From NCBI GenBank assembly GCA_016786845.1, contig JAEUVB010000019.1:23661-87660 (forward strand): a stretch of 64,000 nucleotides of DNA, read 5' to 3'. The position numbers and the translations under genes are program-made. The stretch is from Chitinophagaceae bacterium. GTDB taxonomy: Bacteria > Bacteroidota > Bacteroidia > Chitinophagales > Chitinophagaceae. Positions 1-64,000 of the stretch are shown piece after piece. The notes below the pieces were generated by a model. That model saw only the letters and a program-made list of their open reading frames with translations, was not told where the DNA came from and did not search any database. Numbering within the stretch: position 1 is the stretch's first letter; the number at the start of each line of letters is the position of its first letter.

Positions 1-26
1 TCAAAGACTTGATCGTCACTCCGTAA

Positions 27-881
27 TTACCACTGTCTGAAAGCTCTTTTCTTCGGTATGATACGGTAGCTGAAAGTCACCGTGTTCATGGTATACCAGT
101 CCATGTTTTCTGAACGGCCGCGTGCTTCACCTACGATAGGAGTATATCCACTTCCGTTAGAAACTTCATCACCTCTCCAAGACAACTCTGCAGCCAATTG
201 ACCATTTTCAGCAGCCAGATCGCTTAAGTTGACATAATTCGTACTAACATCGTCAATGTAATCTGTAAATGTCTTACGAACACCTACCTCAGCACCAACC
301 ATAATGTGTTTGTTGATTGCCCAACGCATACCAAATCCAAATGGAATGGCCACTTGTGTACGGTTGTAAGGACGCTTGGTATTGAAACTGGTTCCTTGAC
401 CTTCAGTACCCAATGGTTGAAGTTCAACCCATGAATTGTTGTAGAAAGTCTTAGGGTTAAAATGGAATACATTCAAACCACCAAAGAAGTAAGGAGTCCA
501 GTTGAAATAACGACGATATGATTTGTTTTGCGGATTGTAAGCATCAAAAGGAAGTACATTCACTTCAGCTTGTCCACCAAATTCCAATACATAGGAACGG
601 AAACTCAGGTTGCGTTGCAGACGACCTTGCTCAATGCTGTTCGCATCGGAAGCGTGCAGGCGGCCGTAGTTCAAAAATCCTTTGAAACCAAACCATGCAT
701 TCAGGTTGGTCTTCACAAAAAAACCTGTAGCAAATCCAGGATTCTCCCAAGTGTAGGCTTTTGGTTGTAAATCTCCCAGATAATTACTCGAGCCAATGCC
801 ATATCCAAACTCAAAACTTTTCTGAGCAAACGTAGTGGCAGACATGGCCAGAAGTGCTAAGGTGATAATCTTTTTCTTCAT
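27..881 (-). CDS. putative outer-membrane beta-barrel protein
   Basis: 284-aa ORF. Signal peptide MKKKIITLALLAMSATTFAQ, Gly/aromatic-rich alternating strands, aromatic C-terminus (..RQW). Confidence 0.6.
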   Translation of the reverse strand: MKKKIITLALLAMSATTFAQKSFEFGYGIGSSNYLGDLQPKAYTWENPGFATGFFVKTNLNAWFGFKGFLNYGRLHASDANSIEQGRLQRNLSFRSYVLEFGGQAEVNVLPFDAYNPQNKSYRRYFNWTPYFFGGLNVFHFNPKTFYNNSWVELQPLGTEGQGTSFNTKRPYNRTQVAIPFGFGMRWAINKHIMVGAEVGVRKTFTDYIDDVSTNYVNLSDLAAENGQLAAELSWRGDEVSNGSGYTPIVGEARGRSENMDWYTMNTVTFSYRIIPKKRAFRQW

Positions 882-962
882 GTTAATCTTTTTTAAATTT
901 ATAGTTGCGATGGTAAAAATAACTAAAGTTTTGATTTTTTCACATTTATATAGAAAAAAAAA

Positions 963-2063
963 TCACACATTAAAACGGAAGTGCATAATGTCTCCGTCTT
1001 TCACAATGTATTCTTTTCCTTCTATTCTCAATTTTCCTGCTTCTTTACAAGCCGCCTCCGAACCCAGTGCTATGAAGTCGGCATAAGCGATCACCTCAGC
1101 TTTAATAAATCCTTTTTCAAAATCAGTATGAATCACACTGGCAGCTTGAGGCGCCTTCCATCCGGTGTGTATGGTCCATGCGCGGACTTCCTGTACGCCT
1201 GCAGTAAAATAAGTAATGAGGTTCAAGAGTTGATAGGCCGAACGAATCAATCGGTTTAATCCGGGTTCGCTCAGATTATATTCAGATAAGAACATTTGCT
1301 TGTCTTCTTCATTTTCCATTTCGGAAATCTGCGCCTCGATGGTATTGTTCATGACAATGACCTCACTGCCATCGGCTTTTACGGCAGCAGCCAGGGCTTC
1401 AGAATATTTATTCCCGGTGAGCATAGAGGCTTCATCTACATTGGCTACATAAAGAACGGGTTTGCCGGAGAGTAAAAAGATATCATAGATGGCAGTGAGC
1501 TCTTCTTCATTCAACCCCATTTCACGAATATTCTTTCCTTGTTCTAAATGGGCCTTGCAACGCAACAGTACTTCCAAATCCGCTTTGGCTTTGGCATCAC
1601 CCACTCGTGCACTTTTTTCTATGCGGCTGATTTTTTTCTCTACACTCTCGAGATCTTTCAATTGAAGTTCAGTATCGATAATTTCTTTATCACTCACCGG
1701 ATTGATAGCGCCTTCTTCACGCAATATATTTTCATCTTCAAAACAACGAATCACATGAACAATGGCATCTACCTCACGAATATTGGCCAGGAATTTATTG
1801 CCCAAACCTTCACCCTTACTGGCACCTTTCACCAATCCTGCAATATCCACAAACTCGATGGTGGTAGGAACAGTCCGATTGGGGACCACCAGTTCGGCCA
1901 ATTTATCCATGCGTTCATCGGGCACGTCTACTTGTCCTACATTAGGGTCTATGGTGCAAAAGCGGTAATTGGATGCTTGTGCTTTCGCATTATTGCTTAC
2001 TGCGTTAAAAAGCGTTGATTTACCTACATTGGGTAATCCCACGATGCCGACTTGTAATGCCAT
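963..2063 (-). CDS. ychF: redox-regulated ATPase YchF (OBG-family GTPase/ATPase)
   Basis: 366 aa. P-loop GIVGLPNVGKSTLFNA at the N-terminus, conserved YchF C-terminal domain ending ..DGDIMHFRFNV. Confidence 0.95.
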   Translation of the reverse strand: MALQVGIVGLPNVGKSTLFNAVSNNAKAQASNYRFCTIDPNVGQVDVPDERMDKLAELVVPNRTVPTTIEFVDIAGLVKGASKGEGLGNKFLANIREVDAIVHVIRCFEDENILREEGAINPVSDKEIIDTELQLKDLESVEKKISRIEKSARVGDAKAKADLEVLLRCKAHLEQGKNIREMGLNEEELTAIYDIFLLSGKPVLYVANVDEASMLTGNKYSEALAAAVKADGSEVIVMNNTIEAQISEMENEEDKQMFLSEYNLSEPGLNRLIRSAYQLLNLITYFTAGVQEVRAWTIHTGWKAPQAASVIHTDFEKGFIKAEVIAYADFIALGSEAACKEAGKLRIEGKEYIVKDGDIMHFRFNV

Positions 2064-2207
2064 ATTCTTTTTTTTGAAGGCGCAAAGGTAACTATTTACA
2101 TGAAGGAGAAAAATCTGACTTCAACACGGTAAGCGGCATGGTCTTTATATGAATCCACATTTCCCCCTTTGTTTAAATCGACTATATTTGCCCACCAAAC
2201 ATCATTT

Positions 2208-3398
2208 ATGCCGCATATTTCAAACCGGGGCGAACAAATGCCGCCTTCGCCGATACGCAAACTCGTTCCTTATGCCGAAGCGGCTAAGAAAAGAGGAACC
2301 AAAGTCTTTCACCTCAATATCGGACAACCGGATATTGTGACACCCAAGCCCGTTTTAGATGCCGTTCGAAATATGAATATGACGGTACTCGAATACAGCC
2401 ATAGCGCAGGTTTCGAAAGCTATCGCAAAAAACTCACGGAGTATTACCGACGATTCGATATAGAATTAACCCCCAATCAGATCATCGTCACCACGGGGGG
2501 GAGTGAGGCCATTTTGTTCGCCATGATGGCTTGTCTCGATCCCGGAGATGAGATCATTATTCCGGAACCATTCTATGCCAATTACAATGGATTTTCCGTT
2601 GCCTCACAAGTCAACATCTTCCCCATCTCTTCCCGTATTGAAGATGGTTTCAAATTGCCGCCGATCGAAGATTTTGAGAAGAACATCACGTCGCGAACCA
2701 AGGCCATCATGATTTGCAACCCCAATAACCCCACCGGCTACCTCTATTCGGCGGAAGAAATGAATGTGCTCCGCGATCTTTGCCTCAAGCACGATCTTTA
2801 CCTCTTTTCTGACGAAGCTTATCGCGAATTTTGCTACGACGGTCACAAGCATATTTCTGCTATGAACCTCGATGGACTGGATCAGCACGTCATTTTACTC
2901 GATACCATCTCCAAACGTTATAGTGCATGCGGTGGACGTATCGGTGCGTTTATCACAAAAAATAAAGCGGTCTACGATGCGGCCATGAAATTTGCACAAG
3001 CCAGACTGAGTCCACCCACCTTCGCACAAATTGCCGGAGAAGCGGCTGTGGATTTGCCGGCAGATTACTTCGAAGGCGTCAAGGCGGAATATTTGAAACG
3101 CCGCGATCTTTTGGTATCCCGATTGAATAAGATTCCGGGTGTCTTTTGCCCTAATCCGGGAGGTGCCTTTTATGCCATGGCCAAGTTGCCGGTAGAGAGC
3201 GCAGAAGATTTCTGTCGCTGGCTGCTCGAAAGCTTTTCATACAATGGTCAAACGGTGATGATGGCCCCGGCCTCCGGTTTCTATGCCACTCCCGGCCTAG
3301 GTAAAAATGAGGTCCGCTTCGCCTATGTCCTGAATACCGATGACATCAACCAGGCCATGGATTGTTTAGAAAAAGCCTTAGAAACCTATAAGCCATAA
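2208..3398 (+). CDS. PLP-dependent aminotransferase, class I/II (aspartate-type)
   Basis: Motifs MPPSPIRKL, HLNIGQPD and the PLP-lysine motif SKRYSACGGRIG. The ORF opens at a TTG at 2169; the ATG at 2208 is the more likely start. Confidence 0.85.
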   Translation: MPHISNRGEQMPPSPIRKLVPYAEAAKKRGTKVFHLNIGQPDIVTPKPVLDAVRNMNMTVLEYSHSAGFESYRKKLTEYYRRFDIELTPNQIIVTTGGSEAILFAMMACLDPGDEIIIPEPFYANYNGFSVASQVNIFPISSRIEDGFKLPPIEDFEKNITSRTKAIMICNPNNPTGYLYSAEEMNVLRDLCLKHDLYLFSDEAYREFCYDGHKHISAMNLDGLDQHVILLDTISKRYSACGGRIGAFITKNKAVYDAAMKFAQARLSPPTFAQIAGEAAVDLPADYFEGVKAEYLKRRDLLVSRLNKIPGVFCPNPGGAFYAMAKLPVESAEDFCRWLLESFSYNGQTVMMAPASGFYATPGLGKNEVRFAYVLNTDDINQAMDCLEKALETYKP

Positions 3399-3399
3399 C

Positions 3400-4026
3400 A
3401 TGGGAGATCCAATGATAACCTATATCCTCATCGTCATCACGGTGTTGGTTTCGCTGGCCGGCTTTCAACAGCAGGATGTCATTAATAAGGCCATCTTTTA
3501 CCCGGTCGTCATGCGTGAACGCAATGAATGGTGGCGTTTTATTACCGCCGGATTTATCCATGGCAATATTCCCCATCTGGCCTTCAACATGATCACTTTG
3601 TATTTCTTCGGACGCATGGTGGAGCCTTTGTTTCATGAACTTTATGGCAGTCCTCTGGTCTATCCGTTTTTTTATATCGCGGCCTTAGTGGTATCGAGTA
3701 TCCCATCGTATATTAAACATAAAGACAATAGTTATTACAGTGCCTTGGGTGCGAGCGGTGCGGTGTCGGCGGTCTTGTTTACCACCATCCTCATCGATCC
3801 CTGGATGACCTTGCGCTTACAGTTTTTTATTCCTATTCCGGCCATCGTCTTTGGGGTGGGCTATCTCGTTTATTCTAATTATATGAGTAAGCGCGGCGAC
3901 GATCATATTGGTCATGATGCCCACTTATGGGGGGCTATTTTCGGTCTTTTGTTCCCGTTGGTCTCGCGTCCCTTCCTTTTATCGCATTTTCTGGAGCAAT
4001 TGAAAAATCCAAGATTTTTGAGTTAA
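3400..4026 (+). CDS. rhomboid family intramembrane serine protease
   Basis: Multi-TM 208-aa protein with FIHGNIPHLAFNM and the GASGAVSAV serine motif, plus a downstream His (HDAHLWG). Confidence 0.85.
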   Translation: MGDPMITYILIVITVLVSLAGFQQQDVINKAIFYPVVMRERNEWWRFITAGFIHGNIPHLAFNMITLYFFGRMVEPLFHELYGSPLVYPFFYIAALVVSSIPSYIKHKDNSYYSALGASGAVSAVLFTTILIDPWMTLRLQFFIPIPAIVFGVGYLVYSNYMSKRGDDHIGHDAHLWGAIFGLLFPLVSRPFLLSHFLEQLKNPRFLS

Positions 4027-4089
4027 TTTTATCCCTTCGTCATAAGCAAGGTGCTCAGCCTGCTGAAGATTATAAACTATAAACAAATC

Positions 4090-4773
4090 ATGAAAAAATT
4101 TTCCCTGTATCTGTTGTCCATCATCACACTCACCGGATTTATCGCCTGCGAAGGTAATAAAGTGAATGAAACGGTGGGTCGCCTTCGCATGATGAACGCA
4201 TCCTATAACTCCGGTGGCGTCAATATCGATATTGATTACAAAACAGCATACGATAAATATGTAGAATATCTTAACTATAGCTTGTTTCGCGATCTGATAG
4301 CCGGTAAAAAACACACGATCAAGATTCGTCAACAGTCGAGTGGTTTTAGTATCGATACCAATTTGGTCGTAGAAGAAAATCGGGCATATACTATTTTCCT
4401 GTACGATTCCATGAACAATTTCAAACATAAAGTGGTCAACGAAGTGTTTGATGTGCCCAAGGGTTCTTTTTGTAAAATCCGTTTCCTGCATTTATCAAAC
4501 GATGCGCCCATCGTGGATGTGAAACGTGATGGATCCGCAGCTGTGGAGTTTGGTCATTATGAAAATGGGATGAACAGCGAGTATCAAACTTTCGAAAGCG
4601 GAAATTACTTTTTCCGGGTCAATCAGGCAGGTACCCTCAATACAATTTACACCCAACAACCCCGTGATTTCAAAGCCGGTTATTTCTACACGATGTATCT
4701 CAAGGGCAATACCGGTTCTACCGGCACAGACAGTTTAGGTCTGTTTGTGGTGGAGAATAACGGTGACTATTAA
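4090..4773 (+). CDS. DUF4397-like lipoprotein
   Basis: Lipobox LTGFIAC after MKKFSLYLLSII. Repeat IRFLHLSNDAPIVDV resembles DUF4397. The ORF opens at a GTG at 4051; the ATG at 4090 is preferred. Confidence 0.55.
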   Translation: MKKFSLYLLSIITLTGFIACEGNKVNETVGRLRMMNASYNSGGVNIDIDYKTAYDKYVEYLNYSLFRDLIAGKKHTIKIRQQSSGFSIDTNLVVEENRAYTIFLYDSMNNFKHKVVNEVFDVPKGSFCKIRFLHLSNDAPIVDVKRDGSAAVEFGHYENGMNSEYQTFESGNYFFRVNQAGTLNTIYTQQPRDFKAGYFYTMYLKGNTGSTGTDSLGLFVVENNGDY

Positions 4774-5249
4774 CAATGTTGAATGATTAATGTTGAATGT
4801 TCAATAGGAGCTCAACATAAGCACTTTCTTCATCCACTTCCCGCCATACGCTGCTATCTCCGCCGAAAACAGGCGGAGGATATCCGCTGCTGTCGGGGCT
4901 AGATTTCGGCTGTATCTTTTTTTCAGCTTTTTTTCTGTCACTCCAATGCATGCATGGGTTATGATCTGAGCATTTTTTATGCATATCGCATATTGGTATC
5001 AGACGATATGGACCATAATATGTGAGTAGCTTTCATGTATTTATTAAACGCCTCAGAAGGCCACGGTCTCAGCCCTTTTCGTCACGAAATCGTCATGATT
5101 TATTCATTGTCCTTCTTTTCTGTCATACCATTGTCAAACTTTTTTTTTGAGCAAACAGCTTAAGGTGATTTGATTTTACATTCGTTTTCGACGCTTACCC
5201 CTGAGGGTAATATTGTTTACAAAAACCAAACTCACCAAAATCACATCTC

Positions 5250-7118
5250 ATGAAAAAAGTCTTACTGTTGATCATCACCATCATCATTTTTTTAATTCAA
5301 CCTTTCAAGCCGGCCAAAGCCCAAACCTTTAATCCCTTATTGGCCTCCATGCTCCAGGATTCATTGACCTTTTATGTCAATGCCATCTCAAATATCAAGG
5401 GCATGTCGGCGGCGGTATATTTACCCGGACAAGGGATATGGCAAGGAACGGCAGGAGTTTCTTATGCCGGACAACCCATCACCTCCAATATGGGATTTTG
5501 CATTGCCAGTAATACGAAATTATTTTTTGCTGCGGCTATTTTGAAACTGGTCGATAACAATATCCTGAGCTTAGATGATTCCTTGTCTGATTGGCTACCG
5601 ACTTATCCCAATATCAATCCCAATATTACCATACGTCAAATTTTGAATCATACCAGCGGTGTGGATGATCCATTTTTTGTTTCGCCCTGGATAGATACCA
5701 TAGCCGCCAATCCAACACGGGTCTTTACACCCACAGAGGTATTGGGATGGGCAGGTCCACCCGATTTTCCGCCCGGTACTAGTTGGGGATATTCGAATAT
5801 GAATTATGTGTTGGCCGAGATGGTGGTTCAAAGTGCAACCGGTATTCATATTTCACAAATTATCAGAGACAGTATTCTCACACCCTTAAATCTCGACAGC
5901 ACATTTTATGACGTGAAGGAACCGCGTGTTGGATTAATTTCTCATCGATGGTATAATGGAATCGACTATAATGATACTTCTATGGTCGGACTGAATACTG
6001 TGGTGGGTGCCATGTTTTCAAAATCAGATGATATGGTCAAATGGTATCATGCTCTTATGTCCGGACAAATCATTAGTCCTGCTTCGTTTGCCGAACTCAC
6101 CAATTTTACCAACACCTACGGTCCGCCATATACATATGGTTTAGGTCTTGAACGGCAAGTTTGGTTTGGGCATACAACCTATGGTCATGGTGGTTCTACC
6201 TGGGGTTATAAAAGCAAGATGTTTCACGATACCTGTATGGGGTCGGTGGTGTGCGGATTGGCCAATTCCTTTCCGGCGGGTATGGATGGCATCACCCTCA
6301 TCCTTCATCGGGTGTTGGTCAATCACGTTCCCGGTTGTCCGGGTATTATAAACGGCCTTTCTACTGTAGTACAAGGGCAGAATAATGTAACTTATACGAC
6401 CACACCCATTGCCAATGCTACTTCTTATGTATGGACCTTGCCCAACGGAGCCACAGGCATCAGCAATACCAATAGCATCACCGTCAACTATGGTTCTAAC
6501 GCCGTATCCGGTCAGGTTACTGTCAGGGGAAATAATCAATATGGCGTTGGCAATGTATCGTCTTTATTTGTGACGGTTCAATTTCCATTGCCTGTCACTT
6601 TAAATCATTTTTCAATCGAACATCTTCATCAACAAGTGGTCCTGCATTGGGAAACGGCCTCCGAAACTGATTGCGATTATTTTTCAATCGAACGCAGCGA
6701 TGACGGTGTAAATTTTCAGTCGATCGGACAGGTGAAGGGATATGCCACGAGCCATATCCCGCATCGCTATCAGTTTACGGATCCTCAGCCTTATTGCGCC
6801 ACTTCCTATTACCGACTCCAGCAAGTCGATTTCAATAAGGTGGCACAGTATAGTTCAACCCTTACTTCATCTATCACTTGCGAGGGTATCACTATATCAC
6901 CAAATCCCTTCTCCGACCAATGCATCCTGAGGTTTCATACACTTCAGCACAATCTGCAACTGAACATTGCTGACCTGCAAGGCAAGGTACTCAGATCCAT
7001 GACCTGTTCCGGCACTCAATATACCCTTACCAAAGGAGACCTGAAACCGGGGACATATTTTCTTCAGGGGAAGACAGAGGGTCGCACAAGATTCTACCAT
7101 AAAATCATTGTACAGTAA
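5250..7118 (+). CDS. secreted serine hydrolase (beta-lactamase/class C fold) with T9SS C-terminal sorting domain
   Basis: Signal peptide, SxxK motif (ASNTKLF), and a C-terminal ~80 aa (ISPNPFSDQCILRF...GTYFLQGKTEG..KIIVQ) typical of a T9SS type A CTD. Confidence 0.8.
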   Translation: MKKVLLLIITIIIFLIQPFKPAKAQTFNPLLASMLQDSLTFYVNAISNIKGMSAAVYLPGQGIWQGTAGVSYAGQPITSNMGFCIASNTKLFFAAAILKLVDNNILSLDDSLSDWLPTYPNINPNITIRQILNHTSGVDDPFFVSPWIDTIAANPTRVFTPTEVLGWAGPPDFPPGTSWGYSNMNYVLAEMVVQSATGIHISQIIRDSILTPLNLDSTFYDVKEPRVGLISHRWYNGIDYNDTSMVGLNTVVGAMFSKSDDMVKWYHALMSGQIISPASFAELTNFTNTYGPPYTYGLGLERQVWFGHTTYGHGGSTWGYKSKMFHDTCMGSVVCGLANSFPAGMDGITLILHRVLVNHVPGCPGIINGLSTVVQGQNNVTYTTTPIANATSYVWTLPNGATGISNTNSITVNYGSNAVSGQVTVRGNNQYGVGNVSSLFVTVQFPLPVTLNHFSIEHLHQQVVLHWETASETDCDYFSIERSDDGVNFQSIGQVKGYATSHIPHRYQFTDPQPYCATSYYRLQQVDFNKVAQYSSTLTSSITCEGITISPNPFSDQCILRFHTLQHNLQLNIADLQGKVLRSMTCSGTQYTLTKGDLKPGTYFLQGKTEGRTRFYHKIIVQ

Positions 7119-7217
7119 AAGGGCGACTAAAAAGCGAATAAGCGTTGAAAGTACAGGTCTTCATTTGGATCAAATTCGGATACCATCAGATCTTAACTAC
7201 ATATCCTTTTCGGATAT

Positions 7218-8441
7218 TTAGTGGGTCTCATGATAATCCAAATCTTTGTGATAGGTCTCCTTCAAATAACTCGCTGCGATAAAAGCAATGACACAGCAAA
7301 TGACTCCCGTAATCAGGGCACTGTTGAGTTTATTACTTCCGAAGCCTTGCAGCGTGGCGTAGAGTATGGTAATGGGCACCAATGATGCGCGAATGAAATT
7401 GGGAACAGAGGTGGTGACCGTGGCGCGAATATTAGTTCCGAATTGTTCGGAAGCCGAAGTGATGAGTACGGCCCAATATCCCGCAGCAAAACCAAGTATG
7501 GTAAACGTCCAATAAAAAGATTGTACACCGGCACCCTTCATTTGAAAATAGACGATCACCATGATGAGGGTAGAAAAGACGAAGAGTTGTAATACCTTTT
7601 TACGGCTCTTCATCATTTGGCTCAATACACCCGACAATAAATCACCTGCGGTAACCCCGGCATAACAATACATAATCGATAAGGCAGGTTTGATGTCACC
7701 AACGATACCTAACTCACGTCCCAGCTCCGGACTTAATGTAATCAGGATCCCGATTACATACCAAATGGGTAGTCCTACCAAAATGCATTTGAGATAATCG
7801 GTGAATCGATGTCTGTTGAAAAAGATCATACCGAGATTGCCAAAATTGGCGCCGCTTTTACGTGCCAGTTTATACATTCCCGATTCGAATACACCCACAC
7901 GCATTAACAACAGCAGCAGTCCCAAAACACCACCAACGATATAGCAGGTGGTCCACTCGTAATTCAGTCCCATGATGCCGGCCAGTATGGCGCCGGACAC
8001 ACCCACCGTTGCAACGATGGTCGTGCCCCAACCCCGTTTTTCCTTAGGTAATATTTCCGAAACCAGGGTGATGCCCGCACCCAGTTCTCCGGCTAGTCCG
8101 ACACCGGCTACAAAACGAAGTATGCCGTATTGTGTCACATCGACGACATAAGCATTCAGGATATTGGCCAAAGAATACAATACAATGGATCCGAAAAGAA
8201 CGGATAACCTGCCCTTTTTATCCCCCAAAATACCCCACAGTAATCCGCCGATCAGCATGCCCACCATCTGAACATTCAGCAACCAGAGTCCGCTGGCTTC
8301 GAGCTCGGGTCCGCTGAGACCTAAGGCCGTGAGACTGGGTTTGCGTACAATACTGAATAAAACGAGATCATAAATGTCAACGAAATAGCCCAGGGCCGCT
8401 ACCATAATGGGGATGCTCAGGATTTTACCGGATTGCTTCAT
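7218..8441 (-). CDS. MFS transporter
   Basis: 407 aa with about 12 hydrophobic segments. GDKKGR loop motif between TM2 and TM3. Confidence 0.8.
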   Translation of the reverse strand: MKQSGKILSIPIMVAALGYFVDIYDLVLFSIVRKPSLTALGLSGPELEASGLWLLNVQMVGMLIGGLLWGILGDKKGRLSVLFGSIVLYSLANILNAYVVDVTQYGILRFVAGVGLAGELGAGITLVSEILPKEKRGWGTTIVATVGVSGAILAGIMGLNYEWTTCYIVGGVLGLLLLLMRVGVFESGMYKLARKSGANFGNLGMIFFNRHRFTDYLKCILVGLPIWYVIGILITLSPELGRELGIVGDIKPALSIMYCYAGVTAGDLLSGVLSQMMKSRKKVLQLFVFSTLIMVIVYFQMKGAGVQSFYWTFTILGFAAGYWAVLITSASEQFGTNIRATVTTSVPNFIRASLVPITILYATLQGFGSNKLNSALITGVICCVIAFIAASYLKETYHKDLDYHETH

Positions 8442-8480
8442 CCCGACAAAATAGATAAAATATACGAAAATGCAAATCGA

Positions 8481-9131
8481 CTAATCTTCAACTACATCAT
8501 AGTCTTTCTTTTTGCCGCCGAGGGCAAACTTCAAAATGACCGGGATGGTGGTCACAAGGATGATAGCAATAACAATAATTTCGAGGCGGTCTTTGATCCA
8601 TGGGAATTGTTTGCCCAGGATTAATCCGGTAAACATCATGGAGAAAACCCAGGCAAAGGAACCGATAATGTTGTACAAGCTGAATTTCTTATAATCCATT
8701 TGTACCATACCGGCTACTATAGGCACAAAGGTCCGGATAATGGGCACAAAACGGGCCGCAATAATGGTGAAGGCGCCATTCTTTTCATAGAATTTTTTCG
8801 CCGATTCGAGGTGGCGATGTTTGAAGAAAAAACTGTCTTTTTTCTGATATAATAAAGGTCCTGATTTTTTACCAAACCAATAGCCCACGAAATTGCCCAG
8901 GATACCGGCCACCGCAATCATAATCATGATGACGATATAGGGTACATGGAAAAATTCGGCTGCCAATTCTTCGGCATAGATACCGGCCACGAACAATAAA
9001 GAATCGCCGGGAAGAAAGAATCCTACAAATAAACCCGTTTCGGCGAAGATGACGAAAAGGAGCAAATACAAACCACCGTATTCGATATACCATTCGGGAT
9101 TCAGTAAGGTGTCTTTCAGCGTATGGAGCAT
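8481..9131 (-). CDS. DedA/VTT-domain membrane protein
   Basis: 216 aa. FAETGLFVGFFLPGDSLLF motif characteristic of the DedA family. Confidence 0.8.
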   Translation of the reverse strand: MLHTLKDTLLNPEWYIEYGGLYLLLFVIFAETGLFVGFFLPGDSLLFVAGIYAEELAAEFFHVPYIVIMIMIAVAGILGNFVGYWFGKKSGPLLYQKKDSFFFKHRHLESAKKFYEKNGAFTIIAARFVPIIRTFVPIVAGMVQMDYKKFSLYNIIGSFAWVFSMMFTGLILGKQFPWIKDRLEIIVIAIILVTTIPVILKFALGGKKKDYDVVED

Positions 9132-9247
9132 GAAATAAAATTAAGGTGGGCAAATATAGCGTATTCGGCATGAATAAATTGCCCTTAAGTACCTACTTAA
9201 ATTCCATTGTGCAGAGCCTATCCGTCAATTTGTCGCAAAAGAACTCC

Positions 9248-9277
9248 TTGGCAAACGATTTGACTAGAGTACATTTG
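9248..9277 (+). promoter_or_regulatory. candidate Bacteroidota sigma-A promoter upstream of grpE
   Basis: TACATTTG (9270-9277) matches the TAnnTTTG -7 box, with a TTG 19 nt upstream. The site lies about 29 nt before the grpE ATG. Confidence 0.3.
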
Positions 9278-9305
9278 CAAACTTAAAAAATATACTGAAA
9301 TAGCT

Positions 9306-9878
9306 ATGAGCCAAGCAAATCAAGACATTGTCAATGATACAGAGTTGACACCCGACCTGAACAGTGATGAGAATATGTCAGGAAATAGTCATATGAATGA
9401 CGAAATGACCAGTGAGGACGAATTGGGAAAATTGCAAAATGAAATCGGGGAGTGGAAGGATAAATATACCCGCTTACTCGCCGAATTTGAAAACTATAAA
9501 AAGCGTTCCCGTCAGGAAATGACCGATGTAATTAAAACTGCCGGCAAGGATATCGTACTGAGTTTGTTAGAGGTCGTGGATGACAGTGAAAGAGCAGAAA
9601 AGCAAATGGATTCCGCATCCGATATTCAAGCTTTGAAGGATGGGATGCAATTGGTGTTTAATAAGCTTAAACATGTACTGCAACAAAAAGGATTAAAGTC
9701 GTTCGACAGTATTCATACAGAATTTGATGTGGAGCGTCATGAAGCGGTGACGGAAATTCCGGCCCCTCACAAGGATTTGGAAGGCAAGGTTTTGGACGAA
9801 TTGCAAAAAGGATATTTGATGAATGATAAATTGATCCGCTATGCTAAAGTGGTGGTGGGCAAAGTATCGGAGGCCTAA
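9306..9878 (+). CDS. grpE: nucleotide exchange factor GrpE
   Basis: 190 aa. Coiled-coil N-terminal part plus conserved RLLAEFENYKKR and a C-terminal beta domain. Immediately upstream of dnaJ. Confidence 0.93.
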   Translation: MSQANQDIVNDTELTPDLNSDENMSGNSHMNDEMTSEDELGKLQNEIGEWKDKYTRLLAEFENYKKRSRQEMTDVIKTAGKDIVLSLLEVVDDSERAEKQMDSASDIQALKDGMQLVFNKLKHVLQQKGLKSFDSIHTEFDVERHEAVTEIPAPHKDLEGKVLDELQKGYLMNDKLIRYAKVVVGKVSEA

Positions 9879-9901
9879 GGCTTCCTTGAAATAAGAAAAA
9901 C

Positions 9902-11059
9902 ATGAAAAGAGATTTTTACGAAATATTAGGGGTTAGTAAAGGTGCTTCTGCCGATGAGATCAAGAAAGCGTATCGCAAGGTGGCCATGCAATTTCACCCC
10001 GATCGAAATCCGGGTGATAAATCGGCTGAAGACAAATTTAAAGAAGCCGCCGAAGCTTATGAAGTACTCAGTGATCCGGACAAAAAACAACGTTATGATC
10101 AATATGGACATGCCGGTGTAGGTGGTGCTGCGGGTGGTGGTTTTGGTGGCGGCGGTATGCGCATGGAGGATATTTTCCAGAATTTCGGGGATGTATTTGG
10201 TGATGATATGTTTGGGAGTTTCTTCGGCGGACAGCGCGGAGGCGGCGGTCGCCAAAGAGGTACAGGCAATCGCGGCAGTAACCTGAGGGTGAAAGTGAAG
10301 TTGAATTTTGAAGACATCCTGAAAGGTGCCCATAAAACGATCAAAGTTAAAAAATATGTACGCTGCGAACCTTGCACAGGCAGCGGGGCAAAAGATAAAT
10401 CATCGATACAAAACTGTAGTACTTGTAATGGTAGCGGACAAGTCCGTCGGGTGCAAAGTACTTTTTTAGGTCAAATGCAAACCGTCACCACTTGCCCAAC
10501 TTGTAATGGCGACGGCACACAGATTGCCAATAAGTGTAGCTCCTGTAAAGGCGAAGGTCGTGTATATGGTGAGGATACGATATCGATTGATATACCGGCC
10601 GGTGTGCAGGAAGGCATGCAACTGAGTGTACATGGCAAAGGTAATATGGGTGAACGCAATGGTCCTCCCGGCGACTTGCTTGTGGTGATTGAAGAAGAAA
10701 AGCACCCGGAGCTGATGCGCGAAGGACTCAATGTATTGTATGAATTACATATTTCCTTCCCTGACGTCGTGATGGGGAAAGAAGTGGAAGTTCCTACAGT
10801 AGGAGGAAAGGCAAAAATTAAAATTCCACCGGGCACTCAGGCCGGTAAAATATTGCGCTTGAAGGGAAAGGGTTTTCCAAGTGTGAACAGTTACGAAAAG
10901 GGTGATCAGCTCATCAATATCAATGTTTGGACTCCACAGAATCTAAGCTCCGAAGAAAAGGCGATGTTAGAAAAATTAAACAAGTCTCCAAATTTTGTTC
11001 CCAACGCTGCCAAATCCGACAAGAGTTTCTTTGATAAGATTCGGGAAGCGTTTAGCTAA
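9902..11059 (+). CDS. dnaJ: molecular chaperone DnaJ
   Basis: J domain with HPD ([10 protein letters not shown]), G/F-rich linker, and four CxxCxGxG repeats ([32 protein letters not shown]). Confidence 0.97.
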
Positions 11060-11070
11060 AGCATTCAACA

Positions 11071-11373
11071 TTATGGGCGGAGGTCTCTCTTATTTTTCTT
11101 CTCAAAATTCTTTGCGACGGCATCTTCCAAATTAACTCCGCATTGATTGGCCAGTGCGGTTAATACCCACAGAATGTCTGCCATTTCATCGGCGAGATGT
11201 TCGTCCGTTTCGCCGGGTTTGGATCTTTGTTCGCCATATTTCCGAACGAGTATACGTGCGAGTTCACCGGTTTCTTCGGTGAGTATGCCTAAGTTGGTGA
11301 GGGGTTGGAAATATCCGGAAGGCGTCGCACGAATCCACTGATCGACATCGTCCTGCAATTTTTTTAAGGTCAT
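11071..11373 (-). CDS. MazG-like nucleotide pyrophosphohydrolase domain protein
   Basis: 100 aa. EETGELARI ... EMADILWVL helix pairs typical of small MazG-family proteins. Confidence 0.7.
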   Translation of the reverse strand: MTLKKLQDDVDQWIRATPSGYFQPLTNLGILTEETGELARILVRKYGEQRSKPGETDEHLADEMADILWVLTALANQCGVNLEDAVAKNFEKKNKRDLRP

Positions 11374-11744
11374 ACATTCAAGGTTTTTGTTTTCATGATA
11401 TAGGCGATGCCATTGGCACGATCCTTCATTTTTTGAGCCAATATTCCTTCATGATATTGGTCAACAGTTTCGAAAAAATAATGTAACCAGATTTTAAAAT
11501 GTTCGGCGGTCAAAGGCGATTGTTGATGCAAATGGGTATGCAGGGTCATTACATTTTTTGCGTAATCATTTTTATCGAATATAATACTTTCCCAAAAGTC
11601 ACACAGCCGGGGCAGGTGAGTGGATAAATCGATTTTGGCTATTTCGGTAAACAAATAAGCAATGCGTTCGTCGGCCAATAATTTTTCATAAAATATCCGG
11701 ATTACCTGCTCAATATCGGCTCGGGTTTCAATATCTTTTCTCAT
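11370..11744 (-). CDS. group III truncated haemoglobin-like protein
   Basis: 124 aa. The all-helical sequence resembles the group III truncated globin family. It overlaps the downstream gene by 4 nt. Confidence 0.55.
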   Translation of the reverse strand: MRKDIETRADIEQVIRIFYEKLLADERIAYLFTEIAKIDLSTHLPRLCDFWESIIFDKNDYAKNVMTLHTHLHQQSPLTAEHFKIWLHYFFETVDQYHEGILAQKMKDRANGIAYIMKTKTLNV

Positions 11745-11747
11745 CGC

Positions 11748-12200
11748 TTATATTCTATTTTTTGAATCTATGATAATGGTTACAGGGCCGTCGTTGATTA
11801 ATTCTACCTGCATGTCGGCACCAAAAATACCTGTTGAAATAGGTTGGCCAAGATCTTTTTCCAATTGACGGACCATGGACTCATACAGCGGAATGGCTTG
11901 TTCGGGCCGTGCGGCTTGGATGAAGGAAGGGCGATTGCCTTTTTTGGTTGAAGCATGCAAGGTAAATTGACTAACCAATAAAAGACTTCCATTCACATCT
12001 TTCAAACTCAGATTCATGAGGCCTTGTTCATCATTGAAAATCCTCATTTGAGAAATTTTACCGCTCAGCCATTCGATGTCTTCCAGCGTGTCGGTATTTT
12101 CAATACCCAGTAATACCATAAAACCACGGGGTATGGATGCGTGTATAAGTCCTTCAATGCTGACCGATGCGCTGCTGACGCGTTGTATGACTGCTCTCAT
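11748..12200 (-). CDS. dtd: D-aminoacyl-tRNA deacylase
   Basis: 150 aa. MRAVIQRVSSASV... start and SQFTL, NDGPVT motifs of Dtd. Confidence 0.93.
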   Translation of the reverse strand: MRAVIQRVSSASVSIEGLIHASIPRGFMVLLGIENTDTLEDIEWLSGKISQMRIFNDEQGLMNLSLKDVNGSLLLVSQFTLHASTKKGNRPSFIQAARPEQAIPLYESMVRQLEKDLGQPISTGIFGADMQVELINDGPVTIIIDSKNRI

Positions 12201-12225
12201 GGTATTACCTTATATTTGCCCGATC

Positions 12226-12645
12226 GTGCAAAGTAACAATATAAAACCGAACATCGATGTGTCGCAGGAAGTGGAGATCAGAACCTCAAGAAGCGGTGGC
12301 AAAGGCGGACAAAATGTAAACAAGGTAGAGACTCGTGTAGAGGTTCGATTTGATATCATGGCATCCGCACTGCTAACGGAAGTTGAAAAACAATTGCTGC
12401 TTCAAAAACTCTCGGGGCGCATGTCGAAAGACGGTATACTTTCTGTGAATAGCAGTGAGAGTCGCACCCAACTGGACAATAAGCATAGAGCGATACAAAA
12501 GATGAATGCTTTGATTCAACAAGCACTCATGATTCAAAAGCCTCGTAAAAAGACCAGGGTGCCGAAGGGCGTCAATGAGAAACGAATCGATCAAAAGAAA
12601 CGCCATAGTCAGATCAAGAGTCTGCGTAAAAAATTTGAATTTTAG
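12226..12645 (+). CDS. arfB: alternative ribosome-rescue factor ArfB (GGQ peptidyl-tRNA hydrolase)
   Basis: RSGGKGGQNVNKVET GGQ motif and a basic C-terminal tail. The start is uncertain: a GTG at 12226 or an ATG at 12199. The long ORF from 12076 overlaps dtd and is unlikely. Confidence 0.8.
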   Translation: MQSNNIKPNIDVSQEVEIRTSRSGGKGGQNVNKVETRVEVRFDIMASALLTEVEKQLLLQKLSGRMSKDGILSVNSSESRTQLDNKHRAIQKMNALIQQALMIQKPRKKTRVPKGVNEKRIDQKKRHSQIKSLRKKFEF

Positions 12646-12648
12646 CCT

Positions 12649-13491
12649 ATGATTTTTAGTATCCTGATTCCCAGTTGGAACAATCTGGCTTATCTTCAAT
12701 TGTGTATCCGAAGTATTCGTGAGCATTCAGCGTTCAACCATCAGATTATCGTACATGTGAATGAAGGGAGTGACGGCACTGCAGCATGGCTGACTGAACA
12801 ACAGATTCCTTACACCTTCACCGAAAAGAATGAAGGTATTTGTGTAGCGATGAATGAGGCATATCGTTTGTCTACCTCAGATTATATCGTCTACATGAAT
12901 GATGATATGTATGTATTGCCGGGTTGGGATACGCATTTGGCAACAGACATCGAATCCCTGAACACGCATTTATTTATGTTGTCGTCTACCATGATAGAGC
13001 CGAGGGATACCGGCAATCCATGTGTCATCGTACGTGATTTTGGCGACAGTCTGGAACGATTCAATGAAGAAAGCTTGCTCGCATCATTTAGTTCTTTTCA
13101 GCACCACGATTGGAGCGGCAGTTGCTGGCCTCCGAATATCATACATCGTACCATGTGGGAAGAAATTGGCGGGTATAATTTATACTTCTCACCCGGCATG
13201 AGCAGTGATGACGATCTGGCGATGAGACTTTGGCAAAAAGGTTGCAGAATTTACAAGGGTGTATCGGCGTCGCGTGTTTATCATTTTCAGTGTAAGAGCA
13301 CAGGGCGAATAGAAAAGAATAATGGGCGTAAGCAGTTTCAGCAATTATACGGCATGTCTCAAAGAATATTTAGACGCTATTTTCTGCACACCGGCGAACC
13401 ATATTCAGGAGGATTAAAAGGGCCTGGGTTGAACTTGAACTATTATGGCAATCGGTTGCGGGTATGGTTGAGTAATCGCTTCATGAATTAG
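12649..13491 (+). CDS. glycosyltransferase family 2
   Basis: FSILIPSWNN start and a DDD-type motif (MNDDMYV) typical of the GT-A fold in GT2. Confidence 0.75.
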   Translation: MIFSILIPSWNNLAYLQLCIRSIREHSAFNHQIIVHVNEGSDGTAAWLTEQQIPYTFTEKNEGICVAMNEAYRLSTSDYIVYMNDDMYVLPGWDTHLATDIESLNTHLFMLSSTMIEPRDTGNPCVIVRDFGDSLERFNEESLLASFSSFQHHDWSGSCWPPNIIHRTMWEEIGGYNLYFSPGMSSDDDLAMRLWQKGCRIYKGVSASRVYHFQCKSTGRIEKNNGRKQFQQLYGMSQRIFRRYFLHTGEPYSGGLKGPGLNLNYYGNRLRVWLSNRFMN

Positions 13492-13680
13492 CATGGAAGA
13501 TCGCTGATTGATCTTGTACCATCAATTATAGGGGAACGAACTCGCGGTCTCGTTATTTTAATAACGAGATAACGGAAAACCCGAATCCGCCGCAGCGGAG
13601 AGGACTTGGAGTGGAAAGCGTGTCCGTCCGCCCATATTTCATGGAATGAATAGAATCGTCAGATGCGAAGCACAGAGATT

Positions 13681-13788
13681 TTATCGTTTCGCTTTTTTCT
13701 CTCTTTTCTCTGCCTTTTTTTCTTTAGGCGTTTTCTTAGGTTCTTTCTTGGTGTTTTTTTGAGCGTCTTGACTCTTTGCCATGATCAT
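13681..13788 (-). CDS. possible small lysine-rich protein (35 aa)
   Basis: ATG..TAA ORF below the ORF-track cutoff, reading MIMAKSQDAQKNTKKEPKKTPKEKKAEKREKKAKR. Supported only by its open frame and biased composition. Confidence 0.25.
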   Translation of the reverse strand: MIMAKSQDAQKNTKKEPKKTPKEKKAEKREKKAKR

Positions 13789-13858
13789 CGTTTTTAAGAG
13801 AGTAAATTGAAATAAATGCTGTCGAAAGTAAAGGTAAGTAATATTATTTGTCTTGTTA

Positions 13859-14725
13859 TTAACCCTTCCGTATCATGCCCCAGGTATGTAATCCGACGCT
13901 GAGCGCTATGAGTCCGATCCCGAAGAAAAATCCTGCACCAACTTCTTTATTTTCATGAAAGATGAGAAAGGCAAGGATGATACCATATACAGGCTCCAGA
14001 TTGACCATGAGGACTGTGGTAAAGGAAGACAGTTTTTTCAAGGCACTGAGGGCGAGGGATTGTCCCCATACTGTGCAGCACAGACTGAGGACGAGCAGCC
14101 AAACCCAGTCCATACGGGAGGGGCTGAAAGAAGTCTCCGGAAAGTAATGAAGATAGATAGGTAAAAGAGCGGTAAGGAATAAAAAGCCCGATCCGATTTC
14201 ATAGAATGCAACCATGCGGGAAGGGTAATGATTGACGATTTTCTTGTTCATGATGGTGAAAACCGAACTCAGCACAGATGCCAATATACCCATTCCGATA
14301 CCGGTAGCATATCCAATTTCGAATTTATAAATGCAATACATGCCGATGAGGGCGACGAACCCGACGAGCAATTCCCGGTAATTGAATTTGACTTTGAGCA
14401 CTATGGGTTCGAGGAGGGCAGTAAAAATGCCCGCTGTGGCTAGGCAAGTGAGGGCGATCGAAGCATTCGCATATTTAATGGAGCCATAAAACGCCACCCA
14501 ATGAATGGCGATAATACTTCCGATACCCATAAATCGCAGGATTTCACGGAAGCTGATTCGTCGGAATTCCTTCCGATAAAACAGAATCACGCTGAAAATA
14601 ATGGCGGTAATAAGGGTTCGGTACCAAACCAGAGGGTATTCCGGAAGCTCAATAGCCCGTCCTAAAACGCCTGTCCATCCCCATAGAAAGACCGCGATAT
14701 GCATTTTTATCAGGGCGTTTTTCAT
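13859..14725 (-). CDS. EamA/DMT family transporter
   Basis: Ten hydrophobic segments forming two EamA-like halves. The internal ATG at 14725 (MKNALIKMHIAVFLWG) is preferred over 14767. Confidence 0.75.
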   Translation of the reverse strand: MKNALIKMHIAVFLWGWTGVLGRAIELPEYPLVWYRTLITAIIFSVILFYRKEFRRISFREILRFMGIGSIIAIHWVAFYGSIKYANASIALTCLATAGIFTALLEPIVLKVKFNYRELLVGFVALIGMYCIYKFEIGYATGIGMGILASVLSSVFTIMNKKIVNHYPSRMVAFYEIGSGFLFLTALLPIYLHYFPETSFSPSRMDWVWLLVLSLCCTVWGQSLALSALKKLSSFTTVLMVNLEPVYGIILAFLIFHENKEVGAGFFFGIGLIALSVGLHTWGMIRKG

Positions 14726-14814
14726 AATTTTGCACAAAATAGAAGAAAAAGCCATTTTAATTGTCATTTTTTCAATTATACGATTACCTTTGCACTCCTT
14801 AAAAAACTGTCAAG

Positions 14815-15015
14815 ATGCCAAAAATGAAAACACACTCCCGTGCCAAGAAAACCTTCAAAGTGACGGGTAGTGGAAAAGTAAAACGCTTCAAAGCTTTCAA
14901 AAGCCATCTGTTGACCAAAAAAGCAACTTCCCGCAAGCGTCATCTGCGTGGCAGTACTTTGGTCAATAAAACCAATTCCCGCATGGTGAACCGCCTGCTT
15001 TGCATTGGAGGTTAA
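14815..15015 (+). CDS. rpmI: 50S ribosomal protein L35
   Basis: [24 protein letters not shown]... is the canonical L35 N-terminus. Confidence 0.95.
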
Positions 15016-15055
15016 TTTAGTAAACACAAACATAAACACAATTAAAAAGTAAGAT

Positions 15056-15400
15056 ATGCCACGTTCAAAAAACGCCGTTGCCAGCAGAGCCAGAAAAAAG
15101 AAGATTTTAAATCAGGCTAAAGGCTATTATGGTAAGCGTAAAAATGTATTTACCGTTGCCAAAAACGTAGTAGAAAAAGGGATGACCTACAAATTTGTAG
15201 GCCGTAAACTGAAAAAGCGTGACTACCGCACCTTATGGATTGCCCGTATCAATGCGGCAGTTCGTGCCGAAGGAATGAACTACTCTACCTTCATCAACAA
15301 ATTATCGAAAGCGAATATCACCCTCAATCGTAAGGTTTTGGCGGATATGGCGATGAACGAACCGGAAACATTCAAATGTATCTTGGCTCAAGTAAGATAA
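15056..15400 (+). CDS. rplT: 50S ribosomal protein L20
   Basis: 114 aa. [18 protein letters not shown].. and [14 protein letters not shown] motifs. Confidence 0.96.
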
Positions 15401-15423
15401 TAATCAACCCATTATTTCAGGAA

Positions 15424-15449
15424 AGGTGCACGAAAGTGCGCCTTTTTTT
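15424..15449 (+). terminator. Rho-independent terminator after rplT
   Basis: AGGTGCAC-GAAA-GTGCGCCT forms an 8-bp stem (one G:U) with a GAAA loop, followed by a T7 run. Confidence 0.7.
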
Positions 15450-15493
15450 GTGCTATCAAGATAAAAATGCTAGCTGAAAGGGATGGGAAAGCA

Positions 15494-16321
15494 CTATGCG
15501 AAATAAATTTTCGACGATCCGGGCCACTGCATCAGGTTTAATTTTATCTGAACCTCTTCCCGGTCCTTTTCTTTAAACAGGCCATATAGGGTACTTCCAC
15601 TGCCACTCATGGCGCTGTAAACGGCCCCTGCATCATACAGAGATTGTTTGATATGCGACAATGCCGGATAGGCATTGAAAACAGGTGCTTCGAAATCATT
15701 TTTCACACATACTTTCCAATCCTCAACCGGTGCTTGGATTAATTCGGACAAAGATGTCGATGGTTTGGCCGGGATGATCTGTGAAAAGGCCCATGCTGTG
15801 GATACAGCAAATTCGGGTTTGATCAGGACAAAAAAGTAAGTGGACAGATCCAGCTTGAGCGGATGAAGTATTTCACCCCGTCCTTCGGCAAAGCAGGGTT
15901 GATTGAGTATAAAGAAGGGGCAATCGCTGCCTAACTGTAATGCATAGTCTATCAATTTGTCCTGTGTCAAGCCTAAACCGAATGCATCATTCAGCATCAT
16001 TAAAAGGTGTGAGGCATCGGATGAACCGCCGCCCAATCCGGCTCCTGTAGGGATATGCTTCAATAAATGAATTTGCAAGGCGGGGATTTGGCTAAAATCT
16101 TGTTGAAGTAATCGATAGGCCTTCATCACAAGGTTGTCTTCGGGCAATCCCGGAACAAGCGTGCCGGATACTTCTAATCGCAGCTCAGAGGCAGCCTGAA
16201 ATTCTAAGGCGTCATGCAAGTTCAGGGGATAAAAAATCGTTTCCAGATTGTGATAAGCATCCGGACGTTTTTCCAATATATTCAGTCCAAGATTGATTTT
16301 GGCATTTGGGAAACGGATCAT
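15494..16321 (-). CDS. ispE: 4-(cytidine 5'-diphospho)-2-C-methyl-D-erythritol kinase
   Basis: NAKINLGLNI start motif and GHMP-kinase PTGAGLGGGSSDA loop. Confidence 0.92.
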   Translation of the reverse strand: MIRFPNAKINLGLNILEKRPDAYHNLETIFYPLNLHDALEFQAASELRLEVSGTLVPGLPEDNLVMKAYRLLQQDFSQIPALQIHLLKHIPTGAGLGGGSSDASHLLMMLNDAFGLGLTQDKLIDYALQLGSDCPFFILNQPCFAEGRGEILHPLKLDLSTYFFVLIKPEFAVSTAWAFSQIIPAKPSTSLSELIQAPVEDWKVCVKNDFEAPVFNAYPALSHIKQSLYDAGAVYSAMSGSGSTLYGLFKEKDREEVQIKLNLMQWPGSSKIYFA

Positions 16322-16336
16322 GGGGTAAATCTAAAA

Positions 16337-16366
16337 CAAAAAAAATACCCTCCGTTCAGGGAGGGC
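16337..16366 (-). terminator. Rho-independent terminator after hpf
   Basis: On the minus strand, CCCTCC-ctgaac-GGAGGG is followed by a T-rich run (tattttttttg). Confidence 0.65.
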
Positions 16367-16379
16367 ATTTTTAATCTGG

Positions 16380-16685
16380 TTAATGGGTTTCAATTTGTTT
16401 TTCTTTGAAACTTTTGATTTGGTCTATCAGAGATTTGAGGGCGAGATCAAAAGATTCTTCAAAATGTTTGGATTCATGTTTGACAAAGAATGTGTGTTTG
16501 GGTACATGCACTTTGATTTCAGCGATTTTGTCTTTAATGTGGTGTACTACATTATCGACTTTTAAAAAGACCTCAATGTCTACAATCCTATCGTGATATG
16601 TTTTTAGTTTTTCTACTTTTTCATTGACATGTTCGATCAGTTTCTTGTCAGCCTCGAAACGCTGTGTGCGAATTTGTACGTTCAT
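16380..16685 (-). CDS. hpf: ribosome hibernation promoting factor (RaiA/HPF family)
   Basis: 101 aa. MNVQIRTQRFEADKKLIEHVNEKVEKL.. shows the typical short-HPF layout. Confidence 0.88.
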   Translation of the reverse strand: MNVQIRTQRFEADKKLIEHVNEKVEKLKTYHDRIVDIEVFLKVDNVVHHIKDKIAEIKVHVPKHTFFVKHESKHFEESFDLALKSLIDQIKSFKEKQIETH

Positions 16686-16819
16686 AGTTCGTTTTTTTTA
16701 TCAGTTACTAAATATATTAAAGAGCTAACATGAAGGTACAATTACCGTACCGATAAACAAATAAATTGATGTTTTTTTTTGGTTAGAGCCTGTTTTTTTA
16801 TTTTACTTTTAACGCTGCG

Positions 16820-18343
16820 ATGAAACAAGGAGAAGAGAATCAATCAGATGTCATTTGTATCGGTGGCGGGCTTGGAAGCCTGGTGGCAGCCGCATTATTG
16901 GCGAAGGAAGGTTTGAGGGTTATCGTACTCGAAAAGAACAAGCAAATTGGCGGTGCTCTTCAGTCCTTTGGATTTATGAAACAGCGTTTTGAAACGGCTG
17001 TTCATTACATCGGGAGTTTGGCGCCGGGGCAAACCTTGCATCAATTGTACCATTATCTGGGGATACTGGATCAATTATCGCTCAAAAAGATGGACGAAAG
17101 TTGTTTTGACCGTCTGGTTATCGCCGGCGAAACCTACCGTATGGCCCAGGGGTATAAGGCTTTTATCGATGAGCTCTGTCTGTCCTTTCCGGACGAAAGA
17201 CAGAATCTGGAAAGATTTATCGATGAAATAAAATATGTATGTGAGCATTTTCCGCTGTACAATATGCGTTTAGGCGATGGCGGATCTAAAATGAAAGTTT
17301 CGTATGACGGACTCAGGCAAAAGTTGGATGAAATAACCAACAATGAAAAATTGAAACAAGTGCTTACTGCGACCAATATGCTTTATGCCGGTGATTACGA
17401 AGACACTCCGTTTTACCTCTATGCCCTCATTACAAATTCTTATATCGAAAGCAGTTGGAAATTCGGTGAAGGGAGCGCACGTTTGGCCAAGGCCTTGCAG
17501 GAGGTGATAGAACATGCCGGTGGCGGGGTGCTTAGAAATCAGGAAGTCGTTCGAATCAAAGAAGAGAACGGCATGATTCATTTTGCAGAGACGAAAACCG
17601 GAGAACAATTTAGAGCGAAACATTTCATTTCAGGTATACATCCTCAATATACTTATGCCATGTTGGAGAGCCAAATGGTCAGGCCGGTTACCCGCAGACG
17701 AATTGAAGCAACGCCCAATACGATTTCGTCATTCATGGTTAATCTTGTGTTGATGCCGGAAACCATTCCGTATACAAATCAAAATCTGTATTATCATGAG
17801 CGCGAAGATGTTTGGTATGATTATAAAAATCCTCAGTCCGAATTCGACCCATCCTCCATCGCTGCTTTTTTTTATGAAGACAAAATGAATCCGGGATATG
17901 CATCCGCTGTTTCTCTGCTGAGTGTGATGGATATTTCACACATGGGGAAATGGGCTTCAACCTTGAGGACGACCAGTTATCCGCAAAGCAGGGGAGAAGG
18001 TTATCAGGAAGAAAAAGAATTGCTGGCAGGGCGTATGATTGATAAGATGGATTCAGTCATTCCCGGATTGAAGGATTCTATACGGGGCATGGATTGTTGT
18101 TCTCCTTTATCTTACAGAGATTATCTCAATACCCCGGACGGATCTTTATATGGATTTCGAAAAAATGTCAATGATCAAGCGAATACGACCTATGCCACCC
18201 ACACCAAAATTCCCAATCTCTTCCTGACGGGTCAAAATATTAATATGCATGGTATTTTAGGTGTTTCAATTACGGCCATCTTAACGGCGGCTGAATTGTG
18301 CGGACTCGAAAATCTGGTAAACAAAATCAGGGCAGCATCTTAG
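16820..18343 (+). CDS. NAD(P)/FAD-dependent oxidoreductase (phytoene desaturase-like)
   Basis: N-terminal Rossmann motif VICIGGGLGSLVAAALLAKEG..VLEKN..GG. Length of about 500 aa is typical of the CrtI-like family. Confidence 0.75.
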   Translation: MKQGEENQSDVICIGGGLGSLVAAALLAKEGLRVIVLEKNKQIGGALQSFGFMKQRFETAVHYIGSLAPGQTLHQLYHYLGILDQLSLKKMDESCFDRLVIAGETYRMAQGYKAFIDELCLSFPDERQNLERFIDEIKYVCEHFPLYNMRLGDGGSKMKVSYDGLRQKLDEITNNEKLKQVLTATNMLYAGDYEDTPFYLYALITNSYIESSWKFGEGSARLAKALQEVIEHAGGGVLRNQEVVRIKEENGMIHFAETKTGEQFRAKHFISGIHPQYTYAMLESQMVRPVTRRRIEATPNTISSFMVNLVLMPETIPYTNQNLYYHEREDVWYDYKNPQSEFDPSSIAAFFYEDKMNPGYASAVSLLSVMDISHMGKWASTLRTTSYPQSRGEGYQEEKELLAGRMIDKMDSVIPGLKDSIRGMDCCSPLSYRDYLNTPDGSLYGFRKNVNDQANTTYATHTKIPNLFLTGQNINMHGILGVSITAILTAAELCGLENLVNKIRAAS

Positions 18344-18364
18344 AAAAAAGTATCTTTACGCTTC

Positions 18365-20023
18365 TTGAAAATCCTTCAAAAAATAGCCCGTATTCTGCTG
18401 AAGACCATCCTGGTCGTGACGCTTATTGTATTGATCTTCGGGGTCTATGTGTATCATGTAAGTGACATCAAACCACCGCGTATTTCCGATACTTCAGCCT
18501 TGCTGCGCCAAAGAATATCAACCGATACCAATGCCTACCAAGTCGGGAAAAACTGGTTGCAAAAGAATCCTTACGGCTTGTATGAAATGTATCTGGAAGG
18601 TGCTCCATTCGAAAGGGGGGTGGTTTATGGTAAATTGGCACAGGAATTAATTGTCGATCAGGAAATTGCCTTTACGCAAGAGATCAAACGAATGATTCCG
18701 TCTTCCCGTTATCTAAAATTTCTCAAATACATGGTGGGCTTCATGAACCGGAATTTAAGTGATTATGTGATTCAGGAATATCAGGAAGAAATTTACGGGA
18801 TCTCATTATCGGCTTCTCATGAATTTGACTGGATTGGCACTAATTATTCACGTCAATTAAATTATCATGCCGCTCATGATATTGGGCATGCCCTGGTGAA
18901 TATGATGTTGGTGGGATGTACCTCTTTCGCGACATGGAATCAATATTCCGCGGATTCGCAATTAATCATTGGCCGCAATTTCGATTTCTATGTCGGAGAT
19001 GAATTTGCGAAGAAAAAGATCATTGCATTCTATCGGCCGGATCGCGGTATTCCATTTATGTCGGTCACCTGGGGTGGATTTGCCGGAGTCGTGAGTGGGA
19101 TGAATTTGGAAGGGCTTACTGTAACCATCAATGCCAATAAATCTTCTATTCCTTTTGGAGCGGCTACACCGGTATCCTTGGTGGCCCGTGAGATCCTTCA
19201 GTATGCTTCAAACATTGATGAAGCGGTGGCCATTGCGACAAAAAGAAAAATGTTTGTCAGTGAAAGTTTCCTCATTGGGTCGGCAAAGGACCATCGTGCA
19301 GTCGTAATTGAAAAAACACCGGAAGATGTGGATGTATATCGTTCTGATATTGACCGCATTACTTGTGCCAATCATTATCAAGGGAAAAAATTGGCCAAAG
19401 AATCTCTCAATCTGGAACAAATGCAACAGTCGGCATCCAAATATCGTTTTGATCGATTGCAGGAATTGCTGAACGCTGCAGGTCCCAACACACCGGAAAA
19501 AACGGCAGCTATCTTACGTGACTACAAAGGAAAGAATAATGCGGATATCGGATTGACGAATGAAAAGGCACTCAATCAGTTTATTGCACATCATTCGATT
19601 ATTTTTGAACCTGAGAAAAGGTTGGTTTGGGTAAGCACTTCACCCTGGCAAGAGGGCGCATATATTTGTTATGATCTAAAGACCATCTTCTCCCATGCGA
19701 CCCATTCTATGCCGCTATATAATCCTTCCCTGACCATAGCACCCGATACCTTATTGCAAACGAAAACCTATCAACAATTACAAACCTATCTGTATCTTGA
19801 GCAACAACATATACATCGTAAACCCATTGTCCCCATGCAGATCGTACAGGCAAATCCTACTTATTATGATGCTTATCGGATCGCGGGGGATGTCTATATG
19901 GAAAGGCAACAAAAAGATAGTGCACTTCTTATGTATCAAAAGGCACTGAAATTTGAAATCGCCACACAAGGAGAACGTGAATCGATATTGGATAAAATTA
20001 AAACCTTGAGTCCTTCTTTATGA
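18365..20023 (+). CDS. C45-family (acyl-CoA:6-APA acyltransferase-like) Ntn hydrolase with N-terminal TM and C-terminal TPR-like tail
   Basis: TTG start at 18365, with no ATG before the TM helix. The VGCTSFATW nucleophile-Cys context resembles C45 peptidases. Confidence 0.55.
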   Translation: MKILQKIARILLKTILVVTLIVLIFGVYVYHVSDIKPPRISDTSALLRQRISTDTNAYQVGKNWLQKNPYGLYEMYLEGAPFERGVVYGKLAQELIVDQEIAFTQEIKRMIPSSRYLKFLKYMVGFMNRNLSDYVIQEYQEEIYGISLSASHEFDWIGTNYSRQLNYHAAHDIGHALVNMMLVGCTSFATWNQYSADSQLIIGRNFDFYVGDEFAKKKIIAFYRPDRGIPFMSVTWGGFAGVVSGMNLEGLTVTINANKSSIPFGAATPVSLVAREILQYASNIDEAVAIATKRKMFVSESFLIGSAKDHRAVVIEKTPEDVDVYRSDIDRITCANHYQGKKLAKESLNLEQMQQSASKYRFDRLQELLNAAGPNTPEKTAAILRDYKGKNNADIGLTNEKALNQFIAHHSIIFEPEKRLVWVSTSPWQEGAYICYDLKTIFSHATHSMPLYNPSLTIAPDTLLQTKTYQQLQTYLYLEQQHIHRKPIVPMQIVQANPTYYDAYRIAGDVYMERQQKDSALLMYQKALKFEIATQGERESILDKIKTLSPSL

Positions 20024-20394
20024 TCGCAGGCATTGGAACAGATATCGTCGAAATCGCTCGTATCGCAGAAAAATTGCAACGGTCGGAATATTTCAAAACC
20101 CATGTGTTTTCTGCAGAGGAAATTGGGTATTGCGAAAAGCAAAAAAATCCTGCCATGCATTTTGCCGCACGATGGGCCGTGAAAGAAGCCTACCTTAAAG
20201 CCTACGGATTGAAGTTTATAGGCAATCACCGACTTCCGGAAATTGAGACTTGCCATAATGAAGATGGTAAGCCCTTTATACAACTGGCCGGTAAAGCGTT
20301 GCAGGAATTCAAAGAAAAAAATTTTACGCATATTCACCTCAGTATATCACATACTGAACAACATGCGACTGCTTATGTCATCATCGAAAAATAA
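20020..20394 (+). CDS. acpS: holo-[acyl-carrier-protein] synthase
   Basis: MIAGIGTDIVEIARI.. start, FSAEE, and AARWAVKEA motifs. Overlaps the upstream stop by 4 nt (ATGA). Confidence 0.92.
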   Translation: MIAGIGTDIVEIARIAEKLQRSEYFKTHVFSAEEIGYCEKQKNPAMHFAARWAVKEAYLKAYGLKFIGNHRLPEIETCHNEDGKPFIQLAGKALQEFKEKNFTHIHLSISHTEQHATAYVIIEK

Positions 20395-20403
20395 CAACAA
20401 TTC

Positions 20404-21717
20404 ATGCCAGGATATATACCCGATATAGAAACAAAATCGTTGGAAGAACAAACCGTTTTCCAGGAGCAAGGTTTAAAGTCTATGTTAGAATATGTAGCGG
20501 AACATTCAACTTATTATAAACGCTTATTTCAGGAACACCATATAGAAATCGGTCATATTCATCATTTGTCGGATTTACAAAAACTACCCACTACTTCCAA
20601 AGAAGATATTCAGTTACATAATATGGATTTTCTTTGTGTCAGTGCCGATCAGATCGCAGAATATACTGCCACTTCGGGCACCTTGGGCAGTCCTGTTTCT
20701 TTGGCCCTCACCCGTGGCGATATACAACGACTGGCCTACAACGAATATCTGTCTTTTGAACTCATGCATATCGGTCCCGGGGATGTTGTTCAGTTGATGT
20801 TGACCCTGGACAGACAATTTATGGCGGGGATGGCCTATTACTTGGGGTTGAAAAAAAATGGTGCCACGGCGGTAAGAACAGGACCGGGATTGCCCTCCAT
20901 GCAAATCGATATTATTCAACGATTGAAGTCGACGGTATTGGTTGCGGTTCCGTCTTTTATTTTAAAGTTGATTGAATATGCCCGTCAGGTGCATATCGAT
21001 CTTAATCAGCTACCGGTAAAAAAGATATTATGCATTGGTGAGAACATTCACAACAAAGATTTTTCGCCGAATGCCTTAGGTGCGTTGATGCAGGAAGCCT
21101 GGCCCATTGCCTATTATTCCACCTATGCATCCACCGAAATGCAAACAGCCTTTACCGAATGTGAAGCCGGACAAGGCGGGCATCATCATCCTGAACTCAT
21201 TATTGTAGAAATATTGGATGATGAGGGACGCCAGCTGGGACCGGGTGAATATGGAGAAGTAACCATTACGACCTTAGGTGTGGAAGGAATGCCTTTGTTG
21301 CGCTACCGTACCGGAGATATTTGCTGCTACTACGATACACCGTGTGCCTGTGGTCGCAAAACAAAACGACTCAGTCCGGTAAGCGGCCGTAAGCAACAAA
21401 TGATCAAGTATAAGGGAACAACCCTTTATCCTCCTGCCGTGTATGATGTCTTGAATCAGTTTCCTCAAGTGAAGGAATATGTGGTTGAAGTTCGTACAGG
21501 CGATTTAGGGAATGACGATTTGATTTTACATATCAATACGCCTTTATCGGCCGATGAATGCGAAAGAGCCCTGAAGCCTTTCTTGCAATCCAGATTGCGT
21601 GTGATACCCCACATCAATTACCTGTCTACCGCAGAGATCAATGATATGCAATTCCCGGCAGGTAGTCGCAAGGCCGTACGTTTTATTGATCAAAGAAAAT
21701 CTGCCAACCATGTCTGA
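20404..21717 (+). CDS. phenylacetate-CoA ligase family / F390-synthetase-like adenylating enzyme
   Basis: 437 aa. TSGTLGSP AMP-binding P-loop-like motif and YRTGD motif. Confidence 0.75.
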   Translation: MPGYIPDIETKSLEEQTVFQEQGLKSMLEYVAEHSTYYKRLFQEHHIEIGHIHHLSDLQKLPTTSKEDIQLHNMDFLCVSADQIAEYTATSGTLGSPVSLALTRGDIQRLAYNEYLSFELMHIGPGDVVQLMLTLDRQFMAGMAYYLGLKKNGATAVRTGPGLPSMQIDIIQRLKSTVLVAVPSFILKLIEYARQVHIDLNQLPVKKILCIGENIHNKDFSPNALGALMQEAWPIAYYSTYASTEMQTAFTECEAGQGGHHHPELIIVEILDDEGRQLGPGEYGEVTITTLGVEGMPLLRYRTGDICCYYDTPCACGRKTKRLSPVSGRKQQMIKYKGTTLYPPAVYDVLNQFPQVKEYVVEVRTGDLGNDDLILHINTPLSADECERALKPFLQSRLRVIPHINYLSTAEINDMQFPAGSRKAVRFIDQRKSANHV

Positions 21718-22090
21718 GAAAGTTAGAATGGATAAATATTTGTGGGCCATACGATTGTTTAAAACCCGAACCCTGGCCGCTGCAGCTTGTGATCAGGGTA
21801 AGGTCAAGTGGAAGGGGGAAAGTATAAAGGCCGCAAAGCCGGTGCAGTTGAATGAAGAATATGAAGTAAAGAATGAAGGCGGCAAAATGATCATTAAAGT
21901 GATCGGTATTATTTCGAATCGGGTAGCTTATCCTGAGGCGATAAAAAATTATTTAGACCTGACCCCTGAAGAAGATAAGTTGCAGGATAAACCCATCAGT
22001 TCAAGTTTTTATACCGGTAAAAGGTTAAGCAAACAAGGCCGTCCCACCAAACAACAGCGCCGGGACCTGGATGATTTTATGGAGGGCTAA
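21710..22090 (+). CDS. RNA-binding S4 domain protein (Hsp15-like)
   Basis: MSEKVRMDKYLWAIRLFKTRTLA.. S4 motif. The ATG at 21710 overlaps the preceding gene by 8 nt. Confidence 0.75.
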   Translation: MSEKVRMDKYLWAIRLFKTRTLAAAACDQGKVKWKGESIKAAKPVQLNEEYEVKNEGGKMIIKVIGIISNRVAYPEAIKNYLDLTPEEDKLQDKPISSSFYTGKRLSKQGRPTKQQRRDLDDFMEG

Positions 22091-22189
22091 TCGCCTAACA
22101 TGTGTTCATATGGAAAAATTATTTTAATATTACGTTCTTCTCATGAGATATAACCTTTTCCGGTTTCATGAGATCAAAGTGAATCCTAT

Positions 22190-22825
22190 ATGACGAATTT
22201 CATTCCTATTTTTCCATTGAACATTGTGGTATACCCCAATGAACATTTGAACCTGCACATCTTTGAAGATCGGTATAAGCAATTAATACGTGAATGCTAT
22301 GAAGAGAAAAAAACCTTCGGCATTCCGTCTGTTTTAAAAGGCAAGATCAGTGATATGGGATGCAGTGTGGAAATATTATCCATAGCCAAAGAACATGATA
22401 ATGGTAATCTGGATATTAAAACCATAGGCCGGCAAGTCTTTACCATTTTAGATATCATCCATGAGGTGCCGGATAAATTGTACAGTGGTGCCATTGTTCA
22501 CTATCCGGAAAACAATACCACCGGTATACAACGCAAAATGAAATTGATCATGAATGAATTAAGACATTTTCATTTTCTGTTGGAAGTATCGAAAGTCTAT
22601 ACCAAAAGTGACGACGAGATGACAGTATATGACATCGCTCATCATGCCGGACTATCTTTGGAACAGGAATATGAGTTATTGAATTTACTCCGGGAGGACC
22701 AAAGACAGGAGTACCTGCAGCGTCACTTAAAAGCGATCATTCCAACGATTATGGAATTAAAGAATTTAAAGGATAGAATACAGCTCAACGGACATTTTAG
22801 AAAATTATCAGTGGATGATAATTAA
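22190..22825 (+). CDS. LON N-terminal substrate-binding domain protein
   Basis: IPIFPLNIVVYPNEHLNLHIFEDRYKQL matches the Lon N-terminal domain signature. Confidence 0.8.
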   Translation: MTNFIPIFPLNIVVYPNEHLNLHIFEDRYKQLIRECYEEKKTFGIPSVLKGKISDMGCSVEILSIAKEHDNGNLDIKTIGRQVFTILDIIHEVPDKLYSGAIVHYPENNTTGIQRKMKLIMNELRHFHFLLEVSKVYTKSDDEMTVYDIAHHAGLSLEQEYELLNLLREDQRQEYLQRHLKAIIPTIMELKNLKDRIQLNGHFRKLSVDDN

Positions 22826-22931
22826 CAGTGGTCTGTATTTCTACACCTTTTGTAGAATTAACTTCTCCATTTTTGACTCAAATTAAAATATCTCCCTAAA
22901 TTGTGCCTCTTACAATTAATTAAACAACGCT

Positions 22932-23663
22932 ATGCTACCTGTATCACTTTGCCTGGATTTTGGAAATACGACCTATAAAGCGGCTTTATTTCATGGTGAT
23001 CGTCTGACTGAAAAATTTACTTTCACGCCGGATGATGCCTTGAATACGATTCATAAATTAATCATACTTCACAATCCCGGCAAATCGATATTGTCTTCTG
23101 TGGTCGATCATCCGGAAGGCATAGAAGAATTGTTGAAGGAGAAAACCCGATTTATCCTGTTGAATAATTCCGTAAGACTTCCTTTTCTGAATGCCTACGG
23201 CACGCCGGAAACTTTAGGCAATGACCGATTGGCATTGGTCGCAGGCTTGAGTAAACAATTCCCGGGTGAGAACAGTTTGGTGATATCCGTGGGAACCTGT
23301 ATCACCTACAATTTTTTAGCCCGCAACAATGCCTTCAGAGGCGGTGCCATTTCTCCGGGTTTAGACATTCGTTTGAAAGGCATGCATGAACATACCGATA
23401 AACTCCCTGTGGTAAAAAGAGAAGGACACAATTTATTATTGGGTTACGATACGGAATCGTCGATGCGCAGCGGAGCCATCAACGGCCTGGCTGCAGAGAT
23501 CGATGGAATGATCGATCGTTTCAGAGATCAGTACGGAGAAATTAACTCAGTTTTAACCGGTGGCGATGGAGCTTTCTTTGAAAGCCGTATTAAAAACAAG
23601 ATATTTGCAGACCCTAATTTTTTGTTTAAAGGACTATATGCAATATCTGAGCACAATTTTTAA
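22932..23663 (+). CDS. coaX: type III pantothenate kinase
   Basis: LDFGNTTYKAA and GNDR motifs of CoaX. Confidence 0.88.
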   Translation: MLPVSLCLDFGNTTYKAALFHGDRLTEKFTFTPDDALNTIHKLIILHNPGKSILSSVVDHPEGIEELLKEKTRFILLNNSVRLPFLNAYGTPETLGNDRLALVAGLSKQFPGENSLVISVGTCITYNFLARNNAFRGGAISPGLDIRLKGMHEHTDKLPVVKREGHNLLLGYDTESSMRSGAINGLAAEIDGMIDRFRDQYGEINSVLTGGDGAFFESRIKNKIFADPNFLFKGLYAISEHNF

Positions 23664-24915
23664 GTTATCACTGTTGGCCATCATTTTTGTGATCCCTCTG
23701 CAAGGCCAGGCTCAGGAAAATTCACCTTATTCACGTTATATCCTCGGAAATCTTAAATCGATCGAGAATGTTGCTTTTCGTGGTATGGGTGGTGTATGTA
23801 TTGCCGATGATCACAGTCTGATAGCGAACCCGTCTAATCCTGCTACCTATACCGGTCTGCGCATGACCTCTTATCAAGTTGGTCTTGAAGGGAATTTGGT
23901 GACCGTGAAAAACAGCAGCGTATCCAATCGTACCGGTTCGGCTACCTTGTCTTATGTCAATATCGGATTTCCCTTGTCGAAAAAATTAGGATTGAGTTTT
24001 GGTTTATTGCCACAAACCCGTTCGAAATACTCTATGGCTAAAAGCGATTCCATACCCGGAATTTCAAGAGTCAACAGCAGCTATTATGGCGGTGGCGGTA
24101 TTCAAAAAATCTACATTGGTGCGGCTTATAAAATCTCAGATTTTTCTGTGGGTTTAAATACAGGATATACGTTTGGCAATTTGGTCAATTCGTCTGAATC
24201 TTCTTTCACCGACTCTTTAAAGATTCTCTCTAACAATATCACAGCCCGGACCACCATGGGAGGTTTCTTTTGGCAGGTGGGGGCCTTGATGAATAAGAAA
24301 CTGAAGAAAGAATATACCCTTCGTTTGGGTGTTACTTACACGGGCGCTCAAAGTTTAAATGCCAAGAAAGAACAGTATTGGGAATCCTTCGGAGGCGATT
24401 TGAGTAACCCGGATTATGTAGGCAAGGTCGACAGTGTGATGAACTTAAAAGGCAAGGTTAAAATTCCGGCTTTGTTAGGTGTCGGAGCGATATTCAGCAA
24501 TGGCGATTTTTGGCAGGTGGGAGTAGACTTCAGAAGTTCCGACTGGACCAATTTTTCATCTTATGGCAATGCAGATTCAAGCGGAGCCTATTGGAATATT
24601 CGATTGGGTGGGGCCATCACGCCGGATGTGAATGCCGTCAATAATTTCTGGAAGAAAGTAACCTATCGTGTGGGTGCTTATACCGGTCAGGACATTTTAA
24701 AATTTGGTGACAACAACATAAAGAATATGGGCGTCACCGCAGGTGTCGGATTGCCCATCCGTCGTACTCAATTGAGTATCGGACAATTGAATGCCGGTAT
24801 AGATATCGGTAAACGCGGCACCACCGACAATGGTTTGGTTCGTGAAGGATATACCCGATTCTCATTTGGAATCACCTTTAATGATCGTTGGTTTATCAAA
24901 CGTCGTTATGACTAA
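23638..24915 (+). CDS. putative outer-membrane beta-barrel/porin-like protein
   Basis: Signal peptide (..VIPLQGQAQ) from the ATG at 23638. Gly/aromatic-rich strands, ending ..WFIKRRYD. Confidence 0.55.
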   Translation: MQYLSTIFKLSLLAIIFVIPLQGQAQENSPYSRYILGNLKSIENVAFRGMGGVCIADDHSLIANPSNPATYTGLRMTSYQVGLEGNLVTVKNSSVSNRTGSATLSYVNIGFPLSKKLGLSFGLLPQTRSKYSMAKSDSIPGISRVNSSYYGGGGIQKIYIGAAYKISDFSVGLNTGYTFGNLVNSSESSFTDSLKILSNNITARTTMGGFFWQVGALMNKKLKKEYTLRLGVTYTGAQSLNAKKEQYWESFGGDLSNPDYVGKVDSVMNLKGKVKIPALLGVGAIFSNGDFWQVGVDFRSSDWTNFSSYGNADSSGAYWNIRLGGAITPDVNAVNNFWKKVTYRVGAYTGQDILKFGDNNIKNMGVTAGVGLPIRRTQLSIGQLNAGIDIGKRGTTDNGLVREGYTRFSFGITFNDRWFIKRRYD

Positions 24916-24963
24916 TACGCGATGATGGTAACGGACTTACTCAATGCTCGATCCGGATACTGC

Positions 24964-25527
24964 ATGCGCACCCGATTATTTTTCGTAATCGTTTTGGGTA
25001 GTTTGATGTTCAGCCTTTATTCATGTAAGCAAGACCTTAAATCAGGCGTCAAGGTGTTAGATAAAAGCTTGCTCAATACCGAAAGGGCAGAAGAAGTCAC
25101 CATCATATACAGTAAGGAAGGACATACCCAGGCGATGTTATATACCAAATCGTTTAACCATATTCAAAATGTCATTCCCAGTTATATCGAAATGAAGAAG
25201 GGTTTGAAAGTGGAATTCTTTGATGACAGTCTGCATGTACAAAGTACCCTGACGGCCAAATACGGCAAGTACTTTGAATCGAACGGGAATGTGTTGGTGA
25301 GAGACAGTGTCGTGGTGACCAATAAGAAGAATGAGCGATTGAATACCGAAGAGTTGGTTTGGAACGAAAAGCTTCAAAAATTCTATACTGAAAAGTTTGT
25401 CAAAATTAGCACACCGACACAAGTGATTTATGGAGACGGATTAGAGTCTAACCAGAATTTTTCCGTGTACAAGATCACCAATGTGAAAGGCATCATCGGG
25501 ATCAGTAAGTCTGCCCTTCCGGAGTAA
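24964..25527 (+). CDS. LptC-like periplasmic LPS-export lipoprotein
   Basis: Lipobox (FSLYSC). The OstA/LptC-like beta-jellyroll assignment rests on sequence character and on its position after coaX and the OMP, so it is tentative. Confidence 0.45.
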   Translation: MRTRLFFVIVLGSLMFSLYSCKQDLKSGVKVLDKSLLNTERAEEVTIIYSKEGHTQAMLYTKSFNHIQNVIPSYIEMKKGLKVEFFDDSLHVQSTLTAKYGKYFESNGNVLVRDSVVVTNKKNERLNTEELVWNEKLQKFYTEKFVKISTPTQVIYGDGLESNQNFSVYKITNVKGIIGISKSALPE

Positions 25528-25530
25528 GAG

Positions 25531-25665
25531 AACGTGCCGACGAGGATGCAATCATCCTTGGGTAGGAACGCGAGCGTGAGGGATAGCAGCGGAAAGCGCC
25601 CGCGAGGCTCTGCTCGCGGGACTTGCAGCGGATAGCCCGGCCCGCCGCGGCGGGACACGCCCAAG
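25531..25665. repeat. GC-rich palindromic (REP-like) element
   Basis: Two strong hairpins: CCCGCGAG-gctctg-CTCGCGGG and the 14-nt perfect palindrome CCCGCCGCGGCGGG. It shares the words GCAGCGGA(A/T)AGC with 13586-13640 and 4845-4905. Confidence 0.7.
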
Positions 25666-25771
25666 CTATTTTTTTACCGCTTGTGAATTCGGGAATTTTT
25701 CTAATTTCGTATTTATTAGACAAACGTTAGTACTTTTACTAGACGTCTACTCATCATTCAAACCTTATTCT

Positions 25772-26284
25772 ATGAAACAAAATTTGATTCTCCTGTTCCT
25801 TTTATGTTCGTTCTCTGCCGCACAGGCACAATCTATCGGGCCGGGCATCACCTTCAATACCGCCGGAGGCAGTCAGGTGGTTGGTGGTAATACCTATGAA
25901 TGGTCCTTGGGTGAGATGGCTGTGGTCAGCACCAATACGGTCGGCAATATCACCATTACGCATGGTGTGCTTCAGCCCTTTAAGAAAAATGCGGATGCCG
26001 TTGAAAATTCATCCCTGGTGTTGAATCATGCCACCGTGTATCCTAATCCTGCCGATCAGCATGTGATCCTGAAAACCAATTTTAATGAAGCCGTGGCCAT
26101 GAATGCCCGTTTGTATGATGCCGGCGGACGTATCATTACCGACAAGCGTATACAAGCTCAATCGGGTTTGCATACGGAGAACTTCGATTTATCGGCGCTG
26201 TCTGCAGGTACTTATTTTATCATCCTGGATGTGACGATTCAGAATTCTCTTCAAAGCGCATCTTTTAAAATTCAAAAACAATAA
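25772..26284 (+). CDS. small secreted protein with T9SS C-terminal sorting domain
   Basis: Signal peptide ..FSAAQAQ. C-terminus [13 protein letters not shown]...[15 protein letters not shown]. Confidence 0.7.
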
Positions 26285-26295
26285 ACACAGATTAT

Positions 26296-28260
26296 ATGAA
26301 ACAAAATCTCCTTCTCTTATTGGCCATGCTACTGACTTCAGTAGCCTCTTTTGCGCAGGCCCCACCGAAATTTAATTATCAGGGCGTTGCCAGAGATGCT
26401 GCCGGCAATCCGATTGCATCTCAAGCCATCGGTTTACGGATCAGTGTACTCGACGGATCCTCAACCGGTTCCGTGGTCTTTTCTGAAACACAAACGCCGC
26501 TCACCAATGCCTATGGACTTTTCAGTATTGCCATCGGAACGGGTACGCCTATTTCGGGCAGTATTGGTGCGGTCAATTGGGCCTCTGGCGATAAGTATGT
26601 GAAAATAGATATGGATCCGAATGGAGGGACCGCTTACTCCAATTTGACCACGACGCAATTATTGAGCGTTCCATATGCCATGTATGCCAATTCAGGTGTA
26701 GGTGCTCCCGGTCCTCAGGGGCCTCAAGGTCCTCAGGGTGTAGCGGGTGCTACCGGTCCGCAAGGTGCTACCGGTCCACAAGGTGTGGCGGGTCCTCAGG
26801 GAGTTGCCGGTCCTGCCGGTGCTACCGGTCCTGCCGGCGCAACGGGTCCTGCCGGTCCGCAAGGTCCTGCCGGTCCAACGGGTCCGCAAGGTCCTGCCGG
26901 TGCCAGTTATACTGCCGGATCAGGTATCAATATTGTGGGCACGGTCATCAATGCCAACGATATCTCTGCAACCAATGAATTACAAACCCTTAGCATTTCG
27001 GGTAATACCTTAAGCATCAGCAGTGGTAACAGTGTGACGCTGCCGGCAGGTGGTTCTTCCTATACCGCAGGAACAGGGATTAATATAACAGGTACCACCA
27101 TTTCGAATACGGGTGATTTAAGTACAACCAATGAATTGCAAACCTTAACCCTCAGCGGTAATACCCTGAGCATCAGCAACGGGAACAGTGTCACGCTGCC
27201 TGCAGGCGGAGGTGGTGGACTCAATGGTACCACCAACTATCTGGTGAAATTTACGGGTGCTACAACCGGCGGTAATTCTGCATTGTATGAAACAGGATCG
27301 AAAATTGGTTTAGGTAATACGACTCCGGGAGCCAAGTTGGATGTGCATACCGTGACGGATTCTGTAGCAACTTTTATCACATCCGATTATAGCTCAGAGA
27401 TCGACGATGGTATTTTGAACGTAACGTATACGGGTGCTGCCGATTTGAATCATATCGGTATTGCCGGTGTATCGGTTCCTAATCAGAATGGTGAAAATGG
27501 AATTGGTGTGGAAGGTTTAGGCGGTGGACTCGGTGTATTGGGTATCGGTATCAGTGGTTCTACAGTTGCCGCGTCTCAGACGATAGGGATTGAAGCCGAT
27601 GCGATTTCCGATGCCGACTATGCCATAGGCGTTGCCGGTTTTACTGATTCCTATAATGCAGGATCGCTTACTGCGATTGGTGTATATGGATATGCTGCCG
27701 GTGGTGCAACGAATTTTGCCGGTTTCTTTGATGGTGATGTGAGTGTGAGTGGTAACTTAAGCAAACTCGCCGGGACATTTAAAATCGATCATCCTTTAGA
27801 TCCGGAGAATAAATATCTCTATCACAGTTTTGTGGAAAGTCCGGATATGATGAATGTTTATAACGGTAATATTACGACCGATGCCAACGGTGAGGCTATC
27901 GTAAAAATGCCGGATTATTTTGAAGCGCTGAATAAAGACTTCCGTTATCAACTGACGGTAATCGGTGTTTTTGCTCAAGCGATTGTGGGTCAAAAAATGC
28001 AGAACAATCAATTCGTAATCAAGACCAGTCAGCCGAATGTAGAAGTGAGCTGGCAGGTTACCGGTGTTCGTCAGGATGCCTATGCGAATGCACATCGCGT
28101 GGTGGCTGAGGTAGAAAAAGAAAGTTTCAATAAAGGAAAATATCTTGCTCCGGTAGAATTGGGTAAACCATTAAGCCAGAAGATCATCAGCGTGAGCCGT
28201 CAGGCCGATAAAAGCAAACTGATCGTGAAGCCGGCTAAGACAACTAGTAGCAGAAGATAA
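26296..28260 (+). CDS. collagen-like triple-helix repeat protein with tail-fibre-like C-terminal region
   Basis: Signal peptide. 22 uninterrupted GXY triplets (nt 26701-26898). Two to three copies of TNELQTL(S/T)(I/L)SGNTLSIS(S/N)[10 protein letters not shown]. Confidence 0.8.
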
Positions 28261-28280
28261 TATTCGTTTGATAGACAGAA

Positions 28281-28310
28281 AGTGCGCATCGTAAGGTGCG
28301 CATTTTTTTT
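28281..28310 (+). terminator. Rho-independent terminator after the collagen-like gene
   Basis: AGTGCGCA-tcgtaagg-TGCGCATT stem followed by a T8 run. Confidence 0.65.
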
Positions 28311-28381
28311 GCCCCCAACCTGCAGTCGTGATGATAGGAGGGCACGTATGGGGACCCTGAATCCCGCTGCGCGGGGAGAGT

Positions 28382-28438
28382 GAGAAAGAGAAAGAGAAAG
28401 AGAAAGAGAAAGAGAAAGAGAAAGAGAAAGAGAAAGAG
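28382..28438. repeat. (GAGAAA)n hexanucleotide microsatellite, 9.5 units
   Basis: Nine perfect GAGAAA units counted directly from the sequence, preceded by GGGGACCCTGAATCCCGCTGCGCGGGG. Confidence 0.95.
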
Positions 28439-28614
28439 GGCGGCGTAATCGTCATTGCAAACATGACCAACCCGGGTGTCGTTCTCAATCGTAATCCCAT
28501 GGTCATGTGAAGCAATCCCTTGCTACGAAGCACCCATTCACTCCTACATATTGCTACGGCAAATAACCAACACCCAAATTCATTTACCTTTGAGGTCTAT
28601 TCATTTCAATCGTC

Positions 28615-29862
28615 ATGCCTCAATTACTTTTCTTCTTACTCCTGAGTCTGCAACTGCAAGCACATATCTTATCGCCGGTGGTCAACCTTAGTCATCCCGA
28701 TCAAAAATGCAATGAACCTTCAGTGGTTCTCCATCCAAATGACCCGCAACGTATGATGGTCGCTACCAATGGCACACATATTTTTTATACTTCCGGCAAG
28801 GATAGTTTCCAACATATTCAGCCGGAAAGCAGCATGGGCATCAAGGGCGATCCTGTGCTCTTGTATGATGAGGATGGAATTTGTTATTTTGTCCACCTCG
28901 CTAAAAACAAAACCAAAAATCGACCGGCATACTTCGATCAAATTGTGATTCAGAAAACTTCGGATCATGGTGCTACATGGAATGACGGAGTGGGTACGGG
29001 CATCAATGGCAAGATGCACGATAAGCCCTGGTTGTCTGCAGATCGTAATATCCTTAGTCCTTTTCGCGGGAGTCTGTATCTCACCTGGACCCAGTTCGAC
29101 GGATATGAAAGCCAAGATCCCGGAGATTCCAGCCGTATTCTGTTTGCCTGCAGTCGCAATCAGGCTGAAAGTTTTTCAGAAGCGGTGGTGATCAGCGATC
29201 AGTCGGGCGATTGCATGGATGACGACAGTACCATGGAAGGGGCTACGACTTGTATCGGCCCCGACGGCAGCATCTATGCCGCATGGGCAGGGTTCAATCA
29301 AATTTATTTAGATCGAAGTTTTGATGGAGGCCGAACCTGGGGCAAGGATCAAATTGTGATGAAGGTGGCGGGAGGATGGTCGCTCGATCAACCTAAATTG
29401 TATCGCAGTAACGGACTTCCATTTTTGAATGCCGATGTTGAAGGGCATCTTTCTCTTTGCACGGTGGTTAAAGAGAAGGGGCATCATGTGGTTGTGGTTG
29501 CAGACAGTAAAGATCAGGGGAAACATTGGGCCGAGTCTGTTAATGTATTTCGCGATGATGCCGACTATATCATGCCTCACGCTTATCTCGATGCTACTAA
29601 CGGAAATTATTATATCCTTTGTTATCGCATTCAAGACGGACTCATGGATGTGATGCTGGCTTATCGCAAAAAAGGGGAGAAACATTTTACAACAGTCAAG
29701 GTCAATGAACAATCATTTGCATTGCCCGGTGAGTTGTTGTTTATGGGAGACTATATCAATGTATGTGCGAAGGGAAATTTAATCGTTTGTGTGTGGACCG
29801 AACCTCGGGATGGAAGTACCGTTGTGAAGTTGCGGAAAATAGAATTAGCAGGCCCTAAATAA
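28615..29862 (+). CDS. BNR/Asp-box repeat sialidase-like glycoside hydrolase
   Basis: Signal peptide. Three Asp-boxes: TSDHGATW, SFDGGRTW, SKDQGKHW. Confidence 0.7.
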   Translation: MPQLLFFLLLSLQLQAHILSPVVNLSHPDQKCNEPSVVLHPNDPQRMMVATNGTHIFYTSGKDSFQHIQPESSMGIKGDPVLLYDEDGICYFVHLAKNKTKNRPAYFDQIVIQKTSDHGATWNDGVGTGINGKMHDKPWLSADRNILSPFRGSLYLTWTQFDGYESQDPGDSSRILFACSRNQAESFSEAVVISDQSGDCMDDDSTMEGATTCIGPDGSIYAAWAGFNQIYLDRSFDGGRTWGKDQIVMKVAGGWSLDQPKLYRSNGLPFLNADVEGHLSLCTVVKEKGHHVVVVADSKDQGKHWAESVNVFRDDADYIMPHAYLDATNGNYYILCYRIQDGLMDVMLAYRKKGEKHFTTVKVNEQSFALPGELLFMGDYINVCAKGNLIVCVWTEPRDGSTVVKLRKIELAGPK

Positions 29863-29888
29863 GTTGGTATGCATCTTTCTTCCTCGCC

Positions 29889-30968
29889 TTATCTGATTTC
29901 TTGAGACAAGGCCGCGAGGAGTCGTTCCACATCTGCTGTGCTTACTGCCGGGAAGTTTGCAATCCTGAATTGTTGTTCCTTCAGCGGACCATATCCACCA
30001 CCAATTTGCATCTCATGAGGCTTAAGAAATTCATTGATGGTTTTGGATGAAATCGCCGACTCTACCACCACAACAGTTTGAGAACGATCGCGCAGGTCTT
30101 TCACGAAAGGTGAAAAGCCATCGCGGTTTTCAATGAAGTCGTAAATCAGTCGGGCTTTGTGTTCGGTGTCGTGTTCGATTTGACTTAATCCTGTGTGCAA
30201 CATATCGCCGCTTACATGGGCCAATAAATAGATGGCCAGCATATTGGGTGTGGAGGGCGTTTGGTGTTTCGGACTATGTTTGAGAAAGGAAGGAAGGCTG
30301 TGGTAGGTGCCGATAAACTTGCCGGCCGCCTTACGTGATTCCGCTTTCGCGATACAACGTTCATTGCAGATCCATACGCCCAATCCTGCAGGTAATCCGA
30401 ATCCTTTTTGCACCGAAAAGAAAAGCGTATCGATGTCGGAGAAATTGATCTTTCCATAAGGCACCGACGATACGGCATCTACCGCAATCAATGCATCGGG
30501 ATATTGTTTACGCAGACCGCTGATGAGTTCATGATCGAATACGACACCGGTACTAGTTTCATTGTGGGTGATGCATATGAGTTCATTGTCTTCATGCATA
30601 TGGATTTCATGCAGATCATGAAAACCTTTGCCCAATGGCGCTTCCAGAGAAACCGCATCGCGACCCATTTGAAGGGCCGTGGTATAGAATCGTTCACTGA
30701 AAGATCCGTTCACAAAATGGAAGCTGCGTTGGTTCACCAAATTTTCAATACAACGATCCCAGATTTCTGTGGCAGAGCTCGTAAAGAAAATATGAAAGTG
30801 GTCGGGGATGTTCATCAAGGCACGCAGGTTCTCCTCCGCCATCTGTTGTATACTTTCATAGCGCCGACTGCGATGGGAGATACTGCAGAATCCTTCATCC
30901 AAAGCCGATTGTATGTGAGTGGCTACGGTGGGGTAGAGTTGTGAGGGACCGGGGGTGAAGTAGATCAT
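29889..30968 (-). CDS. serC: phosphoserine aminotransferase (class V aminotransferase)
   Basis: YFTPGPS start, SHRSRRY, and an overall SerC-like layout. Adjacent to the serA/serB fusion. Confidence 0.7.
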   Translation of the reverse strand: MIYFTPGPSQLYPTVATHIQSALDEGFCSISHRSRRYESIQQMAEENLRALMNIPDHFHIFFTSSATEIWDRCIENLVNQRSFHFVNGSFSERFYTTALQMGRDAVSLEAPLGKGFHDLHEIHMHEDNELICITHNETSTGVVFDHELISGLRKQYPDALIAVDAVSSVPYGKINFSDIDTLFFSVQKGFGLPAGLGVWICNERCIAKAESRKAAGKFIGTYHSLPSFLKHSPKHQTPSTPNMLAIYLLAHVSGDMLHTGLSQIEHDTEHKARLIYDFIENRDGFSPFVKDLRDRSQTVVVVESAISSKTINEFLKPHEMQIGGGYGPLKEQQFRIANFPAVSTADVERLLAALSQEIR

Positions 30969-31007
30969 TTCTAAATGAATGTTGAATGATGAATGTTTAA
31001 TGTTGAA

Positions 31008-32897
31008 TTAATACAAAATCCTAAACCGTATCGTATTCGGAATATTCTTCAATACCGTTTCCAATTCTTTCGGGTGGTCGCTTTCGATATCGGTGATCAC
31101 GTAGCCGATATGGTCGTTGGTCTTGAGGTATTGTCCTGCGATGTTGATATTGTGTTCGGCCAGTACCTGATTGATTTGCGCCAGTATCCCTTTTACATTT
31201 TCATGGATATGCATGATGCGGTGGGCCGTACCAAATTCAGGTAATTGTATTTCAGGTAAATTGACACTGCCATAAGTACTGCCCGTATTGATATATTGTA
31301 TGAGTTTGCCCGGCACAAAATGTCCGATATTTTCCTGGGCCTCTTCGGTACTGCCGCCGATATGCGGGGTGAGAATCACATTGGGCAGATGTTGCAATTC
31401 ACTCTGAAAGATCTCATCATTCGACTTGGGTTCGTAGGGAAACACATCTACGGCTGCACCGCGGATATGTCCGCCGGTGAGGGCCCGGTGAAAAGCCTTC
31501 ATGTCTACGAGATGTCCGCGCGCGAGGTTGAGGAAGATCACGCCGGGTTTCATTTTCGAGATGCGTTCCGCATGGATCATGCGGGTGTTTTCTTCGCGTC
31601 CGTCTACATGCAGACTCACGATATCGACGGTGCTGAGCAGTTCATCGAGTGTATGACATTTGCGTGCATTGCCCAGGGCTTGCTTGTCGATGATGTCGTA
31701 GAAATACACTTGCATGCCAAGTGCTTCAGCGAGTACCGACAATTGAGATCCGATATTGCCATAACCCACGATGCCCAATTTCTTACCGCGGATCTCCACA
31801 CTGTGATCGGCCTTTTTATCCCAGATGCCATCATGCAGTTTGCTGCTTTTCTCGAAGGTGCGTCGCAGGAGCATGATCATTTCACCGAGGGCGAGCTCCA
31901 CCACCGAACGGGTATTGCTATAGGGTGCATTGAAGACCGCGATGCCCCTGTCGGTGCAGGCGTTGAGATCAATTTGATTGGTGCCGATACAGAAGGTGCC
32001 GATGGCCATGAGTTTGCCGGCTTGTTGCAATACCTTTTCGCTCACTTGAGTCTTGCTGCGTATGCCGAGTATGCTCACCGACTTGATGCGCTCACAGAGT
32101 TCATCTTCATTGAGCGCCTCCTTAAGGGCGATCACTTCATACCCTTCCCGGCGAAAATGATCGACGGCTACGGGGTGTACGTTTTCCAATAAGAGAACCT
32201 GTATTCTGTTTTTAGGATAAGACAAAGAAGCTTTCAGGGAGAGGTCGTATAATATTTCGTCGAAGTTGGGTGCTACCTTATCGGCGCGTTCGATGATGGC
32301 CGGACGCGAAACATTTTCCACAAAAGCATAGAAGACATGCGCGGCACCTTGCTGGCGAATTTCATAGTCGGTGATACCGTCGCCGATGGCCACCACCTTG
32401 CCTTGCAACTGAAGGGCGTCGGTGACGATAGCCTTGCCCTTATTTTCACTGAGGGGATTATCGGAAACCACACCGGTGATATAGCCTTGCTCATCGAATT
32501 GAAATTCATTGGCGATGACATGATCCGGTGTCATGCCGAAGGATGCGGCGATGGGGAGTATGCATTCTTTGAAACCGTTGGAAACGATATAGACCTGTTG
32601 CGGATGTTCGATGAAAAAACTCCGGTTGCGTTCGATAGACGGGGTGATGTGTAGTTGAAGTCTTTCCGTGAGTGCGGCGATATGTGAACGATGCGCTTTC
32701 AATATGCCGATGCGTTGATGGAGGGACTCACGTAAACTGATGCGGCCCTCCATGCCCAGGCGGGTGATGCGGTCTATTTCAGCGAGTATGCTTTCCTTTT
32801 CAGGTCGCCCGTCATACACCATCTCACACAGAATATCGAGGGTTTCTACCGTAATGAAGGTGCTGTCGAAATCGATGATTAAATAGGGTAGGGACAT
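31008..32897 (-). CDS. fused phosphoserine phosphatase (HAD) / D-3-phosphoglycerate dehydrogenase / ACT protein
   Basis: N-terminal HAD motifs DFDSTF and GDGITD. Central 2-hydroxyacid dehydrogenase with GIVGYGNIGSQ Rossmann motif. C-terminal ACT-like segment (HIHENVKGILAQINQVL). Confidence 0.85.
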   Translation of the reverse strand: MSLPYLIIDFDSTFITVETLDILCEMVYDGRPEKESILAEIDRITRLGMEGRISLRESLHQRIGILKAHRSHIAALTERLQLHITPSIERNRSFFIEHPQQVYIVSNGFKECILPIAASFGMTPDHVIANEFQFDEQGYITGVVSDNPLSENKGKAIVTDALQLQGKVVAIGDGITDYEIRQQGAAHVFYAFVENVSRPAIIERADKVAPNFDEILYDLSLKASLSYPKNRIQVLLLENVHPVAVDHFRREGYEVIALKEALNEDELCERIKSVSILGIRSKTQVSEKVLQQAGKLMAIGTFCIGTNQIDLNACTDRGIAVFNAPYSNTRSVVELALGEMIMLLRRTFEKSSKLHDGIWDKKADHSVEIRGKKLGIVGYGNIGSQLSVLAEALGMQVYFYDIIDKQALGNARKCHTLDELLSTVDIVSLHVDGREENTRMIHAERISKMKPGVIFLNLARGHLVDMKAFHRALTGGHIRGAAVDVFPYEPKSNDEIFQSELQHLPNVILTPHIGGSTEEAQENIGHFVPGKLIQYINTGSTYGSVNLPEIQLPEFGTAHRIMHIHENVKGILAQINQVLAEHNINIAGQYLKTNDHIGYVITDIESDHPKELETVLKNIPNTIRFRILY

Positions 32898-33250
32898 GGG
32901 GCGAAGATAGTATAATGATGAAACAGAAGAAGAGATTGGAGGAATAAAGGTTTGATACGGGCCACGGATTAGGGATAGGGTAAAGGGCCGGGGATCACAG
33001 ATTAAAGGATTTCATGAATGGGGGTTGGGAATCACAGACTTGGAGATTCAGACAAAAGCTCACCTCGAATTCTGAAAATTCTATAATTCTGAAAATTCTG
33101 CTTGTCCCGACTATTCGGGGATTCAGACAAGGGTGGTTTTACACAGCGTTGCTCAAAGTGGAACACAGCGTTAGGCGGAGTCTGATATTGTGATTTTAAA
33201 GGGTGTGTGGATTGGTTGGTGCGTGAGGATACGTAGCGGCGGGTAAACCA

Positions 33251-33544
33251 TTAAGCGGCATTGACTTGTTTAATGCTATTCAATTCAGCCACTTTTAAAT
33301 TTTGTTCTTCTTCCAGGTCGAAATCATCTTGCAATCCAAGCCAAAATTTTGCGGATGTGCCAAAATACTTTGCAAGGCGTAATGCCGTATCGGCAGTAAT
33401 CCTTCGATTGCCCTTTAATATTTCACCTATTCTGGTCTGCGGAATAAATGTTTCTTTGGATAGCCGGTATGCGGTTATTTCCAGTGGCTCAAGGAATTCT
33501 TCTTTCAAGATTTCTCCGGGATGAATATTTTTTAGCTTTTTCAT
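33251..33544 (-). CDS. higA: HigA-family antitoxin (XRE HTH)
   Basis: 97 aa. IHPGEILKEEFLEPLEITAYRLSKETFIPQTRIGEILKGNRRITADTALRLAKYFG is the canonical HigA/VapI HTH. Confidence 0.9.
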   Translation of the reverse strand: MKKLKNIHPGEILKEEFLEPLEITAYRLSKETFIPQTRIGEILKGNRRITADTALRLAKYFGTSAKFWLGLQDDFDLEEEQNLKVAELNSIKQVNAA

Positions 33545-33555
33545 TTTTCTTAAGA

Positions 33556-33837
33556 TTAATGATAGTCTATAATTTCTAGTTCAGAGGCGTGATCATTTTT
33601 CCATTTGAAAATGATTCGCCATTGTTTGTTTATTCGAATACTGTGAAATCCCGAAAGATTTCCGCTGAGTTTTTCTAAATGATTTGCCGGAGGAATTCTG
33701 AGATCATTGATCGTTTGAGCATTATGGATCATCCTTAATTTTCTTCGAGCGACATGTTGAATATCCGCAGGAAGTTTTCTGGATTGATATCCTTCCCAAA
33801 TTTTTTCTGTTTCCTGATCAGCAAAACTTTTAATCAC
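33556..33837 (-). CDS. higB: HigB-family toxin (RelE/ParE superfamily)
   Basis: (V)IKSFADQETEKIWEG...LRIPPANHLEKLSGNLSGFHSIRINKQWRIIFKW..EIIDYH. A GTG start at 33837 is preferred over the TTG at 33861. Lies 11 nt upstream of higA. Confidence 0.88.
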   Translation of the reverse strand: MIKSFADQETEKIWEGYQSRKLPADIQHVARRKLRMIHNAQTINDLRIPPANHLEKLSGNLSGFHSIRINKQWRIIFKWKNDHASELEIIDYH

Positions 33838-34105
33838 GCTCAACGTATTTACTAACGTCAAAAGTATGTATTTTCATTTAAATGAGCAAATGTTAGGCGG
33901 GGGGCAAGAGTTTTAATGTTTAGTGTTTAGTTTTTAGTTGGTGCGATGTGGGGATGGGAGCGGGATCAAAAACTTGAGATCCCGGCTGACCCCGCATAGC
34001 GGGCAGAGTGAGAGCGGAGCATGAGATCGGGGAATGCATCTACAATGAAAGTAGTTTCAGCATTTCGAAGTACCCTTGAATAGAACGAAATCTATATTAA
34101 TGATT

Positions 34106-34368
34106 GTCATCCCGGTTGTCACGGCTTGTGTGGTCTCATAGATATCACAAAATTTCATGCCGGGGCAGACCGGGATCTGCCGGGGTGAAGGTGTTTATAA
34201 CGTATAGTTGTTGATGGAGGAGCGTTTGAATACTGACTTCACTCTTCTGTCTGAATCAGAATTTACAAAATTTAAGAATTTACAGGATGCTAACTGCTTA
34301 TAGTGTTTCGAACTAACACAACACGAATTCTGAAAATTCTATAATCCTGAAAATTCTGATTCAGACAA
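34106..34368. repeat. 263-bp direct repeat, copy 1
   Basis: Near-identical to 34455-34717, with only a few substitutions seen by eye and a 349-bp period. Confidence 0.9.
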
Positions 34369-34454
34369 CGGAGTGAGGTACACAGCTCCGTAGATGGGTT
34401 AAGCCTAAGCATCTCGAAGAGCGCTCGAATCAAACGGTAGCATCATTAAGGAAT

Positions 34455-34717
34455 GTCATCCCGGTTGTCACGGCTTGTAAGGTCTCATAGATATCACAAA
34501 ATTTCATGCCGGGGCAGACCGGGATCTGCCGGGGTGAAGGTGTTTATAACGTATAGTTGTTGATGGAGGAGCGTTTGAATGCTGACTTCACTCTTCTGTC
34601 TGAATCAGAATTTACAAAATTTAAGAATTTACAGAATGCTAACTGCTCATAGTGTTTCGAACTAACACATCTCGAATTCAGAAAATTCTATAATCCTGAA
34701 AATTCTGATTCAGACAA
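34455..34717. repeat. 263-bp direct repeat, copy 2
   Basis: See copy 1. Its 3' end runs into a 55-bp tandem sub-repeat. Confidence 0.9.
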
Positions 34718-34803
34718 TTACACACCTCGAATTCAGAAAATTCTATAATCCTGAAAATTCTGATTCAGACAATAACACACCTCGAATTCTGATTCAGACA
34801 ATT
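34666..34803. repeat. 55-bp tandem repeat (2 full units plus 1 truncated)
   Basis: Unit CACA(T/C)CTCGAATTCAGAAAATTCTATAATCCTGAAAATTCTGATTCAGACAAT(T/A)A starts at 34666, 34721 and 34776. The third unit is internally deleted. Confidence 0.85.
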
Positions 34804-35030
34804 CTCCTTCTGTCTGAATCCCCGAATAGGTCGGCATGCACAGAATTTACAAAATTTAAGAATTTACAGAATGCTAACTGCTTATAGAATTTCAAAAATT
34901 AATTATTTTTATTTTTCCGGTGATACTTCTGCATCGATGACTTTTTGAACGGCTATTCCACCGTATCCAATCATCTATAGCACGAAACAGGTATCGCAAT
35001 AACGAAGTATAATTTGAAATCGCATATTAT

Positions 35031-35645
35031 ATGATAAAAAACCTGCCGCCACAACCCAAGGAATATTCCATCCGTCAATTCGTGACCGACTATGTCGATC
35101 CAAGTTTTAAACCTACCGACGAGCTCCCGTATCCAACCCGTATCAGGGAGGCGAAAGCCGATACACAAATCACTCGTTTAAATCAAATAGAGGATCACGC
35201 CTACTACCTGATCTCGGGTTACGTGATGATTATGACCTTGACAGAAAAAGGTGAGATGCGCATCATTGATTTCTTTTCACCCGGTATGTTCTTTTCAAGT
35301 TATTATTCCTTACGCCATCGTCTTCCGTCTGAAGTCATTGTCGTCACGCTGTCCGAATGCAAATTTGAAGTCATCGAATATAAAGACTTGAAGTCTGCCT
35401 ATGAAAGTAAAAGCTGGCTGGCCGAACGCATGGGACGGGTTGCTGCAGAATTCTATTACGACCGTAAAAACAAACGCGAAGTCGGATTCCTGAAATTAGA
35501 CGCTAAGAAACGTTATGAAATTTTCATCAACGAAAATCCCGGACTCGCAAAAGTATTGAGCATCGAACTCATTGCTCGCTACCTCGGTATCGATCCCAAT
35601 AGCCTCAGCCGTATCCGCAACGAAGCAAAACCTAAAAAGTCCTGA
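35031..35645 (+). CDS. Crp/Fnr family transcriptional regulator
   Basis: 204 aa. cNMP-binding-like beta-roll followed by a C-terminal HTH (IELIARYLGIDPNSLSRIRNE). Confidence 0.75.
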   Translation: MIKNLPPQPKEYSIRQFVTDYVDPSFKPTDELPYPTRIREAKADTQITRLNQIEDHAYYLISGYVMIMTLTEKGEMRIIDFFSPGMFFSSYYSLRHRLPSEVIVVTLSECKFEVIEYKDLKSAYESKSWLAERMGRVAAEFYYDRKNKREVGFLKLDAKKRYEIFINENPGLAKVLSIELIARYLGIDPNSLSRIRNEAKPKKS

Positions 35646-35864
35646 GTCCCTTCCGTCATTACAGGATGAAAGAAAGCTCCAGGCATCCCCACATTCCCAA
35701 TCAGAAAATGCTCTCCTTAGCAGGACTGCGCCTGATAAAGTTTTAGCAGTTTTTGAGTTGAACGCAGCGTAGCAAGAAAAACTGTTTGACGACGAAGGAG
35801 GAGTTTTTTTTCTTGCTGCGGAGTGAGACGTAAAAAACAATAAAACTTTATAGCGCGCTTTTTC

Positions 35865-35931
35865 TTTGTTACTTTCGTTCCCGCAGCGGTCTCTCGCTCT
35901 GGAGGACCCTGCGGTTGAAGAAAGTAACAAA
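35865..35931. repeat. long imperfect hairpin containing a 37-bp repeat unit
   Basis: TTTGTTACTTTC..CCGCAG (35865-35886) pairs with CTGCGG..GAAAGTAACAAA (35909-35931). The core CCCGCAGCGGTCTCTCGCTCTGGAGGACCCTGCGGTT recurs at 35975-36011. Confidence 0.7.
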
Positions 35932-36345
35932 ACCCCTCGCATCTCCACTTCTCAAACAATAAACACTTACCGTCCCCGCAGCGGTCTCTCGCTCTGGAGG
36001 ACCCTGCGGTTCATGAACATAATTGCGGTTCATAAACATTAATTCTGTTTTGCTCCCGATGTAAACCCCGGTCAATTCAATAGCGATTTCGGGATCCCTG
36101 AATCCCGTTCCGGGGCTAAACAGAATGAGAATGAGAAAGAAAATGAGAATGAATTTTAACTCAATCCACCCCTTTCAATTTTCTAACATATGTTAGTTTT
36201 TCGGGTTTTCATGCAGAATACTTTTGTCCTATCAATGTAAGATAAAAAACAAATCATGAAAAATCTAAACCTGATAAATCCTTCAACAAACGACATCGCA
36301 GTCTGTATGATACTGGTATTCAATCGTTTCATTGGTGCCGTTATC

Positions 36346-36618
36346 CGTGTCGCATTCATTGCAAAGCGTGTCGCATTCATTGCAAAACGTATCGCATCCA
36401 TTGCAAAACGCATCGCATCCATTGCAAAGCGTGTCGCATTCATTGCAAAACGTATCGCATCCATTGCAAAACGTATCGCATCCATTGCAAAACGCATCGC
36501 ATCGATTGCAAAACGTGTCGCATTCATTGCAAAGCGTGTCGCATCGATTGCAAAACGTGTCGCATTTATTGCAAAACGTGTCGACTCGATTGCAAAGCGT
36601 GTCGCATTCATTGCGAAA
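36346..36618. repeat. 13 x 21-bp tandem repeat array
   Basis: Unit CGTGTCGCATTCATTGCAAA(G/A) with a few variable positions. Unit starts counted at 36346, 36367 and so on to 36598. Confidence 0.95.
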
Positions 36619-36893
36619 CACCTAAATCCAAAAAATGGGCCCGCATATCTTAGGGCTCGTGCCCCACCTTCTTTCTTCGGGCATATCGCTGTATATAGTT
36701 ATGCATAAGTCGTGGAAGAAATGGCTCTATACCCAAAAGAGTAGAAGCGTCTATCGGATACAGCCATATGATTCTATTAAAGGATCATATCAACCGGATT
36801 CCACAAAATCTTCAACCGGATTCCATTCAAAAAGGATGGCATCCATAAAAATTAACTTTAAACAAATATTCTATAAATTTTAAAACAATCATA

Positions 36894-37841
36894 ATGTTAA
36901 AAAGAAATTATCCGTGTACACAACAAGAAGTATACACCATCGCTCGCCTCGGCTGGAGCTCATGCCAGGAAAATCTCTCCGATTTTACGGCATTCAAACC
37001 CAAATACACCGCTGCCTTTATCGCAGCAAAATTAACAGACCTTGAAGCTGCCGAAGCCCTTCCGGCCGAACAACAGCGCAATGCCATTCCCGAAAACCTC
37101 AGGGTGCAACTCAAAGAAGCTGCCAGAGTTTGTATGAATCATTTCCAATCCCTGAAATGCTATATCGAAGACAGCTTCCCCGCCGATCAACTCAAGGCGG
37201 AGTATGAAGCTGCCGGACAAGAGCATTATATCTATTGTCAGCGAAACAATTGGGACTCCGTTGTGGCCCTCATGAATTTCTGCAATACCTATGCCACGGA
37301 AAAAGCAAGTACCCTTTCGGCCAACGACGTCATGCCTGCCAACTTTCCTTTAAAGGTCAGTACCGCACGCACGGAGTTTATTGCCCTGCATCAGGATTTT
37401 CTGAAAGCCGATGAAGAAGCTGCCAAGCAAACCAAGCGTAAGATTAAGGCTACCAATCAGGTCTACCGCGATCTGAGTAAGATGTTGGCCGATGGACAAG
37501 AAATCTTCCGCAACAATGATGAGCAATTGCCCGACTTCATTTTCAGCAACCTCCTCTATCGTGTCAGCGGTGCCGGTGCAGCCGGTGTGCGTGGTGTGGT
37601 CACCCATGCCATCAACAACAAGCCCATCCCCGAGGTGTCCATCACCATGGACGAAACGGGCGACAGTGCCCTTACCGATGATGTGGGCAAATTCGAAATC
37701 GCCCCTCTGGCCTCCGGTACCTATACCCTCCTCGTCACCGCCGATGGTTTCCAACCCCAAACCATCCCCGGCCACAAGGTCCTTGTCGGTACCATCTCCA
37801 CCCTCAACATCAGCTTAAGCCCTTCTGCAATTACTGCTTAA
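36894..37841 (+). CDS. hypothetical protein with C-terminal carboxypeptidase-regulatory-like (CarboxypepD_reg) domain
   Basis: 315 aa. The C-terminal ~85 aa (GVVTHAINNKPIPEVSITMDETGDSALTDDVGKFEIAPLASGTYTLLVTADGFQP) is typical of that beta-sandwich. The N-terminal part is unassigned. Confidence 0.5.
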   Translation: MLKRNYPCTQQEVYTIARLGWSSCQENLSDFTAFKPKYTAAFIAAKLTDLEAAEALPAEQQRNAIPENLRVQLKEAARVCMNHFQSLKCYIEDSFPADQLKAEYEAAGQEHYIYCQRNNWDSVVALMNFCNTYATEKASTLSANDVMPANFPLKVSTARTEFIALHQDFLKADEEAAKQTKRKIKATNQVYRDLSKMLADGQEIFRNNDEQLPDFIFSNLLYRVSGAGAAGVRGVVTHAINNKPIPEVSITMDETGDSALTDDVGKFEIAPLASGTYTLLVTADGFQPQTIPGHKVLVGTISTLNISLSPSAITA

Positions 37842-37870
37842 GTTGAATACTGAGAGCCCTGCTTCTCCGG

Positions 37871-37900
37871 GAGGCCGTCGTAAGATGGCCTCTTTTTTTT
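37871..37900 (+). terminator. Rho-independent terminator
   Basis: GAGGCC-gtcgtaagat-GGCCTC followed by a T8 run. Confidence 0.65.
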
Positions 37901-38122
37901 GGGGGGGAGAATTCCTGTTTTTGAGACTAAAATTAATAGAATTTAATAGGGCCTTGTGTCGAAGGAATGGTTTGAAAATAGATATGAGGCTTAGCAGAAT
38001 AACAAAGTCTATTTAAGAAAGCAATAATTTCTCGTTTATTCTTGTATATTCGTAATACTGTATGTCGATGAAGGATGAATTTCCGGACTTTTAACCAATT
38101 AGCGTAAAATAGACAAAAATAG

Positions 38123-39910
38123 ATGAGCATAAATACACAATCACTGCAACCCGTTATTAACTTCCTTTGGACAGTTGCGGATGATGTTTTGGTGAATACC
38201 TACCAAAAAGGAAAATACAAAGATGTTATCCTGCCAATGGTAGTTATTCGCAGACTGGACTTGCTTTTAGAACCCACCAAAGAACAGGTTTTAAAGACTT
38301 TCAACGAATACAAATCAAAACTCCAAAACTTAGACAGCTTGCTGACCAACAGTAAACACGGTTCAGGACTGGCATTTTACAATACTTCAAAGTTTACCTT
38401 AAAAAAACTGCTTGACGACCCCAAAAACCTAAGAAGCAATTTTGAAAATTACCTAAACGGATTTTCTGATAATGTGCAGGACATCATCAAGCAATTCAAA
38501 TTCAGAAATGAAATTGAAACATTAGACGAAGCCGATATTCTGTTTTCACTCATTGAAAAATTCTGTTCTCCAAAAGTGGAATTGCACCCCGACAAATTGC
38601 CACCCTTGGCAATGGGTTATGTGTATGAAGATTTGGTAAGGCGATTTAACGAAGAAAACAACGAAGAAGCAGGAGAACACTTTACGCCAAGGGAAATCAT
38701 TGATTTAATGACACACCTTGTTTTCTTGCCGGTGAAAGACAAAATCAAGCAAGGCACTTATTTGATTTACGACCCATGCGTAGGTAGCGGTGGAATGCTC
38801 ACCATTGCCAAAAACTTTTTGCTCAATCCTGATGGACTGATTAAAAGCAACGCCACCGTTCATTTATACGGACAGGAAAGCACACCTTTCATTTATGCGA
38901 CTTGCAAAAGCGATATGCTGATAAAAGGCGAAGACCCAGACAAAATTGCTTATGGCAGCACGTTGAGTGCTTATGGTTTTGACAAGGATTTGAAGTTTGA
39001 CTTCATGTTGACTAATCCGCCTTATGGAAAGACCTGGGCACCTGATAAAAAAGCATTAGGCGTTGGACCTAAAGGAGCCATCATTGACAAACGCTTTATG
39101 CTGAAAGGCAGCTACAAAGAGGAGGCTGTTACCAGCCGTGTGAATGATGGACAGTTGATGTTTGTGTTGCACATGTTGAGCAAAATGAAAGACACCGAAC
39201 TCGGCAGCCGTATTGCTTCGGTTCACAATGGTTCGGCTTTGTTTACAGGGGATGCAGGACAAGGCGAAAGCGAAATTCGCAAATACATTATTGAAAACGA
39301 TTTATTGGAAGCCATTGTAGCATTGCCCAACGATATGTTTTACAACACAGGCATCCCTACTTACATTTTTCTTTTCACCAACCGAAAAGCAAAAAACCGA
39401 AAAGGGAAAGTGCAATTGATAAATGCTACTTCCGAAAAGTTCTATTATAAAATGCGAAAGTCATTGGGTAAAAAAAGATTGGAGTTCCTACCCGAACACA
39501 TTGCTTCGATAGAAAAAACCTTCCTGAATTTTGAAGAGAACGAATACAGCAAAATATTTGACAATGAAGATTTCGGTTATGCTCAAATAAGCGTGAACCG
39601 ACCGTTGAAAGACGAGAAAGGCAATCTTGTAACCGACAGCAAAGGCAAGCCAAAACCCGACCCAAAACTGAAAGACAGCGAAAACATTCCGTTGAAAGAA
39701 GATATACAGGAATTTTTTGAACGTGAAGTGTTGCCTTTTGCTCCTGATGCTTGGTGGGATAAGAAAGACACCAAAATTGGTTATGAAATAAACTTTGCCA
39801 AATACTTCTACAAACACCAACCGCCAAGGGCATTGACAGAAATTGCGAAAGACATTTTTGCCATTGAGCAGGAAACAGACGGTTTATTAAAAGAGATTAT
39901 TGAAGCATGA
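38123..39910 (+). CDS. hsdM: type I restriction-modification system methyltransferase subunit HsdM
   Basis: 595 aa. HsdM N-terminal helix bundle, SAM motif I DPCVGSGGML, catalytic motif IV LTNPPYG. ATGA overlap with hsdS. Confidence 0.93.
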   Translation: MSINTQSLQPVINFLWTVADDVLVNTYQKGKYKDVILPMVVIRRLDLLLEPTKEQVLKTFNEYKSKLQNLDSLLTNSKHGSGLAFYNTSKFTLKKLLDDPKNLRSNFENYLNGFSDNVQDIIKQFKFRNEIETLDEADILFSLIEKFCSPKVELHPDKLPPLAMGYVYEDLVRRFNEENNEEAGEHFTPREIIDLMTHLVFLPVKDKIKQGTYLIYDPCVGSGGMLTIAKNFLLNPDGLIKSNATVHLYGQESTPFIYATCKSDMLIKGEDPDKIAYGSTLSAYGFDKDLKFDFMLTNPPYGKTWAPDKKALGVGPKGAIIDKRFMLKGSYKEEAVTSRVNDGQLMFVLHMLSKMKDTELGSRIASVHNGSALFTGDAGQGESEIRKYIIENDLLEAIVALPNDMFYNTGIPTYIFLFTNRKAKNRKGKVQLINATSEKFYYKMRKSLGKKRLEFLPEHIASIEKTFLNFEENEYSKIFDNEDFGYAQISVNRPLKDEKGNLVTDSKGKPKPDPKLKDSENIPLKEDIQEFFEREVLPFAPDAWWDKKDTKIGYEINFAKYFYKHQPPRALTEIAKDIFAIEQETDGLLKEIIEA

Positions 39911-41145
39911 TAGCAACAGCACTTTTATATAAAGAAACCGAATTTAATTGGATGCCTGTTATTCCTGAGCATTGGGAAACAAAGAGAGCTAAAGCTATAT
40001 TTCAAGAACGTTCAATAAAGGGTTTTCCAGATGATCCGCTTTTAGCAGCTTCGCAAAAACAAGGCGTTGTTTTAAAAGAAATGCTTGAGCAACGAAGTAT
40101 GGAGGCTGTTCAAAACTTTGAAAGTTTCAAACTTGTTGAGAAAGATGATTTTGTGATTAGCCTTCGTTCTTTTGAAGGCGGGATTGAATTAGCATATTAC
40201 AGAGGCATTATTAGTCCGGTCTATTCGATATTTTATTTCAGAGAAAATAAGCATAACCGAGACTTCTTTAAATATCTGTACAAGTCTAGGATGTTTATAC
40301 AAGAGTTGAATGTTTACAAGAAAGGAATTAGAGATGGACAATCGATAAGTTATAGCGAGTTTGCAAATATCTATCTTCCAGTGCCGCCCAAAGAAGAGCA
40401 AGACGAAATTGTGCAATACCTCAAAGCACAAGAAGAAAAGATAAATTTGTTTATTCAGAAGAAGCAACGGTTTATTGAGTTGTTGAAGGAACAACGTTTA
40501 AGCATTGTAAATAATTACGTTACATCTGAAAATAAAAATTGGATTTGGTTAAGATTGAAAGATATAGTAACTGTCAATGACGAAGCATTAACAGAAAAAA
40601 CTGAAGATGATTTTTTGATAAGGTATATTGATATTGGAAATGTAAATTCATACGGTGACATTGCTGAAATCCAAGAATATGAGTTTAAGGATGCTCCGTC
40701 ACGGGCAAGAAGAATAGTCAGAAAAGGTGATGTTATAATTTCAACTGTGCGAACTTATTTAAAGGCAATTACTCTGATTGAAAGTGATGAAGATAATTTA
40801 ATCGCTTCAACAGGCTTTGCTGTTCTCAGACCAAAAGAAAATGTTCTTTCTGAATATTTGAATTTTGCTTTACGTGCCGAATACTTTATAAGTTCTGTAA
40901 TTCAGAATTCCTACGGAGTAAGTTATCCAGCAATAAACTCATCCACTTTGAGTTCACTTAAAATTGTAATTCCCAAGTCAACATCAGAACAACAAGAAAT
41001 AATAAACAAGATAAAATCCGAAACCGCAACCATAGACACTGCCATAGCCAAAGCCGAACGGGAAATAGAACTTATTCGGGAATACAAAGAAGCCATGATA
41101 GCTGAGGCGGTAATGGGGAAAAGAAAAATTAACTTTGCACATTAA
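39907..41145 (+). CDS. hsdS: type I R-M specificity subunit HsdS
   Basis: 412 aa. Two variable target-recognition halves separated by conserved coiled-coil spacers (LPVPPKEEQDEIVQYL.. and IPKSTSEQQEIINKI..). Confidence 0.9.
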   Translation: MIATALLYKETEFNWMPVIPEHWETKRAKAIFQERSIKGFPDDPLLAASQKQGVVLKEMLEQRSMEAVQNFESFKLVEKDDFVISLRSFEGGIELAYYRGIISPVYSIFYFRENKHNRDFFKYLYKSRMFIQELNVYKKGIRDGQSISYSEFANIYLPVPPKEEQDEIVQYLKAQEEKINLFIQKKQRFIELLKEQRLSIVNNYVTSENKNWIWLRLKDIVTVNDEALTEKTEDDFLIRYIDIGNVNSYGDIAEIQEYEFKDAPSRARRIVRKGDVIISTVRTYLKAITLIESDEDNLIASTGFAVLRPKENVLSEYLNFALRAEYFISSVIQNSYGVSYPAINSSTLSSLKIVIPKSTSEQQEIINKIKSETATIDTAIAKAEREIELIREYKEAMIAEAVMGKRKINFAH

Positions 41146-41156
41146 TAAATTGTAGA

Positions 41157-42287
41157 ATGCTAGACGAGAATAACAATATGGTAAATGAGCCTCAGGTTGA
41201 ATATGAGGATATTGATACAGGGGTGTTAATGGAACGACCATTCAATCCTGCACAAATAGATATTTCCACAAAGAATCCTACTATTGATTTATTGGTAAAA
41301 AGATTGCAGTCTTCACCACCGGAAATAGACCTATATCCTGACTTTCAAAGAAAAGATGATTTATGGGATGCAGGTAAGCAAAGCAGATTAATTGAATCAC
41401 TTTTAATTAAATTTCCATTACCAGCATTTTATTTTGATGGAACCGATAACAATAAATGGTTAGTTGTTGATGGTTTGCAACGACTAAGTGCAATAAGGAA
41501 TTTTATGATTAAAAAATCATTAAAGTTGACAAGTCTTGAATTTTTAAAAAAACTGGAAGGTGACGGTTTTGATGATTTGCCAAGAAACCTGCAACGACAA
41601 ATCGAAGAAACACAGGTAACAGCCTACATTATTAATCCCGGAACTCCTGACGAAGTGAAGTTCAATATTTTTAGACGTGTGAACACGGGTGGATTAATAA
41701 TGGAACCGCAGGAGATTCGTCATGCAATGAATCAGGGTGTGCCAGCTGTTTATGTCAAAGAATTGGCACAAACACCTGAATTTATTGAGGCTACTGAAAA
41801 AGCCTTAAGTCCTAATAGGATGTTGGACAGAGAGTTTGTTACACGTTTTATTGCATTCTATTTGAATGACTATAAAGCCTACATCCCAGATTTAGACACG
41901 TTTATGAATTCAAGTATGAGTGCGATAAGAAACCTATCAGATTCAGATAAGGAAAAAATGAAAAAAGATTTCATTTCAGCTATGTCTCTTTCAAAAGAGA
42001 TTTTTAATAATTGGGCCTTTCGCAAATCGGATAAATACCCAGAGAAAAGAAAACCAATTAACAAAGCACTGTTTGAGGTTTGGAGTGTAACACTCGCAAG
42101 ATTGGATGATGAACAACGAAAAATTATTAAAGAGAAAAAGGATATTTTATTTTATAAGTCAATTAGCTTAGTTAAAGAGGACTCAACCTTTTTCAATAGT
42201 ATCACTACTTCAACAGGTAATAAGTCCAGTGTGGCCTATCGTTTTTCAAGTATCGAAAAAATAATTCAAGAAACATTAGAGACATGA
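41157..42287 (+). CDS. DUF262-like (ParB/sulfiredoxin-fold, GmrSD N-terminal-type) protein lacking a DUF1524 nuclease domain
   Basis: 376 aa. PDFQRKDDLWDAGKQSRLIESLL, the DGxQR motif (VVDGLQRLSAI), and FRRVNTGGLIMEPQEIRHA. Lies 11 nt after hsdS. Confidence 0.8.
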   Translation: MLDENNNMVNEPQVEYEDIDTGVLMERPFNPAQIDISTKNPTIDLLVKRLQSSPPEIDLYPDFQRKDDLWDAGKQSRLIESLLIKFPLPAFYFDGTDNNKWLVVDGLQRLSAIRNFMIKKSLKLTSLEFLKKLEGDGFDDLPRNLQRQIEETQVTAYIINPGTPDEVKFNIFRRVNTGGLIMEPQEIRHAMNQGVPAVYVKELAQTPEFIEATEKALSPNRMLDREFVTRFIAFYLNDYKAYIPDLDTFMNSSMSAIRNLSDSDKEKMKKDFISAMSLSKEIFNNWAFRKSDKYPEKRKPINKALFEVWSVTLARLDDEQRKIIKEKKDILFYKSISLVKEDSTFFNSITTSTGNKSSVAYRFSSIEKIIQETLET

Positions 42288-43381
42288 TAAAACAAATTGA
42301 AATAAAGAATTTCAAATCAATCAAAAAAGCTGAGATAAGTGTTTCAAATTTAAATCTGCTGATGGGTTTGAATGGAATGGGTAAAAGCTCATTTATACAA
42401 ACTTTGCTAATATTGATGCAAAGTGATAAACTGGAAGAAAGAGTAATTGACTTAAATGGCATTTTGGCACAAATTGGTCAAGGAAGAGACGCGCTATACC
42501 AGTATGCCGAAGAAGAAAAAATTGTTTTTGAATTAACTTTTGAAGGACATCCTAAATACTCCTGGAAATTTGCCTATCAAAAAGATAAAGAAAAACTTGC
42601 TTCTGAAAATGGTTATACCAAAGAGGAAATGAATTTTTTCAGAAAAAACACTAGTCCATTTCAATACATACCTGCAAACAGAATTGGACCAATGGATATT
42701 TACGAAGCCTCAAGTGTTGTTGTCTCGGATAAAAGGCAGTTGGGCTTATTAGGAGAGTATGCTGCTTACTACATAAATGTTTTTGGTCAGGAATATGTAA
42801 TAAGTGAGAAACTAAGGCATACAAATGCGACTTCTTCAAATTTACTATCTCAAATAAATGCGTGGATGAAAGAAATTTCACCAGGGGTGTCATTAAACAC
42901 CAAGTATGTTCCGGAAGTAAACAAGGTAATTTTAGATTACCAGTTTGACTTACTGAACGATAAAACTAACTCGTTTCGACCTAAAAATGTAGGCTTTGGT
43001 ATTTCTTATGTGTTACCGATCGTATTAGCATTACTTACCGCTGAAGAAGGGAAAATCATTGTTATTGAAAATCCTGAATCACATATTCACCCAAGAGGGC
43101 AAGCCGAATTAGGCAAGCTCATTTCATTGGCTGCAAGTATTGGAGCACAGTTGTTTGTTGAAACGCATAGCGACCATATATTAAATGGCATCCGAGTAGC
43201 GGTTAAAGAAAATTTAGTGGACAAGTCAAAAGTAAATGTGATGTATTTTGAAAAAACTACCACCGAAAAAGAGCAGTTTACAAAAATTACTCAGATAAAG
43301 GTTGATACAAAGGGAGAACTAAGTGATTATCCAAAAAATATGATTGATGAATGGGGCAATCAACTTTTTAAATTGATGTAG
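42284..43381 (+). CDS. SMC/ABC-type AAA ATPase (AAA_15/21, DUF3696-like)
   Basis: 365 aa. MIKQIEIKNFKSIK.. start, Walker A GLNGMGKSS, Walker B/D-loop IIVIENPESHIHP, H-loop ETHSDHILNGIR. ATGA overlap with the upstream gene. Confidence 0.8.
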   Translation: MIKQIEIKNFKSIKKAEISVSNLNLLMGLNGMGKSSFIQTLLILMQSDKLEERVIDLNGILAQIGQGRDALYQYAEEEKIVFELTFEGHPKYSWKFAYQKDKEKLASENGYTKEEMNFFRKNTSPFQYIPANRIGPMDIYEASSVVVSDKRQLGLLGEYAAYYINVFGQEYVISEKLRHTNATSSNLLSQINAWMKEISPGVSLNTKYVPEVNKVILDYQFDLLNDKTNSFRPKNVGFGISYVLPIVLALLTAEEGKIIVIENPESHIHPRGQAELGKLISLAASIGAQLFVETHSDHILNGIRVAVKENLVDKSKVNVMYFEKTTTEKEQFTKITQIKVDTKGELSDYPKNMIDEWGNQLFKLM

Positions 43382-43383
43382 TA

Positions 43384-44238
43384 ATGGAGGTATTTTACAA
43401 TGAACTTTCAAGCCGTCCTTTAGCCGAAAATCATGATGAGGCAAAATCAAGGGTTTTAGGTCTTCTAAATACAATGAAAAGTTTGCGAGATTTTGACATT
43501 AACATCATGCGAGCTCATAATGACTTTTACGCGGAGCAGATTTCTGAAGAATACACATTCGGGAGTTTTTTTGGCGATACATCTGTTAGTATGGATTTGA
43601 AATTACTTTTGCGAACGATTGTTGCAAACCCTTTTATTGAAGATGAAGATTCATACGAAGCTGAGCAATTCATTACAAGCACATTTTCAACTAAAAATCA
43701 AGATAATCAAGATGTAAATCCCGAAGGTCTGGCAAGTGCTTTTGTCTTTAATTCACCTTCGATTTCGTTAAGCAGCCACCCACATTGGAGAAATAATATT
43801 TTACATTTAAGTGTTACCAACGCTGATGTTCTACAAACCACAACTCAGGTTGAGATATTGAATTTGTATTCAACGGAATGCATAAATCAAGCAGTATTTC
43901 AAAGTTGGTTAAGCTATCTGAATCCGCCAATTGAGTTAAATTCAGAAGAAAATATTTACAAGGTATTTTCACCTGAACAATTTCAATTCGAAAGCAAAGC
44001 AATTCAAGACATTACATCATGGTTTTATGATGACAAAAGATATTTAATTCGTGTTAAGGAGTTACTAGAAGATATTCCACAAAACCCATTTAAAGGAGGA
44101 AAAGGTAAGACAGAACCGTTGAGTGGCAAAGGTGGGCGTGCTTCAAAGCGGATTGTAAAAAAAGATAGAATTGTTTACACATACACCGAAGATAAAATCA
44201 TCATACATCAATGTAGAGGGCATTATGATGATAAATAA
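43384..44238 (+). CDS. two-domain protein: unknown N-terminal ~190 aa fused to a complete YoeB/Txe-like mRNA interferase domain
   Basis: Residues ~192-284 align by eye along the whole of E. coli YoeB. DKRYLIRVKELLEDIPQNPFKGGKGKTEPL...KRIVKKDRIVYTYTEDKIIIHQCRGHY corresponds to DKRIVKKINELIKDTRRTPFEGKGKPEPL...RRITEEHRLVYAVTDDSLLIAACRYHY. Confidence 0.75.
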   Translation: MEVFYNELSSRPLAENHDEAKSRVLGLLNTMKSLRDFDINIMRAHNDFYAEQISEEYTFGSFFGDTSVSMDLKLLLRTIVANPFIEDEDSYEAEQFITSTFSTKNQDNQDVNPEGLASAFVFNSPSISLSSHPHWRNNILHLSVTNADVLQTTTQVEILNLYSTECINQAVFQSWLSYLNPPIELNSEENIYKVFSPEQFQFESKAIQDITSWFYDDKRYLIRVKELLEDIPQNPFKGGKGKTEPLSGKGGRASKRIVKKDRIVYTYTEDKIIIHQCRGHYDDK

Positions 44239-44247
44239 TTGAGATAA

Positions 44248-47200
44248 ATGAAAACAGATACAACAGAAAAAGGATTAGAAGCCCACATAACACGGCACTT
44301 GTGTTTGGTGAATGTTTTTGAAGAAAGGCATTTCAGCAATTACAACCGTGTAGATTGTGTTGATGAAGATTTGCTATTCAATTTTCTGCAAGCCACACAG
44401 GAAAAGGAAGTAATGAAACTGCAAACCATTCACGGCAGCAATTTTAGAAGCAAGGTTTTATATCGCGTAAACAATCAAATAAAAACCTTTGGCATTATTG
44501 AAGTTCTCCGTAAAGGAATAACAGACAATAACATTAAACTGAAATTGTTTTTTGATAAGCCAGTTTCTAACCTAAACGAAAAAGATTTAGCTCTATACGA
44601 CCAAAACATTTTCTCCGTAACAAGACAAGTTCATTACAGCAATCAAAATGAAAATTCGTTGGATTTGGTTGTATTCATAAACGGCTTACCCATCATCACT
44701 TTTGAACTGAAAAACGAACTGACCAAACAAACGGTAAAAGATGCCATCAAGCAATACAAAACCAACCGTGACCCTAGAGAAGAATTGTTTCGATTAGGTC
44801 GATGAATGGTTCACTTTGCAGTGGACAGCGAACAAATTTGGATGGCAACCCACTTGAAGGGTGAAAACACTTATTTTCTACCATTCAACAAGGGGTATAA
44901 CAATGGGGCAGGAAATCCGCCAAATCTCAACGGCATTAAAACCGATTATCTCTGGAAAGACATTTTAACCAAAGTCCGTTTAACCAACATCATTCAGAAC
45001 TACGTTCAGTTGTTTGAAGAAGAAACGGAAAAGATTCTGCCTGATGGAAAGGTAAAAAAAGAGAAAGTAAAGAAATTGATTTTTCCACGCTACCATCAAA
45101 TTGATGCGGTAGATAAACTCCTAAGTAATGCCAAAGAAAACGGAGCAGGAAAACGCTACTTAATTCAACATTCGGCAGGTTCAGGGAAATCAAATTCTAT
45201 TTCATGGTTGGCTCATCAATTGGTTGGCTTGTTTGACAAAAATAACGAGAATACCGTTTTCGATACTGTAATTGTTGTAACCGACCGTAAAGTGTTGGAT
45301 GCACAAATCCGCAACAACATCAAACAGTTTGAACAAGTAAAAGGAGTTGTAGAAGCCATTACCGAAGGAAGTAAACAACTGAAAACTGCTTTAGAAGAAG
45401 GCAAGAAAATCATCATCACCACCATTCAGAAATTCCCATACATCGTAAATGAAATTGGGGAACTGCCCGGAAATAAGTTTGCTATTATCATAGACGAAGC
45501 ACACAGCAGTCAAAGCGGAAACACCGCAGGAAAACTAAATGAAACCCTTGCCAAGGACTTTGAAAAAGTGCAGGTAGATGATGATGAATTTGTGTTTGTG
45601 GACAAAGACCAATATGACGAACTGACTTCCGAAGATTTAGTGGTGGATATTGTGAAAGGCAGAAAGATGCTGACCAATGCCAGCTATTTTGCTTTTACCG
45701 CCACCCCAAAGAACAAAACACTTGAACTGTTCGGAGAGAAATACAACGACAATGGAAAAGAGAAATTCAGGGCATTTCATCTTTACTCTATGAAACAAGC
45801 CATTGAGGAAAATTTCATTTTAGATGTATTGCAGAATTACACCACTTACCAAAGTTATTACGCTTTACTCAAGAGAATTGAAGATGACCCGGCTTATGAT
45901 AAAAACAAAGCACAGAAAAAACTGAAAATATTTGTTGAGAGCCATTCACATGCTATTGCAAAGAAAACGACTTTAATGGTTGACCATTTTATGGACAATG
46001 TAATCCGTAAATCTAAAATTAACGGATTGGCTAAAGCAATGGTAGTTACAAGCAGCCGCAGAAATGCGGTGAAATACAAAAAGGCGTTTGATAAATATTT
46101 GGCAGACACAGGAAACCCATACAAAGCAATCGTAGCTTTTTCGGGAGAAATAGACGGACAAACAGAAGCTGCATTAAATCATTTTTCAAGTGCTGCAATT
46201 CCTGACGAGTTTAAAAAATCTGAATTCCGTTTTTTGATTGTGGCAAACAAATACCAAACAGGATTTGATCAACCACTTTTGCATACTATGTATGTTGACA
46301 AGAAACTCGGTGGAGTTAATGCTGTTCAAACGCTTTCAAGACTGAACAGAACAACATCAGGAAAGAAAGACACATTTGTGTTGGACTTTGCCAATGATGC
46401 AGATGATATCAAGAAATCCTTTGACCCATTTTTTGAAACCACCATATTAGGCGAAGCTACCGACCCGAATAAACTATTTGACTTGCAAAGCTCCTTAGAT
46501 GCATTTCAGGTTTATACACCCGAACAAGTTCAGGAGTTTTCGCAAAAGATGGTTACGAATGTTCCTGTTGACCAATTGCATAGCATTTTAGATGTAGCAG
46601 CAGAAGTATTCAGAACTTGCTTAACAGAAGAACAGCAAGACGATTTTAGAGCCAAATGCAAGACTTATGTTCGCTTGTATGTTTTCCTTGCTCAAATCGT
46701 TCCATTTATAAATCCATACTTGGAAAGACTTTATTTGTTCCTGAACCACTTGCAAAACAAATTGGGCAAGCAACGTGACGAAGATTTAGCACAGGGCATT
46801 TTGGACAATATTGACATAGACAGTTACAGACTGCAAAAGGAAGGAGAATTTAATATTCAGTTGCAACAAGGTGACGAGTTAAAACCTATTCCGACAGACA
46901 TGAGAGGTGGTGCAGCCGAGCCAGAAATGGAATATTTGTCTAACATCGTAAAAGCATTTAACGACCGCTTTGGGACCCAGTTCACCAACGAAGATAAAGT
47001 TCGTAAAATGGCAACCGATCTAATGCAAGACGTAAAGGAAGACAAGGCAGCAATGGACAATATCAATGCTTCACTTCATAAAAATGACATACAAAATGCT
47101 CAAATCACTTTCACTGACATTTTGAAAGAGAAAATGATAAACCATATTGACAGTAATTTTGAAGTATTTAAGGAGTACAATGACAACCCTGAGTTCAAAG

Positions 47201-47265
47201 CGTTTTTGGCTGGTCAGATGTTTAAGTTGTTGATTAACGATATTGGATCATTTAAATCAATGTAA
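44248..47265 (+). pseudogene. hsdR: type I restriction endonuclease subunit HsdR interrupted by one in-frame TGA (44803-44805)
   Basis: The ORFs 44248-44805 (185 aa, PD-(D/E)xK nuclease part: DLVVFINGLPIITFELK) and 44806-47265 (819 aa) are in the same frame. The larger ORF carries Walker A SAGSGKSN, the DEAH box IIIDEAHSSQ, and helicase C. The junction reads ..LGR*MVHFAVD. Confidence 0.85.
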
Positions 47266-47351
47266 AAACTATTTGAAATTTAATGAATATCCAAAGTTTG
47301 AATGACAATTACCAATTAATAAATGCTTTTGAATGAAGCAAATAAACTTGT

Positions 47352-48215
47352 ATGATCAATATTCGTGAAATTTTGGATGGCCTGTATCCCGATAAAACGG
47401 GTGAAGATTTAATTTCGATACTTGAAAAAGAGGGATTTCTTGAAACGGTTAAAAAATCAGAAATCCAGTTAAACGAATTAATTCTTAATCAAAGCGATTA
47501 TGTGAAAAAGTATGGTATGATCCCTATAGGAGCTTTAATTGCCAATCAACTCACTGTAGTAAACACCAAACTAAAAGATCTTTCAAATGCCAAGCGGCAA
47601 GAACTTGAACATTTATTGAGCGATATTACTTTCAAACAATTTGAATTGCTTGCTGATCACATTAGGTTAAAGAAGAAGGAATTGTTCGAGCAAATTGCGT
47701 TTGCATTAGAGAAGACCTGCGAATATCATAACTATGACAAGCACCAGTTATTAGACTACTTGCGGATTGATTCTATATTGTCATTCAAGGCCTCAATGAA
47801 GTCGGGAGAACGATTGAAAGTAAATTTGTCAAGCATGCCTTATCTTGAATGGAATGGCGACCCTAAGCTTTTTACTGATTTCATGTCAATTTTCAAGGAA
47901 CGAGGTCTTGCGACAAGCAATTCTAGTATCTTTAAATTATTTAAGAAGCAGAATACTCCCCTTGAAATTCAATTGAATGTATTGAAGGCTGATCTAATTC
48001 TTCAATTTTTTCAATACTTAAAGTTGAACAAATTGGTTTCAATTATACCCAAGGGCAGCATATATGATGTTCTAATGGTTCATGTACTTGACTTCGAGAA
48101 GGATTTTTTGAAATATCAAACACCTAAGGCAAGAATGAATGTGCTGAAAAATAGTCATTCGAAATGGAATGAAAATCAGCAACTTATACTAAAATGGACA
48201 AAGGGAATAGTTTAA
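47352..48215 (+). CDS. hypothetical protein (no recognisable domain)
   Basis: 287-aa AT-rich ORF on the same strand, 86 nt after hsdR. I found no motif. Confidence 0.5.
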   Translation: MINIREILDGLYPDKTGEDLISILEKEGFLETVKKSEIQLNELILNQSDYVKKYGMIPIGALIANQLTVVNTKLKDLSNAKRQELEHLLSDITFKQFELLADHIRLKKKELFEQIAFALEKTCEYHNYDKHQLLDYLRIDSILSFKASMKSGERLKVNLSSMPYLEWNGDPKLFTDFMSIFKERGLATSNSSIFKLFKKQNTPLEIQLNVLKADLILQFFQYLKLNKLVSIIPKGSIYDVLMVHVLDFEKDFLKYQTPKARMNVLKNSHSKWNENQQLILKWTKGIV

Positions 48216-48311
48216 GTATACTTTACCTACTACTTTCCCTGTAACTTTCCCTATAATTATTCAGATTAGATTTTCAAGGGATAGATTGGATATTTACAAA
48301 AAATATAAATT

Positions 48312-48767
48312 ATGAATTACGTTACAAATCTTATTCAAACAAACAAATTAAAACCGGCTGATGTTATCGTATTAAAGAAAACACTCTTTGGAATGCTTGA
48401 TCATTATGCAATTTTTCTTGGCTATGATGAGTTTGGTCATCCCTTTTTTGTTGCGAATTATACTAAAGGAATAAACAGAATATCCTATGTAGAATTAAAA
48501 TCCTTTTTGCAAATAATGGAGCCCCAACGAATTGTACGATTCAATGGTACTAATTCCCAAAGAAATGCTGCTGTTCAAAGAGCAATTTCTAGATTGGGTG
48601 AACGAAACTATAACTACTTTGAAAACAATTGCGAACATTATGCCAACTATGTACAACACGGTGTTCATTATAGCAGTCAGTCAGATGCGTTTAAGGATAG
48701 TATAAAAACCGTTGTGCCACTTGCTTTGGGTGTCGCGTTTTTAGCTGCAATATTTGGGAAGGAGTAA
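48312..48767 (+). CDS. LRAT/H-rev107-like NlpC/P60-superfamily enzyme with C-terminal transmembrane anchor
   Basis: 151 aa. His31 (DHYAIFLG), His43 twelve residues later (FGHPFF), catalytic Cys107 in NNCEHYANY. C-terminal helix VVPLALGVAFLAAIFG. Confidence 0.7.
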   Translation: MNYVTNLIQTNKLKPADVIVLKKTLFGMLDHYAIFLGYDEFGHPFFVANYTKGINRISYVELKSFLQIMEPQRIVRFNGTNSQRNAAVQRAISRLGERNYNYFENNCEHYANYVQHGVHYSSQSDAFKDSIKTVVPLALGVAFLAAIFGKE

Positions 48768-48839
48768 TTTTCACTAGGCTATTCTCTAATGGTTATCTAG
48801 GTTCAGGATAGTAAATTCTGAACATCGGGATACTTCTGA

Positions 48840-50003
48840 TCATCCCAAGTCTTCAATTGGTTCAATTACATCGTTGGTGGAAGAAATTAAAACGGAACTA
48901 ATTTCATTAAAATATGGTTTTACAGCCGTATAAAGTTTATTTAAATTCTCAATTAAAAAATTAATTATATCCGTCCATTCTTCTTCATTAAAGTAGTTTA
49001 ATCCTGTTTTGTAAACAGCGACAACTGACTTTTTTAAGTTGTCGTGACGTTCCCATACAAGACCATCGCCAAAAGAATTATCGATAATGTCTTTATGTTT
49101 TAATAATGCATCAAAAAGGATTTTATTTTCAATTGCCAAGGATCTGCCAAAGTTTAATGCAACACAAGCCTGTGTGCCAGTAATAATGACTTGGAATGAG
49201 ACGTAGGTTATACCTGTCCCGCCAGCATATAAAGCGTTATCTTTTGTAGGATTCGAATTTTGAAAGAGTGCCGATTTGTTTTTGATGGAATTTAGAAATT
49301 TGGACCAAAAAGTGAGTCGGATTTTATATCGATGTCTTGCTTCTTCTTCAATATTAATTTCTTCTTGAACTTTATTCGTCATTGAGATAATATAGTCCTG
49401 GGCATCTTTAGTAGGAATTATTTGTTCTATGTTTAAAAAATTTAGTTCACCCAATTGATATGGCGTTACTTTCATACATTGTAATTGTATTTTAAAATTT
49501 AAGAGCCATAACACAGTTGAAGTTACTTCTTTCCTGAAGTTTGCTGCAACCAAAATGATCCTTTGGGTGGCCTGTTGATTGATTACAATATCTGAGTAGT
49601 CGATATCATTATAGAATTCCGTTATTAACTCTTGGGCATTTTTACCGTTTGATTGTTGATCAAGGTAACTCTGAAAAATTTTGCGGACTTCTTCCTTTGT
49701 CAGCGTGCTACAATATGACGCATATTTTAAGGCTTGCCAAGTAACATCCCTTCCTGAGTCATCTAATTTATTTTCTATGATGACTAAGTTTCCATTTTTA
49801 TCAAGTGCTAATAGATCCAATCGTTCATTTGTTTCAGAGAAATCATTGAATTCTTTTTGAATAATTAGTAATTTTTCTCCCAGGCAATCAGGGTTTTTGG
49901 CTATCCATTCTTGAAGATGTTTACGCTCTTGGAAACCCAATTCGGTAAATGTTTTTTTTAGCAGAGGAGATATAGTGTTGGTTTGCTTTTCTATTAAGAA
50001 CAT
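48840..50003 (-). CDS. PD-(D/E)xK nuclease-like N-terminal domain fused to a DUF4268-like C-terminal domain
   Basis: 387 aa. ERLDLLALDKNGNLVIIENKLDD (D..ExK) near the N-terminus. The C-terminal half (FWSKFLNSIK...GLVWER..) resembles DUF4268. Confidence 0.6.
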   Translation of the reverse strand: MFLIEKQTNTISPLLKKTFTELGFQERKHLQEWIAKNPDCLGEKLLIIQKEFNDFSETNERLDLLALDKNGNLVIIENKLDDSGRDVTWQALKYASYCSTLTKEEVRKIFQSYLDQQSNGKNAQELITEFYNDIDYSDIVINQQATQRIILVAANFRKEVTSTVLWLLNFKIQLQCMKVTPYQLGELNFLNIEQIIPTKDAQDYIISMTNKVQEEINIEEEARHRYKIRLTFWSKFLNSIKNKSALFQNSNPTKDNALYAGGTGITYVSFQVIITGTQACVALNFGRSLAIENKILFDALLKHKDIIDNSFGDGLVWERHDNLKKSVVAVYKTGLNYFNEEEWTDIINFLIENLNKLYTAVKPYFNEISSVLISSTNDVIEPIEDLG

Positions 50004-50042
50004 GTTTTCAATTTAACGGTTTAAAAATGCGGTATACTAGAG

Positions 50043-50050
50043 CAAAAGTA
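50043..50050 (-). promoter_or_regulatory. candidate -7 promoter box for the 48840-50003 gene
   Basis: The minus strand reads TACTTTTG (a TAnnTTTG match) about 40 nt upstream of the ATG at 50003. Confidence 0.25.
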
Positions 50051-50136
50051 GACCACAAAGTACATTATTTAATACAAATTATTCTTGTGAAACATTCACA
50101 CTGTTGGCTTTTTGTAATTGGGTGCCAGTTAAACAA

Positions 50137-50250
50137 GATTTTCAATCTTGCCCTAAAAGATCAAATCAAACAATCTCAGTAAATAGGAGATGGAGGTGTC
50201 AGATCGCAGATTTGTTTTATCCGGGTATAGGATTGCAAATCCTGAACAGC
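50137..50250. repeat. ~115-bp direct repeat, copy 1
   Basis: Roughly 85% identical by eye to 51753-51867. Shared core AGATGGAGGTGTCAGATCGCAGAT and GGGTATAGGATT(G/A)CAAAT. Contains the hairpin AGGATT-gcaa-ATCCT. Confidence 0.85.
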
Positions 50251-50276
50251 TAGAGAACAGCGAGCTTCTCATTTAA

Positions 50277-50939
50277 TTACTCCTGTTTCCCCGGAAACAC
50301 ATCTTTAGAGCAGATTACAAAGAATTTTCTATTGAATTGGTCCTGTTTGTTGATATAGGTATTTACTTGTTTTCTGGCCATTGAGTCTGAAGGATCATTC
50401 AGGATTTTGCGCATTGCAGGGTGGAGGTATTGAGTGAAGTTAACGGAGATGTCTTCATAAGCTTTAAAGACGGTGGTATCTGTAAAGCTGTTTTGGATAA
50501 AGGCCCGATTGTAGGCGTCATTCTTTGACCATTCATCTATTGAGTTATAATATTTCTCTTTTTGTTGGAGAATAATATCCTGATCTTTATTCTCTTCTAT
50601 ATAGGTAGCCAGTCTGCGAGCATGGAGATAGCGAGTAGTTACAATATCGCTAATTTTCTTATAAAACTCTGTCATTTCATGCTGCTTATTTTCGTAGTTG
50701 ATGGCTTGTTTTTGATAATCGTACATTTTCTTCTGATAAACGTATGATATAAAACCACCTACCATGGCAGTTAGCGTAAAGCCAATGAGAAGCAAGTAAA
50801 CGTCGTGGTATTTTCCCAGTGGTTTTAAAATGGTCTGCTTCTCTTTATCTTGAATCAAAGCATGGAGTTGATTTTGAATGGAAGAAATTTGATTGCTTAT
50901 TTCCTCTAAATTCATTGTTTCATTTGGTTTATTATCCAT
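50277..50939 (-). CDS. hypothetical single-pass membrane protein
   Basis: 220 aa. N-terminal coiled-coil-like segment, one TM (VYLLLIGFTLTAMVGGFISYVY), helical C-terminal domain. Its start lies 39 nt downstream of the stop of the GIY-YIG gene (both minus strand). Confidence 0.55.
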   Translation of the reverse strand: MDNKPNETMNLEEISNQISSIQNQLHALIQDKEKQTILKPLGKYHDVYLLLIGFTLTAMVGGFISYVYQKKMYDYQKQAINYENKQHEMTEFYKKISDIVTTRYLHARRLATYIEENKDQDIILQQKEKYYNSIDEWSKNDAYNRAFIQNSFTDTTVFKAYEDISVNFTQYLHPAMRKILNDPSDSMARKQVNTYINKQDQFNRKFFVICSKDVFPGKQE

Positions 50940-50978
50940 GTTTGTATTTTTTAAGGGGTTAATTTTTAGGAATCCATC

Positions 50979-51602
50979 CTATTCTTCCATAGGATATGTT
51001 TGGTTATAAATTTTTCTAAGAGGGATGCCGTTATATGTCCAATACGGACCCGGGGCCACATGATAAGAGTTGTCTAGAATAACACGAGTCGCATAGGTTA
51101 GTGATCGTTCTTCTCCCCTAAACATTACATTGCGATCATTAACAACCTGAACGACTTCTCCATTTGTTACATTGACTAATTCACTTCCAATAGGAATATT
51201 CATTTCGTTAAAATTAAATCGAGGTCTTTTCTTTTTGCCATAGGCCATACCTGCATCGCGGTCTACCTCATCTACAACTTCTTTTTCTGAAGCTACTTGA
51301 GGTGAAACATTTTGCAATTCCATCAATTTAATGATTGCAATAGCCTGAGAGGCTTCTATTTCGAAAAATTCACGATTAGGATTCAATCTATCCGGTCCAA
51401 AGGCGATATGTAATGCCTTTTCAACTTTTTCATAGTTAGATACTTTGGCAGCATATACACATTCAAAAGGAAGTGGCACACCGGTACTATATAATTGCGA
51501 CATTCTATATTTTACATCTTCTTGATTGGTTCTTCCAATTTTTATAATACCCGGCATAGCAGGATTTGTAAGCACATATACAATACCTTGGTTATTTTCC
51601 AT
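50979..51602 (-). CDS. GIY-YIG / T5orf172-like nuclease-domain protein
   Basis: GIVYVLTNPAMPGIIKIGRT..RMSQLYSTGVPLPFECVYA...NREFFEI matches the T5orf172/MUG113-type GIY-YIG layout. The C-terminal ~90 aa is unassigned. Confidence 0.7.
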   Translation of the reverse strand: MENNQGIVYVLTNPAMPGIIKIGRTNQEDVKYRMSQLYSTGVPLPFECVYAAKVSNYEKVEKALHIAFGPDRLNPNREFFEIEASQAIAIIKLMELQNVSPQVASEKEVVDEVDRDAGMAYGKKKRPRFNFNEMNIPIGSELVNVTNGEVVQVVNDRNVMFRGEERSLTYATRVILDNSYHVAPGPYWTYNGIPLRKIYNQTYPMEE

Positions 51603-51752
51603 TTCTTAGATTTACATAAAGTTAAAAATAATATTGAATAATAGGTTTAGGTCATAAAGGGATCTTTTGAAATTTGCTATTGTGAGGTTCTCTTCTGCTG
51701 AGGCTATTTTATCAGGATGTTCGCACTTTGTAAAGACGCGCGAGGATCTGGG

Positions 51753-51867
51753 GATTTTCAATCTTACCCTTACATGATTAAATCAAACAAGCTCAGTATA
51801 TAGAAGATGGAGGTGTCAGATCGCAGATCTGGTTTATATGGGTATAGGATTACAAATTCGGAACAGC
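51753..51867. repeat. ~115-bp direct repeat, copy 2
   Basis: See 50137-50250. Same orientation. Confidence 0.85.
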
Positions 51868-51884
51868 GAATTCCATCAAGTCAT

Positions 51885-52180
51885 GTTCGCAATGACGGTC
51901 AAAGACGCGCTCCGTAGGATGGGATTGCTTCACACGATGATGAGGTTTCGGTTACGATGTACGCTGTTACTCGTCGTGTTCGCAATGACGTTCAAAGACG
52001 CGCTCCGTAGCATGGGATTGCTTCACACGACGATGAGATTTCGGTTACGAAGTACGGTGTTACTCGTCGTGTTCGCAATGACGTTCAAAGACGCGCTCCG
52101 TAGCATGGGATTGCTTCACACGACGATGAGATTTAGGTTACGATGTACGGTGTTAATCGTCGTGTTCGCAATGACGGTCG
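51885..52180. repeat. 93-bp tandem repeat, about 3.2 units
   Basis: GTTCGCAATGACG unit starts at 51885, 51978, 52071 and 52164, an exact 93-nt spacing. The units are near-identical. Confidence 0.92.
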
Positions 52181-52335
52181 GGGACTCGCACTCCGCACTT
52201 CGCTCTCACACTGCCCGCTACGCGGGTTCCGGGTCCCCGTACGGAATGATGCGGTGAACGAGGACTTCATCGGGGCATCATACAAGACGAACAATCATCC
52301 AATACTTTACATTAGTATCCCGCGAATCTGCGGCA

Positions 52336-53625
52336 TTAGTGCGCGAAGTCCTCTTCGTAATTCTTCATTCTTTCAATCGGTGGATTGAAGTAGCCGAATT
52401 TGAGGTGGGGGTATTCTTCGCGGATGATGTGCATGAGTTGTTTGACGCCATAGCGGTCGCCGGTTTCGGTGACGCCAATCTTGCCTAAATACCAATCGGG
52501 ATCGATATTGAAGTTGCGCCATTGGATCATCTTCAAATCGGTATACTCGATGAGGTGGCGCAGGGCATCGAGTTCGGCCTCGCTGTCGGTCATGCCGGGG
52601 AAGACAAAATAGTTGATGGAGGTCCAGCCGCCATAAGCCGCCGCGATCTTCAAACTTTCGAGCAGATCCTGAAATTCATAATTGTTGGGGCGATAGTAGG
52701 GCGTATAGATTTCTTTGCGCGCGCTGTTGGTGCTCACGCGTATGCTGTTGAGTCCGGCTTTCATGAGTTCCTCTACCGCGCGCGGATTGCTGCCGTTGGT
52801 ATTGATATTGATACTGCCCTTGCTCGTATGACGACGGATTTCGAGGATAGCTTCGCGTATGGTCTCCCACATCAGCAGGGGCTCGCCTTCGCAGCCTTGT
52901 CCGAAACTGACGATGGGATAAGGCGCCGTCTCGAGATGGGGTACGGTATACTCCACCACTTCGGCCGCAGTGGGTTTGAAGGTGAGTCGATCCTGGGTGG
53001 ATACGATGGTTTCATCTTCGGGTTGAAAGGAAATGCATCCGATGCAATTGGCATTGCAGGCCGGCGAGATCGGTATAGGACATTCCCAGCGGCCCATGAA
53101 ATAGTTACGGGCAGCAGGACAATGATAGGTCTGGCAGCAAGTCTCGGCGAGATGTTGTACCAGGCGGTTGTGGGGATAGGCCGTTACGAATTTGGTGAGA
53201 CCGGATTCAATTTTATCTTCATCATAGCCGGCGCACTCCTGGCGGATATCGCGTTCGATGCGGGTGGCGGTGACGAAGAATTCGCCCTCATACCAACCGG
53301 CACAGGTATAGCAAAACAAAGGAAGGGTAGGCGCATCGGGTAGGGTTTCGTAGGCAGCCATATAAAAACCCGTATGGGCAGGCGGAATGAAAGCGGCTAC
53401 GGCCCATCCTTTTTCGCAGAGACGCATTTCGCCGGTCTTGACATCGAGGCCTATGCCGCGGCGGCCGGGAAGTTCGTACAGATTACCTCCGTCGGGCAGG
53501 GGAATCCAGTCGTCGAGTTCGGTTTCTACGGCATCCCATCCCGTACGTCCGAGGACATAGAGGGTTTCATCTTCAAAAATATTGCCCTGACCATCGGAGT
53601 ACAGCAGATAGGGAGTATGCTTCAT
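52336..53625 (-). CDS. radical SAM protein with ~190-aa N-terminal extension
   Basis: CxxxCxxC cluster motif (ACNANCIGC) at about residue 200. TIM-barrel-like remainder. Confidence 0.75.
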   Translation of the reverse strand: MKHTPYLLYSDGQGNIFEDETLYVLGRTGWDAVETELDDWIPLPDGGNLYELPGRRGIGLDVKTGEMRLCEKGWAVAAFIPPAHTGFYMAAYETLPDAPTLPLFCYTCAGWYEGEFFVTATRIERDIRQECAGYDEDKIESGLTKFVTAYPHNRLVQHLAETCCQTYHCPAARNYFMGRWECPIPISPACNANCIGCISFQPEDETIVSTQDRLTFKPTAAEVVEYTVPHLETAPYPIVSFGQGCEGEPLLMWETIREAILEIRRHTSKGSININTNGSNPRAVEELMKAGLNSIRVSTNSARKEIYTPYYRPNNYEFQDLLESLKIAAAYGGWTSINYFVFPGMTDSEAELDALRHLIEYTDLKMIQWRNFNIDPDWYLGKIGVTETGDRYGVKQLMHIIREEYPHLKFGYFNPPIERMKNYEEDFAH

Positions 53626-53666
53626 AAGGTAATGTTGTGTAAGGAGGTAAAGGTACGATTCAGCCT

Positions 53667-54269
53667 TTAAGCGGCTTCAATTTTCTCGCGGCAAAAAGAA
53701 AAGAAGAGGATGAGCTCATCGTCGTTGTAATGATTGCGGATGAGGTATTGTTGCGCTTGTCCGTCACTGAACACGATGGACAAATAATGATTGCGGATGA
53801 GGATATTGTGGATCTGAGACCAGGGGATTTTTTTGTCTTGCAAGGCGAGCTGTATGCTGACGCCCTCTTCAGAGAAGTCGATGAATTGTTCGCCGAAGAT
53901 GCGGCTCTCCATCCAAAGCAGTCCTGCCGTGAGGAGCGAAGCGAAGCCGAAGAGCAGGGCGGGCACTACCTGATTGTTTTGTAAAAAGTGCATAGACCCC
54001 ATGAGGAGGAATCCGGCTTCGAGGATGCGAAAGATGCGGTTGTTGGCCGGGTCGGCGACGAAGTTCTTTTTGAAGATCGTCATGAAGATGATGAGGAGGG
54101 GCGGGGGAATGAGGGCGAGTACATAGATCCAACTCAGTTCTTCGAGCAATAAATATTGCAGACCATAAATGAGGAGGAGCAGGGAGGCCATGAGGTGCAT
54201 GGCTTTACATTGGCGGATACGTTTGGGCAGATCTTCGATGATGCGAAGAAAGTAAAACTGCCTAGGCAT
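53667..54269 (-). CDS. hypothetical membrane protein
   Basis: 200 aa. Four hydrophobic helices followed by a soluble C-terminal ~70 aa. Its start overlaps the upstream stop by 8 nt. Confidence 0.5.
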   Translation of the reverse strand: MPRQFYFLRIIEDLPKRIRQCKAMHLMASLLLLIYGLQYLLLEELSWIYVLALIPPPLLIIFMTIFKKNFVADPANNRIFRILEAGFLLMGSMHFLQNNQVVPALLFGFASLLTAGLLWMESRIFGEQFIDFSEEGVSIQLALQDKKIPWSQIHNILIRNHYLSIVFSDGQAQQYLIRNHYNDDELILFFSFCREKIEAA

Positions 54270-55314
54270 GCGTATTCGATTTCATAAAGAGGTTGCACAT
54301 GCGGTAGAGGATGCGCGCGCCCACATTGGCATCGATAGAGTCGAGACTGTCTTCGCCGCAACTCACCTCATTGAGATCGAAGGCGATGATGCGCTTGCCA
54401 CTGTCGACCAGCTTCTTGAAGAGGTATTGAATTTGTTCGGCTTCAAAACCACCCTGAACGGGGGTGCCTGTATTTTTGCACAGCTTGGGATCGAGACCGT
54501 CGATATCGAAACTGATGTATACGTTTTGGGGGAGTTGGGCAATGATGTCGTCGCAGATCTGCTTCCAGGTTTCGCCTTCAAACTGACGTTCTTTGATATC
54601 GTGATCGAAGAAGGTTTTGATGCGGTCGTTGCTTTGGATGAGTTCGTATTCTTCATCACAAAAATCGCGAATACCCACTTGCACAAGCTTGCACATCTTT
54701 GGAATTTCCTGCAATACATTGTACATGATGGATGCGTGCGAATAGGTAAAGCCTTCGTAGGCTTTTCTGAGATCGGCGTGGGCATCGATTTGCAGAATGC
54801 CGAATTCACCGAAAGTATCAGCCACGGCTTTCATCAATCCGAGGGGTGTGCTATGGTCGCCACCCACCAGGGCCACGAGTTTATCTTTTTTGTAATAGGC
54901 CATGGCCTGGTCGTAGATGCGCTGTTGCAGTTCCAGGCTACCGCTGTTGATGGCTTCGAGTTTTTTCTGCAACTGGGCATTGTCGCAAGTCATGCCGCCT
55001 TCGCTGAGGTTGGAGATGATGAGTTCGGCGCAATGGCGGAGGAAATCATTTTTCTTGACGATCTCGCGGTCGGGTTCGGGCATATAATAACCTTGCTGCC
55101 AGAAGTTCATGGCATCGGCATCGCATAGATCGATTTGATAAGAGGCTTCGAGGATTTTTTCGGGTCCGCGTGCTGTACCATTACGATACGATACGGTGAC
55201 TTCCCAGGGAATAGGGATGATCATCAATCGGGCGTTCTCTTCGGTGGTGGGCAGACCAAAAATGTTGTTGGAAGCGATCCCAATGGAGTTAGGATCAAAG
55301 TTTGTAATAGTCAT
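54262..55314 (-). CDS. arginase-family ureohydrolase (agmatinase/formimidoylglutamase-like)
   Basis: Metal-binding motifs GGDHS, DAHADL and SFDIDGLDP. Confidence 0.85.
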   Translation of the reverse strand: MTITNFDPNSIGIASNNIFGLPTTEENARLMIIPIPWEVTVSYRNGTARGPEKILEASYQIDLCDADAMNFWQQGYYMPEPDREIVKKNDFLRHCAELIISNLSEGGMTCDNAQLQKKLEAINSGSLELQQRIYDQAMAYYKKDKLVALVGGDHSTPLGLMKAVADTFGEFGILQIDAHADLRKAYEGFTYSHASIMYNVLQEIPKMCKLVQVGIRDFCDEEYELIQSNDRIKTFFDHDIKERQFEGETWKQICDDIIAQLPQNVYISFDIDGLDPKLCKNTGTPVQGGFEAEQIQYLFKKLVDSGKRIIAFDLNEVSCGEDSLDSIDANVGARILYRMCNLFMKSNTHA

Positions 55315-55963
55315 ATCAGACGGTTACTGTTTTTACAGGCAGCAAATGTACAGCATAGGCAGATATTTCAACAGAAAAGTGAGGGTGATTTGAGGGATAT
55401 TTCCGGGAGGGGGGGAGTTTTCAATACAGGGCTTTTCTTGAGTCTGAAAGATTCTGAGGCCGCAGTGTCCCCGAGGCCGCAGTGTCCCCGGAGGCGGGAG
55501 ACACTGCGGAGACGGAAATCTGTTCATCCCCAAAAGATCCCGGTCCGGCTTCGGCTTGTTCCACTGCGTGGAAAGCCTAAAAGCCGACCGGGATGACATT
55601 CCTTCATTTAGATTTCGTTCATTTTGGGCAATCTTTGAATCGCTGGATATTACGATACTCTTCGCTACGGAGCAGGAAAGGCCTTAGAAATTTGGCGTTA
55701 AGAAATAATCGAAATGAGCCGTTAAGAAACAATTGCTGTTTGACGAGCGACGCAGGAGTGAGGAGTTCAATTGTTTTAGGCGCATTTCGATTATTTTAGC
55801 TAAATTTCGACAGCCTTGACTTTTTGCTCCACTTTTGTGTCAAGACAAAAGTGGAACCCCCGGTAGGGCACCGAATGTCGGGTTGTTATAAGTGTTTTTT
55901 AATTTATGGTCATCTAAGTCACTGACTAAAATGAACTGGTAAACTCTATAGTATCAGGATCTG

Positions 55964-56539
55964 TTAACTAAAAGGACTTTCTACATTCTGCAACGCAGCC
56001 GCCACCCGACTAATCGGCAATCCCATCACATTGTAAAAACACCCGTCGATGCGGCGAATGGCAATGGCGCCGATCCATTCCTGTATGGCATAGGCACCGG
56101 CCTTGTCGAAGGGTTTGTAATGGGAAACATAATACTGTATCTGATCGTGGCTGAGGGCATGAAAACTCACCTCGGTCGTATCAGAAAACGCCACTTCCCG
56201 ATCGCCGTGCAGGATGACCACACCGGTAATGACACGGTGCACCTGATCGGATAATAAACTCAGTATGTTTTCGGCATCGGCAGCATCCTTGGGTTTGCCA
56301 ATGATGCGGTCATTCAGAACCACGATGGTGTCCGCAGCAAGTATGGTTCGCTGAGGATGCAGGGCATGTATGGCCAGGGCTTTTTGTCGGGCGATGTGTA
56401 CAGGCACATCTGCGATGGGCATATCTGCCGGAAAATCTTCGGGCGTATCTTGGGTGATGATTTCAAAAGGGATTTCTGCCAGTTCGAGCAAATATTTTCT
56501 GCGGGGCGATTTGGAGGCGAGAATGATGGGTTGCTTCAT
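55964..56539 (-). CDS. maf: Maf-family nucleoside triphosphate pyrophosphatase
   Basis: MKQPIILASKSPRRKYLL.. start from the internal ATG at 56539, and the GAYAIQ motif. The longer ORF to 56680 overlaps the next gene. Confidence 0.88.
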   Translation of the reverse strand: MKQPIILASKSPRRKYLLELAEIPFEIITQDTPEDFPADMPIADVPVHIARQKALAIHALHPQRTILAADTIVVLNDRIIGKPKDAADAENILSLLSDQVHRVITGVVILHGDREVAFSDTTEVSFHALSHDQIQYYVSHYKPFDKAGAYAIQEWIGAIAIRRIDGCFYNVMGLPISRVAAALQNVESPFS

Positions 56540-56553
56540 GATGCAAGAATACA

Positions 56554-57462
56554 TCAGATGAGCATCATAGACAAGATGCCCAGCAAGGTAATGATTTTGA
56601 TATAGGTACTGATGCGGTGAAACTGGCTGGCATGGATTGCTTTCACGAGTAAATAAAATACATAGATGAGGGGGAGGCATACTCCAATACCGAGGAAGAT
56701 GACCAGGGCCGTATTGATTTCATAATAACGGATGATGGTGATCACGAGCAGCAGCAGTAAAATGCTGATCAGGGCATACACCACCTGTTTAGCTTTGTTG
56801 ATGCCCCACACCAAGGGGATGGTTTGACAGTTTTGCGACAGGTCTCCTTTCACATCTTCGATATCTTTCACGATCTCCCGTATCCAGGTGATGCTGAAGG
56901 CGAAGATGACATAGATCCAAAAACGTTTCATATACATTTGAGTCCAGGACAAGAGATTGAAATGTGGCTCGTAAAAAGCCAGACTCAGGAGGGTGAGCGC
57001 GGTGAGGAGGGCAATGATGATATTGCCGATAATGAGTTTGCGTTTGAAGGTAGAAGAATAGACCAGCAGTAAAAAGATGCTGATGATTTGAAAAATCAAT
57101 ACCCGCAGTTTGACCTCATAGAATGCGATATAACCCGCGATCATCAGCGCGATGACATTCAACAGAATATGCCAGATGATGATGCTGCGACGCTTGAATA
57201 TTTTTTCGATGGTGACCCGCTCGGGTTTATTGATGGTATCGATGCCGATATCGAAATAGTCGTTGATGATGTATCCGGCCGCGGCAATTAATACCGTTGA
57301 AAAAGCCAGCCAGAGCAAGTGGGAAGTAGACAGGGTCGGTAACTGATGCTCTGAAAGAACAGCAGGTTTCAGGATGCAATGCCACGCCAGGATCTGGGTC
57401 AGAAAGATGAATACCAGATTGGGTAATCGAATGATGGTAATGAGTGCATTGAGTTTCCTCAT
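56554..57462 (-). CDS. UbiA-family prenyltransferase
   Basis: Eight to nine TM helices, with the NDYFDIGID Asp-rich motif and a second motif REIVKDIEDVKGD. Confidence 0.85.
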   Translation of the reverse strand: MRKLNALITIIRLPNLVFIFLTQILAWHCILKPAVLSEHQLPTLSTSHLLWLAFSTVLIAAAGYIINDYFDIGIDTINKPERVTIEKIFKRRSIIIWHILLNVIALMIAGYIAFYEVKLRVLIFQIISIFLLLVYSSTFKRKLIIGNIIIALLTALTLLSLAFYEPHFNLLSWTQMYMKRFWIYVIFAFSITWIREIVKDIEDVKGDLSQNCQTIPLVWGINKAKQVVYALISILLLLLVITIIRYYEINTALVIFLGIGVCLPLIYVFYLLVKAIHASQFHRISTYIKIITLLGILSMMLI

Positions 57463-57719
57463 GAAGGGGTAAAAGTAATGCAAATGCATTCATGGAGTAT
57501 CAATCGTGAAGACCTTTTATACGGGAATGGCGGTATGAAAAATGGAATGCTGAAACAAAATCTACATCGTAGCCAAGTTTAGGCTTGTGAAAATGGTATG
57601 GTACTGATAAGGTATTTCTGTTTTTTACCGGCGGCTCAATTAGAGCTTTTCTTAGTTGATGTGCTCACCCAAGATTCATAGGATTAACTAAATAATAGGG
57701 GATTCGCAATTCAATACAA

Positions 57720-58367
57720 TCAAATTCGGAGATACATGCCCGTGAGCCAGGTTACTTCGGCATTGGGTCGGGCCTGAATATAATTTCCGGTATAATATTT
57801 ATCGAAAGGTTTGGTCTTGAATTTAATCGCAGAGCTGAGACCCAGTTTTTTGTATATTGGAATGAAGGTAGAAAATTGCAGACCTGTTTTATAGGAGATG
57901 ACCGATTCGGGTCTGTCATCGATGCCTGAAGGATTGCCGCGATTGATATGCATTTGAGGTGCAATCACCAATCCCATATAAGAGGTCAGTTTCGAGAGAT
58001 AGGGGAAATAAACGATCAGGGGGCGGCTCACATCATACAGCACAATGATATTCGATTCCACCACGGTCACTTTTTGATCGTAGGTGATACCGGCTGTAAT
58101 TCGGTCGGTGCGGTAGTTGTAGGAAGTCAGTGCAATTTCAGTATGCCATTTGTTTTTTATGGGAGTCCGAATATAGAGTTCCTTGCCCCATGAGAAATGG
58201 TTTTTCAAAAAAGACTGACGACCTGAGAATTGGTCATTGACTTTATTGGAAGAGAGTATCATTAAGCCACTGCGAAATCCAAGTATGCTCTTTTGAGACA
58301 TGGCCGGGAACGTAGTGCTACACCCTATGAAAATAACGAATGCCTGTAATAAATATCGGTAAGGCAT
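57720..58367 (-). CDS. putative outer-membrane beta-barrel protein
   Basis: Signal peptide (..TFPAMSQ). Alternating beta-strand pattern. Confidence 0.45.
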   Translation of the reverse strand: MPYRYLLQAFVIFIGCSTTFPAMSQKSILGFRSGLMILSSNKVNDQFSGRQSFLKNHFSWGKELYIRTPIKNKWHTEIALTSYNYRTDRITAGITYDQKVTVVESNIIVLYDVSRPLIVYFPYLSKLTSYMGLVIAPQMHINRGNPSGIDDRPESVISYKTGLQFSTFIPIYKKLGLSSAIKFKTKPFDKYYTGNYIQARPNAEVTWLTGMYLRI

Positions 58368-58378
58368 AGGTTGATGAA

Positions 58379-59038
58379 TTAATTGGCTGAGGTGATTCTT
58401 TTCAATTCTGCGATGGTCGCTGTCGGATCTGCAGCCGAGAAAACCGTATTGCCCGCCACCAACACATCGGCTCCGGCATCGGTGATGATTTTGGCGTTGT
58501 CTAAAGTCACGCCGCCATCAATTTCAATGAGGGTCTTCAATTGACGACGATTAATTTCTGCTTTAAGGGTACGAATTTTATCCAGGGTATATTCGATAAA
58601 TTTTTGTCCGCCAAAGCCCGGGTTCACACTCATCATACAAACCACATCCACATCGTGCAGCACATCAAATAATTGACTCACGGGGGTATGCGGGTTGATG
58701 GCGACACCGGCCTTCATGCCGAGGGAATGGATCTGTTGTAAGTTGCGATGGAGATGAGGACAAGCTTCGATATGAACACTCAGAATGTCGGCACCGGCTT
58801 TTTGAAATGCCTCGGCATAGTTTCCGGGTTCTTCGATCATGAGATGCACGTCCAATGTTTTTTTTGCTTCACGTTTGATCGCGCCCACTACCGGCAATCC
58901 GAAACTGATATTCGGTACAAAGCGCCCGTCCATGATGTCGAGATGAAACCAATCGGCTTGGGAATCATTCACCATTTGAACGTCTTTGCTCAGTTGTAAA
59001 AAATCGGCGGAGAGAATGGAAGGGGCAATCAGGGACAT
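58379..59038 (-). CDS. rpe: ribulose-phosphate 3-epimerase
   Basis: IAPSILSADF, HLDIMDG, VHLM and VNPGFGGQ motifs. Confidence 0.95.
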   Translation of the reverse strand: MSLIAPSILSADFLQLSKDVQMVNDSQADWFHLDIMDGRFVPNISFGLPVVGAIKREAKKTLDVHLMIEEPGNYAEAFQKAGADILSVHIEACPHLHRNLQQIHSLGMKAGVAINPHTPVSQLFDVLHDVDVVCMMSVNPGFGGQKFIEYTLDKIRTLKAEINRRQLKTLIEIDGGVTLDNAKIITDAGADVLVAGNTVFSAADPTATIAELKRITSAN

Positions 59039-59045
59039 AAATTAT

Positions 59046-60068
59046 TTATTTTTTTAGAAAAGGTTTGACACGTTTCGAAGCTTCAGTCGCCGCTTGAAAT
59101 TCGGGAATGAAACTTAAAGCCTGCTGATAGTCGTCGTAGGCTTCGGGATATTTTTTTTGTATTTCCTTGCAGAGACCTCTGTTGTAATAGGCTTCGGCAT
59201 AATCGGGTTTCAGTTCGAGTGCAATGCTGAATTGACGTTCGGCCTTATCGACTGAATCTTCTTGCAAGAGCATCCATCCCATATTGTAAAATGCTTTATG
59301 GAATTGACGGTCTATGCTGATGATACGGTTCAACACTTTTTTAGCTTCCGGAAAATTTTCCTGATTCTGCCAAAACATGGCCTGACCATAAATGGGTTCG
59401 AGATCTGTGGTGTCGGCTTTAAACGCATTCTCATAATACTTTAAAGCCAATGGATCTTTTCGTGCCTCATGCAAAAGCGCCAGTTGTAGGTGGGCTTCGG
59501 CAAATTTAGGTTCTGTTTGCACGGCCGTTTGAAAGCTGCTGATAGCCTTATTGGTATCCTTCATGCCTTTATAGCACATGCCTTTCAGGAAATACGCTTC
59601 AGGATTATAGACATTGCTGCGCAATACGGTATTGATCTCTGCGAAGGCTTTCGGATATTCAGCCGTATACAAAAACAGCTTGGCGATTTTCAAATGGGCC
59701 GTCTCATCATCGGGGTTGATGGTGATGGCTTTTTGTATCCAACTGATACTGCCGGAAATGTCTTTATGTTCGAATAAAATATCACCGATGGCACTGAAGT
59801 AAGTCGCTTTCGTAGAGTCGAGTTTGACGGCTTGTTGAAAGTCGATGAGGGCCAAAGAATCTTGTAAAAGTTTGTGTAATAATTTCCCGCGCTTAAAATA
59901 TAAATCAGCGTTTTTAGGGTCGGAGGCAATTTCCGAATTCAATTTTTCGGTTTCCGGAAATCGGGTAGATAAATCATTGCTTTTGGCAGATGGTTTGCCG
60001 CCTGAACAGGACAGCAATAAGCTGAAACCCACAATAAAACCCAGGAAATGAGGCGAATAGCGCAACAT
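59046..60068 (-). CDS. TPR-repeat lipoprotein
   Basis: Lipobox (LLLSC). Multiple 34-aa TPR-like repeats (..AYYNRGLCKEIQKKYPEAYDDYQQAL..). Confidence 0.75.
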   Translation of the reverse strand: MLRYSPHFLGFIVGFSLLLSCSGGKPSAKSNDLSTRFPETEKLNSEIASDPKNADLYFKRGKLLHKLLQDSLALIDFQQAVKLDSTKATYFSAIGDILFEHKDISGSISWIQKAITINPDDETAHLKIAKLFLYTAEYPKAFAEINTVLRSNVYNPEAYFLKGMCYKGMKDTNKAISSFQTAVQTEPKFAEAHLQLALLHEARKDPLALKYYENAFKADTTDLEPIYGQAMFWQNQENFPEAKKVLNRIISIDRQFHKAFYNMGWMLLQEDSVDKAERQFSIALELKPDYAEAYYNRGLCKEIQKKYPEAYDDYQQALSFIPEFQAATEASKRVKPFLKK

Positions 60069-60124
60069 GGGTGCAAACCTACGAAATAAGGATTAAAATG
60101 AGAGATTCTAAATTGCCGCGGAAA

Positions 60125-63100
60125 CTATCTGACTAAGATCACGTCGCCTTTCAGCATAAAGGTCTCATCGTTGAGCGGGCATTTATATCGGGCCAGATAG
60201 AAATACGTATCCACATCGGCATCGCGGCCTTTGTATTTACCGTCCCAGCCTTGCTGGATGTCGGTGGTTTTGAATACCTGATTGCCCCAACGGTCGTAAA
60301 CCATTAAGGAAACCAGTTTAATATTCCCGTATTTGATTACCCTGAAAATATCATTTTTATCATCCCCATTCGGCGAGAAAGCATTTGGCAGATTGAGCAG
60401 GCAGCAAGGATCGTAGGCCACATTAAATTGTACCGAATCAATACATCCCAGTGAGTCTTGCACATAGGCCCATTGAGGACCATACATCAAATTGATCGCA
60501 TCCGGATCATTGGTGGTGGCGCCACTCCATTGGAAAGAGAAAGGACTCACACCACCAATCACTTGAGCACTGGCCTTGCCATCATCACCGGCACCCTGAC
60601 AGGAAGCAGGGGTGCTCACCACCTGTATGTCGATCGGATTGCCTTCCATAATGGTCACTGTGGTATCACCATAGCAGCCGATGGTATCGGTGACCTGAAT
60701 GAAATAAGAACCATTGGTGATGCCATCGGCATAGTTGGTATGTCCGAAAGGAACCGTATTAAATGTATATCGATAAGGCGGGAAACAATCGCGTGCATGC
60801 CATTCCAGATATCCGTTTTTATCACCTGCGCAGAGTACACCTCTCAGACTATCAATTTCTATATAGGGTCTGCGGTCGGAAGGATCTACAGTATACTTGC
60901 CGGTCGATTTGCAGCCGATGGAATCGATGACTTCAATGATATATTCACCCGGACTTAAATTTTGGAATATCGTATCGGCACCTTTGGAAGTACCATCTAC
61001 ATAGAAGGTATAAGGATTAACACCGAAATCCGTGGTGACCGTAATGGCACCATCATTCACACCCAAACAGCTTTGATCTTTAATGCCGAGCAGCACCAAT
61101 TGTACAGAAGTAGCAGGTTCAGTAACCGTACCGGTCGTATCATCGATGCATCCGTTGGCGTCCTTCACCGTGAGGGTATAAGTACCGGAATGTAATCCGC
61201 CGAATACCGGTGAGGTTTGAAAATTGATACCATCGATGGAGTAAGTATAGGGTGGGGTGCCACCGGTGCCGCCCATGGTGAGAATACCGATGCTGTCGCC
61301 TTTACATTTATTCGGTACCATGTTGAGCAGTAAAGCTTCGGCAGGGAACAAGGGTTCTGTGACCGTGAGCACGGTATCTTCCACACAACCAATATTATCG
61401 GTAACTGAAATGGTATAGCTGCCAATACCCAAGCTTCCGAAGGATCCCGAGGTGCCGTTTGAAATCGTATTGATGGCATATTGGTAAGGACTGAATCCGC
61501 CCGAAACCCCTACGCTGATGGCCCCATCATTTCCATATTTACAACTGACATTGGTGACCACCACATTGATGAAGTTCATATAACTGGCAGGTGTCAAGAC
61601 GATGATGGTGTCTTTGGTGCAACCATTGACATCCTGAATATGCACAGTATAGGTACCCTGAAAGAGATTGGTGAAATTATTATTGGTTGTATACAAAGAC
61701 GTATTGATGGCATAGAGATAGGGCGATTGACCACCGGCTGCTGTAATTAATATAGATCCATCCACTGCATTGCTGCAATAAGGTGGTTGAATCAAAATGG
61801 AGCTTATTGTAATCGCCGCTGGTGCCGTAATGTTGACAATGGTATCCTTTACACAACCGATGCTGTCTTTTACATGTAAGGTGTAAGTCCCTGCACCCAG
61901 TCCGCTGAAAGTATTGGCGGTGCCATAAGCGCCGGTATTCACCGCATATTTCAAACTGCCTAATCCACCGTTGGCGTTGATGGTGGCACTGCCATTGGTG
62001 GTATTGTAACATAAAGGACTTTGCAAAATAACATTTTGAATTTGGATGGGTGGTGCGGTTTGAATAGTCAAGGTTGTATCAATAAAACAGCCCAGCTGAT
62101 CTTCGATATGAATGGTATAGGCACCGGCCACTAAACCATTAAAGGTTCCGCTGGTTTGTGGTGTTCCTCCATTGGATGAATAACTCAACGGGGTGTTTGC
62201 GGAACTGCCTATGACACTAATGAATCCATTCCCTGCACCCGGACAGATATAAGGAGAGTAAGACAATGAATTTAAAAAGATCAATTGATTCAGGGAAATA
62301 GAGATGATGGTATCATGCGTACATCCATTGGCGTCTTTCACATGAAGCGTATAGGTGCCAACGGGTAGATTGCTAAATGCCCCACTGGAAGTATAAGCAC
62401 CGGTTCCATTGGCATAGGTATAAGGTGATAGCCCACCTGTGCCGGCTAAGGTAATGGTACCTGTTGAAGAGAAGCAACCCGGAGGAATGACTGTTACATT
62501 GGTAAACCCAACGGGTGTGGGTTGGCCAATGGTAATCACGCTGTCTTTGATACAGCCTTTAGAATCTTTTACTGAGACCGTATGTGTGCCCGGAGCAAGG
62601 TTGGTGAAAGAACTTGCAGCACCAAATGCACCGGCATCCACTTTATATTGAAACCCAGGTGTACCACCGGTGCCACTCATGCTGACTGCACCGGTATTTG
62701 TTCCAAAGCAAAGCGTAGGTGAAATATTGATCGAAGAGAATCCAACCTGAACAGGTTGTCCGATATAGATGACCGAATCGGCGAAGCAACCACTATTGTC
62801 TTTGGCATGAAGGGTGTAAAATCCTGCAGTCAATCCGGTGAAATTATTTGAGTTCAACCAGGGACCTGTATTCAAAGCATACTGATAAGGTGAAATGCCC
62901 CCGGTCACGGTGATGATCACATAGCCATCATTTCCGCCATAGCAGGAAGGCGATACCTTATTCATTCCCACTATTTTAAAATTCCCGTTATTATTAATCG
63001 ATATCACGGTATCCTTGGGACAATTATTCGCATCCTTTACATGCACAGTATAGGTACCAGAGGCCAAACCGGTGAATGAATTGGTTGGTCCGTATGCGCC

Positions 63101-64000
63101 GGTATTTAAAGCAAAAGAATATGCCGGAGTGCCACCGGTGGGTGTAACGGTAATACTTCCCGTAGCAGCTCCACTGCATGAGGCGTTTTGTAAGACCAGA
63201 CCATTGATCAATAGTATGGGCGGTTGGATGAGATAAATTAAACTATCATGAATACAGCCATTGGCATCCTGAAGATGTACAGTATAGTTTCCTGCAGGAA
63301 GATTGTTCCAACTGAATGTTCCACCATACGCACCTGTATTCAATGCATAAGTATAAGGAGGAACACCACCGATGCCCTGCATGCTGATGCTACCGGTGCC
63401 ACCATTACATGGCGGATATACAATGACTGCATTGGTATAGTATAAAGGCGGAGGCGCGGTGATGGTGACTACAGAATCTTTATGGCAACCATTGGCATCA
63501 TAGATACTCACCGTATAGGTGCCCGGGCCTAGACCTGAATAGGACCCGCTTGTGGTTTGAAACGCATTGTTTAAGTAATACGTGGGATTCCCTGCACTTA
63601 CAGATCCTGAAATATTGATGGTACCATTGCCGGGATTAAAACAGGTGGAGTTGGTTTTGGTTACACTGTTGATGGTGAGGATAGCCGATGAAGTAATGAT
63701 CACCACGCTACTCACGGTGCAATTGCTCGCATCCTTTGCCGTAATGGTATATGTGCCTGCAGCCAAACCGGTATAGGCTCCGGATGCTTGATATGCTGCA
63801 CCGTTTAAACTATATTGATACGCAGGATTACCATTGCCGGCTACTGCGGTAATGGTGCCCGGAGGTGCGCCTCCGCAACCGACATTGGTTTTGGCAAATG
63901 AAGTAAAGGAGAGGGTATTGGCAGAATTTAAAGTGGCCACACTGGAATTTGTACATCCATTCGCATCCTTCACGGTGATGGTGTAGGAGCCGCCACTCAA
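60125..64000 (-). CDS. giant SprB-repeat cell-surface adhesin with T9SS type B (gliding-motility) C-terminal domain; 5'-partial at window edge
   Basis: At least 15 repeats of about 75-80 aa of the form C..G..G.I....GG..PY.Y.......Q....F..L.AG.Y...V.D.NGC. C-terminus LPNAFSPNGDDKNDIF...WDGKYKG... The ORF is still open at 64000. Confidence 0.88.
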   Translation of the reverse strand: MSGGSYTITVKDANGCTNSSVATLNSANTLSFTSFAKTNVGCGGAPPGTITAVAGNGNPAYQYSLNGAAYQASGAYTGLAAGTYTITAKDASNCTVSSVVIITSSAILTINSVTKTNSTCFNPGNGTINISGSVSAGNPTYYLNNAFQTTSGSYSGLGPGTYTVSIYDANGCHKDSVVTITAPPPLYYTNAVIVYPPCNGGTGSISMQGIGGVPPYTYALNTGAYGGTFSWNNLPAGNYTVHLQDANGCIHDSLIYLIQPPILLINGLVLQNASCSGAATGSITVTPTGGTPAYSFALNTGAYGPTNSFTGLASGTYTVHVKDANNCPKDTVISINNNGNFKIVGMNKVSPSCYGGNDGYVIITVTGGISPYQYALNTGPWLNSNNFTGLTAGFYTLHAKDNSGCFADSVIYIGQPVQVGFSSINISPTLCFGTNTGAVSMSGTGGTPGFQYKVDAGAFGAASSFTNLAPGTHTVSVKDSKGCIKDSVITIGQPTPVGFTNVTVIPPGCFSSTGTITLAGTGGLSPYTYANGTGAYTSSGAFSNLPVGTYTLHVKDANGCTHDTIISISLNQLIFLNSLSYSPYICPGAGNGFISVIGSSANTPLSYSSNGGTPQTSGTFNGLVAGAYTIHIEDQLGCFIDTTLTIQTAPPIQIQNVILQSPLCYNTTNGSATINANGGLGSLKYAVNTGAYGTANTFSGLGAGTYTLHVKDSIGCVKDTIVNITAPAAITISSILIQPPYCSNAVDGSILITAAGGQSPYLYAINTSLYTTNNNFTNLFQGTYTVHIQDVNGCTKDTIIVLTPASYMNFINVVVTNVSCKYGNDGAISVGVSGGFSPYQYAINTISNGTSGSFGSLGIGSYTISVTDNIGCVEDTVLTVTEPLFPAEALLLNMVPNKCKGDSIGILTMGGTGGTPPYTYSIDGINFQTSPVFGGLHSGTYTLTVKDANGCIDDTTGTVTEPATSVQLVLLGIKDQSCLGVNDGAITVTTDFGVNPYTFYVDGTSKGADTIFQNLSPGEYIIEVIDSIGCKSTGKYTVDPSDRRPYIEIDSLRGVLCAGDKNGYLEWHARDCFPPYRYTFNTVPFGHTNYADGITNGSYFIQVTDTIGCYGDTTVTIMEGNPIDIQVVSTPASCQGAGDDGKASAQVIGGVSPFSFQWSGATTNDPDAINLMYGPQWAYVQDSLGCIDSVQFNVAYDPCCLLNLPNAFSPNGDDKNDIFRVIKYGNIKLVSLMVYDRWGNQVFKTTDIQQGWDGKYKGRDADVDTYFYLARYKCPLNDETFMLKGDVILVR

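Follow-up and report, generated by a model that had tools for sequence, protein, structure and literature searches.

The window analyzed here is a stretch of 64,000 nucleotides from the metagenome-assembled genome of an uncultured Chitinophagaceae bacterium (assembly GCA_016786845.1, contig JAEUVB010000019.1, positions 23,661 to 87,660). Within it, an operon-like block opens with the type I restriction-modification (R-M) gene hsdM, and three further genes lie between hsdS and hsdR. All of the open reading frames (ORFs) from hsdM to the two pieces of hsdR are on the forward strand, as follows.

38123-39910, forward strand: hsdM, type I R-M methyltransferase (Pfam HsdM_N and N6_Mtase; PADLOC MTase_I, E value of 6e-236)
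39907-41145, forward strand: hsdS, type I specificity subunit (Pfam Methylase_S; PADLOC Specificity_I, 2e-69)
41157-42287, forward strand: gene 1, nsnA, 376 aa, predicted Menshen sensor
42284-43381, forward strand: gene 2, nsnB, 365 aa, predicted transducer, a Menshen ABC-type ATPase with a DUF3696 tail
43384-44238, forward strand: gene 3, nsnC, 284 aa, whole ORF
43384-43986, forward strand: N-terminal domain of nsnC, residues 1 to approximately 200, the hypervariable NsnC-N region
43987-44238, forward strand: C-terminal YoeB-type RNase domain of nsnC (BECR/RelE superfamily), predicted effector
44248-44805, forward strand: 5′ fragment of hsdR, 185 aa, with the Pfam HSDR_N nuclease domain and its D...ELK motif
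44806-47265, forward strand: 3′ fragment of hsdR, 819 aa, with SWI2/SNF2 and ResIII motor domains (Pfam SWI2_SNF2, ResIII, and T1R_D3-like)

A first-pass annotation of this DNA had described seven tightly packed ORFs on one strand. The strand, the ATGA overlaps (at 39907 between hsdM and hsdS and at 42284 between genes 1 and 2), and the short gaps (11 nt between hsdS and gene 1, 2 nt between genes 2 and 3, and 9 nt between gene 3 and hsdR) are real, but the count of seven was reached because an in-frame TGA at 44803-44805, left unmentioned in that annotation, cuts hsdR in two. The forward strand was scanned from 38972 to 47265, with no terminator-like site found, and a single strong site of this kind is located 5′ of hsdM (37869-37894). 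A sigma-70 promoter scan, a method not suited to Bacteroidota, gave only background-level signal. Judged by their spacing, the three genes may be cotranscribed and translationally coupled with the R-M genes. The GC content is 33-38% over approximately 38-51.5 kb, versus 45-53% in the flanks, and the low-GC island holding the locus was probably acquired horizontally. The variable target recognition (TRD) region of hsdS shares no similarity at the DNA level with close relatives, and homology to one relative locus (L004) breaks within the gene, between 39943 and 41011.

The 5′ fragment of hsdR ends at the in-frame TGA, and the 3′ fragment starts at an ATG immediately after it, in the same frame. 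The homologues of hsdR are single ORFs of approximately 1000 aa; at the position of the TGA, 9 of 10 intact homologues have Cys and the remaining one has Leu. Sequencing error was rejected as the cause because the same split into 185 and 819 aa was called in three separate metagenome assemblies. A TGA aligned with a conserved Cys is a classic sign of a selenoprotein. Selenocysteine was rejected here because the downstream RNA folds no better than shuffled sequence (z of -0.89), one homologue has Leu at the position, hsdM and nsnA use TGA as their stop codon, and the window has no tRNA gene. A plain nonsense mutation is the preferred reading; hsdR thus carries a nonsense codon while nsnABC are intact at the same locus.

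The sole Pfam domain found in the gene 1 product is GmrSD_N/DUF262, at residues 59-190 (2e-19). The Pfam search gave no match to DUF1524, in agreement with the first-pass reading of a DUF262 protein that lacks the DUF1524/HNH half. Residues 13-375 match positions 23-384 of the 385 in the PADLOC NsnA profile PDLC03877 (7e-134), so the C-terminal half, called ParBDB by Li et al. (2025), is covered as well; the protein also matches the PD-T4-2_A profile, more weakly (6e-35). The translation contains FQRKDDLW (QR..W), VDGLQR (DGxQR), and FRRVN (F...N). Two of the DUF262 signatures listed in the earlier annotation, FQR..W and DGxQR, are present, and in the stretch FRRVNTGGLIMEPQEIR the 'N.GG..L' position of the third is Met.

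The gene 2 product matches the PADLOC NsnB profile over positions 1-343 of 345 (6e-110) and the Pfam families AAA_15 (3.5e-24), AAA_21 (4e-19), and DUF3696 (5e-9); the AriA and GajA profiles of PADLOC match it less well. Its earlier description as an ABC-like ATPase with Walker A, Walker B, and H-loop motifs was borne out by these domains and by the translation, which reads GLNGMGKS (Walker A), IIVIENPE (Walker B, with 'EN'), and ETHSDH (H-loop), with GFG replacing SGG. As described for the NsnB family (PMC12065111), AAA_15 is joined to a C-terminal helix of DUF3696, the Walker B motif reads 'EN' in place of 'DE', and SGG is replaced by GxG; the 'EN' and GxG variants are both seen here.

The gene 3 product has two parts. 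Residues 1-181 match seven PADLOC NsnC profiles (1e-29 for the best, then 3e-20 and 2e-13), the match spanning just the N-terminal part of the profile. Modeled alone with AlphaFold2, this region reached a pLDDT of 90.7, and a Foldseek search of the model in the PDB gave no significant match to PIN or any other fold. In the literature, the NsnC-N region is termed 'inPIN', a PIN-like fold without the catalytic D-E-D-D residues, and a 2026 preprint disputes the inactivity of the PIN-like domains of Menshen. Residues 202-281 match all 80 of the 80 positions of Pfam YoeB_toxin (8e-17), and the protein scores 57 bits against TIGR02116, above the curated cutoff of 51.8; the full YoeB-like RNase domain proposed for the end of gene 3 is thus supported. 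Alignment to Escherichia coli YoeB (2a6q chain E) places E46, R65, H83, and Y84 at conserved positions, so the catalytic residues are intact as read from the sequence. A Foldseek search with the full-length NsnC structure gave only YoeB and RelE matches, all to the C-terminal domain; the best is YoeB 2a6r, on which the modeled domain superposes with a TM score of 0.86 and an rmsd of 2.1 Å. The 110 full-length homologues are all approximately 280 aa long and all carry PF06769; databases label proteins of this type 'Txe/YoeB family addiction module toxin'.

Menshen is already included in PADLOC and DefenseFinder. With all three products matching its profiles (NsnA, 7e-134; NsnB, 6e-110; NsnC, 1e-29), the trio belongs to a named system and is therefore not an undescribed defense module; the earlier statement that no named system with this composition is known is wrong. 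The family assignments on which that annotation had relied (DUF262, AAA_15, AAA_21, DUF3696, and YoeB_toxin) were all supported by profile searches, and its view of the trio as a defense module is sustained by the assignment to Menshen, a family with phage protection shown for one member. We conclude with high confidence that positions 41157-44238 hold an anti-phage system of the Menshen (NsnABC) family, Type I, lodged between hsdS and hsdR in a low-GC defense island of a Chitinophagaceae bacterium, with a predicted mechanism.

Menshen was named, and phage protection was shown, by Millman et al. (2022); the S. silvestris system protects against T2, T4, T6, and Fado (cited via PMC12065111). Li et al. 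(2025, NAR 53:gkaf357; PMC12065111) dissected the system into a sensor, an ATPase/transducer, and an effector, surveyed about 2000 genomes, and listed 1997 Menshen systems. They included YoeB among the exchangeable BECR RNase domains of the NsnC C terminus (NsnC-C), other effectors there being Toprim, PLD, etc., and linked 27.9% of operons to R-M or BREX (Fig. 7D, on the association of Menshen with type I R-M). Both the YoeB effector domain and the type I R-M association are thus already published. The locus described here has the same-strand order nsnA, nsnB, nsnC of the known system. Its NsnA consists of DUF262 and the ParBDB half and lacks DUF1524, and the absence of an extra N-terminal domain makes the system Type I; its NsnB joins an ABC ATPase to a DUF3696 tail and shows both the EN Walker B and GxG; and its NsnC joins a variable N-terminal domain to a C-terminal BECR RNase of a published NsnC-C family. 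It differs from the tested S. silvestris system in ending in YoeB rather than PB-BECR1 (YafQ-like), in coming from an uncultured Chitinophagaceae bacterium, and in lying exactly between hsdS and hsdR, the latter interrupted by a stop codon.

Gene neighborhoods were surveyed in 80 genomes with NsnA relatives. The gene after nsnA is nsnB in all of the 72 loci (72 of 72), and an NsnC-N match comes next in 59 of the 67 loci with enough downstream sequence; a YoeB-like end is present in 26 of the 59 loci with an NsnC-like gene. Recurrence inside type I R-M operons, a question raised with the first-pass annotation, was found as well: of 53 loci with both flanks judgeable, 13 have the trio between hsdS and hsdR, mostly with tight junctions to both genes (2-11 nt), and 39 of the 53 have no such neighbors. 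At three loci (L063, L068, and L078), HsdM and HsdR are 85-95% identical, yet the Menshen cassettes are just 44-53% identical. Menshen cassettes are exchanged within a conserved R-M frame, nsnC most of all. Separately, an unannotated pair of genes, encoding a 287-aa protein of unknown function and an LRAT-like protein, recurs next to type I R-M genes. A PHROGs search of the neighboring unknown genes returned no match.

Assignments to PD-T4-2, GmrSD, Septu, PARIS, and Gabija were rejected, each being weaker than the Nsn profiles or lacking a defining domain. PARIS (AriAB), Septu (PtuAB), and Gabija (GajAB) likewise use an AAA_15/21-type ABC ATPase to regulate a bound nuclease toxin, and the NsnB4-NsnC2 model resembles their assemblies (PMC12065111), but they have no DUF262 partner, and as effectors they use Toprim or HNH nucleases rather than a BECR RNase. 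GmrSD, SspE, and PD-T4-2 share with gene 1 the DUF262 NTPase sensor domain with its QR..W, DGxQR, and F...N motifs, and the matches of gene 1 to GmrSD_N and to PD-T4-2_A would suit another system built on DUF262, either a modification-dependent nuclease like GmrSD or SspE or else PD-T4-2, standing beside an unrelated solitary YoeB toxin. That reading is extremely unlikely, since the DUF1524/HNH nuclease half of GmrSD and SspE is absent by Pfam, the NsnA profile outscores PD-T4-2_A by approximately 100 orders of magnitude (7e-134 versus 6e-35), and gene 3 carries the NsnC N-terminal region and is therefore not a solitary toxin. The YoeB end also invites a reading as an addiction module, in which NsnA and NsnB would restrain a YoeB-type toxin that mainly stabilizes the R-M operon or the island rather than acting against phages. 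YoeB is a classical type II toxin-antitoxin toxin, the last 80 residues of NsnC contain the whole YoeB fold, catalytic residues included, the database name points the same way, and the island was probably acquired horizontally. Unlike YoeB-YefM, however, NsnC has no YefM/Phd antitoxin gene beside it, nsnB and hsdR adjoining at 2 and 9 nt; its toxin domain is fused to the 200-residue NsnC-N domain, is presumably kept in check by NsnB, and is always encoded downstream of nsnA and nsnB; and phage defense was shown for a family member (Millman et al. as reported in PMC12065111). We consider stabilization by addiction very unlikely.

A parallel in position is PrrC of the E. coli prr locus (EcoprrI): its gene also lies at the hsdS-hsdR junction of a type I R-M operon, and the protein likewise combines an ABC-type ATPase with a translation-stopping RNase output. 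By analogy, the R-M complex might keep the trio silent until an anti-restriction factor disables HsdMSR, whereupon NsnABC would be freed and YoeB would stop translation. Besides the shared position, such a guard would be in keeping with the tight junctions retained in most embedded relatives, with the 13 embedded loci, with the near-identical R-M frames around diverged cassettes, which suggest that the linkage is selected, and with the triggering of other ABC-ATPase defenses by anti-restriction proteins. Against it, most judgeable relatives (39 of 53) lack such hsdS/hsdR neighbors, whereas PrrC hardly ever occurs outside type I R-M; for the reference Menshen, which defended E. coli and B. subtilis against phages, the account relayed by Li et al. 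(via PMC12065111) names no type I R-M partner; and in the copy described here, hsdR has a nonsense codon while nsnA, nsnB, nsnC, and the catalytic residues of YoeB are intact. The fused architecture is also missing: PrrC is a single polypeptide, with its ATPase joined to a tRNA-Lys anticodon nuclease, whereas Menshen comprises three proteins, includes a DUF262 sensor, and here places an RNase with the YoeB fold, the fold of a ribosome-dependent mRNase, on a protein separate from a 365-aa ATPase that has no nuclease domain. A PrrC-like guard is accordingly improbable, and the evidence points to the Menshen cassette being an autonomous module that does not depend on the R-M complex.

For the Menshen reading, the scheme first suggested from the sequence, in which a sensor made of DUF262 and the ATPase controls the RNase effector, is essentially the published model (PMC12065111). 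NsnA, predicted to be a DUF262 NTPase of ParB-like type whose C-terminal half binds DNA, would sense invading phage DNA and signal to the NsnB ABC ATPase, which would hold or gate NsnC through ATP binding or hydrolysis. Once released or activated, NsnC would use its YoeB-type domain to cut mRNA at the ribosomal A site, so that translation would stop and the infection would be aborted or stalled. The trigger and the order of signaling, like the RNA target and the abortion of infection, are predicted here from the published model and from domain chemistry.

Embedding in the R-M operon ties the two systems together in both inheritance and expression, and the tight packing with hsdMSR, together with its recurrence, makes some functional coupling with R-M possible. 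It is doubtful that the cassettes lodged between hsdS and hsdR are coupled to R-M in a specific manner, for example by reading the HsdM2S1(R) state or anti-restriction, with the junction as a selected docking site. If that were so, Menshen variants and nsnC effector cassettes would be exchanged at the hsdS-hsdR junction, and Menshen would be a multiprotein analogue of PrrC. The loci with the same frame and different cassettes and the copy with a broken hsdR provide material for separating functional coupling from linked inheritance. The locus is one further Bacteroidota instance of a known system, and its YoeB-type end predicts ribosome-dependent mRNA cleavage at the A site, an activity that is easily assayed, which makes it a natural test case for the trigger and the RNase target of Menshen.

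The three genes at 41157-44238 are a Menshen (NsnABC) system; both the system and this genomic context were known before. Pfam and NCBIfam upheld the domain calls of the first-pass annotation (DUF262, ATPase, and YoeB): gene 1 carries GmrSD_N/DUF262 (residues 59-190) and lacks DUF1524, and gene 2 carries AAA_15, AAA_21, and DUF3696. Gene 3 contains a complete YoeB_toxin domain (residues 202-281; Pfam) and also scores above the curated cutoff of TIGR02116 (NCBIfam). In PADLOC-DB, the NsnA and NsnB profiles matched genes 1 and 2 at full length, with E values of 7e-134 (positions 23-384 of 385) and 6e-110 (positions 1-343 of 345), respectively, and seven NsnC profiles matched residues 1-181 of gene 3 (best, 1e-29). 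The rival PADLOC-DB profiles, PD-T4-2_A (6e-35) and AriA, GajA, and HEC ATPases (1e-14 to 5e-32), scored far below the Nsn profiles. The gene 2 translation reads IIVIENPE at Walker B and GFG at the signature position, and so carries both features described as NsnB specific, "EN" Walker B and GxG instead of SGG (Li et al. 2025, PMC12065111). The NsnA of the window has no extra N-terminal domain, which makes this a "Type I Menshen" in the terms of Li et al. (PMC12065111).

As cited in PMC12065111, Menshen owes its name to Millman et al. (2022), and the system of S. silvestris protected against T2, T4, T6, and Fado. Li et al. collected 1997 Menshen loci and put forward a model with NsnA in the role of sensor, NsnB in that of transducer, and NsnC in that of effector; YoeB is among the nine families of BECR RNase that they list for the C terminus of NsnC (PMC12065111). 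The defense role and the sensor/ATPase/RNase logic proposed at first pass agree with this published model; the claim that the trio was undescribed is wrong, since the PADLOC-DB matches place it in an already named and published system. The link to type I R-M (Fig. 7D) and the analogy to PrrC and RloC also appear in PMC12065111.

The ORF map and a reading of the junctions matched the gene layout, overlaps, and gaps reported at first pass.

Genes of the hsdM-hsdR block (ORF map)
38123-39910, + strand, hsdM
39907-41145, + strand, hsdS
41157-42287, + strand, gene 1 (nsnA), 376 aa, also by NsnA profile
42284-43381, + strand, gene 2 (nsnB), 365 aa, also by NsnB profile
43384-44238, + strand, gene 3 (nsnC), 284 aa, also by NsnC profiles and YoeB_toxin
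44248-44805, + strand, hsdR 5′ piece, 185 aa, PD-(D/E)xK nuclease domain
44806-47265, + strand, hsdR 3′ piece, 819 aa, motor

ATGA overlaps are present at 39907 and 42284, and the gaps at hsdS/gene 1, gene 2/gene 3, and gene 3/hsdR are 11, 2, and 9 nt. The sole convincing terminator-like hairpin (37869-37894) lies upstream of hsdM, and the terminator scan found none comparable on the + strand inside the block. Cotranscription, which the first-pass annotation had called almost certain, is on these grounds plausible, as a reading of gene spacing only.

The two hsdR pieces are parted by an in-frame TGA (44803-44805) with an ATG immediately after it; the corresponding codon is Cys (TGY) in 9 of 10 intact homologues and Leu in the other. 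The identical 185- plus 819-aa split occurs in three separate metagenome assemblies and no SECIS-like structure was found downstream of the TGA, so this is a true nonsense mutation that severs the motor from the nuclease domain. The split has probably abolished or impaired restriction, leaving a type I system that is probably r- m+ unless the halves reassemble after reinitiation.

NsnA relatives numbered 7972 at an E value of ≤1e-10, and a protein identical to the window NsnA is annotated in a Chitinophagaceae MAG. The ORFs of 80 genome loci encoding NsnA relatives of 50-95% identity were searched with the window's proteins. The trio clearly colocalizes, which answers the question of the neighborhood survey proposed at first pass: nsnB follows nsnA in all 72 loci with enough sequence, and an NsnC-N-like gene comes next in 59 of 67, with a YoeB-like end in 26 of those 59. 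Where both flanks could be judged (n = 53), the trio lies between hsdS and hsdR in 13 loci, beside hsdS only in 1, and beside neither in 39; the 13 are a minimum, since the search could detect R-M genes only if they resembled those of the window. Embedding in type I R-M operons recurs, yet it is the minority state.

The embedded loci are clearly mosaic. Between the window and a related locus, L004, hsdM, nsnA, nsnB, and hsdR share 87-93% DNA identity, and similarity is lost exactly over the hsdS variable region and nsnC (43410-44248), the latter a precise cassette swap between flanks (nsnB and hsdR) of 87-88% identity. In three other loci (L063, L068, and L078), HsdM and HsdR share 85-95% protein identity with those of the window, and NsnA and NsnB only 44-53%. 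Differing Menshen cassettes therefore occupy one R-M frame, with nsnC exchanged as a unit, in agreement with the shuffling reported by Li et al. (PMC12065111). This suggests that, in this R-M family, Menshen favors the junction of hsdS and hsdR, which is the only hint for the first-pass proposal that the trio is a back-up tied to the type I R-M complex, like PrrC, the anticodon nuclease encoded between hsdS and hsdR in the E. coli prr locus. That proposal is improbable: nsnABC is intact beside an interrupted hsdR, which does not fit a sole role as back-up of a working R-M enzyme, although coupling to the HsdM-HsdS methylase is compatible with the broken hsdR. In seven related operons (L005, L010, L058, L063, L068, L075, and L078), hsdM and hsdS, which overlap by 4 nt in the window, are set apart by an additional 0.6-1.9 kb that may hold further embedded genes.

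The GC content is 33-38% over ~37900-51700 and 45-53% in the flanks, and the low-GC stretch looks like a defense island of foreign origin. The window contains no tRNA genes, and no scanned ORF on either side of the stretch had a Pfam integrase match. Besides the R-M and Menshen genes, the stretch holds a PDC-S11 candidate defense gene, a T5orf172 gene at its right edge with an adjacent gene, and a recurrent gene pair.

Other features of the window, and the recurrent pair in related loci
36346-36619, tandem array ~1.5 kb upstream of hsdM, 21-bp unit repeated 13 times (87% matches); yields spurious repeat-peptide ORFs on both strands
47352-48215 and 48312-48767, + strand, 287-aa protein gene and 151-aa LRAT-like gene
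L013 13614-15087, L080 4241-5679, L084 8001-9423, and L086 3595-4999, same pair
48840-50003, - strand, 387-aa protein, DUF4268 with NucS/PD-(D/E)xK-like N-terminal domain; PADLOC PDC-S11 (candidate defense family), 4e-150
50277-50939 and 50979-51602, - strand, 220-aa protein (no family match) and T5orf172/MUG113 (GIY-YIG-like) protein

The pair occurs in five separate contexts, four of which adjoin type I R-M genes that do not all belong to one family. In the window and L013 it comes after hsdR; in L084 it is preceded by hsdS and a 109-aa gene, and in L086 by hsdS and a reverse-transcriptase gene. In L080 it lies ~5 kb upstream of nsnA. The 287-aa protein had no match in Pfam, PADLOC, NCBIfam, or PHROG; the 151-aa protein is LRAT/H-Rev107-like (NlpC/P60 superfamily), has the catalytic motif NCEH, and ends in a hydrophobic tail at the C terminus. 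The pair could be an undescribed two-gene defense-island module with a PLAAT-like lipid-modifying effector.

Aligned to E. coli YoeB, the NsnC C-terminal domain keeps the catalytic residues Glu46, Arg65, His83, and Tyr84, and the AlphaFold2 model of NsnC (pLDDT, 88.9) superimposes on YoeB 2a6r with a TM score of 0.86 and an rmsd of 2.1 Å. All 110 full-length NsnC homologues are ~280 aa long with the same Pfam domain, under the database label "Txe/YoeB addiction module toxin." The N-terminal domain, a putative "inactive PIN," gave a confident model when folded alone (pLDDT, 90.7) and had no significant PDB neighbor in Foldseek; a 2026 preprint also questions that label for some Menshen families. 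Unlike in YoeB-YefM, the spacing around nsnC leaves no place for a YefM antitoxin, so the system itself must restrain the toxin. NsnB is the most plausible candidate for this, in line with the published model of the complex. Component identities and intact catalytic residues are the observed parts of the mechanism, and we infer every step of the most likely chain: NsnA would sense phage DNA, ATP binding or hydrolysis by NsnB would be coupled to release or activation of NsnC, and the YoeB domain would cut ribosome-bound mRNA, so that translation would stop.

Follow-up and report, generated by a model that had tools for sequence, protein, structure and literature searches.

Menshen is a three-component anti-phage system in which, according to the proposed roles, NsnA acts as the sensor, NsnB as the transducer and NsnC as the effector (PMC12065111). 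In the survey of Li et al. 2025 (NAR 53:gkaf357, PMC12065111), NsnC proteins combine an N-terminal domain named inPIN, for which 35 families are distinguished, with one of 15 effector families; nine of the 15 fall within the BECR/RelE superfamily, and YoeB is named as one of the relatives that have been validated by experiment. AlphaFold 3 models from the same work place the N-terminal domain of NsnC between two DUF3696 domains of NsnB in 23 of the 24 modelled systems, the ATPase dimer holding a single effector asymmetrically. According to the survey, BREX, type I/III restriction-modification (R-M) or methylase genes are found next to 27.9% of Menshen operons. Experimental defence has been shown for one Menshen system only, that of Solibacillus silvestris, which protects against T2, T4, T6 and Fado (Millman et al. 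2022, cited in PMC12065111). The fusion architecture of NsnC, its lack of an antitoxin, the polymorphism of its effectors, the link to R-M and the idea of an ATPase-regulated effector have consequently been in print since 2025 (PMC12065111). A 2026 preprint (10.64898/2026.08.28.747851) describes a further BECR effector, disputes the inactivity of the NsnC PIN domains and argues that in NsnC proteins of the BECR-Tox2 type this domain is itself an active nuclease.

In this article, we examine a locus from a Chitinophagaceae bacterium, contained in a stretch of 64,000 nucleotides that we refer to as the window. We conclude that positions 41157-44238 of the window very probably encode a Menshen (NsnA-NsnB-NsnC) anti-phage system, the effector of which is an NsnC protein with a YoeB-type RNase.

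The gene trio and its type I R-M surroundings

The locus comprises the following genes:

38123-39910, forward strand: hsdM, methyltransferase subunit of the type I R-M system, at the head of the operon in which the probable Menshen system is embedded (open reading frame, homologues)
39907-41145, forward strand: hsdS, type I R-M specificity subunit (Methylase_S in the equivalents at loci L001, L005 and L011)
41157-42287, forward strand: nsnA, DUF262/ParB-like protein (GmrSD_N) of 376 aa, candidate Menshen sensor
42284-43381, forward strand: nsnB, ABC-type ATPase of 365 aa with a C-terminal DUF3696
43384-44238, forward strand: nsnC, probable Menshen effector of 284 aa (open reading frame, Pfam, PADLOC, homologues)
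44248-47265, forward strand: hsdR, type I R-M restriction subunit with an in-frame TGA at 44803-44805 (Pfam on both pieces)

The two proteins encoded ahead of nsnC match the Menshen profiles of PADLOC over nearly their whole length. NsnA is recognized by PDLC03877 (E=7e-134, residues 13-375, a profile of 385 positions) and by the Pfam family GmrSD_N (E=1.9e-19), and its translation contains a DGLQR motif (…VVDGLQRLSAI…). NsnB is matched over its full length by PDLC03878 (E=6.4e-110); its Pfam domains are AAA_15, AAA_21 and, at residues 313-364, DUF3696, and both its Walker A motif GLNGMGKS (aa 28) and the motif IENPESHIHP are conserved in all eight of eight loci. The gene immediately before nsnC is thus an ATPase, as had been noted before on the basis of the sequence. 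All three Menshen components are present, adjacent and co-oriented in the order A-B-C, and they are kept as a unit.

The complete gene order is hsdM, hsdS, nsnA, nsnB, nsnC, hsdR, with gene gaps of -4, 11, -4, 2, 9 and 0 nt: hsdM and hsdS share 4 nt, 11 nt separate hsdS from nsnA, nsnA and nsnB overlap by 4 nt, the ATG of nsnC follows 2 nt after the end of nsnB, and hsdR starts 9 nt after nsnC. A strong terminator-like hairpin is located upstream of hsdM at 37869-37894, and no comparable hairpin was found inside the operon on the forward strand. The segment hsdM-hsdS-nsnABC-hsdR looks like one transcription unit, in which the type I R-M genes enclose Menshen. The homologous hsdM genes at L001, L005 and L011 carry HsdM_N and N6_Mtase, with tblastn identities of 93-97%.

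The hsdR gene is interrupted. Pfam assigns HSDR_N to a 185-aa piece and SWI2_SNF2, ResIII and T1R_D3 to an 819-aa piece, and the TGA that separates them stands where intact relatives have a conserved Cys codon, TGC. Selenocysteine was considered for this codon and rejected, the 68 nt from the TGA folding no better than shuffled sequence (z=-1.18); by default we regard the TGA as a plain nonsense mutation. With its hsdR disrupted, the operon of this strain may have come under weaker selection. The three genes nsnABC are intact both here and in independent assemblies.

The two domains of NsnC

The nsnC gene starts with ATG. Two observations support this choice of start: M1 never varies, and all family alignments begin at residue 1. 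The protein can be divided into the following parts:

43384-43971, forward strand: N-terminal alpha/beta domain, aa 1-196, with an N-terminal FNELS motif, corresponding to the published inPIN module and predicted to dock on NsnB (PADLOC NsnC PDLC03895)
43987-44226, forward strand: YoeB/Txe-type RNase domain, aa 202-281 (Pfam, TIGRFAM, phmmer, Foldseek)
44113-44115, 44167-44169, 44221-44223 and 44224-44226, forward strand: codons of the catalytic residues E244, R262, H280 and Y281, respectively

The first-pass annotation had aligned residues ~192-284 with E. coli YoeB and had proposed profile searches and structure prediction as checks. Both recover YoeB. The Pfam family PF06769 (YoeB_toxin) matches residues 202-281 with E=8.1e-17 over positions 1-80 of the 80 in the profile, its score of 61.5 bits being well above the cut-off of 27. 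The NCBIfam Txe/YoeB equivalog TIGR02116 reaches 57.0 bits, where the curated cut-off is 51.8. Among PDB sequences, phmmer aligns residues 206-281 with residues 9-84 of E. coli YoeB (2a6q_E, E=8.5e-12). The model of the C-terminal domain superimposes on 2a6r_C in Foldseek with E=2.1e-7, TM(target) of 0.90 and an rmsd of 1.5 A over 83 of 83 residues, so that the predicted structure has the RelE/YoeB microbial RNase fold; sequence identity to E. coli YoeB is 36-37%. A full-length YoeB domain is present, as claimed, but the extent given originally was generous: the domain spans about 199-281 and ends in a three-residue tail, DDK.

The four catalytic positions named in the first-pass annotation are likewise in place. 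They are found in KTEPL from residue 242 (E244), KKDRIVY from residue 259 (R262) and RGHY from residue 278 (H280 and Y281), and they align with E46, R65, H83 and Y84 of E. coli YoeB. In a set of 43 full-length homologues (42-91% identity), R262 and H280 never vary, and at least 90% of the sequences retain E244 and Y281. Judged by residues and predicted fold, the C-terminal ~85 residues of NsnC are most likely a catalytically intact YoeB-type RNase.

The ~190-residue region in front of this domain had been described as unknown. It indeed has no Pfam match (scan of 22 family members), but PADLOC identifies it as the NsnC N-domain of Menshen: PDLC03895, the best-matching PADLOC NsnC profile, aligns at its positions 1-179 of 281 with residues 1-181 (E=9.6e-30). 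Because this match ends at position 179 of 281, the native C-terminus of the profile must be a different domain, and it is in fact DUF2103-like. The PADLOC NsnC profiles match the N-domain alone, and the full-length YoeB variant is therefore absent from the PADLOC seed types. When the two domains of a protein are compared, divergence is faster in the N-domain (33-45% identity in distant members) than in the YoeB domain (55-76%).

The AlphaFold2 model of full-length NsnC, built on the alignment of 43 homologues, has a pLDDT of 90.1 and a pTM of 0.82, and the latter value for a two-domain protein hints at fixed interdomain packing. Residues 1-196 folded separately give a pLDDT of 89.3. Foldseek found no significant match of this N-domain model to a PIN or any other structure in the PDB (best E=0.32) or to the viral structures of BFVD, and a profile search of the N-domain against PDB sequences gave no match either. 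The published "inactive PIN" fold of the NsnC N-domain is consequently an assignment that Foldseek does not reproduce here; the N-domain has a well-predicted fold without a Foldseek relative, and there is a small chance that it does not derive from PIN.

These results also bear on the idea of an effector with two nucleases, in which a PIN-like N-domain would itself be an active nuclease. The idea can draw on the preprint that disputes an inactive PIN in NsnC (10.64898/2026.08.28.747851) and on the acidic N-domain residues E7, D65, E92, E94 and E114, which are conserved within the YoeB-linked subfamily. However, N6 is the only invariant N-domain position across 115 representatives of the wider family, in which E7, S9, P83, G115, L116, A119 and W135 are kept in at least 90%; a conserved set of four acidic residues is absent from these 115 representatives, and this speaks against PIN nuclease activity in the N-domain family. 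With the lack of a PIN match in Foldseek added to this, we consider a second nuclease in NsnC very unlikely.

Conserved synteny and effector-domain exchange

A search for the same fusion architecture, proposed by the first-pass annotation as a further check, yielded 110 clusters of full-length NsnC homologues. Metagenomes and 13 species-representative genomes supplied the related loci. All of them are Bacteroidota, and the taxa include Chitinophaga-like bacteria, Ginsengibacter, Flavobacterium, Sphingobacterium, Bacteroides, Cyclobacteriaceae, Saprospiraceae and Crocinitomicaceae. NsnA and NsnB are encoded directly upstream of the YoeB fusion in all of the ~17 distinct loci with enough sequence. 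HsdR follows directly downstream of the trio in about 8 of these ~17, so that in roughly half of the loci the trio occupies the hsdS-hsdR interval, as it does here, and at L004, L006, L007, L019, L021, L022, L025 and L026 the trio is found without nearby R-M genes. Because the trio is kept both inside and outside R-M operons, we regard it as a conserved unit for which an R-M host operon is frequent but optional.

Two side observations concern individual loci. At L001, hsdR is frameshifted at a site different from the one that corresponds to 44803-44805, next to an intact nsnABC, and at L024 and L027 the Menshen genes are fragmentary.

The place of the trio in the operon suggests a different reading, in which the RNase is a guard of the kind represented by PrrC, silenced by the flanking HsdMSR and firing when a phage anti-restriction factor disables R-M. 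Only 11 nt separate the trio from hsdS and 9 nt from hsdR, there is no terminator inside, and the position is the one held by prrC in the prr locus of E. coli. HsdR downstream of about 8 of ~17 trios is also above the 27.9% given for Menshen overall, a figure that covers BREX, R-M and methylase neighbours (PMC12065111). Nevertheless, about half of the loci have the trio without R-M genes, which indicates that it is self-sufficient as a unit, and a Menshen system on its own is reported to have given defence (PMC12065111). In addition, nsnABC is intact both here and at L001, although hsdR is disrupted in each, at different sites. We therefore regard a PrrC-like guard as unlikely. A small chance is left to the related view that, in this Bacteroidota subfamily, Menshen is transcribed together with the type I R-M genes as an integral part of their operon, with YoeB as a backstop when restriction fails or is inhibited; if this were the case, then with the hsdR nonsense codon fixed, Menshen would be the sole remaining restriction-linked output in the strain. 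PrrC-like coupling to the host R-M system is the most interesting of the readings that remain beside that of a Menshen system acting as its own unit.

The damage to hsdR raises the question of whether the entire locus has lost its function and is decaying along with the defence island around it. To this reading we give hardly any credence: nsnA, nsnB and nsnC are full length with Walker A and catalytic residues intact, the identical NsnC protein occurs in six contigs from independent runs, and catalytic positions show strong purifying conservation across the family. What speaks for decay is the nonsense codon in hsdR here, together with the hsdR frameshift of L001 and the gene fragments of L024 and L027.

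The range of the N-domain extends well beyond the YoeB fusions. A word-indexed homologue search with the N-domain profile returned nearly only YoeB fusions, and the wider family was obtained by exhaustive HMMER, in which 779 clusters reached E<=1e-3 and 288 reached E<=1e-10. In the 779 clusters the match always starts at residue 1, in proteins of about 275-320 aa. All of the best 115 full-length representatives are recognized as NsnC by PADLOC; YoeB_toxin forms the C-terminus in 30 of these 115, a DUF2103-like domain in 54 and ParE_toxin in one (examples are P0132-P0134). Since the N-domain heads proteins with differing C-terminal domains, it appears to be a portable adaptor, with YoeB as one of several interchangeable payloads.

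The earlier claim that a YefM/Phd antitoxin is missing nearby agrees with our search: among 85 small open reading frames (45-160 aa, both strands) at 33-55 kb of the window, none matches the Phd/YefM family, so that no such gene was found within about 10 kb of nsnC. The antisense open reading frames inside the operon have no Pfam match, and no Phd/YefM gene is present in those homologous loci whose genes carry Pfam calls. A missing antitoxin is to be expected because NsnC is a Menshen effector. The sole classical toxin-antitoxin pair in the region, HigB/HTH at 33254-33861 on the reverse strand, is unrelated.

It could be argued instead that NsnC is a classical type II toxin with unrelated neighbours, its N-domain being a covalent substitute for YefM or its antitoxin being encoded elsewhere. 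The C-terminal domain scores above the cut-off of the Txe/YoeB equivalog, source databases label the homologues "Txe/YoeB family addiction module toxin", and the modelled pTM of 0.82 suggests fixed domain packing. Yet the N-domain lacks similarity to Phd/YefM or to any Pfam family, and it is also joined to effectors other than YoeB, which would be unexpected of a YoeB-specific antitoxin. NsnA and NsnB always precede the fusion, and the interval of 33-55 kb has no Phd/YefM gene. A classical toxin is, in our judgement, scarcely probable; NsnC possesses a YoeB-family domain, yet it is not a member of the YefM-YoeB toxin-antitoxin system. The PADLOC assignments of NsnA, NsnB and NsnC, the conserved trio and the portability of the N-domain instead support the proposal, already made from the sequence, that NsnC is a defence effector under regulation and linked with the DUF262 protein and the ATPase.

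Proposed mechanism and comparison with known systems

The mechanism that we propose for this Menshen system draws on published predictions and on analogy with PARIS, Septu and Gabija. The N-terminal ~195 residues of NsnC would most likely anchor the protein on the DUF3696 domains of the NsnB ATPase oligomer; docking of the N-domain on the ATPase pair had been suggested at the outset, and the published AlphaFold 3 models that involve NsnB DUF3696 (PMC12065111) lend support to it. The other roles suggested at the outset for the N-domain, those of a cis-acting inhibitor or a sensor, may also apply. Phage DNA may be sensed by NsnA through its DUF262/ParB-like module, NsnB would couple the NsnA signal to ATP binding or hydrolysis, and NsnC would then be released or allosterically switched on. 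The YoeB domain would cut mRNA at the ribosomal A site and thereby bring translation in the infected cell to a halt. In place of a YefM antitoxin, the NsnB complex would keep NsnC in check. Ribosome-dependent mRNA cleavage by this domain is expected from the conserved fold and catalytic residues. We infer the docking of NsnC, its activation trigger, its RNA target and the outcome for the cell, which for Menshen would presumably be abortive infection.

Judged from its sequence, the locus appears to be a clean example of a ribosome-targeting RNase of the toxin-antitoxin type that has been reused as the output of ATPase-controlled immunity, the same N-terminal adaptor carrying YoeB, DUF2103-like or ParE-like modules. 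Public names such as "Txe/YoeB family addiction module toxin" and "type II toxin-antitoxin system YoeB family toxin" are misleading for the NsnC of Menshen. Because the chemistry and ribosome binding of YoeB are well understood, a YoeB-type NsnC is a convenient entry to the study of Menshen activation. The practical value is consequently twofold, an annotation correction and a biochemically tractable Menshen effector.

With the Menshen archetype the locus shares the gene order, a DUF262/ParB-like NsnA, an ABC ATPase-DUF3696 NsnB and a two-domain NsnC with a BECR-type RNase; Menshen systems are also often embedded in type I R-M loci and are common in Bacteroidota. The difference lies in the effector. 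The S. silvestris archetype has a YafQ-like "PB-BECR1" domain with an H-R-H triad behind an inPIN11 N-domain, whereas the protein described here has a YoeB domain with E-R-H-Y.

[quoted passage not shown] However, YoeB is a stand-alone protein of ~84 aa with a Phd/YefM partner, and the corresponding part of NsnC is fused behind a 196-aa domain, has no partner and carries the DDK extension. YefM-YoeB forms a two-gene autoregulated module, while nsnC is part of a defence operon.

PARIS (AriA/AriB), Septu (PtuA/PtuB) and Gabija (GajA) are related through the ATPase, NsnB matching profiles of the AriA, GajA and PtuA types. Their effector is a Toprim or HNH DNase rather than the RelE-superfamily RNase found here, and the present locus differs from them further by its separate DUF262 protein, the presumed sensor.

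PrrC (prr, EcoprrI) is similar in its arrangement, being an RNase with ATPase-based control nested between hsdS and hsdR, as Menshen is here. It differs in that one polypeptide both makes up the system and cleaves tRNA-Lys, with the R-M enzyme keeping it silent, whereas Menshen also occurs without R-M genes; no sequence relationship of the Menshen proteins to PrrC was found.

Cami1 (CARF-RelE, type III CRISPR-Cas) is likewise an immune effector in which a ribosome-targeting RNase of the RelE superfamily is placed behind a regulatory N-domain and which has no antitoxin, and it appears, weakly, in the Foldseek list of the NsnC YoeB domain. The N-domain of NsnC is shared with other effectors, of which the DUF2103-like domain is the commonest alternative among the best 115 representatives. 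The two proteins differ in how they are controlled: in Cami1, cyclic oligoadenylate binds the CARF domain, whereas NsnC has no CARF and its control presumably comes from the NsnB ATPase.

The in-frame stop codon in hsdR and a broken hsdR in a related locus

The type I restriction-modification (R-M) operon that hosts Menshen in the window carries an interrupted hsdR gene.

44248-47265: hsdR
44803-44805: in-frame TGA inside hsdR

Comparison with intact HsdR relatives from other loci (L009 and L011, 1002 aa each, and L005, 1010 aa) reveals that the TGA replaces a conserved Cys codon, TGC, in the context RLGR[C]MVHFAVD. Because the identical TGA recurs in the independent assemblies L012 (SRR10555721) and L013 (SRR12425363), it is real and not a sequencing error. 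A SECIS-like structure is absent from the 68 nt downstream of the TGA (z=-1.18), and the TGA is most likely a nonsense mutation. An ATG lies directly 3' of it (TGAATG), an arrangement in which HsdR would become two pieces of 185 aa and 819 aa. The restriction arm in the window may be dead, with Menshen intact.

The related locus L001, from a Ginsengibacter metagenome-assembled genome, has a likewise broken hsdR (8898-11866), where a frameshift at a site other than that of the window TGA yields products of 562 and 426 aa. Its R-M operon holds two extra genes, placed between hsdM, hsdS and nsnA.

L001 2203-4053: SLFN_AlbA_2/HATPase_c_4 gene
L001 5388-5753: 23S_rRNA_IVP gene

This slot in the R-M operon looks like a site where defence cargo inserts repeatedly. 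Directly 3' of the window hsdR, three more genes span 47352-50003, which may be further defence-island cargo.

47352-48215: 287-aa protein, no Pfam match
48312-48767: LRAT/NlpC-P60-like protein, 151 aa
48840-50003, minus strand: DUF4268 protein, 387 aa, whose N-terminal part matches NucS_C/PD-(D/E)XK-like domains

Only fragments of Menshen are found in two genomes. One of them (locus L024) retains at 5001-5420 a piece of NsnC corresponding to residues 133-283, alongside which NsnB was not detected, and in the other (L027, 177-1305) short remnants of NsnB and NsnC adjoin hsdR. These fragments suggest that Menshen decays in some lineages.

Toxin labels and nearby toxin genes

The 280-aa NsnC homologues P0010, P0074, P0085, P0094 and P0104 are publicly labelled as YoeB toxin-antitoxin (TA) toxins, under either the name 'Txe/YoeB family addiction module toxin' or the name 'type II toxin-antitoxin system YoeB family toxin'. 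Only the last 80 residues of NsnC fit the label, and the TA system that it implies is absent. A classical, ordinary two-gene TA module lies about 10 kb upstream, at 33254-33861 on the minus strand, and is unrelated to NsnC.

33254-33544, minus strand: HTH_3 antitoxin-like gene, adjoining the toxin gene
33559-33861, minus strand: HigB-like toxin gene (PF05015, E=9.5e-26)

As a separate observation, a 21-nt unit with the consensus CGTGTCGCATTCATTGCAAAA is repeated in tandem at positions 36346-36619 (13 copies, 87% matches). The array has a cNMP-binding gene on one side and on the other a CarboxypepD_reg-domain gene. Several frames are open through the array on both strands, giving repetitive pseudo-ORFs such as NATRFAI repeats.

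The Walker-B-like region of NsnB

The Walker-B-like region of NsnB (window 42284-43381), at residues ~258-270, reads IIVIENPESHIHP, and the same sequence occurs in all seven of the other loci checked for NsnB. Many related ABC/OLD-type ATPases carry D-E-P-E at the Walker-B-like position, whereas NsnB, given this reading of the region, has E-N-P-E.
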